From: Takakia lepidozioides
Taxonomy: Eukaryota > Plantae > Bryophyta
Assembly: GCA_030704615.1 (NCBI GenBank)
Contig: CM060732.1
Location: 28,706,001-28,770,000, forward strand
Reading direction: 5' to 3'
DNA: 64,000 nt
Position 1 is the first letter of the stretch, and every line of letters begins with the position of its first letter. The position numbers and the translations under genes are program-made. Shown here in pieces: positions 1 through 64,000 of this stretch. Below the pieces are notes generated by a model that ran no database searches, had not been told where the DNA came from, and saw only the letters and a list, made by a program, of their open reading frames with translations.

Positions 1-264
1 ATTCAAGTATGCAGCTTCAGATTGATCGGAGGTTTGTATCTGTCACACTGTTGCTTTTGTACTAAAATATTCTGCAACAGAGAGAGTCTTAAAAGTTGAA
101 TCCATGCTGGACCTGGTCGAGTGGATTGAAGATTGGAGGTTGCTATATGACAGCAAGCACATGTGCATTTTGTGGAAGAAGAGTATCTGCAGTGGAGTGA
201 CGAAAATCTATGTAAGAAGGTGGAGTAGAGACTAGGGTTCCTCACTTGGTGTTGTATGATGCAG

Positions 265-1443
265 GAAGAGTCTGCTGGAGTTCATGGCAGGTACAGTGCA
301 AGTGCTCGTGGCATCAGATGCAATGACTAGGGGCATGGATGTTGAGGGTGTTGCTAATGTGATCAACTATGATGTGCCCGTGTATGTGAAGACCTATGTC
401 CATCGTGTTGGGCGCACTGCACGGGCTGGGCATGCAGGCTGCGCTTTTACCCTGCTCCTTAAGAGGGAGGTTTGTTTCTCCATATCTCACTTCAACAAAT
501 TGTTGTATGAGATGAACTTTTGAAGAGGTCAAGCAGACCAGTGAGTTCAGGAAGTAAGTACAGGATTATAATACTACAGCGTTGACTCTTCTTTCAGTTA
601 GGAAAATCAAAAGTCAAATAATGAGCACATTTTTTGTAACCTTTTATGCAATTCAGTGTGATTGGCAGTACCAGCTGATGTCAGTATAATATCCTGGATT
701 AAATTCCAGAGGATCTAGGATGTCATCAGTGTTTTTTTTTCACTTTTCCAAAATCGCCACAAAGGCCACATGTAAATTTTACCTAGCGCCCATGTGGCAA
801 GAGTAACGAGGTGGCAGGATTAGAAAAGAGGCTATATAACAGGTGTCGCATTTTAACAGGTCCACGGAGGAAAAATCTGGCTCCTGATGTTTAACCATTG
901 GCGCTTTCTGGCGAATTTTTGGATTTTTACTCCCATAATTCATTTGTGAAAGTAGCCGACCCATCTTCCAGGTCGAAATCTGACGATTTTTTGCCAGATT
1001 TAACACTGGATGTCATAGTTTCTTTTGGCATGGGATAGTCATTCTGTACACTCTGTGTGCATCTGGCACTGACGAATTATGTGACTCAAATGCCAGGTCC
1101 GCCATTTTAAAAAGGAGCTGCTGAGCAAGATAGAGGATAGCAGCTGTAAAGCCTACGAATTGCCTTCCTCAGTCATTGAGGAGCTCCTGCCACGCTACAC
1201 TTCAGGTGCTGTATTCTCTCTATGGCTGGCTGTCACGTCAATTAGCCAACAGCAAAGATATCAGGTTTTTGGCTGCAATCGTGAGGTTAATGTAGTACAT
1301 TTTTGCATATTTTCTTGAGATTGAACAAGAGATTCTGGGCTGCAGCTTATGAGCGCTTTGAGGGGCTTGCTGCCATGGAAGACCAAGGGGATGCAATCAT
1401 AGGGGAGAACTTAACTAGTAGTAATTCGACACTTCCCAGCTAA
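265..1443 (+). CDS. DEAD-box RNA helicase (DDX51/RH1-like), last three coding exons (265-469, 1097-1205, 1346-1443); 5' part lies outside the window
   Basis: Translation shows helicase motif V (SDAMTRGMDV) and motif VI (YVHRVGRTARAG). AG/GT splice sites join in frame: ...LLLKRE|VRHFKKELL...RYTS|AYERFEG...LPS*. Confidence 0.88.
727..1008. mobile_element. hAT-type MITE in the helicase intron
   Basis: Termini CAGTGTT...AACACTG with an exact 8-bp target-site duplication GATGTCAT (719-726 and 1009-1016). Confidence 0.85.
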
Positions 1444-2147
1444 GACATTTTATGCTTGTCTCTCGAAAATTACCAGCTGCTATGCCTGCCTTGTGCTTCA
1501 ATCTTGAAATCATTGAAATAGGTTTCCTGTCTTTTTCTGCATTCTCTGCTTTTAGTTGTAACCAATGTCTTGTAATGTAGGTGGCTTAATACTTGGTTCT
1601 TATTGCAGATTTCTTGAACATACTTTTACTGTTGAATTTTAGAGGGATTCCTGCCAGTTTGGAGGGATGAAAAACCATATGATGGAAGAAAACCATATAG
1701 GTTATACAGCCATGATGCCAGGCCCCTGAGCTGAGGAGGCAAGATAATCACACTTTGGTGAATGTTTATGTTGCAGCAACTAGGCACTATTTAAACAGTT
1801 TGCAATGGCATTCAGTTGTCTACCGCATTTGTAATTACATGCAGACCTGGAACTAAGGGTCACTTTACTATACCCAGCACAAGTAAGAGCCAAAAATGTG
1901 GCCAAAAACTAGGATGCAGTGGTTGGGGCTTGGCATGCTAAAGATAGCAAGCAATTTAGCAAAAGAGGGAGAGGACAACATTTAATTATGGAAGGTTTAA
2001 ATAATAGACATGGCATTGAAAGAGCCAATAGCGGGCTCCCAATGGAAGTGGACTAGAGTTTTTTATTTTTTTGGATAGTTAGTGTAGAAGTGTCAAATTG
2101 TGGGAAAGGTGGGGGGGGTCTTTGGGGTATAACATGGAAGGCAACAA

Positions 2148-2290
2148 CCAAGTTGTAGCCCAGTGGTAATGGGCACAAACCACCTTGGAAGTGGTTGTGT
2201 GTGTTCAATTCACCCTTGGTGTCACAAAGGTGTCCACCATCTTAGCGGAAGGGAGGAAGCCTTCAGGGTGAAGAGACACCATAATGGGGA
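2148..2290 (+). mobile_element. Degenerate tRNA-derived SINE
   Basis: Box A-like TAGCCCAGTGG and box B-like GTTCAATTC at tRNA-like spacing; head resembles the SINEs at 4458 and 16609. Boundaries approximate. Confidence 0.4.
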
Positions 2291-2751
2291 GGTGTCAAAT
2301 ATGAAATATTAATTATTGTGTGGAAGGCTCCACCATCGCATGATGGGGGAGGTTGGGTTTAGCATCTGCGACTGTTCATGTGAGCAGAAGAGGATATATT
2401 GGAAATTCCAAGAATATTCTCGAAAAGATGCGATTGTGAAACTAAAATGTGCAATTTGTGAAGTTGGGGCATAAGGAATATCTGGTAGGTGCTGTCTCCA
2501 TAAAGGATTTTCGTTGCTTAATAGCTGTGTATTTAGTCAAGTGCAGGTGACGCCCGAAGCAATCAATAATACATTGAAACTAGAAATGTTTCATTCTGAT
2601 TCACCCAGGAAAGCATGGGTATCACATAACAATTCATTAGCGAAATAAAACAATCTCACTTTGTCTCTTATATGCAAAGCCAAACACAGCACATTTTGTT
2701 TCGCCCATGAAACCATTGGATAATGACCTACGCAACGATACTTAGAAATCC

Positions 2752-3082
2752 GAGTGTTGGGCGGATATAGAGTCATCAAGTTATCAACCCGGATATCAAT
2801 GTGTCCGAACCCGGAACCGGCATTTTTTAGTATCCGGGTTAGATGCATAGCTGGCGGATATGAAAATATATTAAAAAAATAAAATCTTATAACCGGTGTA
2901 ATACCCGGCGGATATCCAGCCAGTACTCGTCAATACCTGGTGGATCTCATAATAACTGGATGCATAGCCGGATCCGCTGTTTGCCATGTTGGTAATACCC
3001 GGAACCGGCGGATATCTAAAACCAAAAAAAATTAATATCCGGAACCGGATATGAAAAAAAGGTGTAGATCCGCCCAACATTG
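2752..3082. mobile_element. MITE with ~15-bp terminal inverted repeats
   Basis: GAGTGTTGGGCGGAT ... ATCCGCCCAACATTG; interior rich in CCGG/GGATAT repeats. No clear TSD. Confidence 0.6.
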
Positions 3083-4457
3083 GTCAGGTTGGGTATCAAC
3101 TAGGGTACCGACCCGGCTGGTATCTACTTTTGTAATACTAGGGTTAAGAGCCGGAACCTAGGTATTGGCACTTGCAATACCTAGGTCAATACCCTACCTA
3201 GGTTGGTATTGGCAAAGGCAATATCCGTATTACAGGTAAAAACAAGGACAATGCACACGGTATTAGTATCAACCAATGTTGGGCAGGTCGAGCTCTAGCC
3301 CACCACCTTCTCTTTATTATTTCACCCAACATGCCATACCTTGAAGACCTTGTCTCTCCTTGATCAAGAGTTTTTTCCTGTTCAAAAACAAATATGATGG
3401 ATGAGAAGAATTATCTTTGCATTGCAGATTTGGCCATGTTGGAAAATAAGACCTAGAACCAAATTTCTTAGCTGATTGCACTTGATTTGACAAAATATGC
3501 ACATGTCCATGAAAGGATGGACTAGGAATTAAAAAGGGGGATAATAATAAGCTTCATCGGATTTGAATGTGAAGAAATGCCATGATTCTGGTACTAGTGG
3601 TTAAACTTGTTGCAAATGCAGGTATTTTGTGTCATTAATACTTCTTTGATTTAAACTATCTATTCGGGAATGTTGTTACAAGTTACAACAATGTCTTACT
3701 ATTATCTTAAAGGTTTGTTATGATCTTATCTAATACCAGACCTGGATATACGTACCACTGGTATCACCCAAACATCTACTCTATATTTATACCATATTAA
3801 AAAAAAATCTTTTATTTATACCAGTCCAGTATCTAAAATTGTTCATTAATGTGATACCAGTACTGTCGTCTAATTCAATACTAGTACTAAGTCTGGTATG
3901 TCCAAATTTTAATATTGGTACAACACTGGTGGCTACCAGGCTAGACCCCTTGCCATGTCAAAATTTGGCGAAAAATGCCCTTTTTTTCCCCCTCGATTTC
4001 CCTTATCTGGCAAGGTAGTAGCTAGCCGCTAGCCACACTGTTTTTGAGGTCGAAGTTTTGCAAAATTTCGCTCTTCATGAGGCTGCCCGTGACAATTGAC
4101 CTATCCCCATTGATGAGCAAAAACAAGTCAGGAAAATCGCAAATTCTGGGCACCTAGCATAGGCACATACTAACCTTGTAGGCCGCGTTCGGACTAATAG
4201 AGTTGTGAACCTCAGTGGCACCACAAAATCATTCTAACCTTTTCCGACTAGCCACAAAATTTTCTGCAGGGTACAGCTGATGTGCATATCATTCTCAGCG
4301 CCTGGTCTGGGTGTTTCCCACTCTGTTCATGTTAGCCTCATGGCCCTTCACATGCTTATCTTTTCCATGTACTCTTTTGAGGGAGAATAAAAGGGTCACT
4401 CTCCCTCTTTTTGGCGTAAAAATTAAAGAAAGTCTATATATATTATATAGCTAATAG

Positions 4458-4630
4458 GCACTAGAGCAGGTAGCCCAACGGTGGTTGGGTGCTTGCGTGT
4501 GCATAAGCCTAGGTGATCTAGGTATGAACCCTAGGTGTCCACCTTCCAACTGAAAGCTCTAATCCTTCGCGAGGATGAGACACTAATTTACGCTTTTCCT
4601 GTGGGAGGAGTCCTCTTTCTTTTTTATAGC
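4458..4630 (+). mobile_element. tRNA-derived SINE
   Basis: Box A-like GGTAGCCCAACGGTGG, box B-like GGTATGAACCC, T-rich tail, flanked by direct repeat GCTAATAG (4450-4457 and 4631-4638). Confidence 0.65.
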
Positions 4631-4697
4631 GCTAATAGATTCAAGAAGATTAAAACCTTCTTTAGGGGTTAAAATGAAATCTATATCTGTTGAGGAC

Positions 4698-4980
4698 CAG
4701 TGTTTTTATTTCTGGCGAAATTTCGCACTTTTTCGACCTCAAAAATCAAAATCGAATATTCTGTCGTAAATTCCCTGTTTTCTCATGGATGAAATCGCCA
4801 AAATTCTCAAGAAAATAATAATCTTGGATGAATTCGCCTAATATGGATGATATGCATGGATGAAAGTACAGAGGAGGATGATTCTGTCCAAATTTCAGTG
4901 GATGAGCAGAAAATATGGCTATTTCCTGCAAAACTCAGTAGCCAGTCCTGTTCTTTTCAAAATTTGAAAAAAAAACACTG
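4698..4980. mobile_element. hAT-type MITE
   Basis: CAGTGTTTTT...AAAAACACTG termini with an exact 8-bp TSD TTGAGGAC (4690-4697 and 4981-4988); rich in TGGATG motifs. Confidence 0.88.
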
Positions 4981-5343
4981 TTGAGGACCATGTAGTTGTA
5001 GCTGGAGGAGACTATTTTGTAACACAGTACTTACACACAGAACAAGAGTAATAGAAAAATTAACAAAGCTACTAATGTACAGTACATTGTTCAAATGAAT
5101 CTCAAATTGCACCGCTGTGGCCATCATTTCAAACCCTCGACATATGTAGATGTATGAACCCACTTCCCATGGCTCTCGAATTTCGATGCAGGCACTTGTG
5201 ACCCACACTTCATAGTGTGTCAAGCTCACCCAGTGCATGGACCTAGATGCAGAGAAACGTTTCCTTTATGCGGGTTTGACTGCATGCTAATGATAATAAT
5301 AACGATGCTCTACTTGCGTGCATGTTTGAATGCTCTACTTGTA

Positions 5344-6189
5344 CAGTCTGCCCTGGATAAATGTTACCTCTATAAACGTTAAACTACCATAAATGTTAAG
5401 AAAATTTTACTCCCCTACTTGTGCACACTAGCAAATGTTAAATGTTGTTTGTTAACTCCCCTACTTGTGCACACTAGCAAATGTTAAATGTTGTTTGTTA
5501 ACAATTGCTTACTCCCCTCTTTGTTAATTTGCCCTCGATAAATGGTAAGTGCACCATACAGGCTTCACCTAAAAGGAAATATGCTCCATAATTATAAGTT
5601 CCAACTAGGTTAGATTATGATAAGATTACATCCTAAAATATAACCAATCAGAAGACTAGAAAGTAAGTAGAAGGTAATACTATAGTGATCAGACTAGACG
5701 CAAATACCTTGATACAAGGAGTGTATGTTCCACATTTTGGCATTTGACATGGAGGTTGTTTTTGAGAGACCATACCACACATGTGGTAGTGGTACTTGTG
5801 TTAGATGCTTTGCAAGTAGATGGTAGCATTCAAGGATGCCAAAATGGCCATAGCTACATTTCTCAATATTTGCAACAAAGGCCTTATGACGTTTATGAAA
5901 ACTATTTTAGCTATGAGACGCCTAGAGAAAGAACTCGATGATATGCATCTTAGAGATACTCATCAGACCACTATCGATTCATATCTCCTTCCCATAATTG
6001 AATGACTCCATATCTTACACTTTTATTTCATAAGTGTTAATTTCATAATTTTATATTTGTTAAATGTTACATGCTGTAAATGTTAATGTGCTATAATCAA
6101 CACCTTCATAACCTGTTAATGTGTTAACCTTGTCTAAATGTTATTTTTTTTTCTACTCCCCACTGTTAACATTTATCCAGGGCAGACTG
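5344..6189 (+). mobile_element. Non-autonomous Tc1/mariner-superfamily (pogo-like) element
   Basis: Perfect 23-bp TIR CAGTCTGCCCTGGATAAATGTTA flanked by TA on both sides. Internal ORF 5820-6005 ends in QTTIDSYL, resembling pogo/CENP-B-like transposase C-termini. A ~46-bp tandem duplication lies at ~5408-5502. Confidence 0.82.
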
Positions 6190-6841
6190 TACCAACGTAC
6201 AGCCCAGCTCTTTGTTGACTTGCAATTAAGACTGCAAATAATGGACAACAAGTGAAATATGTCCCACAAATCGCATTTTCCATGCCAAAAAGTACAATGT
6301 TCTTTATCCACATTTCCTTCTCCTATCTCGGCCTTCAACTTGCACTAAAGAAGCCTTACAATGGCAATTACTCAATCAGAGTAACAAGATGGGAAGAAAA
6401 CGATGACTAGCTTAGCAGCCAAACCCACATCTCTGAGCTCTCTCTCTTCAAACTGTCGTGTACATATTTATCAGATCATCTTCCCCAAAGTTTTGCCCAC
6501 CAAAGCAACAACTGTGAGGATCTGACAGGGATAAAAAATGCTGACTGGAGAGTTCGGGAGACCAAAGGTAAGCCAGGCACCGTCCTGTAGAGACTAGTCA
6601 CGGAAATTGCATGTGGAATGTTTGAAAGTTCAGGCCCTCTCTAAGCTGATCTACAGCAGACAGCTTAACAACCCGCAAACAGAGGTGGCCGAAAAGGTGA
6701 AACACCCAGCTCAAACACAGCTTACGCTTGACCCATAGTCTCAATCATGATCTATGGTATCTTGCATGATCTTGTGCATGCAAGATGGATTAGAACAAGA
6801 CCAGCAGAATCTGGTAGAAACCGTTATGATGGACCAAAGGC

Positions 6842-7186
6842 TCACACGTTGTGGTCGTAAGTGAGCCTTTGCACTGGCAATGAGACCGTGCGTGCCACTG
6901 TCGAAGAGATTACAGGGCCAATTGCTTGAGCACGCGTCATGTGGATGCGAAAGAAATGGAGCACAGAAGAGAACATCCGGAGCGGGTTTTGTACGACTTC
7001 TGCAAAGATGCTGAGTCTGGGGAAGATCTTTGAAACCTGACAGGTCCAGAAATTAGAGTGACGTCTATTGAACGACTCTGAAGGCTGCAAGTAGGCCTTT
7101 GCAGCTTTCTCCACCAAATGATTCCGCATAGGGGTTCGAGGTCTCTCCTCGCTTTCTGCAAATGGCGATCCGGGGCATTCATCCAT
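6842..7186 (-). CDS. Small plant protein of unknown function (~114 aa from MDECPG...)
   Basis: Within ORF 6842..7453. Contains PMRNHLVEKAAKAYLQP, resembling the 'P.RN.LV..AA.AYLQP' motif I recall from uncharacterised plant proteins. Candidate minus-strand splice donors upstream (~7800, ~8645) suggest 5' UTR introns. Start codon uncertain. Confidence 0.62.
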   Translation of the reverse strand: MDECPGSPFAESEERPRTPMRNHLVEKAAKAYLQPSESFNRRHSNFWTCQVSKIFPRLSIFAEVVQNPLRMFSSVLHFFRIHMTRAQAIGPVISSTVARTVSLPVQRLTYDHNV

Positions 7187-8699
7187 GATCTCTGTTAGGC
7201 TGGTGTAGCGAGAGCCAGGAGTCCGTGTCGCCGTTAGTATCCGAAATGGCCTGTTTCGAAGTGTGAGGTCCTGGAACTTGGAGCACACCTGGACAGGGAA
7301 AACAACCTTCGCAGATGAGCAACTGAAGATTTCGCAAGTGTATGCATAAGCACTGTCTTTGACAAGCAACCGAAGCAGGAAATCTGGAAATAGAGAACAT
7401 CCCCTCCACAGGTCATTGAGGGTTCCTAAATTTTCCCATCTAGTTACGGGCACCTAACCAGCTTGAAGAATTCCAATCTCTTCCCAATCTCCATCTTCCC
7501 CACGTCTCCAGGCCTGCAGTTAACCCGTTTGAGTATCCATGTACCCAACACCACCACTAAAACAAGAGTCACGAGCCTGTATCTCGAGTAGATGTACGGT
7601 GGAATACTCAAGAGGACCCGAACGATCAGCAAGTGGTACTCGAGCTGAAACTGACGCTGGATCCAGAGTTCTCTCTCACCGAGCAATAATCTCGAGCATT
7701 TCAATGAAACTTAGTTCAAACGTTCGCGAAACGTCACTTGTATTGCGACAAGTAACTTGCTTACTCCACGGACGAACTCGTTACAATTGCTATACTCACC
7801 GGGGAACTCGAAAATTTTGTGCCGCTTGAGATGCCACGAGAAAGTCTCAAAAAATTGCCCACGGAAAACCCACTGTTGCCATTACTCGGTAATGCAGCGA
7901 GGAAGATGCTGAAACAATTTCCAGGGTTCCGGGCTGTATGCTTGGGTTGCGGATAGCTTGAGTCGCATGTATATGGACAGGCAGTATGTAATATGTGCAA
8001 TAGTATGCAGTGAAATCTACTTTTCTGATCTGCAGCCTGCAGATGGCACTCTCTACACCATCTGTAGTAAAATTCTAAGACTTCTGTGGTTACATGAAGA
8101 ACTTCTTCATGTCAAATAGAACGTTGCATAGTACTCTGATGCGGCAGATTAGAGCTTGACTTGTGCGAGTACCAAAAGGCAAGCAGGCTAACGCAGTATC
8201 CAGACTCTAGGCTACTCTAGGAACTACATGAAAATTTGTTGTATGACGCAGCACTTGAGGATCTGGCTGGATTTGTCCAGCTCCAAAGGCACTATGCAGA
8301 AGCGTCTTCCAGATCATCTACTAACTCCAGTACCTTTCTAAGCTCGTCAGCACGGTGCTTAAGCTGAGTTCACGTCAGGGACTTGCCTGGAGCTTTTCAG
8401 ACATCCGTCTCCCGAGAAGGGTCTGCCGCCCCCTCACGAGCAGCGCTGCTCTATCCATTTGCCCCCAGATGAATCGTAACAAGCTATCTCAATCGAAGCG
8501 AGAACTGCTTGGCATCCCACACGCATCACTAGTTTAGCGACAGCAGATCGTCAAGCCAAGAGAAGGACCCCTTCCCCGCCACCTGCTCACCCTCACAGAT
8601 TCATGCTTATAAGATCCCTGCGCAGGCCAGCTACCTATCTTTACCCTCTACCGCAACGGCTATCGTTCGCTCCACAAAAATCTCGCCGATAAACTCACC

Positions 8700-9130
8700 G
8701 GTTAACTGCACAGCAGCTCGCCACGGCAGAGCAGCTCATGTGTGACTCCTACAAATCAGCCCCGCCCACCATTATGGGGAGCCCCTTGCATCAATGCGCA
8801 GCTGCTGCTCCACTCCCCGCGGAACGGGACCCTCACCCGTCGCGCAAAACGGGCCCCGTGGACGCCACGGCCGCGCACGGCGGCCACGCTGCGCCCACGC
8901 ACCCGCAAACGGTCCCTGACACCGGCCCACGTCCCGGCTACGTGCTCTCCCTTCCCGCCCCCGCGCGCCTGCCCGGGTCGCCCTGCGCTGCCCGAGAAGT
9001 ATCCGCGCGGCTATACAAGGAAATGAGCGTGTGATCGCCGTCGCGTTGCAGGACACGTGTGAGGCTCAGCACGATACGACAAAACTCCATCGGGCGTCGA
9101 CACCCGTTCCGTCCGAAGACGGCGACAGAA
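8700..9130. promoter_or_regulatory. GC/CpG-rich island, probable promoter or 5' region of the minus-strand gene
   Basis: Sharp local rise in GC and CpG content with a CACGTG box at ~9054, upstream of a minus-strand GGTAAG donor (~8645). Confidence 0.4.
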
Positions 9131-9152
9131 TCTAGTCAGAATAGTCGTGAAT

Positions 9153-9412
9153 CAGTTAAATTTGAAAAATAGCACGAGTTAAAAGAAATCGCTATATATT
9201 CTGTTCATCCATTGAAAATTTGGATAGAATCATCCTCATATGTATTTTCATCCATTTATATCATCCACATTTGGCGAATTCATCCATCTTTTTTTTCCTT
9301 GTAGAAGTTTGGCGATTTCATCCATGAAAAAACAGGGAATCTGAGACAGAATATTCCATTTTAATGTTTTGAGGTCGCCATTTGGCGATTTTTCGCCAAA
9401 AAAAAAACACTG
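9153..9412. mobile_element. hAT-type MITE, inverted relative of the 4698-4980 element
   Basis: Ends in AAAAAAACACTG. Interior (GGCGAATTCATCCA, GGCGATTTCATCCATG, GACAGAATATTC, GAGGTCG) is the reverse complement of the 4698-4980 interior. Left end degenerate, no TSD. Confidence 0.65.
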
Positions 9413-12052
9413 GTAGGGGCCATCCATCCGTGGACCCTGGCCGTCGGGTCAACAGCACATTGAATGAATAGATCCGTTACATAACTGAATATATCCGTCC
9501 GGGCCCACGAAGTTTCCCGTTAGATCCAGTTGCGCGCAATAACAGCCGCGCGGCTTGCCAGCGCGGTTGTAGCGCGAATTTGCAGATTCGGGAATGCACA
9601 CAAAATCTGTGAACTTTCTAGTTTTCGCAGATTTGAAGTTTGAAATTATGGATCCATGTTTTGCTGATCAGTGAGTCTGTGGGACACAGCACCCCGCCCC
9701 CAAGTGTGGGCCATTGTTCATTACTGTCTTGGCTTCTTCCTGGAACGAACTTTTACTAAACTTGCTGTGAAGGAATTTCGGATTTGGTGACTGTTGAAAT
9801 GAATTTGAACTGCAAGCATGAATCATGTAAGCCCGTGAAAATTCGATGAGTGGTCAATAGGTGACAGAATCAGAAGCGGTGGATCGAACCGGATTTCCAT
9901 GATGAAAATTTTGAGTCCGGAAGGTACTGAACATGTCCATGAGATCCATTCCTTGCGCAGAATTCAATAGGCAGCTGCAGTCAATGACAAGGTTGCATTG
10001 CAACTTCCAGCAATGGGTTCAAGTCATCATACTTCAAGAGCCAAACTGATTTCATATATCACAGAGGATGATCTCAAGATAGTGCCACTTAACGTGTACT
10101 CTTCCAGCAACAATTTGCACGTATATATATGAACTGCATTTTATTTCTTTCTCTTTCGGGCTTGAAAGTTGGAGATGGATAGACTCGTCGTGAGCGCCTC
10201 TATATTTCCCCTGTCCATCGCTCTACCTACCCATAAGGAAAAGGAAGTTCAAAAGAAAAAGAAAGAGCCCGAGGTCTGGAGAACTGGATCCAAAAACTCC
10301 AACTTGGCGATCGACTGATGGGATCGGAGTCGAAATCTTCAACTAGGGGCATGAGGTTGTGGCAGATTTCAGTCGCGGTGACTTGTGAGACTAAAAATGA
10401 CAGTACTTGACGGTGAACACTTGAAATTTTGATCGAGGACTGCCGGTTAATTATGCCACATTTTCAAGGGTTCAGGGCACTCCAGAGCTCCACCCACAGA
10501 AATTAGAGCAATTGTACAATGTCGTGCAAATTTAATCAAGATAATAAAGTCAATGTTTCCCGGTTCTCGAGAAAAGACAGCATGTTCAAGGTTCATTCTG
10601 TAAGGCTTTGAGCTATCAGAAAAGAATGGAGAGATGTGTCACAATTTGAAAGAGGAAAGAGAGGAACTCTCAAAATATGTGGACATTTTGCTTGTATAGT
10701 GTATACGCGAATTCCTCGACGTCAGACTTTATTATATGTTGCTGTAGGGTTGACAGTCATCAGTGGGCAAAACTGACCGTGAAGCCAACAGTCTCGTGCA
10801 CTTCCTGACTTGTCCCCTCGTGCGCCTCTCAGAGGCCTCTCAGTTAGTAAGAAGACATATAGCTGAGACCGGCCACAAGCTAGGTAGGTAGGGCAAGGAT
10901 ACAAGTTTCACGAGCTGACTTGCTCCTTTGCGCCGCCAGCCAACGCAGATCTTCACATTCTCAACGAGATCGCAGATTCAGGGCTACGTACTGGACGATC
11001 GAAGGGCTCGTTCGTCCTTCCTCTTGAATGACGAGGACGGACGAAAGAATGGGCACGCGGCTGGGTTTAGGGTTTACAGCCCTCTCTCCTCTCTCCAAGT
11101 CGGTTTGTTTGAATCATCTAGGCCAGGGATTTTATATGAAGATATTTTATCATCTTTCTTCGGCATGTGATTTGTAGAGTGCATTGTTCATCGTCATTCC
11201 TCCCACTATATGTGATTTTTTAAAATGGTCCGTGTAATCAGCCCCTCCGGCTGCGTAGCATCCATGACTATAAGCAGGACTGTGCATCATGAGAGGTCTA
11301 CGTGCTGGCTGCAGCAGACGCTCACAAAGGCGGGGCGGGGTTGCGTGACAGTGGTAGCAGCAGCTGCGAAGGGAAGGAAGCCAGAGAAAAGCAGAGAAAA
11401 CGTAATTACACCATATTGAGAAGTAAAGCTCCCCTTTGTAGTGAATCTCTTGTTGAAATGACGGTATCTTGCAAGTTGGACGGAGTTGATCAAAGAGGAA
11501 CCGTAACTAACGAATCGGCTTCATTCTACACCCACATTCATTAAACTGGGCTCCGATCACTATCATGGCTTGCAGTAATCCTTCTCGATTTGCTTTTGTC
11601 AAAAGGAAGTTAGATGCACACCGTTCTTGCCAATCAAGTGTCCACATTCTAGCCATGGTTAACTGTACAGGTACTCTGTTTCGACATTTAGTGTCAATGG
11701 GGCCTGCCAGGTCCCGCACATACCTTCCCTAGCAGGCGGGGGATTCCTTAATTTCATGCATTGTTAATGCAAGGCCTTTACCGTTGGAATTTTGGGAAGT
11801 GCTTCTGGTTTCTGTACTACTCGGAGTTGAACACACCTCAAATCAAACTTTTCAGATTTTTTATGATTCTTCTGGATTAAATTTAGGTGCAGTTGATGGA
11901 AATATTCTTCATCGGAGTTATGAGTGAGCACTTGTAGGTTGAGATAGTCCCCAGCTGTGAGCAGGAGATGCTCTCTTGATAGCCTAGGGAAACTGGGATC
12001 ATCTTTACGGTAATGTCAGTCTCTGATTATTTCCCTGTTGTGAAATTATCAG

Positions 12053-13900
12053 AATGAAAATGAAGTGACAAATGCAAGAGACATTTGGTCAGCTAGGGCC
12101 GGTTGGGCCTGCATGAAGGGGTGTGGGGCATGCTGTGTACTTGATAAGGGTCCCTCATATCCACCAATTGAAGAAATCCTTACTGATCCAGCTGAGTCTT
12201 CTGTGAGTACACCCCCCCCTTCAAAATAAAATAACTCTCTCTCTTTCTCCATCTTCTTACAAGGAGGTTCAGCTGCCTGTCGAAAGCGATGGCAAACCTA
12301 ATCCGTTTTGTAGTCTCTCTCTCAAAGTTGTGGTGCTAATATTCATTGTCCTTAATTGTGTCTTTTAGCATTGCTGGTCATACCAAGCTACTGTGGTGTT
12401 GTGGGTGGTAGGATAAGTTATCCAACAGCCACTTTGGTGCCTGAAACCAAGAACGAATTGGCTGAAAGTATAGAATATGTCGCTGCTTGCCCTATGCTCT
12501 AGTGGGCAGAAAGATGGGTGTCCTGAGGGCCACAGGCAACTGAAACCCAGATTACTTATGTCTGAGCCCTGCTTTACAAAGTGAGAGTGTGGTTTTGTAG
12601 GAAGTTTTGGTACACATATGCTCATTTTCTGGTACAAACTCCAAAGTTGTCATCTTGTTGCTTAATGTATGTTAAGTACCCTAAAGAAAAGGATCGGGGC
12701 AATGGTCTGCAGTTGTATCGAAGCATGGTAGGGGCTGATGGGTGGTGCATCCACTACGACAAACCAACTCGCTCCTGCTCCATCCATGAGGGTAGGCCTA
12801 CAGTAATCGCTGTCGTTGTTTTCCTCCAGCCTAGTTCTCATTGTGATGTTTGCATTTGCTTGAGAGAGTTAAACTGTTCCGTCCCTACATCTGACTTGGA
12901 AGATGGCAGCTAGGCGAGAGGAAAGAGGACCGTAGTCATAGCCACGTGGCCAAAAGCAGAGAACAGTCTGGATAAAGATATGTACTAAAATGACCGCTTC
13001 CTATGAATAGGGGCTTCAATTTGATCATAAGGGTTATTTGTGATATTAAGCTCTCCTGGAGGTCTGTCAAACTGCTCCAGGCATCTGATGACAAACTGGT
13101 TACCGGAATTACCGGGTACAGTAGAATAATAATGATTGGGGGCCATGACTGGAGACAGATAGGCCTCGATTTTGTCGAGTGGAGCCTGAAGTGTTCAAGG
13201 CTTTGTATGGCATTGAGGAGAAGGACATGGACAAAGAAGCCTGCGGGTGCGTCCTCTCCAGCATTTGTACTTGAGAAGGATATGTTTTTCTTACTAAGAG
13301 ATCCTGTCCACTACTGGAGTTTAATATCATGAATCAGTCAAAGTGGGTTCATGAAGAGAATGTAATGTCTATGAAGACATGGATTCTTTGTGCATTTCTT
13401 GCTCTCTTGTTTTCTCTCTCTTTGAAAGAAATGTGTGTGTGTGCACATGTAGTTACAGAAAGACAATGGAACCCTGAGAGATAAGTATGTACAGTAGCAG
13501 GGGGATGAATGTTCACTTACTCATTGTTCAACTATGTAGGGGGTAAAAAGTTACCTTTGGAGTTACTATGTCGCTGGAAAGGTGTGGAGTAAGAAAGTTT
13601 TTTCCCTTCATAAAGCCTTCAGTCTGTGCATTGAGATTTCTATTGGGTGCATCTTGTATGCTCAGTGCCTTAAATTTTCCATTCTGAGTGATGGATAAAG
13701 CTTTGTAATTTCTTTGATCTATCAAGTTGATCTGGGAATAGCTTGTGTTGCCCTAGGCATGTGTTCCCATTGTGAATATATTTGGCTGCATATGTTTTGT
13801 GTGCAGTTTCTGTCGGGATCAAATTAGATCCGTGTATGGTGGCCGGTCAAAGGAGCTGAAAACATTCCAGCGTGTTACAAGAAATCTGAAGAAGGGGTAG
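12053..13900 (+). CDS. YkgJ/CxxCxxCC-family putative zinc- or iron-chelating protein (exons 12053-12202, 12713-12791, 13159-13246, 13807-13900; first exon(s) unresolved, possibly from ~11565)
   Basis: Spliced translation: WACMKGCGACCVLDKGP...LYRSMVGADGWCIHYDKPTRSCSIHEDRPRFCRVEPEVFKALYG...ACGFCRDQIRSVYGGRSKELKTF...KKG*. All junctions are GT-AG and in phase. Confidence 0.85.
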
Positions 13901-15994
13901 CATGGTGAGCTTCTTTTCAACACTGTCTGTTTCTGGAAGAAGGTGAATCATTTTTAGCTGTATGTATCCTTGTCCTGCAAGTACTACCTCTGCTCGGCAA
14001 ATTTTATTTGTTGAGCCATCCATTTCCTTTCCAGACAATTCAGTGGTTTGTCTTCCGGGGTTTGATTGTATTTGGTATGAATCACTGGGTAACACCTCCA
14101 TTAGTTTCCAATAGCACAGGGTTAATATCTTTTGTAATGGACATCACACAAGCTTTTCTGGAATGACAATCAAGTAAAGCTTAGCGATGCTTCTCTCCTA
14201 AGCAGTCTCCTGTTCTCACCCCATGAGCAAGTAAGATGTCAGTCGTAGAGTTAGTGTTATCTCTGTTCCCGTTGATGTAAAGCATACATCTTTGTGTTTC
14301 CAATCATACATATGAGATGCTGTGACTTAAAAGCAGAAAATAGTGAAATAGATTGAAAGTAACTTTACAACGTCCAGTATCACTAACACAGGTGGTAATA
14401 CCCGTGAACAAGAGTAGCAACCAAAGGAGAGGAAGAAAAAGGTCTGAGCATTATGGAGAGTTTGAGGATGAGAACTTCAAAAATCTTAAATCCACTAATC
14501 CAAGAAGTGGACTTTGGTCTTTCGTTCTCTTTCTTTTTTTTTTCTCCTCATTTAACAATGTGTATCATAGCCAAACTAATTTGAAAACAAAACTCCTCAT
14601 AGCTATTAGTTTGGCCCACATTAGTTACCACCCTCACTACCCTAAATGTTGTATTAGGTGTAGCTAATGGATTCCGAGCGGTTCACTGGACGACTGACAA
14701 ATTAATTAAAAACACCTTAAATAAAAATCTATGATTTGAATGTTGATTTTGGGGACAAAGGTCTACGGGCAGAGCTGGCACGAGTTTATTAAAGATGCTT
14801 CTCAATGGTGGGACAATCACAATCACAAGGTGTGGTTTCTTAATGTGTAAAGTGAAGATGAACAAAAGTTTGTTCATCTTGTAAATGTGGGCCCTTCCTG
14901 TTAGCATGATGATTTGGTAATTTTCCTGGCGTTTACAAGGTACTTGGGAGGGTCAGCTTGCTCTTAGGAGATAGATTAGATACCACAAGTATGGGTGTTG
15001 TAGGCGAGCGATGGAGATTTACGAAGGAAACAATCTCAAAAGGCTAACATTCCCCTTGTTGCATGGTTAGCCATGACCTTGCTCCTTGGATTGAGGTGTA
15101 GAAGTTGACAATGTGCAAGTTGGAACATCTAAACCCGCTTTACAACATGTTTCCACTAAAGCACACAAGAAGACTATCATCAAATGGATGATTGAGTATG
15201 TCACTCTAAACGGTGATCATCTCACGAGCACTGACTTTTCCATAACATTTGTGAGGAACATGAAGGCAAACTTACGGAAAACATTGCTTTCATTAGCAGT
15301 GCTTTACATCCGGAGCCTTCAATGAAGGCTTGATAGAAAATGTGGATAAACACATTTAGTTATCAATTGTGACATGGGTGACCGAGGAGATGACAATGAC
15401 ATGGGTGCACCTTGGGCTCTTGAGGTGCTGCTGTCAAGTATGACTTGCCATGTGCCACCATGTGCTACACATGTCTTTGAACCAATTGACACATTGTCAA
15501 ATCTGTTTGGACTGATTGGCAAAAAGGTTACAGCTCATTCAAGGTGAGGCATGGCAAAATGAAGCTGGAGGAGGTGGAGGTTAGTTTAAATTTAAAATTA
15601 TTGCTAATTTTAAAAAAAAAACACATCAATCAATTAATTTATTTTTACTTTTATAGAGAGAAAATACTCTGGCTAGACTCGCTGACGTAACTAAGAGCCG
15701 CTTCATTTTCTATAAAGGTTTTATATAAATCAAAATCTTAAGAAGTAAACTTAAAATATTTAAACGCATAGACTAATCAGCTCGTACATACATCTTATCT
15801 TCTATTTTTTTTTTTTTTTTTTTTCATACATCTGGTATCCAACATAGAGTTTGTTCACGTGTATTTATAGTATATTAATATATAAATATTTATAATTGTC
15901 CAAAATATATAGAAAATATATATATGTATATGTATTATCGTAATGTATTAGTAAATTGAAACGTTCTTATCACAAAACCAAAGTTGAACAATTT

Positions 15995-16052
15995 TTTTTT
16001 TTTAATTTTTTCCTTAAAGGGAAACACCTGGGAGAGACACAAATCAGGCCCC
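15995..16052 (-). mobile_element. Severely 5'-truncated non-LTR retroelement tail
   Basis: Poly-T tract plus ~35 bp flanked by TSD TTGAACAATTT; shares the CCTGGGAG tail motif with the SINE at 16305-16542. Confidence 0.6.
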
Positions 16053-16304
16053 TTGAACAATTTATGACGATTTGAAGACTATTGATTTTTTTTATTTTTT
16101 TATTTTTTTTGGGTGGTTTTATCATAATTAATATTCAGAATTGTCGCAACATTTACACTGATATGTGAAGAAACAAGCCTAACAAGGCTATGGGCTCTCT
16201 TGCTTTGGCAAAACATAAGAGGAAGGTGAGAGTAAGGGGGATGACTCAGCACAACACACCAATCGGTGCCTTGACCACATTTTCTCCATTGACTTCAACA
16301 TGTT

Positions 16305-16542
16305 TTTTTTTTCCTTTTTTTTCAAAAAGGCAACCTGGGAGCGACAGCCACAATTCAGATCCTTGAGGAGGGGGAAAAATTAACCCCCTTTCATTTATGG
16401 GCCATGAGGCCTATAGGACGATCAACGCCCAGACATACCGTCACGAACAAACCCACACACGGGGCAGGGCAGCGGGTTTGAACCCCGAACTACCAGGGTG
16501 ACACACCATGCGCTTACCAGCTGAGCTACCAGCCAATGTGCA
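16305..16542 (-). mobile_element. tRNA-derived SINE (Asp-like head)
   Basis: Minus strand reads GGCTGGTAGCTCAGCTGGTAAGCGC...GTC...GGTTCAAACCC (box A and box B), followed by an A-rich tail; TSD CAACATGTT at 16296-16304 and 16543-16551. Confidence 0.8.
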
Positions 16543-16608
16543 CAACATGTTGCAAAGTCTCTCTCTACAAGAGAGCCAACAAAAGATAAAGATAAAGATA
16601 AAGATAAT

Positions 16609-16781
16609 TGTTTTTTTAACGTCCAGTGAATTTACAGAGCCTACTACTCACAACACCATCAAGGGCCCAAATGGACGGTGAAGGCACATGGATTGAACCA
16701 CTGGATTCAATTCAACTGGATTGACACCTAGGTTATGCATAGGCAAGGCACAAACGCCCAACCACTGGGCTACTTGGATAG
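16609..16781 (-). mobile_element. tRNA-derived SINE related to the 4458-4630 copy
   Basis: Minus strand GTAGCCCAGTGGTTGGGCG...GCATAACCTAGGTG...GGTTCAATCC; flanks AAGATAAT / AAGACAAT. Confidence 0.55.
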
Positions 16782-19700
16782 AAAGACAATAATATTAGAG
16801 CCGATTCGACCAAAAAAAATGATTCTCAGAATCCAGCGTTTATTTTTTATTTTTTATTGGCAGCTTAATAATGAGAGGATGATGTGTTCCACGAAATGTG
16901 GCACTATGGCACCCTTTTTCTACATTAAAACTAGTATTCGACCTTCAGTCGTCGCTAGAACTACCCAGTGTATGCAACGTAAAGCTCAAATATATTGAGC
17001 TACACAACAAGCTCTAATATCTTTAAAAAATACCCCTTAGCCGTGTGTGATATATGAAAAAGAATAACCGCCCCATTGATACCCTTTCGAATGTGAAAAG
17101 AAGTGGACACATGAAAAACCCAGACAAGCTCAAATAACCTTTTGGAAATACCTCTTATGGGTCGGGTATATGTCAAATAATAGTCGCCCCATTGATATCT
17201 CTTCAATTCTGACCTCGGTGGTGTGAAGTATTTTGTGCTTGAATTCTCCCGTCCTCACAAGTGCACGTTAAACTAGGGGTGTAAGAGCTCGGAAGGAGCG
17301 GGCTTTACAGCACGAGAAGAGAGATGAACATGTAAAGGATCCCACGTACAGCATATGCATAGCTAACACACACACATCCAAAGCTCACAGAGCACGTCCA
17401 GAAGCCCGTACACCAGGTTGTACATACGAGAAGAAGGGCCTTGACTCAAGTCAGGAACAAGCTTATACCCAAAACCTAGGGTGAGGCAATACCCCCACGT
17501 GGCAGCATGCCACGGGTTGCCTAGATTACAAACAGATCTGGCCCGTAGACCAATGAAGGGGCCAGATGCAGCCACAAAGCTCTAGGATAACCCCAAACAA
17601 GTATAGGTCAGGCTGTATATAACGGTCACCCACCGTAAATACTAATGGCATGGGATGAACCTATCAGACAGTAATGAATAGGCTGAAAGTCAAGCCAGGA
17701 GAACATGAGCCATTACATATGTGAAGGCTCCCCCCCCCCCCACCTTAAAAATCCGAGCTCCGCGAGGTAAAATATAAGGATGTTACCCCGTCATGAAGTT
17801 CCCCAACGTCGCAGGGTGAAAAACCTTTCATGGGAAAACCCGGTGGGACAAAACCCATGCAAAGGAAAACCTTATGCATGTGGACAAGTTGGAACTTCAT
17901 GCTAAGTCTAAAACTAGACTACAAAAGATGTCTAAGTCCAAGAGAGGTCTCCTATGAAACCAAAGCCTCCATAGCACCTGCACCATGAGGAGTGAGCACC
18001 ACCGATCGCCCCTCAACATTGATGCATGTCAAGTAAAAAATCAGCTCCGAATGAATCAAATCTGCAAGTGCCACTGGCTCCTCATGTGCTTTCGTATTGT
18101 GTCCCTACGGCAAAATCAAAGCACATCTCCCACGAAGCAACTTGTACAACAAATAAGGACCATCGATCTTCAGCTTAGATTTACATGCATGTTGCCCATG
18201 CTGAAGACGTAGGCACACAGTCTGTCCCTCATGGAAGTGATCTGAGTACTTAACCCGCTTGTTACAATTCCTAGCTTTACAATGTTAGCCTTAGCCTCAT
18301 TAACTGAGACCATGTGCCTAGCATGCACCCTCTCTACAAAATCAGTCAAGTCTGCAGGTTCAGAAACAGTGGAAATCAGTGGAGTATAATGCAAAGAAGA
18401 GACACAACGTCTACCATAAAGCAACTCAAAAGGAGTTTTCCTCGTGCTAGCATGAACAGCAGTGCGATAAGCAAAGACCAGAGGAGGAATGAAGATGTCC
18501 CACTCCCTTGCAAGCTCGCCATTCTTCTCCAACATTCGGCAGAAAGTCTGATTGAAACGCTCCGCCAAACCATTGGTTTGAGGATGGTAGGGGGCTGTAG
18601 TCACATGCTTGATTCCAAAGTTAAAGCATATGATATTCAAGAGATCATTGCAAAACTCCCAGCCATTATCAGTAAGGACCTCAAGTGGACAACCATGCCT
18701 CATCACAATCTCCTCAAAAAAGAGTTGTGCTACCGAGTCAGAATCCTTGGTAATCATAGGACAGACTTCTATCCACTTAGTCAAGTAATCTGTAGCTACC
18801 CAAAGATAGCTATGACCCTTTAACGTGAGAGCGAGAGGTCCTACCAAGTCAATTACCAACTCAAGCAAAGGCATATGTCATAGGCAAGGATTGCAATTTA
18901 TAAGTGACCCCCACCCGAGGAAGTGCAAGGTTAGATCGACATGCCTCACATTTGGAGATGAAGGCAGTCACACTCTTTGAATTCCCTTCCAGTAGTACAC
19001 CTCTTGTATGCGAGCTATGGTCTTCTTGACCCCAAGATGACCTGAATACAAAGAAGCATGAAAGTGTTCCAACAAAGCATCTAACGGGCTCCATGAGTAG
19101 CAAGGACTCCCATCCTTAGTGCCCACTTTGTACAACTTGTCATCCCTACAACGATGAGCATCCACATTGTATTTGCTTCCTCAACTTCTCAAGGAGCCCT
19201 GCAGGTGAACGTCCATGAAGACATCGATGGAGTAGCGCTACATGCAGCATATCATCCATGATTGCACTGCACATAAGCGAGGTTCAATGGGCTTTAGTAA
19301 GGGTGACATGGAGTATCTGCCTCATGTTATCTCCAGCCACTAGGTCCTTGCCTGATTTGAAATGGCTCATGGGAAGGCAAATCAGGCCTTAAAAGCACTG
19401 CCAAAACCTACACCGGAGTACAGCAGTAGATGCATCAAACCCGAACCAAGGCTGAAAAGAAGAGACAAGGAACAAGGAAGGATAGATCAGCCCCTCACAA
19501 AGGCTTTAGACATGAGATCCACTGCCCACACTAGCAATATAGGGACTCAGCCTGGATCATCTAGAAGGCTAGACCAGCCCCATGCAATCTCCAAGCTAGA
19601 TGGATCAAGAAGAAGAGGCTGCTGATCAGCACATAAAAGGTTAAGAACAGGGCATGCCCCCTTAGGAGAGGATATATCAAGAGCAGCCAAGTCCTCCAAA

Positions 19701-20939
19701 GTCACCATAGGCTTGCCTACATGAGGCTCAACCCATGTAAGAGCATCTGCATTGGAATTCTCCTTTAGACAATGTCAAGGTCAAACTCCTCCAGGAACAT
19801 TGCCCATCGTGCTAGTCTACCATACAACTCACGAGGTCGAAGCAATGCCTTAAGGGGAAGATGATCAGTCTCAACAACAAACTTGCTTCCATGCAAATAA
19901 TGACTATAGTGTTTAACACCAAATATCAAAGCTAGTCCCTCCTTATCAGTGATAGAGTACTTCTTTTCATGCTTGTCAGGGCGAAGCTTCTCAGGATCAG
20001 GCTTAAGACCTTCTTTTGATAGGACATGACCCAAGAAGTGAAGTTCAGGCATGCACAAGTCACATTTCTTAGGCTTAACCTTTAACTCTGGAGCTCTAAG
20101 TCTGTTGAAGACACGTTGCAAGTCAAGAAGATGGGCTTCAAAGGTGGCTGAATATACATTGATGTCATCAATGTATATCAAAGCACACTCCCACCTCAAA
20201 TTTCCAAGGACAATATCCATTAGGCGCTGCAAGATAGAAGTTGCATTGCACAAACCAGAAGGCGTGGTCTCATATTGGTACTTGCCCATCCTACAGACAA
20301 ATGAGGTTTTCTCTTTTGCTTCCTCAGTCGGAGGCACTTGCCAAAATCCAGAGGCCAAGTCTAAAGAAGAAAACACAGTGGCTCCATGTAACATGTCAAG
20401 GGTCTCATTGATCTTGGGAAGGGGATATGCATCTTTCTTGGTAACCGCATTGAGGCGCCTGAAGTCTACACAGAAGCGAGTACTTCCATCCTTCTTTCCT
20501 ACAAGGACTATGGGACTAGCCCAAGGAGAGATGGAAGCTTGATCACACCAACATCAAGCATCTTTTTTATTTCCTCTTGCACAATAGCTCTCTCCTTCAC
20601 ACTCTCCCTATAGGCAAATTGCTTGACAGGAGGTCCCTCAGTCTCAATGTCATGCTGCAGGATATTGGTCTTCCCAAGGTCAGAAGCTCTAAGGCTGAAC
20701 ACATCCAGGTTGTGAGCTATCAAGGTCTCAACTTGTTTCTTTTGGGCTGCCTCAAGCAAGGGGTTGAGTTTGATCTCACCAAGGACTTTGGCAAGGGCTT
20801 CTCTTTCTTGAGCATTGAGTTTATTCTTGAAGCTCATGGCAGGAGAAGAGTGGCTAGAAAAAGTAGTGACAAGATCTGATTGATCATGGACAATGCCTAA
20901 GGCTTCAAAACCAAAAGCAGGCTGGACTTCACCAATCTC

Positions 20940-21200
20940 TTCTAAGGGACGGGCAGAAATTCTAGCAAGCACTTGCCCCTTCTTGATGGTCACAGAAAAC
21001 CTTTCAGGATTGGCTATAAGAAGCTTGACTTCCTCTTTGTAACCTCTATCAAGAACCCCAGTAGCAACAAAGCAATGCTTTAAGGTAGTAAGCCTCCTCC
21101 ACCCATCAACCTCAAGGTAGTGTCCCTTAGGACAAAGATAGGCCAATTGGGTCTTGACCACACTCTGGCACATAGATGGAATAGTGACATCTCAGGAAGC
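20940..21200 (-). pseudogene. dUTPase-like domain in the Gypsy pol, N-terminal to RT
   Basis: VVKTQLAYLCPKGHYLEV...VATGVLDRGYKEEVKLLIANP...VTIKKGQVLARI resembles trimeric dUTPase motif III (GVIDxDYRGEI) and the motif IV region (I..G.RIAQ). Confidence 0.7.
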
Positions 21201-21299
21201 TCTAATGCACACTGTTCTTTTGCACCACAATGGGAGCACCAGACTTTTGACCAGAGCTAGGTATATCTTGCATCAACAGGGTGCTGCTTCCCATGACCT

Positions 21300-22174
21300 C
21301 ACTACAGGAAAAGGGGGGCCTTTGTGACGCTCGGGCCACGCCGCAGCGTCGGGAAAACGCCCATTTCGGGCACGGGGAGGTGCCGTATTTGCGACGCCCG
21401 GCAATCACATGGCACGATGATGGAGCCAGAAAGAAGACAGAACAAAATTCATAGGGAAGTACGACTTACAAATCACAAGATAAAACCCTTGGATCCGCCG
21501 GCGCCCCACTTGTGTGTGGATTCGTGCTTGTCAAGGCGGACTGTTGTTGCTTCGCGTGCCCGCTCAAATTTGGCCTTGTTTGAGGCATCATTCTCTTCCG
21601 CAATGAGTGCATCCCACGATACCTATGCCCCCCCCCCCAACAATTAATGAATTACACACATACGTTGCATCGAATCCACCTCATTAATGCACATGCGACA
21701 AATGGAAGGTGAAATGATTCAGGATTTGCCAACCTGTGTAATTCCATAAGGTGGTTTGGGTATGGCTCCCTTTTCCATTGCCCTCCGAATGATCTGTCTG
21801 GCACGGTACCTCCTGTCCTTCAAGTTTCGCCCCACCATCTCCATCACCCTTGTGTCACTCCAATTGCCCGGAAACCGACGATCTAACTCACGGGCATACG
21901 CCCGCTTCGTGCCAAAGTGCTGATCAGCCCACTCAATGTGCAAAGGGAACCACCTCATTGCGAGTTCGAATGATGGCTTCTTCATAACCTCCCAGAACGC
22001 ACCACAGGGGTCACCATGGCGATTCACCTCCACCGATGGCACCACGATCTTTGCCAACTCCACATCCTCTATCGCCAAGGCCATGTTCTTCTTCCCTTCT
22101 TTGTAGCCTCCTTCCCCTGCTCTTTTGTTACCCCACTGCCCTCCCCCACACACTCACCCCTTCCTCTCCATGGG

Positions 22175-22205
<31 letters not shown>

Positions 22206-22270
22206 CTTCTTTTTCTTCCCCTTCTCCACGACCATCTCCTTCCCCTTCCCCGCTACTTCCTCTCTCTCCT
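21300..22270 (-). mobile_element. CACTA (En/Spm) element fragment with a TnpA/Ptta-like ORF
   Basis: CACTACAGGAAAA terminus at 21300 sits exactly where the Gypsy sequence breaks. ORF 21719-22153 (acidic poly-Glu upstream; ...NRHGDPCG...MVGRNLKDRRYRAR...KPPYGI) with a likely next exon (~21480-21620: SWDALIAEE...HKWGAGG) resembles Ptta/En/Spm-family proteins. Second TIR not found. Confidence 0.6.
22177..22218. repeat. (TTC)n microsatellite (poly-Glu on the minus strand)
   Basis: Directly visible trinucleotide run. Confidence 0.9.
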
Positions 22271-23759
22271 TCTTGGTTCAGCCTGCCCACATGCCTTACC
22301 AACAGGTCATGTATTGAAGGAGCACAATGTGCTGAGGTCATGCAAAGGGCAAGGTACCATGGTCCAGCCTGCCCTATTACCATTTCAAGACACGTTTTCA
22401 AACATACATCTTGGGCATGACACATAGGTTACAGCATCTTACCTTATCAGCCTTTCATTACAGCAGGTCATGCATCAGCCAAGGCATAAGGACCAGCCTG
22501 CAATTTTTCAGAATCAAAACATGCCTCCAAGCAATCCCACTTGGGCATGATGAAATAGATTCCATACCATTTGTACTCATCCCGCGACATGTAATCATAC
22601 AAGGTGTCAAGGGAATGTGAATTCAGCTTGTCAAATTACAACTTCAAGACTTGTACACACAAGCAACTTGAACAACCGAGATCCAGCCTCTTTGGCACAT
22701 AAAAAACTCAGATTGCAAGTCATAGGCCTGATGTCATGACAAAACCAAAACTATAGGTAGGATTCCATTACAGCTTACCATCCTCATCCTTCAAGAGATC
22801 CATGCTAAAGCTTGCAAAGAACACCTCACTCTGATCCATCACACACCAGAAACAGGCCCGAAAAGGAGCAGGTAGGTGCCTTATCAGGCTGCCGACATAA
22901 CATTCAAGGCCACCACGTCCTTAGAGTCCCAAACCCGCCGAGGCAGCCCCAATAAAACCAGATCCTCTATGGCCCAAAGAAATTACAACCTAGCTCATTA
23001 ATCCATAGGCCATGTTATCAAGGATCAAAAGATAGGGTATGGTCTGTATGCAGGCCTCAGGAGACAGGCCAGACAGGTCGAGCTGCCCCATCGACGGCAG
23101 AACAACAAAAGCCAAAACATAGGCTGTAGCATGCCAAACCAGGAGCAGACGGGTTGAATTCGAGGCTGCAGGCAGCAACCACTTCAAAGCGCGATAACTT
23201 ACAGGTCTCCTCAGCCCATATCCCCGACTGCATGCTCAAGAAATTTCAAAGTAAGTGAGGATCCTTACCTGGTCCCATCATAAGCCCCCACAAAATCAAA
23301 AGATTAGTGAGGATTGTGGAACCCCAGGTGAATCACAGACCCTCACACTTGTCATCGATGTCAACTAAGAATCTCAAAAGCAAGAGAAGAAGATAAGAAC
23401 ACAAGGATCCCTAAACTCCAAAGGCACCTTAAGCGATTGAGGAAGAGGGTTACGCGCCATCACCACCCGCGGCAAGTCGCCTCCACAAAGCACATGAGCA
23501 ATGAAGCAAAGCAGGCAAACTCGCAAGGCAATAGAAGGGAGGGAGAGAGACTTCCCAGCACAAATGCCACTGCTAAATTAAAAGCCAGAGGAGGGAAGAT
23601 GCCACAACATTCACAACAGTGTTTCCCGCTGCTAGAGAGACAAGGCGCTGCCTTCGCGCATCCCCAGGCGCTCACCCAGCACGGGTACGACACCACAAAA
23701 GGGGCATCCACCAAAGCACGTCCGCCATAACACTCTCGTTGCGAGCTCAGAAGAGTTAA

Positions 23760-26700
23760 AAATAGGTTTTAGGGTAGGGGTTAGGGTTTCACCCCGTAAT
23801 TAATCATAATTAGGGGTAGTTAAGATCAATTCCTGGCCATAATCATCTATACTCGTCATCCATAAACATATCATTTGTCAAGATGAAAAGTAGGGAATAT
23901 CATCCGTGGCAACGGTTTACCTCCTCCTAGGTAATTCATCATTCCTCACCAAACCACCCGGTATGGATAAAAAATAGTCAGTGAAAGAGGAATGAAAAAT
24001 TATTATCCTGGTAGTTTTTCAACCGATATGGATGAAAAACAGGAACCCTCATAGAGGTAATTTTTCATTCCTCGGTGATTCATCTGGTATGGATGAGAGT
24101 CAATAAAAGAGGAATGAAAAAACCAAAAAACCATCTTAACGGTAATTCAGTGTCCATCCTGGTGGCTCATCCGGTATGGATGAAAAACCGATAGAGGATG
24201 GATGAAACTCTGTCAAAACTCCATCCGGCATGGGTGAAAAAACAGGAAATCAACACTGATAACAACCTGCCGGTTCCAAGGAGAGAGGGAGACAGAGGGA
24301 AAGAGGGGGCAACAAAGAAAAAACAAAAAGGTGGGGGGGGGGGGGAGTGACTAAGCAGCTGCTGCTAAGTCACTCCCCCCCCCCCCCCCCCCCACCTTCC
24401 TCTTTTTCTTTTTGTTTCCTGATCTCTCCCTCTCACTCCCTCTCTCTGTTCCTCTCTCTCTCTCCCTCTCTCTCCCTCTCTCCCTCTCCCTCTATAACTC
24501 TTTGGATTTCATCTGGCCTTAACCTTTTGAGGTTATTTAGTTTTTCATCCCAACCTTTTTCATCCAAATCTGGATGATATTATTATAGGATGATGAAACT
24601 TAATGTACAGAAAGCTTGGTTTACCATCTATTTCTTTCATCTAAACTGGATGAACTACATGAATAATGGTTACCTATTTTAAAATCCAAGAGATAATAAA
24701 ACTACCATCATAAATGATGGCAGTTATTAAACCCAAGCCTATACCATAACCCTAAAAGATACCTTTTTATTGGATGTCATCCATTGACAAAGTGCTTCTC
24801 TTGATAAAATGTGAATTTTCATTCACCCTGGATGAGAAATCGGGAAGTTATGCCCTAAGCACGCCGACACATTTCACAGCACTAAACTCGTGCTTCAGTG
24901 AACCTTGATGATGCGCCGCGTAAACCTGCTCCCCTGCTGCTACATGGTGCTCGTGATGGCTGGCTCTTGGGATGCGCATTGGCGGTTAGGCAGATTCATC
25001 TCTGGCAGACGACAAAGCGATGATCGCTTTGCTCAGAAACTCATGGTTCTTTATTTTGCAGCGGCGCTTTTACTCCTCATTGGGAAGTACTCTATCCATA
25101 TTTATCTACAGATTACATGTTGTTCTCTTTTTGTATGAGCCATTCTCTATCTGTGAACGCTTCTACTTTGATTGCGTTCCGTTGGACGCCATGGCGTAGG
25201 GCATACCACAAACACTCAAGGTTTTTTGAGTTTACCCTTGCTTGAATTGTGATCTGTACATGCTTTAGAATTCAACACTGACATGGATAGCAATTGTGAA
25301 GACCTGCCACTCACCTGCTGCATCCTCACTAACACACATCGCTATGTGGTGTTTTTGGGACGGGCACAGGTGAGGGTCTTCACTTGTCTTGATTTCTTGA
25401 AGCTTGCAGCTCCTGTTCTTGCAAATGTGGATACTGCTGCTGCCTAAGCTGCTGATGCCATTTGCTGCTTCAAACTGCCACCATGCCGCTTCAGACCTGC
25501 TCCAAGATGGCTCCAATGAGGATTTGCTTCTCTCCTTACCCCTGTTTCTGGTTTTTTACAACCTCATTTGCATGTGTAGGAGTTAAGCTATGAAGGGTAC
25601 AAGGGTACAAAATAGCAGTTATTACTCTGACTGCTTTGATACTTGGCTCTGAAATGAAACTTCTTGGTATGACTTTGATGGATCAAAAGGATAAGCTTTG
25701 ATAGATAACACACATTCTTCAAGGCCCTCATATCATTTTGGTTTCATGGCTTGATAACAAACAGGGGTTTCTGAGCTGCTCTTTCACCTTGGCAGAGCTA
25801 TTTTATGAGGCCTTCCTCTCAGTTTGACTCTGTTGTCCTAAACAGGTACACCTTGTTTAGGGAACACACACACTCATTAAAGCTCTCATAGCAGTCTGAA
25901 TTTGGGGGTTGATAGCAGGCAAATTTGGGATAATTTGCCTTGCTTCTGTTCTATGATTCCTGCTTGTGACACGACACTGAAACGTCACCTTCAGGCCAGC
26001 AATAGCCTCTAGGGAGAAGACTTGTTCAAAACCTGGATGTTGGCATGCAGCCTCATGATATATACCATGTCTTGAACCATGCCAATAGGGCAAGAGGAAA
26101 CATGATGTAAACCAGCAAATGCTTAAGGCATATTTGTTTGACTGTTTTAAACTCAACTTGAATTGTTTTTGAGCATGAGTCTTGGGGACTGTGCCAAGAC
26201 CTGCAATCTGGTTTTCACAACTTGTTTTGCTAAGGTGTTGTGTCTACTTGCAAATACTTAAGGCATGAATGGCTGGCTGTTTCAACTTGAAGTGCTATGA
26301 GCTTGATTTTGGGAAATATCCCCAAACCTACAATCTGGTTTTTGAAATGAGTTTGAAATGAGTTTTTTGAAATGATGGTGCAAACTATGGTGCTTTCATG
26401 ATATGATTGACCTGGAATCCCACCCTCCCACCCTGTTTATTCAGAGACCCTGAAATGTAATGGGATATTCAAATGAGATTGTAAACATGAAAGGGAATGT
26501 TAGATGGTGCCCTATAAAGGACTGTTTTGTCTTTCAATGACAATGACCTTAGCGGTCTTGTCCATGTCTTGACATGACATGTATATCTTCCCTCTCTCTC
26601 TATATCTCTTTGGATTTCATATGGCCTTAACCTTTTTTATGCTAGTCATGTGATTTTTCATCCCAATTTTCTTTTTCATCCAAAACTGGATGGAATTTCT

Positions 26701-28810
26701 GAAGGATGAGGACTCTTACTATGCAGATATTTTGGTTTTTCATCCCAAGCTTCTTTTTCATCCAAAACTGGATAAAATTATTGTAGGATGGTGACCCTTA
26801 CTGTACAGAAATTTTGGTTTATCATCTGTTTTCTCTTTTTTCGTCCAAACTGGATGAATTCCATGAATGATGATGACCGATTTTAATCCAGGAGATAGCA
26901 AATTTACCATCATTTATTATAGATGATGGCAGTTATTTCAAATTGCCACTGAGTGTGGGACGGGCACAGGTGAAGGTCTTCACTTGTCTTGATTTCTTGA
27001 AGCTTGCAGTTCCTATTCTTGCAAAAGTGGATGCTGCTGTTGCCTGCTGCTGAGCCTGTTGCTGCTTCAAAACTGCCACCATACGGACGCAGACCTGCTT
27101 CAACTTGGCTCCAATGATGATCTACTTCTACTCCTTACCTTGTTTTTTGGTTTCTTGCAACCATATCTACATGGTAGGAGGTAGGGCATACATGAGGCTT
27201 CATAGAAAACAATCTACTAATTCCTCTATTGCCCCTTTTCTTTCAAGTTTCAACTCAGGGTATAATGTAGCAGTTGGTACCTTGGCTGCATTGAAATTCG
27301 GCTCTAGAATGAAACCTCTTGGCTGGTTATTAAAACAGCCTGTTATGCCTTAGTAGACAACATACATTCTGCAAGGCCCTCATTTCACTTTGATTTTATA
27401 ATAGCTGGACTGCAAACAGGGGTTTGTGAATTACTTTTCTACCCTAGCAGAGCTGTTTATGAGGCCCTGGAATACCACTCCAGGCCTGTACCTGCTTAAA
27501 AAGACTCAGCCCCGTTTCTATTTTATGAATCTTGCTTGTGTCTTGGCACTGATATATCACTTTCAAGCCAACACAGGAAGCCTTTTTAGGAAGATGAATG
27601 ACACAAGAACTGGATTATGTATGGCTTGACCCATGTCAACAAGAAATTAGGAAGCATTATGTAAACATGCAAATGCTTAAGACATGTATGGCTTGTTGTT
27701 TCTATTTCAATTCAAAGTACTATGTGCTTGGCTCTGGAGATTTATCTCCAGACCTGCAATCTGGTTTTTGAAATAAGGGTACAATCTGCAAGTAAGGTGG
27801 TGAATGCTTTATGTCAAACCATGGTGCTTTCATAATATGATTGACCTGGATTTTGAGTTACTTTTTACCCTGGCAGAGCGGTTTATGAGGCCCTGGAATA
27901 CCACTCCAGGCCTATATCTTAAGGCATGTATGGCTGGTTGGTGCATTTCCAACTTGAAATGCTTTGAGCCTGGTTCTGGAGATAAATCTCCAGACCTGCA
28001 ATCTGCTTTGCAATGCTATGAAACCTTCAGGCTGGCCGTTTTTTAGAGAGGTGACTTATTCAAAAACTGGATTCTAAAACAGTAACCTTTATAATCCAGC
28101 AAGTAGCCTAGCAAGACAGTTTTAAATACTTTTTCATGGCCTAAACCTGGTCATGATGCACCTTGCTATGTGCTGTGATATTCTTACTGAGATAAAACTA
28201 AGCAAGAAAGTTGGTAAACTATTTTAGAACATGGACTATATCATGAAACCTCATGATGTGTGTTCTATGTCAATTTGTCACGAGAAAGCACTAAATAAAC
28301 TAGCAGAAAAAATTGCTGACTCAGTTGTTGCTTGAAGTACCTTACTTAAGGATCTGGAGTACTATCTTCAGACATACATTTTGCTTTTATGTGTTGTACA
28401 ATCTGCAATTTATGCTGATGATTGGTTGATGTAACCAACCCTATTTCTACTATGAATGACATGGAATCTTAAGGCATATAGGGCTGGTTGGTGCATTTCC
28501 AACTTTAATGCTTTGAGCCTGGTTCTGAAGATAAATCTCCAGACCTGCAATCTGCTTTTGAATTGAGTCTACAATTTGCATATGTGGTGGTAAATGTTTT
28601 TATATCAAACCAAGTATCTTTCCTATGGTGAATGACTTGGAATCCCACCTAGACCTACAATCTGGTTTTTGAAATGAGGCTACAATCTGCAAGTATGGTA
28701 ATGATTGTTTGATATCAAACCATGGTGCTTTCATAATATGAATGACCAGGAATCCCACCTCCCACCCTGTTTTTTCAGATACCCTGAAATGTTAATGGGA
28801 TATTCAAATG
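23760..28810. repeat. Complex non-coding repeat region with internal segmental duplications
   Basis: 24490-24730 ~ 26600-26940; 25355-25585 ~ 26955-27185; 27430-27490 ~ 27860-27915; 26390-26475 ~ 28720-28810. A ~70-80-bp unit ending AGACCTGCAATCTGGTTTT recurs about six times. Confidence 0.75.
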
Positions 28811-29148
28811 ACAACGACGCATGGCGCGAGAGCGTACGCTCACGCAGGGAGTGACGTGGGGTGAGCGTACGCTCACGCCAGCTGACGTGGGCGTGAGCCT
28901 GCACACACGCTGACGTGGCGACGTGAGCGTCATGTCAGCACGCTGATGTGGCGGTAAATGATGACGTGGCACTGTCCGTCATCTGCCACGTCAGCATTAA
29001 CATGCGCCGCCGAAAAAATATAAAAGTTGCGATTGGTCATGGGAAGACCCTTCCTCCCTCCTCAAATAACAATGAGAGTTAGGATCATCTTCAAAAGATG
29101 ATTGTAGTGCATAGCGACAGCAAGACGTGTAGACTTCGAACGGTGCGC

Positions 29149-29874
29149 TGTCGCGGCCCTTTGCCTTGAGGGCAGGGGGTCGGGACACATGAAGGGCTGC
29201 CCCTGTGGTTGGGGCAGCGACAGCGATAGGTATGGGGGCTGAAGCACCCTTGAGTGCCCAAGGCACTCAGGGAAGCGGAGGCGCTCACTAGGTGGAGCCC
29301 CGCACACCGGGTTGCGGTGGGGGTGGCTCCACAAGGGGTGGTTGTAGCTTAGCGGGACTTAGTGGGGGTGCATAGGACTCACCTCACCATGGGGTGGAGA
29401 CCTCGAGGTGGGAGTCTGTGGGGAGTCTTGGACTCATCACGGTCCATTGGGGCCGCGGTGAGTGGGCCAAGACTCACCGCGACTCACCACCGGGAATCGA
29501 GGTCTTCGTGGTGGTTCACCATAAAATGGCATGGCTGTTTGTGGAACCCCCGCGGACAGCTACAGAAGTATATATAGGGAGTAGTAACCCCGAGAACGGT
29601 GCAAGCCCGTTGGTGACCAAAAACTAGTGAGTAAGCGAGCGAGCCGGAAAGCGACCAAAGAGTGGGGAGCTGTTCCGGACTGCCATCTACCAAAGGGAAT
29701 TCCACTAGGCCCAAATAGGTGGAGGGTCTTCGGGGGAGCGAAGGGGGGCCGTTATGTCCCGGTGAGCAGCTGAAGCTCCAAGTTGGCCCGGCGGCCAGGT
29801 TGGGAGTCAGGGGCGCGCATCAAAGCGAGTAACTATGAATTGAAGGGGAGCTTACCGAAGTGAGGTGCGCGACA
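29149..29874 (+). repeat. 5' LTR of the chromovirus
   Basis: Starts TGTCGCG and ends CGCGACA (inverted termini), contains TATATATAGG, and is followed by the PBS. The last 335 bp (29540-29874) match 35348-35682. Confidence 0.75.
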
Positions 29875-29876
29875 CT

Positions 29877-29888
29877 TGGTATCAGAGC
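29877..29888 (+). promoter_or_regulatory. Primer-binding site complementary to initiator tRNA-Met
   Basis: TGGTATCAGAGC two bases after the LTR end. Confidence 0.9.
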
Positions 29889-30003
29889 TTAGAGTTCAGT
29901 ACGCGATCGTCCTTGGGATTGGCCTCATCATGGGGTCGGGCAAGCCAAAGCGAAAGCGGAACGGCCCAAAAGATGATGATCCTGGTGAGCCCGATGGGGC
30001 GAC

Positions 30004-33000
30004 GTGTCACCGAGGCGGCCGTTTGAGGAAGCGATGCATGTTCCCGAAAACGAGGCCGCTCAAGAGCGGGAGGAATCCGAGGAGTCGAAGCCCGAGGAAT
30101 CCTTGAGAGCTCCGACAAACCAAGAGATGCCTCCCATGCCGGCAGCCTTTTGGGAAGGGTTGTTGGCGCAGTTTGGCGGGACGTTGAAAGACGTGTTGAA
30201 GGCGGCTAATGCCACTTCCACTAAGACAAAGTTTAAGGTGAAGCCTAACGAACCCGGCACCTTCGAGGGCGTCCAAAATCGGAAGGCACTCAACACCTGG
30301 CTCCTAGAGCTAGAACAGTACTTCCGGGCGGCCAAGTTGAGTGACGAGGATCGGGTGGAAGTGGCTCCCACCTATTTGAGGGGCTATGCTCAACAATGGT
30401 GGCAGAAACGCCTTCACGACCGAGGTCCAAGCCCGGAAACCTTGAACTGGAGTGGGTTCAATGAATTGATGAAGAGACAGTTTGTGCCCCTCAACGCGTC
30501 CTGGCTTGCCCGGACAAGATGAGGAATTTGAAGCAAACAGATGACATTCGGGGGTATGTCCAGGCTTTCAATGTGCTGTTGCTCGAAGTCGCGGACATGG
30601 CAGAACCAGAAATGGTCTTCAACTTTGTGGCGGGACTAGCCCCATGGGCCAGGCGGAAGTTGGAGGAGAAGCCACCCAAGACTTTGAACGAGGCAATTGA
30701 GAGGGCTGAATGTTTCTCCGATGTCCCTAAGGGTGAGAGACAAGGCCGTACGGAGCTGAACCACAAGAAGACCCGGCGGGAAGGTGACTCCTTCCGACCG
30801 GAAAAGAAGTGGGATAGGCCACGCGGCGACAATGGCACGTGGAAATCGAAGGGAGGGCCTTCACACGTCAAGGCGGCACCCGGTGCTTCGAAAGGAAAAA
30901 CGGGTGGAGCGGCTTATGGCGGACAGAAGGCGACCTTTGATGGAGTGTGTTTCAATTGTGGGGAGCCCGGGCACATGGCCAAAAAGTGCACGAAACCCCG
31001 GCAATTGAACATGACTCGGGCGACCGCAGAGCTGTCGGAAGATACCATTAGTCGCTTGGTGGAAGCGGTGGTCGCCAGGACTTGCAAGGTAGGCAAATAT
31101 TCTTGTGAGTTGTATCAGGAAACTGGCACATTGCGTAAAGGGAGTCACTTATTGTTCGTGGATGGGATAATATCCGGAACTAACGTGTCATTGTTGGTGG
31201 ACACAGGAGCGTCGCACTCCTTCATGACACCGGCAACGGCACAAAAGCTGGGACTCCCGACAACTGACGTAGGGGCCTCTATTGAGGTGCGTTCTGCCAA
31301 AGGAGAACCGCAATTGGCGACGAGGTTGGCGTGCGATGTTCCTCTTCAACTGGGGAGTTGGGAGGGACGTGAGAACTTCACCGTTTGCGAGATCGATGGA
31401 GTGGATCTCATTTTGGGGATGACATTTTTGAGCAAATCCGGAGCGGTCATAGATGGCCGCAAGAGGGTAGTCACGCTGCCATGTTGGAATGGTGGCGAGG
31501 TCTTACGAGTTTCGGAAACGCCCAAACCCGTGGGAGGGCGAATAAACCTTCTGTCAGCAAGGGAGTGGGCCATGGAGGAGGCACACGAGCCCCGGTTTTT
31601 GCTCTACATTAGAGAAGTGAAGGGAGAAGGCGATGGAGAGCCGAGCCCAGATTGGATCAAGGGGATTTTGGACAAATACCATGATGTGATGCTGGAGGAT
31701 TTGCCAAGCGGCTTGCCACCGCGAAGAGGAGTTGACCACAAGATTGAGGTGATACTGGGATCGGAACCGCCTGCCAAGGCGCCCTACCGGTTGAGCCACA
31801 GGGAGTTGGTCGAGTTGAAGACTCAGCTCAAGGATCTAATGTCAAAGGGGTACATCCGGCCGAGTAAGTCACCTTACGGAGCCCCGGTGCTATTTGCAGA
31901 CAAGAAGGATGGGACGCTGCGGATGTGTGTCGATTACAGGGCTCTGAATAAAGTGACTATAAAAAACCGGTACCCTTTGCCAAGGATCGACGACCTCTTC
32001 GATCGGTTGGCAGGAGCGAAGTATTTCAGCCGGATCGACTTGCGCTCCCGCTATCATCAAATTCGGGTGGCGGAAGGAGATGAGGAGAAGACCGCGTGCA
32101 GGACAAGGTATGGTTCATATGAGTTCTTGGTGATGCCTTTTGGGCTCACCAATGCACCAGCGACATTTAGCACGCTGATGAACAGCCTTTTCCAAGTGGT
32201 TGGATGACTTTGTGATCGTGTACATCGACGACATCTTGGTGTACTCGAAAACAAAGGAAGAGCACCTGGAGCACCTAAAAAGGGTGTTCCAAAAATTGCG
32301 AGAAGGGAAGCTGTATGCCAAAGCTTCAAAGTGCGAATTCGGGGTCACAAAAGTGGAGTTCCTGGGGCATGTGATTACACAGGATGGGATCAAAATGGAT
32401 GACAGAAAGGTGAGGGCGATCTTGGACTGGGAGCCTCCGACTTCGGTCCCAGGAGTGCGATCCTTCCTAGGACTCGCCTCCTATTACCGGAAGTATGTGA
32501 GAAATTTCGCCAAAATCGCGGGGCCGCTGTCAGACCTTCTGTGTAAATCTAAAATCTGGGCATGGAACACCTTTTGTGGCCAAGCTTTTGCTGAATTGAA
32601 GCAGCGGATGGCGGAAGCTCCAGTCTTGAAAATCCCGGAGTTCGATCGTCCATTTGAGATTCATACAGATGCGTCGGACTTCGCAATTGGGGGTGTACTT
32701 ATGCAAGATGGACATCCAGTGGCTTACGAAAGTAAGAAACTGAACGAAGTGGAGCGACGGTGGCCGACGCACGAAAAAAAGATGAAGGCGGTGGTGCATT
32801 GCCTTGAGCTTTGGCGCCACTATGTTGGTTCCAACCCAGTGAAGGTGTTCACGGACAATGTCACGGTGAAGTATTTTGCCACGCAGCCCAAGTTGTCCCC
32901 AAAACAACTTAGGTGGCAAGATACTTTGGCGGTGTTCGACGTGGATATCCAGTACAAACCGGGGCGAGACAACGTGGTGGCCGATGCTTTAAGTAGAAAG

Positions 33001-34489
33001 CAGCAGCTCTTGTTGGTGTACAAAGGTGAGACGGCGCTCCAAAGGAAGATCCGGAAGGCTTGCCGGAAGGATGAGCTGGCGAAGTCCGTGATACAGGACT
33101 TGAGGATGGGGGTTAAATCGCAGTTCCACTTGCAAAATGGACTGCTCCGGTATAAGCAAAAGCGTCTCTACGTGCCGAAGGGAGGGATCAGAGATAGCCT
33201 CTTGAGAGAATGCCATGATAGCCCGCTTGCGGGCCACGGCGGAGCCAAGCGCACTGCGGCACTCTTGAAGAAAGAGTATTTCTGGCCCAAACTGAGGGAG
33301 GAGGCAGAGGAGTATGTCAAGACATGCACCACATGCCAACAAAACCGGAGCGAGTACAAAAAGCAAGCGGGGCTGTTACAACCCTTGCCGATTCCGGAGG
33401 GGACTTGGGAAAGCGTCTCGATGGATTTCATGACTGCTATGCCGCTGTCAAAAGGATTCGATGCAATCTTGGTGGTGGTGGATAGGTTCAGTAAAATGGG
33501 CCATTTCATCCCCACCAAAGAGACGACAACGGCGCAGGAGACAGGGCGACTTTATTTCGCCCACGTCTTAAAACATCATGGAGTCCCGAAGGATATTGTC
33601 TCGGACCGCGACCCCAAAGTTTACGAGTAAATTTTGGAGGGCACTTTGGAAGAAGATGGGGACCAGGCTGAAGATGAGCACCGCCTTCCGACCTACGACC
33701 GATGGCCAAACAGAAAGAGTGAATTCCGTAGTAAAGCAGATCTTGCGGAATTACGTGTCGGCAGACCAAACAGACTGGGTGGAACACTTAGACGCGGCAG
33801 AGTTCTGTTATAATAAGATAGAACACTCCGCAACGGGAGTTTCCCCTTTCGTATTGGTCTATGGAAAAGCACCTCTGGTGCCGACAAGTTGGGCCGCCCG
33901 GGACGTTGAGGAACCGGCAGTAGCGGCGGTACTGGAAGAACGCGAGCGTTTGTTGAAGCTCGCAAAGTACAACATTGCCAAAGCTAGGAAACGGTATGAA
34001 AGGCAGGCGAATCGGAAGCGGAGGGAAGTGAAGTTTGAGGCAGGCACGGAGGTCTGGTTGAACATCAAGAATTTTCGACTACCTCCGGAAGTGAGTCCAA
34101 AGTTCGTACCTCCGTATGCGGGATCCTTTCGCATCCGGAAGGTTATGAATGAGGATGTGTATGAATTGGAGCTGCCGGCAAACAGCAAGGTGCATCCAGT
34201 ATTTCACGTCTCCCTTTTGAAGCCTTACTTCAAAGATGAAGCGCGTCCGAATCGGCATCAAGTGTTGCGTCCGCCACCTGTGCTATTGGATCATGAAAAT
34301 GAACTTGAGTACGAGGTGGAGGCAGTACTTAAGTCGAGGAGGTTCAAGAACCGAGAAACGGAGTATCTCGTCAAATGGAAGGGCTATCATCATGTGGAGG
34401 CATCTTGGGTGCGTGCCTCAGAAATGGGAAACGCATCCGAGGCGGTTGCAGTTTTCGAAGGGCGACCTCAAAAGCGGAAGAAGCGTTGA
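30004..34489 (+). pseudogene. gag-pol polyprotein split by frameshifts at ~30515, ~32200 and ~33620
   Basis: ORFs 30004-30522, 30519-32207, 32200-33630 and 33578-34489 carry consecutive Gag/PR/RT/RH/IN/chromodomain segments. Confidence 0.92.
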
Positions 34490-35347
34490 TGGGGACATCA
34501 ACCTTGGAGCGTGGGGGAGGAAATGCATGCTTAGCCCGGCTTAGCTAGCTTAGTAATCCGATTGCAAAAACTTGTATTGTACAAAACGTGCTATAAATGA
34601 AATGGCTTCCAAATGTTGTGCGTCCTATTTTGTTTGGAATGGTGATGCATGGTATGGTTGGCTAGTGTGTAGAATGCATGCTAGCTTATAAAAGTGGGAG
34701 AGGTAAATTGGGTTAATTGTGTGTTTGCGTAGTGCCGAAATTGGGTGACCCCCATCCAAGGGGCAAGGAAACTTGCGCCTTCTTTGGGAGTTCACGTGCT
34801 AGTGCGCACCTGGCGCGTGCGCGTACTATAACTGCGCTACCGAGGGGGTTGCCTTGTAGTGCGGGCTAACGCAGAAGCTACGTGCTTCTGTTCACGTACT
34901 ATAATCGTGTAGCCTCGGGACGAAGTCGTAGTGCGGCTTCGGCGTGTTCCCGTACCTCAGGCCAGCGTTCCAAGGCGGACCCAATTGTAGTGATTGGGGC
35001 GCACGGTTGGTTCAAGGTTATCTTCCTAGTCAAAGAGGGTTCCAGGGAACCCTTGCTCAAGGTGATGCCAAAAGCGGCATCATGAGCGGTCGCAAGCAAT
35101 GTTGTTGCAGTAAGGCGATTCGATCCTCGGGGAGGATCGTTCCTTGGCCTTGAAGTAGGCCAAGAAGAGTGCACTGGGAGGAGCTTGAGAGGCTCCACCC
35201 TTGGCCGGGACTTGGAGGAAGTCGGCCGAACTAGCTAGTGGAGAGTAGAGTCAAGTGTGGGGTTTGGTTCTTTGCCATGGGACGCCATGGTACGGAAACA
35301 AACTCCTTGATGTGGGACGCCACAACTTGGATGTTTGTTTATACAAA

Positions 35348-35682
35348 TGTGGAACCCCCGCGGACAGCTACAGAAGTATATATAGGGAGTAGTAACCCCG
35401 AGAACGGTGCAAGCCCGTTGGTGACCAAAAACTAGTGAGTAAGCGAGCGAGCCGGAAAGCGACCAAAGAGTGGGGAGCTGTTCCGGACTGCCATCTACCA
35501 AAGGGAATTCCACTAGGCCCAAATAGGTGGAGGGTCTTCGGGGGAGCGAAGGGGGACCGTTATGTCCCGGTGAGCAGCCGAAGCTCCAAGTTGGCCCGGC
35601 GGCCAGGTTGGGAGTCAGGCGCGCGCATCAAAGCGAGTAACTATGAATTGAAGGGGAGCTTATCGAAGTGAGGTGCGCGACA
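35348..35682 (+). repeat. 3' LTR segment homologous to the 5' LTR
   Basis: 335 bp with 4 substitutions versus 29540-29874 by manual comparison. Confidence 0.9.
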
Positions 35683-35831
35683 GGTGCAATGACAAATGTG
35701 CACTACCTAAAAGTTGTCACTCAGAGCTCACTCCGTATAGCTGGAGGCCATATCATTGCACCGCCGACGAATTGATGTGAATTACACATTTCAAATCATG
35801 GTCGTCCACATACCACATTGCATAGTTGATG

Positions 35832-38800
35832 CTACCCATGTGTTGTATCCCGCTGCAAAAGAGTATCGACCTCGTTGAAACTCATAGTGGCCTGGTGAAT
35901 GAAGTTGTCACGTTTGGGATCGCAAACCATCCTCTTCAAAAATATGAAATACAAATGTTTGCAGGGTATGAATTTACCTCTCTTGCCCAAACTGGTTGAT
36001 AGCATATTCACAAAATCAGGACATGTGCAATTGGGGAAATTGGAAACCGTGATGTCGTAGGTCCTGTCATGAACAGCAGATGTGGAAGTGATGATTGTGA
36101 ATACCCGACCATATCCTGGATCGGGTACTTCCGTGGTGCTTCCAACACGAGCTTGGAGCATTCTTGCGGACTCCACTTTGCCAAAGTGTTCAGCGGTTGG
36201 AGGGAAACGCCGAACGAGCTTTCCATCTCGTTTGGTTGGCCACAAGTCAAGATTTGCCGGGGGGACCCGGGAGGACGCAGAAGTAGTAGCACATGCATGG
36301 AGTTGGGGTTGTCTCGCAACGGAAAAACTTGCCTCCTCCAGCATTTCAATCTCCTGAAAGCTGAGATGTGTTCCCACCTTCACGGGCCAAACGGTTGGAG
36401 GAGATGGCTTCATCACTACGGAAGGACGCACAGTTCCATGCACACATCTGGCACAATCATCTGTCCAGAACCAGAACTTGTGGTTCTTGGCTTCTGGTTG
36501 ACCATATGGACGCATCAAGCCCGTGAAAGTCGGAGCAGGAGTTCGGGCACCACCTCTGGATATAGATGAAGTGCACTTCTCGAAATTAGTTGCCCTGATC
36601 GCTGTACATTTCACACGAGACCCTACACTTGTGCGTTCTATGTGCCAAACGTGGTCGGGGCATGCGGACTCAAGCACATCAAGGGGTTTGTTTCTCTCCT
36701 GCACCATTTCAGTGGCATTGTTTGATGTTGGAGCTTGCCGTCGTGTTGGAGGTTCCTCCACAATGGAGGTTCCGGACATGGAGCTGTCATGCAGGGGAAC
36801 ACGAGGCTTCGAGAAGTTATCACGGTCTACCCTGTGGGAATCTGAATCCGAACCAAGTGGAGTGTTCAATTTCCTCTTACAGGAGCCAAATCTCTCCTCC
36901 CCTTCAAGATGTGGAACTCTAGAAACAAGTGGCGTTCCTTGGGCATACATGCTCACCGCCCGTGCTATCTTCATTGGATCCCCAGATCTGTTTGCAGCAC
37001 GCAACATCAACTCCCATTTGTCCGGACCCTTGCCACCAATCCCACCTCGTAAGAAATCACGGTATCGGGTTTGTTGTTGCAAGGCACGTATCAAATCATC
37101 TGTTGTTGCCACATACAAATCCCTACCTCGTTTCCCAGACTGCTGCAACCATGCGTTGTGCACAGTTTCTGCCAAATTGCAAGATGGCATGTCTGCCATT
37201 TCCTCAATGGACATGTTCTGCAAAGTGCAGAACCACACTTCAAAATAGTGAACAGAAAACAACATAACGAAAGCGAGGACACAATAAAATGGAAAGCAAA
37301 TGTATGAAAAAACAATAAATATAAGCCTCGTACCAATGGCATGGCTGCTCCCCACTGTCTAAACTGGAAGTGCCAAAACGCCAGCCAATCTTCCAATGCT
37401 CTCATACTCTCAAGTGATGCAGCTCCAGAAGAGAACCACCAGGCACGAATTGTCTGGAACAAAGTGTCCGCCTCCTTCATTGTTCTAGCATCTTTGTACT
37501 CTTTGCACAATTTACGGTGTTGAGTCTGCATCTCTGGTTTGATGTCCGACTTTGTATGTTTTTTCAGAGATTGTGTTCAATGGAATAGACATGTACGCTC
37601 TCTTCCTCGCATTGGCACTTTTAGGTCGCCCAATCCGAAGACAATACGAACAGCATTGAAATTTGCTTGAGCACTATCCGCCATGAAACCTGCAAAATTT
37701 GGAGATGGCAGCCCATGGCAGCCCATGACACATATTAGGGAATTCCACATGAGCTTCTGGGATTCCGTATCCTCGGATTGCATGTCACAAACTGCAATTG
37801 TCATAACTCGTTGGTACACTGGATCGTAGACATGACAAGCCATTGTCGTCCAATCCTTCACTCGTTTCACATGATCAAACATAAGAAAACAGTTCTGCAA
37901 GTCCCCAGTCTTCTGCATCCGCTTCACGAGGCTAACCCCACTGCCCTCCCCAACAGTCGACATTTTGAAAAGAAAAACTTTGATGGCACCTTGACCTGGG
38001 AATACATTGTCCTGGATGTAATCGTACTTGCTTACTCGTTTCAATTCCAAAATATTGTCTATGTAGCCTCTGATCCCAGAGCCCATTCTCAATGCATTGA
38101 TCTGATGCCGAATGTTCGGTGAACTTAAAGTGGAGAAATGATCCATGACCAGGTCCAATGCTGCACCGTCAAGTTTAGTCCCCACAGAATCCCCTTCACT
38201 CAAAATATGGCTTTCCAAGAAGGACTTGCTTGCGCCAAGAGCAATTGCAGATGTTGTTGCGGATGGGTTTCTCCCGAACTCCTGTTTAATCAACCTCGAT
38301 ACTGTCTCAACACTCTCCCTGTAATCCCCCTTCGAGACAGGATGGTTATGGAATCCGAAATGCACACAAGCTCTTGTCATTGTTTTCAAACGGTGGACAA
38401 CATAGTACATTCTTGCTCCGCAGAGCGCCAAGCAGGATGGCACAAGTTTGCAGAATTTGCAGACGAAAGTGTTTGCCGGTGGAGGGGCAGTCCCAGGCTG
38501 AAATGGATTTTCCGCCAGACCCTCCCATTCACTTTGATTATGAACCCCAGACTGAAGAAAGTGTCTGCAATTCAAATTATCACACCTAAGGTGTCCATTG
38601 CAAACTGTCCTCCTGAAAACAAGCTTGTCATCATTCTGAATATTGGATGTTTTTATTCTGCACCACGGGTGCCCGTCGTGTTTCTTGTCCATTCCATGCA
38701 TCATGATTGTTACACCTCCAACTCGCGGAGGAGGAGGCAGCTCAAATAGGATATCGCCATCAAAAGTCTCCGGCAAGAACTTCACAGGCACCTGCTTCAA

Positions 38801-39466
38801 AGATTCCCAATCAATTCCCCGCAACTCACTTTTGAATCCAGCCATTCCTCCCATCGCCCGCAATTTTGGAATGACACTACAAATCTCTTCTTCATCAGCT
38901 TCTCCAACCACAGTAGGAAGGACTGGATTTGGAATTTCACTTATGTCATCATCGGAAGAATCCGAAAGCTCAACGATTGGAGTGGAGGACGTCTGTTCTT
39001 TTTTCACCACCACCTCCCTCTTGTCTTCAACGACCGAAGCAGCAGTCCCGGGCGTCACATATGACCCAAGGGACTTTCGCCGAGGCTCTCCAAGTACTCT
39101 GTATCGACCAGGACGCACTCTCCACTGGCTGATATGAGCCGTCTCATCACGGTTTTGGAAAGAGTATTTCAACAACTTCCCTTTAAGATCGTACACCTCT
39201 TTCTCCAAAAAGATGGAGCCATTCTGCAGCTGAAAACGGGTAGCCAAGACATGTTCCAGAACAATTGCAAATCCATTGTCAAGGACTTCCTGGGAGAACG
39301 GCACTGGTTTGTCGTCAGAGAAGAACTCTGCTTCAGAGGAAGCCATCTTCCTTCCTCGCGTACGTTTGTACCTTGCTATCGCAGATCTAGTGTAAATCGG
39401 TTTACTGATGTCTCCAGAACACAGTTGAAGAATGAGCAGAGAATATGGCGGAGGAAGCTCAGACAA
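35832..39466 (-). pseudogene. Mutator-like (MULE) transposase with N-terminal GCM-like Zn domain and C-terminal SWIM finger; one premature stop
   Basis: DDE core: FLMFDHV...FMADSAQA...TCLFH(W>stop at 37577-37579)...CNLAETVH. Phase-0 GT-AG intron at 37218-37333. SWIM: CTCPDF...CKHL. N-terminal Cys/His region GHPWCRIKTSN...CNGHLRCDNLNC...CKFC...C...HFGFHNHP. Confidence 0.85.
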
Positions 39467-40202
39467 CGACTGTGCATATTATGTTATTCTTTCCAGATAT
39501 GCAGCCGTCCATTTTAATTACTTTTCTTGTGGGCCCAGTGGTCAGAGTATCCCTAGGAGCAGTGTCGGCAGCTGTTAAACCGTTAACCAGAACCTCATCA
39601 ATAAACCCAATAACAAAGCCGACTTCCTGGAAGCATGCCACAGGATCTGAGGATGGGATTGCAGATTAAGTAAATGTATCTTTATACTACTACCAATGAT
39701 CATGCGCACCTGGAAAGTTCCAAATGTGAAACGAATGTGGGGTTTGGCTAACAAGGATGACCGTGTATGATATTCCAAGATTTGTCATCAAACTCTCGTT
39801 CATTTACATTTATTTGTGTAAGACTGTGCGCCAAGATTTCTGGGATTTGCTGTTATTTTTAAATATTGAAACCGTTCTAATAAAGAACACGCCGTTTATT
39901 TTGGGCGACACACGTCAGACATCCATAACTGAATACGAACAGCTGTACACCAATTGCTGGCATGTGCACTAATAAGGGAACGACTATGTGTAACGGTCAC
40001 GCGAGAGGGAATCCGATGCGTTTAGAGACACGCAAGAACGCAGGCAATCCCGCAAGAAATCGGGAGTCACTGCGTTTTTCTACTTTTCGCGCTTAGAGAG
40101 AGAGTGGTAGTCAAGCTGGAGAGGGTTCCTTCTACAATACGAAAGAGAAGAAAGTCTCTTTATTTTACTTCCCTTAGAGAGAGACGCAGAGCAAGAGAGC
40201 AA

Positions 40203-41500
40203 ATGACGAGGCGTCGTTTGTTGGAGAACATAGGGCCAAGGCAGCAGGTGAACGCGGAGACTGATTCAGAAGAGCAGACGGAGACTGAGGCAGCGGCTGT
40301 GACACAGTCGGCGATAAGAGTGCGTCAGCCTGTGGAGGCAGAGATGATTCGCAGGGACACTGAAGGAGGTGGAAGCACGCGGAACGCCGAACTGGGAGAA
40401 GGTCCAGAAACCCTAGAGTAGACCGAAATTCCAGCAGATGTGAGAAGGAAGAGGAAAGCTGCAGAAGGGGATTCAATTTCAAAACCTAAAAAGGCGCCAA
40501 TAAGTTTTATCTAACTTACATTTCATTGTTGAAGATATGCGTAGAGATTGAGTGGAATGTCCCAGACAGGGATTGTCGCTACCGACCATCACAAAGGTGA
40601 TTTGCTTGTCTGTCTGATTGCCTTTCAAGGAGTCCTTCCTCTTCCCTTCTTTAGCAGGAACTACTGAATTGCGAGCGTCGTTAACGCCATTCGATTCTCC
40701 TCATGAGATTTATGTACCTATGTGTTTGAAGAGAGAGTGAGGGTCGGCATACCGTCAATCATCGTTGTTCAGACCATACAGTCTGTCTGATTGCCTTTCA
40801 AGCAGTCCTTCCTCTTCCCATGCTGGCGACGGTAATCACAGTGGAGTCAATCTGAATAATCTGCACTTACTGTCCGCCCTAAACTATACTGAATGTCGTT
40901 GCCGCCAATCACTTGCACATAGATGTCATTACACAACACCGATCCGGCAGGTCGTTATCTTTTGTGATTGTCGTTAACGTCGTTCGCTATCGCTCTCGCT
41001 TTTGTTTTGAATACGGCAGTATCAGCTTTGCTTGTGTAGATTGTGCTGAATTGTTTCACACCATTCATAGTGAGTTTCTTTGAGACAAAGTGATGGTCAC
41101 TACCACCATTCACTATTTGCAAATTACTCAGTCAGAACTGAATGGCATCGTGCAGAAAACTGTGAGGTCAAAGCCTACAGGATCAGAGGGGAAAGGATCT
41201 GGAGATGGGGACGAGTCCGCAAAAAGCTCAGAGAATACAGATGAAGCAGATGAATCTGAAGTGCACTACCTTGACAAGGTGAAAGAACTCATGTCATTCC
41301 AGAAGGTAAACTCTCAGGAGGTTATAAGGGACATGCTCGTATCTGGAGGGCGTCTGGACATCCCTCTGTGCCGGATGATATCAATGCCTGTTGTGCGTCC
41401 ACCTCTTTCCCATGACATAACAAAATTGGAGAGTGATTTTGTGCATGGATATAGATTTGGTGCACAAGTTTTTTATGTGTCACTGACAAATATAAATGGG
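40203..41500 (+). pseudogene. Truncated accessory gene divergent from the MULE transposase (acidic N-terminus, possible ParB/Srx-like domain)
   Basis: ORFs 40104-40421 and 41090-41560. The segment RLDIPLCRMISMPVVRPPLSHDITKLESDFVHGYRFGAQVFYVS looks globular and is cut at ~41500 by an unrelated insertion. Confidence 0.45.
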
Positions 41501-41709
41501 AACCTAACAGAGAAAGGAAAGCCCGCAGGCTCCAACTATAGAAGGTTACAGACCGGGTAGAGATGAGGAAAGGTGGAGCGATAGAATTGAGGAAAAAGAG
41601 CGAGATGTTGCAGATCTCTCAATGCTGCAGTACGAATTGAGGACAAACAGGAAAGCAGTGCAACAACATAAGTGGAGACAGCTGCTGAAAGCGAGGAAAT
41701 GAGGGGATG

Positions 41710-42461
41710 GTAGCGCGGCCTATTGCACCACTGGGTGTATACACTCGGGTTCTTGCACGTTATGAGAGCCATGCCTGTGTGCTTGACTTTCTCCATTGGG
41801 GCGATTTTGCTAAAGTGGATTTGAGTGACGTTGTCTTTGCCGAAGACTTCCCTCAAAGCCGCTTCCGTGTTTGCTTGGGTGTGCAAGGGGCTAAGGCTTT
41901 TGACCACTAGGGGTATACTTTTAAGCAATACCTGAGCTCGTGAATTTCCTGAGCCTGGAGACCCAGCTGCTGGAGTTCCACTGTGGAGCACGTTTCTTAG
42001 ACGATTGGCAAATTTATGTCCAGCGCATGTTGCTGGAGTATTGAGTAGCCCATCCATATCTGTAGTGAAGGTCTATGGTTGGTGTGTTCGAAAATTGGCG
42101 GTGGCATATCAGGGGGGGCACCCCTGGATTTCTTTGTGTCGGAGTACGAGCTGCACTTGTCGCTGTTGATTTCCCTGGATAGCTTTTTGATGCCGGGGCT
42201 TGTTTGCGCAGCTCCACTTGACTTGTTGATTTCCGCTGACGGAGGGGCCATCCGCTGGGTGGATGGGCTGACTTTGTAAGACCTTCGCTCCGGGGGTGAG
42301 TTGACTCCATTATTCGTGGTCTCGGCCATGTCTTGAGAGGACTTGGTTTGGAATACTTGCTCGTCGGCGAAGAGTTGTTCGTCTGAGACATGCATGTCGC
42401 TGATGTCCTCATCCTCGATGATTTGCTTCACGTTCTCCGAGCCCTCCTCCTGGTGACTCAT
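41710..42461 (-). mobile_element. Probable LINE ORF1 fragment (RRM-like) with upstream 5' UTR extending to ~43330
   Basis: Disordered N-terminus (41997-42461) frameshifts into IPLVVKSLSP...ALREVFGKDNVTQIHF...HTGMALITCKNPSVY, an RRM-like pattern seen in LINE ORF1p. No ORF2 is attached. Confidence 0.5.
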
Positions 42462-44226
42462 TTTGGTCGAGTCCTGTTTGGTACATAGAGAGTGGGTGCT
42501 GGTGTGAGGATGATGGAAAACGCTATCTACCCTGACGAGCCCTGAGCGCGCGCGGTCAGGGTGACGGCATAGTAGTCTAGGGGGGGCCGAGGTAAGTTGT
42601 GGTATAGGTTGGGCTTACTGAACCGCCTACCCGACTGCGGTTAGTGCACGAGGTCGTACATGATGGCTATGATCACTATCTAAGTCCTACCGACAAAGAG
42701 AAATCACGTACTCCTCTTTACAAGGCGAGTTTATGTTTCTAAGTCCTACGGTATCCTATAATCTACTCAGTAATTGCCTTCCAAATCTTTGTGTTTTATT
42801 GTCTAATTCCTACCGCCTAGGCCCCCGAGCCGCCTATAGCCGGGACATGTTTTAATCCCTTCACAAGGCACCTACCGAGCCTAGGGAGGAGAGGGAAAAT
42901 CGTCCTCTCCCACTGCCCCTCCTTCGCTGAGGGCTTGAGTTCAAGTCACCTCTAAATGGAAGGGCCAACGCTTCCTACCCCGGTGTCTAAATACTTTGTT
43001 TTAGCAATGGAGTGGCCAAAATGCCTATCACTCAATTCAATAAGGTGGTTCTAAGCCCCTCAACTCAACAAATTCAATCAGTTTAATCAACGCCCTGCAG
43101 GCTATAACGAGCACCACGTTCATCTTACCTACTTAAGCAATTTCGCAAATCAGAAATGCTGGAAAATAAAAAAAATTAAGAAAATCAGGAAAAATACCTC
43201 CCATATGGGAAATCATGTGGGGAATCCAAAGATACCCTTGGTACCTAAAGATGCCCTTGGGAACCCTATGGGCCTATGGGAAACCAAGGAGAACCAAGGA
43301 ACACCCGGGAACCGTTCCCTGCTGCAGGGAACTGCCGCGGCCCTATCGGATGAATGAATCTTGCTGAGAGCTCATCCCTGCAACTACATTCGTTAGTCCA
43401 GAACATGCATGCGTAAATAATAAAATAACCATTGGTGGGTCCAAGCCAGATTTCACCCCCTTACATTATTTTAAGGCGTTGGTGCGCTTTCCCTCCGTGG
43501 AAAAAGTCATCCTCTACCTGGGCTCTGACACAAAACTCACTTAGTTAGAGCCGGTTTTAGGACATAGTACTTTCTCTCCTCCCTTGTCTCTCGAGGTCTC
43601 CGCGCTCTATCTCACTGCCTCAGACCCGCTTGGCTCGTCTCTTTGGAGTCCTAAGAACGCTCCCCTCCAAGCTAGCGTCCTCCCCAAATCCTAGATTTTA
43701 TCTACCATTGGCGCCTGAGCTATGGCTCATAACCCTTAGAGGGGTATAAATTTAATCTAATAGCTAAAGGTAAGAATACCCCCTTTAAGGAAATTTGTAG
43801 ACGCATTGGCCCTCTGGTTAAAAACGCCTCCGCCACGTGGCGGGCGCAGATCCGTGCTAGCGGTCCAAACCGCGGACCGCTGCGGTTAACGCCAGCGTCT
43901 CAACTTTTGTTATCCAGCGGGCAAGAACCCGCGCGCTTGCTCGCACAACGCTTTAGGGCCTCACGCCTGAGCCATGCGGCTGTTGTACTTGATCTCAGTA
44001 CGACTGAAGGTCAGTGCTGGGGCCCCGCGCCCGTACCTCGTGGCTTGGCCACGACTGCCTCCACGCTTAAGTAATCGAGTCCCTACTCTCTAGGCGCAAC
44101 ACCCGGGCTCCCTCCCGGGCTGCTCGCGGACTTTGGGGCAACTGCTGTCAAGCGAAATCAGCCCGCCAAACCCCCAAGACAAAAATACAAACCACACCCT
44201 CCCCCAGGCCTCCATGGTTTGCTAGT

Positions 44227-45314
44227 GGGGGGGGGGGGGGGGGGGGGGGGGGGATATTAGCACATGAGAGCCCTATAATGGCCTTATATCATAGATCCAG
44301 CCAGCGCCATTGGCCTGCTTTGCCAGAGCTGGCTATTTTTCATTAGTAATCAAATACAAAAATTCATTCTTCCAACAATTCAAATACAAGCCTCTATTGG
44401 TGCCCTTACCAATAGACTATGGGGGTCTTCCCCTTGTCACTTCTAGACACGAAATAATGGGACTCCACAATGCACTCTCCTCTTTTGAAGAGGCTAAATC
44501 AAATTTTCAACTTCAAGCTTTGCTTGGAAAATAAATGAATCACATACACAAATGGTGAAATGGTAAGATGGGATCAACCTTTCTATGCGAGAGTGCTTGG
44601 GATGCTCTATCGACTCAAGTAATGGTACTCTATGCGGCCTTCACTTGGGCTCTCGTCCATAAGTCCATACCAGCCCTCCTACTCGTCTCAAGTCACTTTC
44701 CTCCACATGAACTTGCCGCTCTCCTTCACAAATGAAAATGGCTCAAAGGCCCAAAGCTAGGCCATTTGCCTTAGCTTACAAGAATCCTACCTACTAGGGA
44801 GCTTCGAGCTCCACTCCCTAGGATCTAGCCCCTCCTCAAGCCAAAAAACTAGCAAGCACTACAACAACAAGCAAGAGGAAACTAAGCAAATGAGCTAGAT
44901 GAAGAATAAGAGAGCCTTGCCTCTTCTTTTATACTATTGTTGTGCCTACTAAACTAATGGAAAATATTCATTAAACTATTGTTTCCTTGGAGGATCTATA
45001 ATATACTATTCCACATGGATGAAAAATCTTAGAGGCAAATGAAAGCTGTCTTTCATCCATCCCAATTGGATGACCAGTTGGCACGAGTTGTCATTTCATC
45101 CATCCAGCTCCTCAAGGCGAATTCCAGGATTTTTCATCGCTCCCAGAAGTAGAAATGCAAATAATAGGCCTTGTGAGTGCCATTGACTCAATAATTTGGG
45201 CCTACTGCTAATCAGCTCCATGGTGAAAAACTACAATTATATACCCCGTATCAGCCTATAAATTCTCAGCTCCATCGGTGGTAAAAAGTTATTTTGTGGT
45301 ATATTTGGGAATCA
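44227..45314 (+). mobile_element. Probable polypurine tract plus orphan 3' LTR
   Basis: ~27-nt G run followed by TATTAGCAC... (TG possibly mutated) and ending ...GGAATCA at an abrupt compositional junction. No partner LTR in the window. Confidence 0.35.
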
Positions 45315-48300
45315 AATCCCTGGTGATGGCTCTGGGGCCTTTGACCCTGCCACTGAGTCATAGGTTGTCCAGAGTCCCCTCCAGTTGTCCCGCACCGCTA
45401 ACAAGTCCACGCTTTGCCATTTGAAGTCGTCCTGACCTGCTGTCGTTCCTATGCGGCCAATTGCTTTGTTGCAATATTTCATCGCTATACACGTCGCTTC
45501 CACCAATTGCCAAGCTCCTCGCCGTGTGTTCCTACTGGACTTGAAAGGCGGGAGAAAAGAGAGATGACAATCTAGGACTGGAACAGTCGTCTTATATTGT
45601 TTGAACAGGATTAACTTGCCGTTTCTGGTACCGAATTGGCAGCCTAATATGCTGTCGATGCAGCTTCCTACGGTCATCTTGACGCCAAAGTTTCTCTCCA
45701 TGGTCGTCTCAGACACTGTCTAATTTCCTACGTGCTTTACCAACGATTTCCAGACAACTAACAAACTAACATTTTTTGGCAGTACAATGCCGAAACCGCT
45801 TGTCTTATGATAAAAAAACGATCTGAAAAAAAAAGTGTACCAATATATGCATCTACATACCCTCAGCTGAATTTGCTTTGATTGAGTCCTGGATATGCTA
45901 GAGAGGTGGATGCAGTGATAGAGTATACTAGTGGGAGCTGCGACGTGTAGTTTGGTGCGAAACAGCGGTGTGATGTCGTAGAGAGGATGAGGGAGCGAGG
46001 GCTTGTGGCAAAGGCAGCTACCTTGGTGCGTTTGGCTGTTACTATATAGAGGGGTGGCGCCTTGTATCAACAGATAGTTTGTAATTGTCATGGGGACAGA
46101 TCCTTTATTGTAGAGCCAGTATGAAGAGTGATGAGTTTTAAGAGAGGTAGTTATGTGGTGAGGCAGGGATGGCTGATGCCCTGATTTTGTATGGGATAGA
46201 GGGTGTCGTGGGTTATTTTGGTGGCGGATAAGTATGAAGGAACTGGCAGGTGCATGGGTATAAAGAGACACCAAACGTGCGGGGGTAGAGGGTATATCTG
46301 CCGCTGGCATTGCCATTACGTATGGGAGGGAGGGATAAAGCCGTTTGGAGGGGGTGCAAATCTTGCAGATGTTGTTTATGGAGCTAACTGTGTTTTGGGG
46401 GTAAGCTGGATTGGTGGGGGTGTAGTAGAACTGTTGTGGTGTAATGGGGTGTAATGGAGGATTTAAGGGGGTATCATGATTTTGGCTGCATGGTGGCTGG
46501 AGGTTTGGATTAAGGTGCAAGTTTAATGTAAGTGGAGAGGCCAGGATATAATGGGCAGTGTGGGCTGTGTCAGGGGTGAATGTTGGGCCAGGTTTGGGGT
46601 TCATTGAGGGTTTGTGCATGTGGTGATTAACATCCAGTGATTTGGTGACTGGTGAGATGGGCCTTTGGGTGGTTCGCTGAGTAAGTGGGGGTGAATATTG
46701 CAGGGAGGGTTGAGGTTTCATTGATGAGCTCACCATATACAAGGAAGTCTTTGTTGTAATTTTAATGCTTTGTGGCAGGCCTTTAGGTGCAGGAGCACCT
46801 GTTGTGTTGACGTACGTGAGGTTATTTAGGGGGTACATATGTATGTCAACGTCTTGTATATGGGTGGGTATGGAGTATTGGATTATTAGTTGTGGAGTGC
46901 AATAGGGGGTGTTTGGGGGTATTTGTCTGGATGTTTCCAGATTGTGTATATCCCTAGTGCCAGATTTTGTAACTTGAAGAGATGTCTCAGTGGTTATAAT
47001 TGTGTGCAGTAAGGGTGAGTTTAATGGAAGTGTGCCACGTGAACAGTAGCAGATAATTTATCGGAGGCTTGGGTTGTGGCACTATTTTGAGTATATTGTA
47101 TATGATGTTTCAGAGATGAATGTGGCCAACTCAGATATTGGTGGATGGGGGGGACCCCCATATCCTTTACAGGATTAATTAAGAGTGTGGGGCTCACACC
47201 TAGCAGTGTGGTGCAAGATAGTGTGTTGAGATAGTGACGTAATTGTATCGATAATAGATAGTTGAACTGTGAGCAAGCAGAAGTATATGGGTGTGCCATC
47301 CAGCACCCCAGAGAATTGCGGGGGTGATATAGGATGGCCTTGGTGTGTTGCCAGAGTAAAGAACACAGGATACATAGCCCAGGGGGCGGGGGAGTACTTC
47401 TTTGTTTGTTATGAGTATACTTTGAGTGCCACCGGGGGTGGCCTTTACGGTAGTGTGATTGTAAGGTCTGTCACCGCTTGGCCCTGGCTGGGCCAAGGGA
47501 AAGTTGTGGTTACAGTATATGACTGTGTTGCCTCTGTGGTGGGTGTCCGTCGTATCCTGTTGTGGTCTTGACATGTGGAGGGGGAGTCGTCTGTGAGGTG
47601 TCACTGCAGGGCAACCATATAGTGATGAGTCATATGAAATTCTGTGGGCTACTGCAGCAGAACGCAAGGAGTAATGAAGAGGACCAAGATGCCCAGTTGT
47701 GTAGCCATTTACAACAGGGTATAGCGATTGGGAGAGGTAGGGGATAGGGTCCACACCTGATATCTGACTTGTTGGGGGGTAGTGGTAGGCTGCAGCACGG
47801 GTGTCGAAGGCCACTTCGCTGTAGACTCTATATCGGCACTGTGGGAGAGAGGGAGAGGAGATTGAGTTATCTGATCAACAGAGGGAGAGGTGTAGAGGCA
47901 GACCTCCTGTGGAGGTGAGTTATGACAGGGTCATGACTTGCTTTATGGGTGTAGTGGCGAAGGTGCCCTGTATGGTGGGATCTCTTGGGTTTGTGACTGG
48001 ATCTGTGCCCCTGCCTGCAATTGACCTGCGAGTGAACATCAGAACCTAGCCTCTGGGCCATTATATGAAACCCATATTGATAGTATGATACCACTGTTAG
48101 GGAGAAGAGGGAGCTGTGTGAGAGGGGGGTAGTGTGTGGCAGGTAGGAGTTTGTGATTTGAGAGGTAGAGGAGATTGCGTATGAATTTTAGAGGTAAGCA
48201 TTCGAGATAGAGTGGAGCTGGAGTGATAACTAGGATGCAATTGCCCTAGTTGGATTGGGTCCATAATCTGAGAGAGATAGAGGAGTGGGGTACCTGAGGG

Positions 48301-50204
48301 GGCTCGATACAAGTTGTTTGCATGGGTGTACCTTAAGTGGGTGATTCGGATTTTCAGACTGCACAAGATGGGCCCACTTGCCTTGGTAACATGGAGTTGT
48401 ACGGGGGCAGCTGCGGATCCCTTTCCCTGCCATTGAGTACAGAGGGAATGGTTAGTACACCACTGACAGTTCAAAGGCCCTAGATGGGGTGTGCGCAGAT
48501 TACTTATGGACGCAGCAGCAAGGGAAGACAGTATTGAATGGGCACTGGTACACTTGAATGGGCATCCATGGGTGACTCTGGGTGAAATTAAGTGAGCATA
48601 GAATCTGGGGAAGGTGGGCATAAGAGTGATAGAAGTGGGGATGAGTAAATGTTATGTGGTTATGGGTTATAGCTAAATTGTTGGGCGAGAGAGCAGAGAT
48701 TGCCTTGGGGGTGATGTATAGTCTTTTGAAATGTAATGAGTAGTTCATTGTATAGTAGCTTCGCCAGAGTAGAGTAGAGGATATGTGGTGACGGAGTGCA
48801 GAAGTAAGAGGGAAAATAGAAGAAGGAAAAGAGCTGTGAGTGTTGGGGGGGTGATTGAGAGATCGTAGACTGTGTTTTAGCTTACCTGGTGGTAGTACAT
48901 GTCTAGAGTGGAGTGAAGTGAAATGGGGGCATCTGTGGCACATTCTGGGCAGCAGATGTTGTGATGAGTGAGTGTTTGGCTGTCTTTTCGTACCTGTGCT
49001 GTTTTTGTGCAGAAAGCTCAGCTTACATAAATTGGAATGGCCGTTTGCCAGTCACGTCTGCTGGCTACGCTGTCAATCTGGCATCGGAGCTGCTTAGTGC
49101 ACTGCCTCTTGTTCGTAGGGTGCCGATTGTGCCTGGCATACTGCACAGCGGGAGTGAGCTGGGGCCGCTGTTGATGGCGGCCACGTGACCAAAGCGGCTT
49201 GTCATAGTTCCATAGATCAGTTGTAGAGGCTCTCGACATAGAGGGATTGGGGATTCCCCCAGGCAGGCTCCACTTTGTCCATCTTACTGCATTTAGCGTA
49301 TTGAGGGGGTGGGGTCCTGCTGGTGGATTGCTGACCAGTACCGAGTAGCATACAAGGAGTTTTCTGTAAAATCTTGTAGCCCCAGGCTGACATTATTCGA
49401 TGTGATCCATGGAAGACAGCGCTTGATTGTCGATCGAGACGTTTGTGTCCTTGTCCATCTTGCCACATGCTTGTGTTTGGGGATCTGGGGGACCATCTTG
49501 ACGGTATTCATTCCCCTGGTGGTAACCTTTGGGTGCCATATCGCACTCTTCTGCACGTAGGAACATGCTTGGGAGTCTGTAATAATAAGAAGACTGATGA
49601 GTGCCCAAATAGAGAGTATGATCCGGCTGGGTGCCTGCGCACCCGCATGCGTTCGCCTGTAAGGGTGTCGTTCACGCCATCTGTTGCAGGCAGATCTTGT
49701 GCAAAGTGCATATTTGCATACGGCTAGAAATGAGATAAACGCAAACACAATGCTGTTGACATACGAACTCCAGAACTTACGATTTGTGACTCGTTTCTCC
49801 TTCCATGCCGTAGTTTGTGGAAGAGGGTGGTCAATCTGTGAGATCGAGAACTGATCCAGGCTAGAGAGAAGGGGAGAAAGTGTGGCGGCTGGGGAGCACG
49901 CCGCAGCCCCGCTAGTCATGGATAAGATGGTGGGAGCGCTAACTGGAGGAGAAAGTGTGATAAGAAAGAAGCAAAGATAGCGGAACCCTAACAAGATAGT
50001 CATGGTTAAGGGAATAGTTAGGCTGCTACAGAACATCCTAGGGGGAGGCGGAGCTCCGCCTCCCCGCGTCTCAAATCAAATTGTGGACAGGAATGTCTTA
50101 GCAGGCAAAATATATGTTTACCACACTAATTTTTAGCTCCCCAAATTAGTGTGGCCCATAATTTATCCTTTGGGCGGTAAATAAAATAAAATAAAAAAAA
50201 ATAA

Positions 50205-50268
50205 AAGGGCCCTGGTTTGTGAGCGGTCGCTCCCAGGTTTTTTTTTTTTTTTTTTAAAGGGAAAAAAA
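50205..50268 (+). mobile_element. Non-LTR retroelement 3' tail
   Basis: GTCGCTCCCAGGTT(T)n-AAAGGG(A)n is the same tail as the minus-strand SINE at 16305-16345. Confidence 0.5.
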
Positions 50269-50874
50269 ATTATCTATATTAGTGTGGGTGTCGAGTTAGT
50301 GTGGCCCACTGCCCTAAAGCCCGGCCGCACCGTGCTGCTAGCGTAGAACACCTGCTGACGGCTTAGCAGGTCCGTTTTCCTAGCAGATGCTCCAACTAAC
50401 ACAACCCATGCCGCACCAAAGTCTTATCTTAATAAGTTTTAAGTGCACAATGTTAGTGTGAAACACGCGTTCCCCTGCCCCTGCCCGATTTCCTCGCCAT
50501 TTTCCCTCGCCTTCTTCCTTCACACCATAGCCAAAGGAGCACATTGCGCTGCTCTCTTGGAGTTGCTCGCGATGTGAAGGTTTGACCAAGGTGGGGCCAT
50601 TGCAGAGGGTACAGAGAAACAAACGTAGTTTAACAGCGAACCCATCAGCAATGATGTCGCCTGTGCGTGCGCTATCTGAACAGGTTCTATGTAGCGCCTT
50701 TACAAGGTGGACTTGATTTTGCTCCAGCTGCTGAAAGGTAATTTTTCTTCTACACTTCTACTGGGTGTGGCAGGGAGGCTTTGGAGGTTTGTGAATGGGT
50801 GATGCCTGGTAGGTCAACTTCATTTTTTCTCATTCTCCTTCATTTTTTCCAGCACATTGTGTTGTCATATACAC

Positions 50875-51103
50875 TGTGACATTGTGCTATATCTGATGAG
50901 GAAGATATGGATGTCTGCATTTCCGTTCTGTAGCAAGGTGCCACATTGCAACTCCATTTCTTTTGTATGTAGAGTGCTTTGTGGCTGTCGTGCGCATACA
51001 TATCGCTACACACACAATCGCTGTCCAAAACCACACAACACATGTGCACACCAAACATTAGTCTATCACTAGTGCACCACTAGGCTGCCACTAGTCCATC
51101 ACA
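50875..51103 (-). repeat. Putative 3' LTR of the methyltransferase-bearing Gypsy element
   Basis: Begins TGTGAT directly after the PPT and ends GTCACA (TGTGA/TCACA inverted termini); ~229 bp. Confidence 0.55.
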
Positions 51104-51362
51104 ATCGCCCCCCTAGCTGGCGATTAGGCTCTCTAAGTCCAGGTAGCCACAAAATGTGATAGTGGCCATAGCCTCACTAAGTCCTCCACCACTGTCCCTA
51201 CTACACTCAAACTCGATAGATCAAGAAGTCGGGTACAATAGTTGCCTCATCGTTAGTCGCCGTCTTGGAACCTGTGAACTTGAGCCTGAGATCTCGGGTA
51301 TTGACTCCTATGAGCTTGGCCTCCCATGTCTTGTTAGCTGCCACTAGTCATATCCACTGCCA

Positions 51363-51510
51363 CTATCCCAAGCAGTGTGGACATAACCAATCTCCATCAG
51401 GAACCCTCTCAAGAGGTGGTATTAAGCATCCCATGTGTCAACCTCTTGATCATCAATCACACACCAACATAGTGGCGGCACCACGAGTATGCCCACATAG
51501 CATGCAACGC
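51363..51510 (-). pseudogene. PHD finger at the integrase C-terminus
   Basis: RCMLCG...[30 protein letters not shown] is the C4-H-C3 PHD pattern with three in-frame stops. Confidence 0.85.
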
Positions 51511-54369
51511 AACCCTGCAGGTACCACTGCAAGGTTGGGATCTATCCTCCCATCCACATATGGAAGGTGACATGACGCACAATTACGCACATGGTCCTTC
51601 CATACCATACCATCTCGACCCTCCAGAATCAACACTCTTGAAGGCAACACCTCTCTGATCCTTAGAATCACACGTCCTGCTGTGACATCCAAGGTCGTAG
51701 GCGCTGTCTGCTGTAGATACACATAGTCCCCAGTGTGGAAACGCCGAACACCTGACCGATATCCCCCTCCACGTATAGTAGCATACCTCAATGTGTCTTG
51801 GTGTTGGGAAATAGCAAGGTTCTCAAACGCCATAGGCATGACCTTCTTGAACAACTCTGCCCGCTGGGCACATGCTTGTGTCTACACATCCGGATCATCA
51901 AGGTTGAGGACTACTGCAGCCTCTCTGCGAATAAACGCAGGCAAATCTGGCTCTCGGCCAAAGAGAATGAAATATGGTGAGAAAGAGGCAAGTGATGCTT
52001 GCTTGCTAAACGTGTAGCCCATGGCTAACCAAGGTACCTGAAGATCCTAATCTCCTAAGTGTCCCTTTTGCAAGCCATACTTGCGCAAACCCCTCTTCAC
52101 CGTCTGCACCACTCTATCTGCCAAGCCATCGGCCCCAAGATGATCCCGAGAAGTGGTACGGTGGTCTATCAAGGCTTATCACACAAAGCCTGAAACTCCC
52201 CCAAGAACTCTCTCCCTTGGTCCGTGAGTACCTCAGCTGGAGCACCAAATCGGCTAAGCACACGATCCACGATGCACGAATGCATACGCAACCCCCTTAC
52301 TAGCCTTGTCAGGCAATGGAACCAACTCAATCCACTTGGAGAAGTGCTCCACTATTACCAACACATATCTGTGGTGGCGCATCGTCAGTGACAACGGCCC
52401 TGCGAAGTCAAGACTCCACCTGTAGCCCAATCCCATAATGGGTAAGGGATGCAACTGTGGTGTAGGGGCGTTGAATGAAGCACGCACCCTGTCACACACC
52501 ATGCCCTAGCCACAAACTGTTGCACCTCTGTGTGCATACCACGCCACCAATACTGCCCCTACAGTAGACTATGAGTGCGTTGCACTCCAAAATGCCCCAA
52601 CTCCTCATGGACATGCCGCACTAACCGTGCACGTTGTGTTGGGTGAGGCACAATTTTCACCCGACCATCCTCCCACACTCGAAGTAGGTGTATCCCCTCC
52701 CACTTGAACCTCTTGGCTCGTTGCAGGATCTGATCCCTCTCTTTGGCAGTCACACTAGCTGTCGTGTCTCCAGTGCGGAGGTAGTCCAACACAACTGAAT
52801 CCTCATGTATATCTCTGGCACCACCTGGCTCATCACTAGCCTCAGGGTCCTCAGACACTCCGTCTACAGTCATCCTTGTTGTAGGTCCAACCTGACCTCC
52901 CGATGCCAAGATATACAAAAAAACAGATGTATGCCATCCCGACACCATCTCCTCGTTCGTCTCACCATGCCACCGAGCTCCAATGTCATCTAGATGGGCG
53001 CCGAGGTCAACCTCGCCTTGAGCTCCTGAAAAGCTCGCTCTTGCTCATCTTCCCTCTGCCACTCCTGGTCTACCTTGGTCAGCTTAAATCCCTTGACAAA
53101 CCGTCTATAGTAGTTTGCCAACCCCATGAAAGCTCGAACTCGGCTCACATCCGTGGGGTGTGGAATCTGTGCAATGACCTCTACCTTAGTCTGCTGCACC
53201 CCCAATCCTCCAGGATATATCATGTGACCCAGATACTCAATCTGGTTGTGGAAGAACTTGCACTTCCCCGGATGTAATTTCAATCTGTGCGTTTTCAAGC
53301 GCTCAAACACTACCTGAAGGTGTCTCTCGTGCTCTTCCACCGTAGCACTAAAGATGATGATGTCATTTATGTAGCCGAGCAAAGTCCCCCCCTGCTAGAA
53401 TCCTGTCCATGACTCTCTGGAACTCTGCAGGAGCGTTCTTAAGCCCGAATGGTAAGAACCGCCACTGATATAGGCAATCATTCCCGTGCTCATTGACCCC
53501 CCATAATGCCGTCTTCTGCTTGTCCGCCTCCTTGATCAGCAACTGGTGATATCCATACCGCAAGTCCAAAGTGCTAAAGACCTTGGCATGCCTGATGACA
53601 TCAAAGATCTCCTCCGGTGTGGGCATGGCTACTTATCGGACTTGGTATGACGATTTACAGGCCGGTAGTCACCGCACATACGTCTCTCCGTCCAATTGCC
53701 ATAGACATCTTTCTTGGCTGGCATCAACGTGGCTGAAGCATACTCTCCACCAGAGAGCTCCACCAAACTAGCCTCCCAGAGATCTTGAGTCCTCATCTGA
53801 ATCAAAGACCTCTCCATGTCACTGTATCTATAGGGTCTCCGAAAGATTGGCGTGTCCGTGGCCAACGCAATACAAATTTCCTGACCCTTCAGTGCTCCCA
53901 AGTCCTTCAAACTGAAGGCAAAGCAATTCATGTAAGCCCTTAGGAACCGCCGTATACGTCGTCTCTCTCCTCCAGTGATAATGGGTCCAATGTCAGGCTC
54001 CCAATTGTCCTCCATAACTGCAATTTTAAGTCCAGCAGACTTAGAGGTAGGAGACGCATCCCGTGGTTGCTATGCCACAACCTCATGAGCAGTACTCCTG
54101 CCTGCTCTCAGTCAATGACAAGGCCTCATCCTGCCCCATCATCTCATCCTTGAGGACCTCCTCGACCCGGGAAGAATCCCCAATCTTATCCATCACAGCC
54201 GCCTTGGCTGCCAACTCCCTCTGAACTTCGAGCACCTCCCACGTGTGCCATGGATGTCTGCACCCCGTGGTTCTCACCGGCTCGCCCCCACTCACTGCCT
54301 GTACCGTCTCGGTAGGCAGAGAGACCATCAAGGGAAGTGCACTCTGCACTCTACGTTGCTCAGCTATAG

Positions 54370-55320
54370 CCAAGCTGATAATCCAGGTCAAGCAATTGAG
54401 ATCCATTGCTTGCCCCAACACCTGACGACGTGATGCCTCAGTAAGAGAAGGCACCGCCATGGTCCCAGTGGAAAAACCCATAGTCTGCTCTCGCTCGTCG
54501 GCATTAGGCTCCACTAACTGCTGTAACTAAGCATCCCACAGGAGGCCAGGTTCACTATCCCGGAAATCATGCGATCCTGGGAAGCTGAGCAGTGTAGGTA
54601 GTGCTGCTTGTGCTTGACCCACCTTGTTGACCATTGCCAAAGGCGAACGGTCATCGTGTCTTACATGTTGAGACTGCCTCCCTGTGTCCAAAATGCTATC
54701 CACTGTGAGGTGTGCTGGTCGCTGCACCCCATCAAATGCACGATTGAGCAGTGCGGGTGATATCAAGTTAGTCCACCATAACCGTGGACGATGAGCCCGT
54801 GACCCCACTGCAGCTGCATCCATCAACATTGCTGCTGACCAAACCACGACCGGACTTGATGCACACTGGCCATCACCCTAACCCGAGAATTGCCCAACAG
54901 TGGCATATTCTCCAATATGTATGCTGGAGATACAGCTTGATGAAGCTGTAAGTGGCGCAAAACCCGCACCATCTCCCAAAACAAATCCGACCTCGAGTCT
55001 CGCAATCCATTGCCATGCCTGGCTGATGAATGCCCTTGGCAGGGCCAATCTGCCACTACCAGATCAATGGAGCCAACCCGCTCCAAATCCTGCGCCCCCA
55101 GCAACGAAATGTCTGCTGCTGATATCCACTAACTGCAGACACCGGCAATAACTCAGGGTACTGCTGCACCAACTGAGCAACATGACGGAGTGAGACGCGT
55201 CGTGCAGTTTTATCCTTCTCTATATACAAATAACGCCGTACTCGTACACCTGCCTGTAGAACAGCAGCCAATCCGGTGTTGATCCTTCCCCAACAAGTCT
55301 AGAAGGCAAATGCCTTCATC
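54370..55320 (-). pseudogene. DNMT3-like cytosine-5 DNA methyltransferase domain within pol
   Basis: Motifs in canonical order: I (ICLLDLLG/RINTGL), II (RYLYIEKD), III-IV (DISLLG...DLVVADWPCQGHS), VI (YILENM), VIII (DAAAVGSRAHRPRLWWTNL), IX-X (EREQTMGF...RRQVLGQAMDLN). Split by frameshifts and stops. Confidence 0.9.
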
Positions 55321-58300
55321 CGGATACTGCCACACAATCGGTGTGGTATCCAATGGTGACAACTGAGGTGGTCCTGGTGCAATCCCCACACTGTCCTCCT
55401 CTCCTGACAGTACAAAAGCCTCTAACCAAGCTTATTGCACCCATCGATCAGCATCCCACTGCAAATCCTTGCTCGGTCAAGCCCCACAATGGAGTTTGAG
55501 CAACCATGGCAGACAACTCCGCCATACCATATATGTCATCCTGCTCTCCCGGAGGTGACATATCCTCTGAGTGAGCGTTGTCCTCAAGCAACTCTCCAGG
55601 CCAACTCACTGCAGCTGTGAATGCTGCCAGTGTCGGCATCTTGCCTCGGTGGGCAACCGCAACTCCTCCTATGAATGTCACAGGGAGCTGTATATGCCAG
55701 CCCTCCCCTGACTCCCATCCAGGCCTATAGGAAGCTGACTCCTCCAAAAATCCAGGGTGAAGCCCATGGGGTACAACACTGCCCCACCAACAATGACATC
55801 GTACGAGACCGCGTCTGTTACAATGGCCTTGGCTCTCATCACTGAGCCATCTGTAGGATGATCCAGCTGTAGTCTGATAGCCAACTCACGCCGTGTCATG
55901 CCCCGAGCCGGCTCTGATCCTCCCAGAGATGTCTGTATCTGGAAAGGGCACGGCTCCATATCCGCCTCCGTGAGGCCCAAGCCTGCAATAGCATCAACCC
56001 ACCATCAATGGTTGAGCTCCCGAGTCCAACAAGACTCGCACTGGCCGTACCCTCTTGCTTGCCGGTCCACTCAAATAGAAAATACCATCCTGGTTGTCTA
56101 ACATGACAACTCCAGGTGTCACCATGGTGCGATAAATGGCTGGCCTAGCTGGCAACTCCGCCAACCTGGCAGCTGCAACTTGCCATGGCGCTGCCGTGGC
56201 AGTCTTGACCCTCATATCCGAGGATCCCTCCAGCACTACACCTCCCACTATCTCCGCAGAAGATGAAGTAACTTCTCCACTCTCATAAAGTGTAGCTGCC
56301 AGCCTGAACATCTCAGCTGGTCTTACCCCCGGGGTCGCAATCATGACAGCCGAGAACAATGGAGCCTGACACACAGTTGTGGCCGCCCCCACCAGCACAT
56401 TAGCTGCCATAGCCTTGGCAACATCAGGTAGTGGTGCTGCCCGTGTAGCTCTCCCCAATGGCAACCTCCGCCTTGGTAACAGTCGGGCGAGAACTAGGTG
56501 CCATGGACGGCGTCGACACTGTCTCCGCCAATGTGAATGACTGAGGAAGCCTGGTCTGACGGCTTGTCTCCCACGCTGTGGATCCAACTCCACCTCCGCA
56601 CCCCATGGCTTAGGAACTCGTGCTGCTCCTCGAGTCATTGCCGCAACTGACTCCATTTGCACTAGTGGTAGTCCTGCCCCACACATAGTGGTAGTGGTAG
56701 TGCTGCCCCGCACATGAATCCCATGCCTCCCATCTCTCCTCCCTCAGGAGCAGGAGGTGGACCATCCGGCCTTGGAGCCGGTACCACCTGAGCTGTGGCC
56801 ATGGCAGCGAGCCTCTGCTCTCTGCTGAAGCGGTTGATGCCTGTCATGACCTCCGCATCCTGGCCATGTGAGTTTGCCCTTGGCCCGCACCTCGTGCTTG
56901 ACCACCTCATCCTCCCTGGGCTCCTCCATCTCGCCCCCGACCACCATTGTTCCCTTGGAACTGGCCTGGGCGCAACTTAAGATGCAAACCATAGCATTGG
57001 GGCTCTCCATGCCCGTACTTGCCACAATGCTCACACTGCAACTGTGCCTGTGCAAACCATTGCCTCCCTCTGGGCAATCCTTCTTGACATGGGGTCCTCC
57101 ACATGTCCAGCATACCACATCCGCTCGTTGTTGGCTAGCAAATGAAGGGAGAGACTCATGTATCTGAGGTCCTCTCTGCCCTTCCCTGGGCTTCACCTAA
57201 GCCCCCTTGTTACCTTGAGCACGTTGATGTAGTGGCTGGCTAGGAGCACCATTACCCCGTGGTGCCTCTTTGGCAAATCCCACCATGACCACTCGTTCCT
57301 CCACCATGTTGAGCTCTATCCGCTTTGCCAACAAAAACACATTTGTTAAGGTGAGTTGGGCCCTTGTAGGAGAATTGCATCCCGCACCCTTCTCCTCAGC
57401 TCCTTGTCCAATATCCCATACCAGAATTGGACTGCCTGAGCCTCCGTAACCCATTGGGTTACATTTATCAAGCGCCTCATGCGAGTGAAAGCCTCCCTCA
57501 GGCTCTTAGTAGGCTTCCTCTGGAACTCTTGCAAGATCCTCAACTTCTCTGTTCTCACCCCTTAGTAGTCCCTTCTCAACTCTTCGAAGAACTCCACAAC
57601 AGGGTTGAAGGCAGACACCGCCACTAGTGCTGGTGCAGCAGTAGCTTGGGTAGACATAGTAGTTGCTGTACCACTAGTCCAACTATTGCTCGTGGAAGCT
57701 GCTGGTGCAGCTGCCGGTGTGGCTGCTGCCCTTGTGTCTCTAGTGATGGAGACATAGTCGGGTGACCAGTACATCCTCCACTCCTCGATCTCAACATCGT
57801 GCCCCCGCCTAAACTCATGGTAATCATCCATGGGCGGCCCCTCAAGGTGCTGAAACAGCTCCTTCCATGCCCATAAAGGCGTAAACAGTTGTGGATTGCG
57901 CATTTGCTGCAAGTCACACCAACTATCAAACTTTTGAATGAAATCATCCAACTCGATGGTGCCCACCACCCCAGAGTACATTCGTGGCCCCTTGGTAGTT
58001 CCATACATCTCCTCCATTGTGTCCCACAACAATGACAAGGAAACAACTTGCACCACCGGTGTGAGTCCTCCTGATTCACAATCCGAATCAGAACCTTCCG
58101 TAGAAGACACAGGATGTGAAGGTGGCCTAAACCGCACACCTTGTCTCGTATACCCGCTAGTATCGCTAGTGCTCATACCGACACTTTCCCCAACAACTAA
58201 TGGCACCTCTGTGTTGACAAACTGGCACTCAACCGGTCATGAACCTGTCTGTCTCCCCCTCTCCACAAGGTAACCAGGTAGAGAACCTGATGCGGCTTAT

Positions 58301-59279
58301 GGTTTGGAATACTAGGTTCCTAACATGGCATGCACCTGCACTTGCATCTACCGTAGGCACTCCCATGGTTGGCTGGTCATCACCTCCAACCTCACCACAG
58401 GAGAAACAAAGATGGTCTGATTGGTCATCAACCCAGCTTCATCATCAACAGCATGCTCTAGGGTTGGATCGGCGATCAAGCCCGAGTCAACCACCTATAA
58501 AATCAAGCGCCCACACAAAACTAGCATGGCGCACAATCAAGCATGCAGGTGTAGAGGGGATCCAAACACAAGAATGAAAACAACAACTCCCCCACACCAA
58601 AAACAACTCCACAGTGTCGCTCCTGCAAGGACACCCCAGCCCAAACCCGGACTGACTCTTGCCTCCACCTACGGAAATGTCTCGGCCTACAGAGAAGGTG
58701 GGAAGCTATGAGGAAGGGAAGCTAAAGCAATGCCTATCCCCAGCATGCTCTCAGCCCAATACCCTCTTTTTTTCTCTCTTCTCTCACTTGCATGACCATG
58801 AGAGCATCCTGTAGACACTCCTCAAACTGCCCTCCACGAGCTCATGAAACTTGGCCTCCAAGGCCCCATGCAAGCCTCCACAGGGTCCGCCAGTGCCTCC
58901 TTACGTCCACCAGCCATTCCTCCGAATGGAACCACCTCAGGAAACCACGCCATTTATTGAAGGTTAAAAAATGGAGCAAATAGAGGTACATATAGGCCCC
59001 AACAACATTTTGTCCAAAAGAATTACCTGCAGGCTGGTCTCCCCCATAGTTAAGAATTGGGCTGAAAACCCGAAAAGATTACCTGCAGGGAAATAATCCC
59101 TTTTGTTAAAACGCAACAGGGAGGCAATTCCAACTTTTCTGCCGGATCAACTAGCTCAAAACCGTTGTTCTTCATAGCCTAGCCTCCCCATCAAGGTCCC
59201 ACGAAACGAGTGAATTTATTTATTTATTTATTTTATTTTTTTATTTTTATTTTTTCACTCTAGCTGTTCGCTGCCTGCC

Positions 59280-59600
59280 GTCGCTCCAACCGCCACGACT
59301 TCTCACAGCCCGCCCTAGGCGCTCGTTGGCCACGGGCTGCCTCGTGATACCCCTTGGTACCACGCCCACGAGCCTTCACGACCCGCCATTCCCACGATCT
59401 GGTCACCGTGCCCACCCGTGGTGTCCGCACCACGGCTTTCCACGGTCATGGTCAACGGTCACGGCCTGGGCTCGTGGTATCTCGTGATACCGCCCCCACG
59501 GCCCATCTCGGCCACTATTCCCTACGTTCCCTGGAACTCCCCACGAGTTCTCCTACGTTCCCGAGGTATTCTAGGGCGTTCCCACACGTTCCCGGGCTCT
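59280..59600. repeat. GC-rich cluster of short CCACG/CGTGG motifs
   Basis: More than ten (C/T)CACG or CGTG(G/A) motifs in ~320 bp, resembling subterminal repeats of a DNA transposon. Confidence 0.5.
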
Positions 59601-62600
59601 CCCCGAGCTGGGGTTTGCTCCTGCACCTACTGCCGTTGAGCTATGGCTTCTGCGGAGCCATCAGCCCCGTCGCCCTGCATTCCTGAGCTCTCACGACCCA
59701 CTAGAAGTGCCCTTAACTCAACAAGCAAGCTATATGCTGCCCAACAAGCTCCATTTCTTCATGAAGCTCACAAAAACGAATCTGAAAATACACACATTTA
59801 TAACCTTGGTGTACCTGCAGTTCTACTGCACATTCCCTGGCTCTAGGACGCCTTGTTGCTGCCCTTCCAGCCCCCGCTCTTGCCACTCCAAGAGCCCTTG
59901 TGCTAGAGTTTCAGATGGAAACTTCCAACTCAAATACATGCTTCACAGGTGCACTGATTTGCACACAAGATGCACCAGCCCTCTCTCTTCATTCATACCT
60001 CTTCATGAGCTTGGAGCTGAATCTCCCAACAGGCTGCGATGCATCCCCTCGCAGCTCCACTATTCGGCTGCTCCTCATCTATCCGCAACAACTAGTTTCG
60101 GGCAGAAATACCTGGAGCTGATCATATCATCCACAACTGCAACACGCTAGCTTCCCATGCGCAGCCCACATTCCTTCAACTCCTTAACTCGGCCTGCAGC
60201 TGAAGAAGACGACCACCAGTTCGCCCACTCATGGCCAGCATCTTCTCCGCTTCACAGTAGAAGCCCAAACTTGGTTGCCATACTGTTGAGCTATGCAACA
60301 CTGACAGCCTCTCTATCCATTGCAAACCTGCAACCTGTTCGCCTTCGCATTCTATCCGCTTTGGATAGGCTCATGCACGGATCCCTGCACTCTAGGCTGA
60401 ACCGCTTTTCATGATCTGAAAACACAAGTGCTACAACTAACTCGAACTTGGCACTCACAGACTCGAGCTGATCTTTCTCGAGTGATAAAGAAAGGAATGA
60501 TGCAAGCACACAAGCTCTCTCAAACTCACATACTTGCACATGAAAATATCACTCATATATTAAGTCGAGCCAAGTGCACCCCACGCAATGGGGAATCCAC
60601 ACTACGGCGCCATAGCTAGACGCGGTGAGGCTCAACTCGAGAAAGATGAGCCCACCGCGATTTGCCGTGAAGATAACAACGCCAGGTGCCCAAACATGTA
60701 TTGGCCCCTGGATTGACACTTGGGTCAATCCCAAATGTCAATATATAAAAGAACGTATGCTAGAATTGGAGATTGAAATGCAGGAGGTGCTTTATAACAG
60801 GCCCTCCAGTCAGTCACTTGTTGCCAACTTATCTCAAAACCCGTCTGAAATATTGGCCTAATGAGGTGTGCTCTCTGTGGTCTGAAGGAGCCGAGGTATT
60901 TTTACCAAAGCTGATTTCCAGTGGAATTGTCACCCATCATCTTGATCTCTCCATGTATCCTCACCTCTGATGTTCTAAAGTCGACCAACCATGTCCACTC
61001 TGAAAGTCAGAGCCAAGAGTGGCAACAAAGATGAAAACTTTCGGGAGTTCAAGCATAGCTTTGCAATTGACGGTGGTGAAGTCAGAGGACATGCACGGGG
61101 TTGAAGCACAAATGGCAGCAGGATGGCGAATGCAATCCGCCGCAAAATGTGTTTCTGTTTCTTAGCAGTTTGATAATTTGATTGCCAAACAATCGCTGCG
61201 TGATATCAACAAGGATGTTGTGGAGGTACTTTTGCGTTGATTTTACCTCATGGCTACAGCTTGTGGGCTCTCTGATGATTGTCTATGTCAACCGATAGAT
61301 GCAAGATTCCAAGTTCGGTTCCTGTGATGTTCAACGATGTTGGAGTGCAAGAAGCTCGGCTGTAGGATCAATGAACTAGAGTTTGGCACTGCGAATGTGA
61401 GGGCCTAGGATGCGAAGAACTGTCTTCAGGAATAAAAGATCATGCATGATTCAGAACGTGGGGAATGGATGTTTCTTACACCTGTTTGCAATTTCTTAGG
61501 CACTGTGATGCGAGGTGCTCGGAATGTTTTGCAGGGGAAGGAAAATGATATCTTATTCATGTTAGGGGAATTGAAGTGAAGCACTGCATGTGTCTGCAGG
61601 TCTTTATGGGCACTGCAGGTCTCAGCCAGGGTAGTGGTGGGGTTGGCCATTGTTGGCTTTGCCCTTTGCTATGGCCGGCGAAGAAAGCCCCGTTGGTTAT
61701 GAGACTGTGCATAGATTTGTACATACTTCTTGGTAGCAGTAGTGATGGCACGATAAGGCATGTCTCATAGGCCAGTTGCAATTTATTTAGATGGTGAGCT
61801 TGGAGAAAGTACATGAGATAACATCAAAGCTGTTTCTCCATCTGTTGGTGTATGGTTCCAATTAGCCATTGGATGCCATGCAGTCTAGTTCGCAATTCTT
61901 AATATAGTTTGTAATCCTCTGCTTGGTCTGGGGTTGCACTCACAGCATTATGGTGCCCAGTGCCCAGTGCTTCTTTCTCCACTAATTTCTCGATGCGCAT
62001 TCACCAATGGAGGAACATGCGGTCTGTTGCTCACCTGAAATCGCACAAAAACTCAATCAACACGCTAGAAACCGTAGGGTCAGTGAGAGAGAGGGGGACT
62101 ATAAATTTGGATGGGAGTAACAACTGCACAAAATAGATTCTTTTCAAGATAGCAAACTGCCTTGTCAAACCTTTTCTGCCAAGAGCAATACACAATTTTT
62201 GGGAAACCACATACACATCTGTGTGAGTCAGAGAGGAAAAACAGAGAGAGTGCACAAAGGGACCTTTCCCTGGACACGCAACCATCGAGACCTTGCAACA
62301 AACCGGTGTTGGCTCCTGCATTTAGTGCTAACTCCTAAAACACTAGACAGATTTTGCAAATGGAAATTTACAAATGTTCTTCAACTTGCACTGCCAAGAA
62401 ATGGCACACATCAGCTGCTCTTGAAGAATGAACTGCAGATCCAACAGTCAGGTTGAAGAGAGCATCTACAAGCACAACCCACCCACCAGGAATTCAATTG
62501 GGGTACTTTGTTCAATTTAGGGAGAGGACTGGCAAATGTACCTGGCGCAATAGCCAGCGTAGGGATTCTGGCAAAAAAAACAAACAAAAGTGCTTGCAGA

Positions 62601-63429
62601 ATGGCTGGGAGGCCTGCAATCCCCAACATCCAACAGCCAATTGCCACCTGAACATTAACAGAGATCAAGTTGAAACGGGCCACTTCATTATCCTACAATT
62701 TGTTTGTAGTGTTGAGGTTTTCAGATGTATATCAGCTTTTAGTTTGCAAACGGAAGTTTACAATAACTGTCTGATTGCGTTTATTTAACCAATTAGAAAA
62801 TATTCTCAGTGTTCTCACCATCTACAGGGGAGTTGAGTGTACATCGTACATGGACTTGAACAAGGCCAGTGTGGATATCAATGCTCTGCATCAAATTATT
62901 GTAATCCTTTTCTTGGATTACAAGAAAAGGATTTCGAGAAAAGGATTACCTACTATTGCCATGCTCACAATGGTCTCCTGCCACCGATCAACAGAATAAC
63001 ATAGTAATTTAAGATCATGAATCAATCTATTGGTTACAAATAAAGCTGAATTTCAGTGACACTCAGGTGAAATTATCTGTCATCACTCAAGAGCACTACC
63101 ATCCAAGAATGTGTGGTCGTCCCAGTAGACCTCTCCTGACAATTATCCCAGAAATGTCTGGTCACAGATCTAGTGCTAAATTGGAGAATTGAAGACAGAA
63201 GGGGAGCACCATTGAAGAGCAGAAGATAGAACATTGTCACACACATAAATAACCCGCAAGAAGGTGCTCTTGTCTACTTCCTCGAAGTAATCCCGAATGT
63301 AAAGAAGAGCCCCGGATATAACCCCCGGTTCCGGCAACACCCAGTACATTTTCTCCAGAAAAAGAGGGAGAAAAAGAGGGTAGTTTTGATCTTGAGATAG
63401 ACACAGAGAGGATAAGGAAGAGAGACTAC

Positions 63430-63590
63430 CTGACACAACAGTCAACATAGAGAGAGTAATTTCTGTAGATGGAGCAGTGCCACCTGTTAGGTATTTTTCC
63501 AACAACACCATGACTGGAGTCAAACGCTTCAGCACATTATATGCATGAATACTTAAGACAGAAGGAGCAGCAAGCTACAGCTCAAGAATG
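63430..63590 (-). pseudogene. Nucleotide-sugar transporter (SLC35/TPT-type) gene fragment
   Basis: SIHAYNVLKRLTPVMVLLEKYLTGGTAPSTEITLSMLTVVSG resembles the 'IPMY..LKRLTP..VL' motif of plant nucleotide-sugar transporters. The frame is broken upstream and fused to unrelated sequence downstream. Confidence 0.55.
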
Positions 63591-64000
63591 AAGAAGAAAT
63601 TACAAAGAGAAGGAACTCCGTACAAAGCAAGAGAGAAGCAAAAATCAAAGCAAGAGAGAAGGAGCTACAATTGAAGAAGGAAGATGGAACTTAAATCATC
63701 CACAGCTTTTGCTAAGCCTCCTCCCAACAGCTGTAAGAACCCACACTTCCTCCCGCCTATCTCACAGCATCCCCTGTACAATCTGTGTGCAGAAGTAGAA
63801 GGATTGATCGTGAAAGGATGTCGAGGAAGATGAGGCACAGAGCAGAGCAGCGCGCGAAAGCCTGCACTCAAATGCGCTCCAAGGACCACGCTCCTCATGA
63901 CTCATCCCCCTCCCTCTCTCCCTTTCTACTCATCCTACTACAAAGACAAGGAACTGCAAAGAGCAAAAGCAAAGAGCAAAGAATGAAGCGCGAAAGACAT

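Follow-up and report, generated by a model that had tools for sequence, protein, structure and literature searches.

A decayed Gypsy-type retroelement with a DNMT3-like methyltransferase, and its relatives in bryophytes

The element and its ends

The window, the whole 64-kb stretch of DNA analysed here, contains a decayed Ty3/Gypsy-type coding region on the minus strand, from about 58.2 to 51.4 kb. The order of domains is gag, CCHC, protease (PR), C5 cytosine methyltransferase (MTase), reverse transcriptase (RT), integrase (IN) and PHD finger, the RNase H (RH) being deleted. The features are:

58786..60823, minus strand: possible extension of the 5' leader, with left repeat A1, uncertain (skew, weak A match)
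58207..58785, minus strand: 5' leader upstream of gag (three short matches to the leader of Marchantia copy L013)
57346..58206, minus strand: gag-like region, broken (ORFs 58206-57562 and 57558-57346)
56964..57121, minus strand: two CCHC zinc knuckles in different frames (zf-CCHC, E=0.05, in ORF 57196-56744)
55702..56060, minus strand: aspartic protease, DSG active site near 56030 (P0169 alignment and LLDSGA)
54284..55359, minus strand: DNMT3-like C5 cytosine methyltransferase domain, dead (PF00145, tblastn with P0169, motifs)
54064..54072, minus strand: in-frame UAG (54072-54070), then CAA CCA, between MTase and RT (sequence reading)
52993..54063, minus strand: RT with three stops and a frame break at ~53629 (RVT_1, E=5.5e-12 and 6.7e-11)
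52986..52992, minus strand: junction of the RNase H deletion, ~400 bp missing (comparison with L002, L005 ORF2 and X8 contig)
51700..52985, minus strand: integrase, with H2C2 zinc domain, rve core and C-terminal region (Pfam and ORF2 alignment)
51363..51506, minus strand: PHD finger (51506-51372) and end of ORF2 (stop 51365-51363) (Cys4-His-Cys3 pattern)
51017..51362, minus strand: 3' non-coding tail, truncated ahead of the B1-A2-B2 repeats (Marchantia L013 tail matches)

The gag-like region matches Retrotrans_gag weakly (E=0.043), and its 58023-57364 part aligns, with one stop, with residues 53-280 of P0169, an intact relative. The same protein aligns through residues 389-412 with the CCHC region (57035-56964) and through residues 709-803 with the protease (55980-55702; 42% identity), whose LLDSGA stretch is the end of ORF 56713-55994. 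The protease has a frame break at ~55743, and an indel at 55743 separates the window from most other copies. The RT is 46% identical to residues 4-365 of L005 ORF2. The RNase H deletion accounts for ~137 codons absent at ~52990: L002 8432-8852 lies opposite window 52986-52972, L005 ORF2 residues 366-501 are without a counterpart in the window, and a contig of the source species (run X8 record 27) is 407 letters longer than the window between 52990 and 52992. The integrase matches Integrase_H2C2 (E=1.4e-3) and rve (E=5e-4 and 4e-3); it has frame breaks at ~52504 and ~52175 and many stops, and ORF2 residues 658-1030 align with 52499-51372 at 62% identity through nine stops. Three stops interrupt the PHD finger; Pfam PHD is matched in intact relatives (P0174 residues 2300-2344, E=6e-11; also ORF2 of L005-L007). 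The assignment to Gypsy-type retroelements made in a preliminary description of this DNA stands.

That description had also called the copy dead. The window copy is indeed inactive, incapable of any of the element activities proposed below, as follows from its frame breaks (in PR, MTase, RT and IN), its many stops and its lack of RNase H; it is also CpG-depleted and enriched in changes of the C-to-T type. It has T/A where other copies have C/G at 251 sites, and the reverse is found at 143. The CpG observed/expected ratio is 0.50, compared with 0.77-0.80 in intact copies. Copies in named genomes are CpG-depleted, indicating that such copies do get methylated.

The element was first taken for an LTR retrotransposon with borders at 50875 and 58780, neither of which is borne out. 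No LTRs or other terminal repeats were found within the 64-kb window. On the 3' side, similarity to other copies ends near 51017, and 55 contigs of run X1 diverge before that point. The tail matches that of L013 at 51261-51230 and 51148-51098 (E=5e-7), and no B or A repeat lies downstream of its truncated end in the window. On the 5' side, the leader matches at 58785-58767, 58572-58554 and 58413-58373 are collinear with L013, only the last being significant alone (E=7e-6; E=0.16 for the other two). Farther upstream, G+C skew keeps the sign of the element up to ~61000, and the Marchantia A repeat has one weak 22-nt match at 60640-60619 (E=0.05). The element probably reaches ~60.8 kb on this side; a terminal motif was looked for at the putative 5' end of 58786..60823 and none was found. 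Instead of LTRs, two Marchantia copies have DIRS-like split direct repeats (A...B-A-B), with TG...CA ends and a 4-bp target duplication, and gag in these copies follows A1 at a distance of 2.5-3 kb. According to de Mendoza et al. (2018; PMC5890265), KnitGypsy-Dnmt3 of the charophyte Klebsormidium nitens has this split-repeat arrangement too.

The methyltransferase domain

As described earlier, the window holds a C5-MTase motif set on the same strand as, and between, the protease and RT (54063-52993), with no sign of a separate insertion. A 93-aa ORF piece (55104-54823) matches Pfam PF00145 DNA_methylase (E=3e-9), and tblastn with P0169 covers the whole domain in four pieces and three frames (55359-55288, 55283-55092, 55113-54874 and 54826-54353, the last with one stop inside; joint E=3e-79). 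Motifs I (split by a frame break), IV with PCQ, VI, VIII (AHRPRLWWTNL), IX and X are legible. The lesions comprise at least three frame breaks, one in-frame stop and substitutions at positions invariant in alignment A1 (14 sequences, arrangement A), namely DW instead of GW before the catalytic Cys, ENM instead of ENV, and EQTMGF instead of ERAMGF. The domain is 66% identical to that of the Calypogeia fissa copy, which is the sister of the window copy, and this sister position points to a land-plant host.

Judged by sequence, the domain is DNMT3-like and not permuted, in keeping with the canonical motif order read at the outset. In a comparison with PDB, the profile of alignment A2 matched DNMT3A/B/C at 8e-29 to 2e-26 (~100 bits), M.HhaI at 9e-12 and DNMT2 at 1e-8; DNMT1 and CMT were absent among the matches listed. 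In the profile, the alignment with DNMT3A extends over the whole domain and takes in the target-recognition region and motifs IX-X. Plant DRM2 is also a C5 methyltransferase of the wider DNMT3 group, but DRM is circularly permuted and aligns over half of the domain only (3e-15, compared with about 1e-28 for DNMT3). An AlphaFold model was made of the C. fissa domain, the closest uninterrupted relative (pLDDT 94, pTM 0.92). The best 50 Foldseek matches listed for it were all DNMT3A/B/C (E=4e-20 to 9e-17; TM by target mostly 0.77-0.85 for catalytic-domain chains), and the best of them were DNMT3-DNA complexes. Across the family, all motifs for the catalysis of DNA C5 methylation show little or no variation. 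In the model the fold is DNMT3-like and the catalytic motifs are conserved; inclusion in the DNMT3 clade is judged from profile, fold and repeat structure instead of a tree. Animal DNMT3A/3B/3C, the best profile and fold matches, share the motif order I-X, a similar motif VIII (AHR.R..W.NL) and motifs IX-X with the element enzyme. However, identity to them is only ~20%, and the element enzyme has no PWWP or ADD domains and belongs to a retroelement polyprotein.

The family and the UAG between its reading frames

The methyltransferase is found at the same place in Calypogeia fissa, Marchantia, Sphagnum, Closterium and dozens of metagenome elements, and in the source species the X8 contig spans IN, RH, RT and MTase. 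Intact proteins of the same layout are P0174, P0173, P0057 and P0152; P0118 and P0074 of Closterium each hold part of the same domain order, and L005, L006, L007 and L011 are two-ORF elements. The fully intact elements are metagenome and Logan contigs. None of the copies analysed in named land plants is free of breaks, and named fragments of the family occur in Calypogeia, Sphagnum and Marchantia; in C. fissa the PR-MTase ORF is uninterrupted (780 aa). Copy number is high: runs of the source species yielded contig pieces of the family by the tens of thousands (in run X1, 51,801 pieces over all 30 bins at ≥80% identity). The family layout, taken from intact or near-intact relatives, is A1, a leader of 2.5-3 kb, ORF1 (gag, CCHC, protease, DNMT3-like methyltransferase), a UAG in CARYYA context, ORF2 (RT, RNase H, DDE integrase, PHD finger) and B1-A2-B2. 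The copy in the window, inactive and 3'-truncated, very probably stems from a bryophyte retroelement that is present in many copies, belongs to the Gypsy-DNMT3 kind and has this UAG-split layout.

Among copies, dN/dS is 0.095-0.11 for DNMT, 0.02-0.07 for PR, 0.14-0.26 for gag and about 0.05 for ORF2. Strong purifying selection thus acts on the methyltransferase domain. The MTase and RT trees have the identical split by domain order, with support of 100 and 99, and the two domains descend jointly. DNMT and PHD are both kept in both domain orders. A host DNMT3 gene or pseudogene landing in a single copy, by capture or nested insertion, would suit the frame breaks on both flanks of the domain and the lack of element borders or LTRs framing the region in the window. 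It is refuted by the recurrence of the domain at one place in so many hosts; the agreement of the trees, the dN/dS of ~0.10 and the source-species contig running from RT into MTase also count against it, and its probability is negligible. The shared layout, the dN/dS and the tree agreement make the methyltransferase a stable part of the family; the preliminary description had taken it for part of the polyprotein.

The methyltransferase is the last domain of ORF1 (gag-PR-MTase), and the UAG downstream of it is, in the window, in frame with the RT ORF. A UAG occurs at the matching position in all ten copies, the window included, which span liverworts, a moss and four metagenome lineages. Nine of the ten then have CARYYA; the Sphagnum copy, with CAA CCC, departs from the consensus by one letter. 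TAGCARYYA occurs only five times in 128 kb. The codons after the UAG vary in amino acid (Ser, Pro, Leu) but keep the CAR-YYA pattern, which points to selection on RNA. UAG CARYYA is the TMV-type (type I) leaky-stop context (PMC5382211), and we infer that the conserved UAG is a leaky stop that would be read through. It might instead be an inherited defect, or ORF2 might be expressed via splicing or re-initiation. That related lineages manage with one ORF agrees with such readings, as does the deviating Sphagnum copy, but the stop is UAG in every copy, its context outlasts changes of amino acid, and in four elements both ORFs are otherwise open and under purifying selection. We consider them improbable. 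Since P0174 and P0152 have the same domain order in a single continuous ORF, the in-frame stop is not universal. The original view of a methyltransferase inside pol, as part of one polyprotein, is imprecise for the present lineage, in ten copies of which the UAG splits ORF1 from ORF2.

With a leaky stop, most ribosomes would halt at the UAG, giving Gag-PR-MTase in bulk, and RT-RH-IN-PHD would be made by read-through only. The methyltransferase would be made together with Gag and freed by the element's protease. The type I leaky stop of tobamoviruses similarly sets a plentiful upstream product apart from a scarcer one on the replicase side (PMC5382211), and in gammaretrovirus gag-UAG-pol an in-frame UAG lies between abundant upstream and rarer downstream products. 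Unlike these, the element has protease and methyltransferase upstream of the stop, and its read-through is a prediction.

Possible roles and published relatives

The most likely role of the enzyme, which we put forward tentatively, would be to methylate the element's own new cDNA or fresh insertion, as already proposed for algal relatives. The PHD finger of the integrase may read histone H3 tails and so choose or hold chromatin sites. The preliminary description also saw in the element a possible route for DNMT3 mobility in plants. It is possible, but rather unlikely, that enzyme and PHD finger act together on host chromatin rather than on the cDNA, marking or making heterochromatin at targets or blunting silencing, so that new copies would insert into safe places and persist there. 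The PHD finger replaces the chromodomain used by related Gypsy elements for targeting, the pair is retained in both domain orders, and the CpG depletion of named-genome copies fits such an action. However, MTase and PHD flank the stop in different ORFs, and so would be joined before cleavage only in the rare read-through protein, and ordinary host methylation explains the CpG decay equally well.

We give little credence to a conserved methyltransferase that does not methylate DNA, acting on RNA (e.g., its own transcript) or as a binding or structural Gag-PR module. In yeast, no DNA methylation resulted from the Klebsormidium domain, an outcome its authors called inconclusive, and they raised RNA methylation for LINE-borne DNMTs (PMC5890265); location in the Gag-side ORF would also put the enzyme near packaged RNA. 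But the conserved DNA C5 motifs, the alignment with DNMT3A throughout the domain and the DNMT3-DNA complexes among the fold matches all argue for DNA as substrate, and the related DIRS-DNMT3 domains of dinoflagellates methylate CG in yeast (PMC5890265).

The closest published system is KnitGypsy-Dnmt3, with which common descent is proposed from profile, fold and repeat structure rather than from a tree. Both have a Gypsy-type pol, a non-permuted DNMT3-like domain inside the coding region and under purifying selection (Ka/Ks <0.2 there, ~0.10 here), DIRS-like A...B-A-B repeats with Gypsy domains (here in the Marchantia copies), and hosts within the streptophyte lineage. The present hosts differ in being land plants (liverworts, Sphagnum) outside the sampling of the 2018 survey, which covered seven embryophytes with no liverwort or Sphagnum among them; a PHD finger and a stop between DNMT and RT are unmentioned in its main text (PMC5890265). 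A literature search turned up no land-plant family of this sort, in agreement with the preliminary description. Since the Gypsy-DNMT3 principle is already published for one green alga (PMC5890265), what is new is the host range and the organisation. Chromoviruses likewise have a chromatin reader fused to the integrase C-terminus, in their case a chromodomain; the present family has a PHD finger there, carries a methyltransferase besides and has atypical termini. SymbioDIRS-Dnmt3 of dinoflagellates shares a retroelement-borne DNMT3-like domain and A-coding-B-A-B repeats, and two of its domains methylate CG de novo in yeast (PMC5890265); it has a tyrosine recombinase instead of a DDE integrase and belongs to another retroelement class. 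The DNMT+Dam proteins P0077, P0116 and P0137 may be of the SymbioDIRS-Dnmt3 sort.

Domain content and decay of the element

The methyltransferase (MTase) domain, at window 55359-54284 on the minus strand, lies within the protein-coding part of an element of Gypsy type, as in the Gypsy-DNMT3 kind. The domains around it, Pfam matches except for the PHD finger, which was read from the translation, are as follows:

57558-56744, minus strand: gag with CCHC (weak matches)
53626-53363 and 53382-52990, minus strand: reverse transcriptase (RVT_1)
52948-52169, minus strand: integrase zinc and rve domains
51506-51372, minus strand: PHD finger with three stops inside, closing the coding region

The order is that of Ty3/Gypsy elements, namely, gag with CCHC, aspartic protease (PR), reverse transcriptase (RT), RNase H (RH) and DDE integrase (IN), with RNase H deleted here and present in relatives. 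The Pfam domains and the alignment of an intact relative, protein P0169, bear out the location first proposed for the MTase, between the Gypsy PR and RT on one strand. In chromoviruses a chromodomain ends the integrase, whereas in this element a PHD finger occupies that place; no chromodomain was matched in any relative scanned.

A Pfam search of the MTase region, as suggested in the preliminary description, matches PF00145 (DNA_methylase) over a 93-aa piece (55104-54823, minus strand; E=3e-9; 37 bits, cut-off 22), and the relatives score between 1e-7 and 1e-17 with the same profile. P0169 aligns over 55359-54353 in four pieces and three frames with one internal stop (joint E=3e-79). The full set of C5-MTase motifs claimed for the Gypsy strand is indeed present: in three-frame translation, motifs I (FxGxG), IV (PC), VI (ENV), VIII (RxR), IX and X are all legible in order, and these six are invariant or nearly so across the family MTases. 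A frame break splits motif I in the window copy, which also differs at sites fixed in a 14-sequence alignment: GW ahead of the catalytic Cys reads DW, ENV reads ENM and ERAMGF reads EQTMGF.

The copy is dead, as had been proposed, with frame breaks, stops and the RNase H deletion. The frame breaks lie near 55743 (PR), 54838 and 54105 (MTase and its tail), 53629 (RT), and 52504 and 52175 (IN), and fall where the window differs by one or two bases from the majority of copies. At about 52990, the RNase H gap lacks about 137 codons relative to the second ORF of relative L005 and about 400 bp relative to L002, and a 2.2-kb contig of the public sequencing run X8, which shares its organism label (A) with the runs in which the element is best represented, has 407 extra letters precisely there; the deletion in the window copy is real. 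At 251 sites the window reads T or A and the family C or G, the opposite being true of 143, and the window's CpG observed/expected ratio is 0.50 versus 0.77-0.80 in intact elements. This is the usual decay pattern of a methylated dead copy.

The enzyme and its family

The class of the enzyme was assessed with a profile built from 30 family domains and run against all PDB sequences. It matches DNMT3A, 3B and 3C best (E=8e-29 to 2e-26, about 100 bits, best about 104), followed by DRM (E=3e-15, 59 bits), M.HhaI (E=9e-12, 48 bits) and DNMT2 (E=1e-8, 37 bits); DNMT1 and chromomethylase (CMT) are not among the PDB matches listed at E<0.01. The DNMT3 alignment is collinear, with motifs I, IV-VIII and IX-X in the same order, in agreement with the canonical, non-permuted order read earlier from the sequence. 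With DRM, in contrast, just half of the domain aligns, as expected because DRM is a permuted enzyme. The closest uninterrupted relative of the window domain, from Calypogeia fissa (66% identical), is modelled by AlphaFold2 with a pLDDT of 94 and a pTM of 0.92, and all 50 of the best PDB matches listed by Foldseek for this model are DNMT3A, B or C, with TM scores by target mostly 0.77-0.85 against catalytic-domain chains. The PDB profile and the modelled fold thus support a DNMT3-like MTase of canonical motif order, and the likeness to DNMT3 noted at the outset holds.

The 93-aa piece, used as query in an exhaustive search of proteins, has 323 matches. Long proteins in the window's order, (CCHC-)PR-DNMT-RT-RH-IN, include P0057, P0152, P0173 and P0174, the last with a PHD finger in addition, and the Closterium proteins P0118 and P0074 each carry part of this order. 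The closest long relatives, P0168-P0172 (about 50% identity), are gag-PR-DNMT proteins, and annotated fragments of 54-75% identity come from C. fissa, Sphagnum jensenii, S. balticum, Marchantia polymorpha and M. paleacea. No host DNMT3, DRM or K. nitens protein is among the matches of the protein searches, the exhaustive one included; mid-sized matches were considered as host enzymes and rejected, every one being an element fragment. The M. polymorpha gene models MARPO_0008s0049, MARPO_0204s0011 and MARPO_0020s0163, which contain PF00145 and are annotated as 'hypothetical proteins', represent gag-(PR)-DNMT ORFs of the family. All three have canonical motifs I, IV, VI, VIII and IX, and MARPO_0204s0011 has two substitutions in motif X. 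These models are transposon ORFs and not host methyltransferase genes.

Whether the MTase is a component of the family or a one-off capture by this copy is decided by several lines of evidence. Relatives keep the MTase at the same place, and in a tree of 94 domains, which the broken window MTase entered piecewise with gaps at the breaks (all comparisons being on natural sequences), the C. fissa copy is the sister of the window's (support 100). Three intact elements, each from a different sample, give a dN/dS (NG86) of 0.095-0.11 for the MTase, 0.02-0.07 for protease, 0.14-0.26 for gag and about 0.05 for ORF2. These closer elements were chosen because at the 66-70% DNA identity between the window and the liverwort or moss copies synonymous sites are saturated. 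Contigs of four public runs were also placed on window 51000-56999 at an identity of at least 80%. Run X1 alone contributes 51,801 pieces covering every bin, the MTase included, and X8 record 27, at 93% identity, extends across integrase, RNase H and RT and enters the MTase. Shared layout, the sister C. fissa copy, dN/dS and the X1 and X8 contigs exclude a one-off capture, and the MTase is part of the element and not a separate insertion, as the preliminary description suggested. The Gypsy-DNMT3 family is conserved and high-copy in liverworts and peat mosses. The 2.2-kb X8 contig was rejected as proof of transcription, since the RNA origin of X8 is a guess; among the runs listed as containing the element, none is recorded as RNA.

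Two domain orders occur among proteins of at least 1000 aa, about 45 having (PR-)RT-RH-DNMT-IN and about 25 the window's PR-DNMT(-RT-RH-IN). A single branch parts the two orders in both the MTase tree (support 100) and the RT tree (support 99), the comparison that had been proposed at the start, and MTase and RT distances correlate within the window's group (rho 0.71). From these concordant trees and distances it follows that the enzyme has long travelled with its RT. Either the MTase position moved once or uptake happened twice very early; the trees are consistent with both. A PHD finger on the integrase is found in members of both orders.

The RT-RH-DNMT-IN lineage is the larger one (P0136, P0158, P0094, P0199 and about 40 more), and many of its members have a C-terminal PHD finger. 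One of them, P0120, has a weak Tudor-like match, and the PHD-bearing P0199 (MNEG_11595) is from the chlorophyte Monoraphidium neglectum. In P0077, P0116 and P0137 a related C5 methyltransferase, which groups on the window's side of the MTase tree, is joined to a Dam-like adenine methyltransferase, with RT also present in P0116; these proteins resemble DAM-bearing retroelements of a 2026 preprint.

Gypsy-DNMT3 was published in 2018 for the charophyte Klebsormidium, in a survey whose seven embryophytes include neither a liverwort nor Sphagnum, and activity of the Klebsormidium enzyme could not be shown (PMC5890265). A 2026 preprint cites 'streptophytes (Gypsy-DNMT3)'. Full-text searches returned no description of land-plant elements of this kind and no mention of the Marchantia gene models, in line with the initial remark that no described land-plant family was known.

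The UAG linker and the element ends

In L005, a metagenome contig, a gag-PR-DNMT ORF (1096-5118) and an RT-RH-IN-PHD ORF (5131-8262) lie in one frame with a single UAG between them, and the two ORFs of L006, L007 and L011 are likewise in one frame across a single UAG. The window, C. fissa, three Marchantia copies and Sphagnum also have UAG as the stop at the corresponding place in the linker.

UAG between MTase and RT in ten copies, with the two codons that follow
Window: UAG 54072-54070, minus strand, in frame with RT; CAA CCA
C. fissa (L004): UAG 10874; CAA UCA
Marchantia (L008, L012, L013): UAG 11210, 11672 and 13142; CAA CCA
L005: UAG 5116-5118; CAG UCA
L006: UAG 4606-4608; CAA CCA
L007: UAG 4459-4461; CAG UUA
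L011: UAG 6000-6002; CAA UCA
Sphagnum (L009), decayed copy: UAG 19198; CAA CCC

Nine of the ten copies, the window and eight others, fit the tobamovirus type I read-through signal UAG-CARYYA (PMC5382211). In the second codon after UAG the amino acid varies (Ser, Pro, Leu) and the pyrimidine-pyrimidine-A pattern is kept. The nine-letter motif has only 5 occurrences in the window's 128 kb (both strands), and a Marchantia gene model on L012 stops exactly at the UAG. In L002 the stop region is obscured by an unrelated insert of 640 bp that separates MTase from RT, and other lineages in the same domain order have one ORF without a stop. The sequence context suggests programmed read-through of the UAG, in which case the MTase would belong to the abundant Gag-side product and not to a single pol polyprotein. 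The proposal of one polyprotein inside pol needs correction for this lineage, as the UAG after the MTase splits ORF1 from ORF2 in ten copies.

The ends are seen in Marchantia, where L012 and L013, 94-97% identical to each other, have the layout A1 (296 bp), a leader of about 2.5-3 kb, the coding region, B1 (112 bp), GC, A2 and B2. Identity is 93-98% between the A copies and 98-100% between the B copies, the outer ends are TGTCA...GACA, and 4-bp target duplications (AATT and ATTT) are present. The internal B1/A2 joint is a palindrome, GACAGCTGTC, resembling a stored end-to-end junction. The A...B-A-B arrangement matches that of the Klebsormidium nitens element KnitGypsy-Dnmt3, reported with a DIRS-like repeat arrangement (PMC5890265). 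The M. polymorpha copies are near-intact and, with repeats 93-100% identical, apparently young. L013 (M. polymorpha KZ772692.1) has a 1-kb tandem duplication (11269-13269, 96.6% identical) in the MTase region.

In the window no LTR pair was found beyond shuffled controls by repeat search, self-BLAST (words 11 and 9) or upstream-versus-downstream local alignment. Searches around the Sphagnum copy gave no repeat pair, and the metagenome contigs L001 and L005-L007 showed no repeats at their ends; such short-read contigs probably stop inside the repeats. The Marchantia left-end motif has no match in the window with up to 3 mismatches, and the sole exact initiator-tRNA primer site there, at 29877, was rejected for this element as belonging to another; no tRNA genes were found. 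Without an LTR pair in the window, and with A1...B1-A2-B2 in Marchantia relatives, the initial label of LTR retrotransposon is not borne out. Nor are the initial borders, 50875-58780, supported. Marchantia tail matches occur in the same order at 51261-51230 and 51148-51098, and many contigs diverge from the window before 51017. Leader matches occur at 58785-58767, 58572-58554 and 58413-58373, the last alone significant by itself (E=7e-6), the A repeat has a weak match at 60640-60619, and the sign of the G+C skew is unchanged up to about 61000. The copy probably spans about 51.0 to 60.8 kb, with an uncertain 5' limit, and its repeats are probably missing because it is cut off before B1.

In L003 (ENA ERZ25067493 ctg159469_5x_c, 1-18357), the intact P0174 element (PR-DNMT-RT-RH-IN-PHD) is repeated head to tail, 2.2 times over, in units of 8262 bp that are 99.8% identical and have no internal repeat, and the contig name ends in _c; the element may be circular or tandem here, or split repeats may have affected the assembly.

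In the usual view, the host methylates the transposon. Retroelements with their own cytosine methyltransferase reverse this picture, and so far they are documented in algae that are difficult to manipulate. Routine genetics and methylome tools exist for Marchantia, and with its near-intact, apparently young copies the gain to a transposon from methylating DNA therefore becomes directly testable. Two features offer experimental handles, the conserved UAG-CARYYA, with the enzyme on the Gag side, and the DIRS-like split repeats with their palindromic internal joint. A far-reaching reading of the sequences is that a young, very abundant bryophyte family, M. polymorpha included, would use a leaky UAG to produce active DNMT3-type enzyme in amounts like those of Gag, integrate through permuted (circle-junction-like) ends, and place 5mC either on its cDNA or on the chromatin of the host, with a measurable share of the host methylome, or would have seeded or exchanged host DNMT3 genes; as a whole we consider this rather unlikely.

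Other repeats in the window

Just past the truncated 3' end, window 46000-49000 has a strongly positive G+C skew (0.3-0.54), suggesting a different sequence unit, and a perfect 24-nt palindrome lies at 50042-50065. Another, young LTR retrotransposon without a methyltransferase occupies 29540-35682 (plus strand), with LTRs of 335 bp (29540-29874 and 35348-35682, 98.8% identical), an exact initiator-tRNA primer site at 29877-29888 and a Gypsy-type pol at about 30858-34171. At 18221-20541 (minus strand) lie the remains of a third Gypsy-type pol, with RT, RNase H and integrase, 27-45% identical to the same query proteins. A cluster of dispersed and tandem repeats (70-95% identity) at 24281-28811 includes a 166-bp palindromic match (24281-24446). 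Finally, inverted repeats of about 230 bp at 4696-4925 and 9185-9414, 83% identical and 4.3 kb apart, may be the terminal inverted repeats of a DNA transposon.
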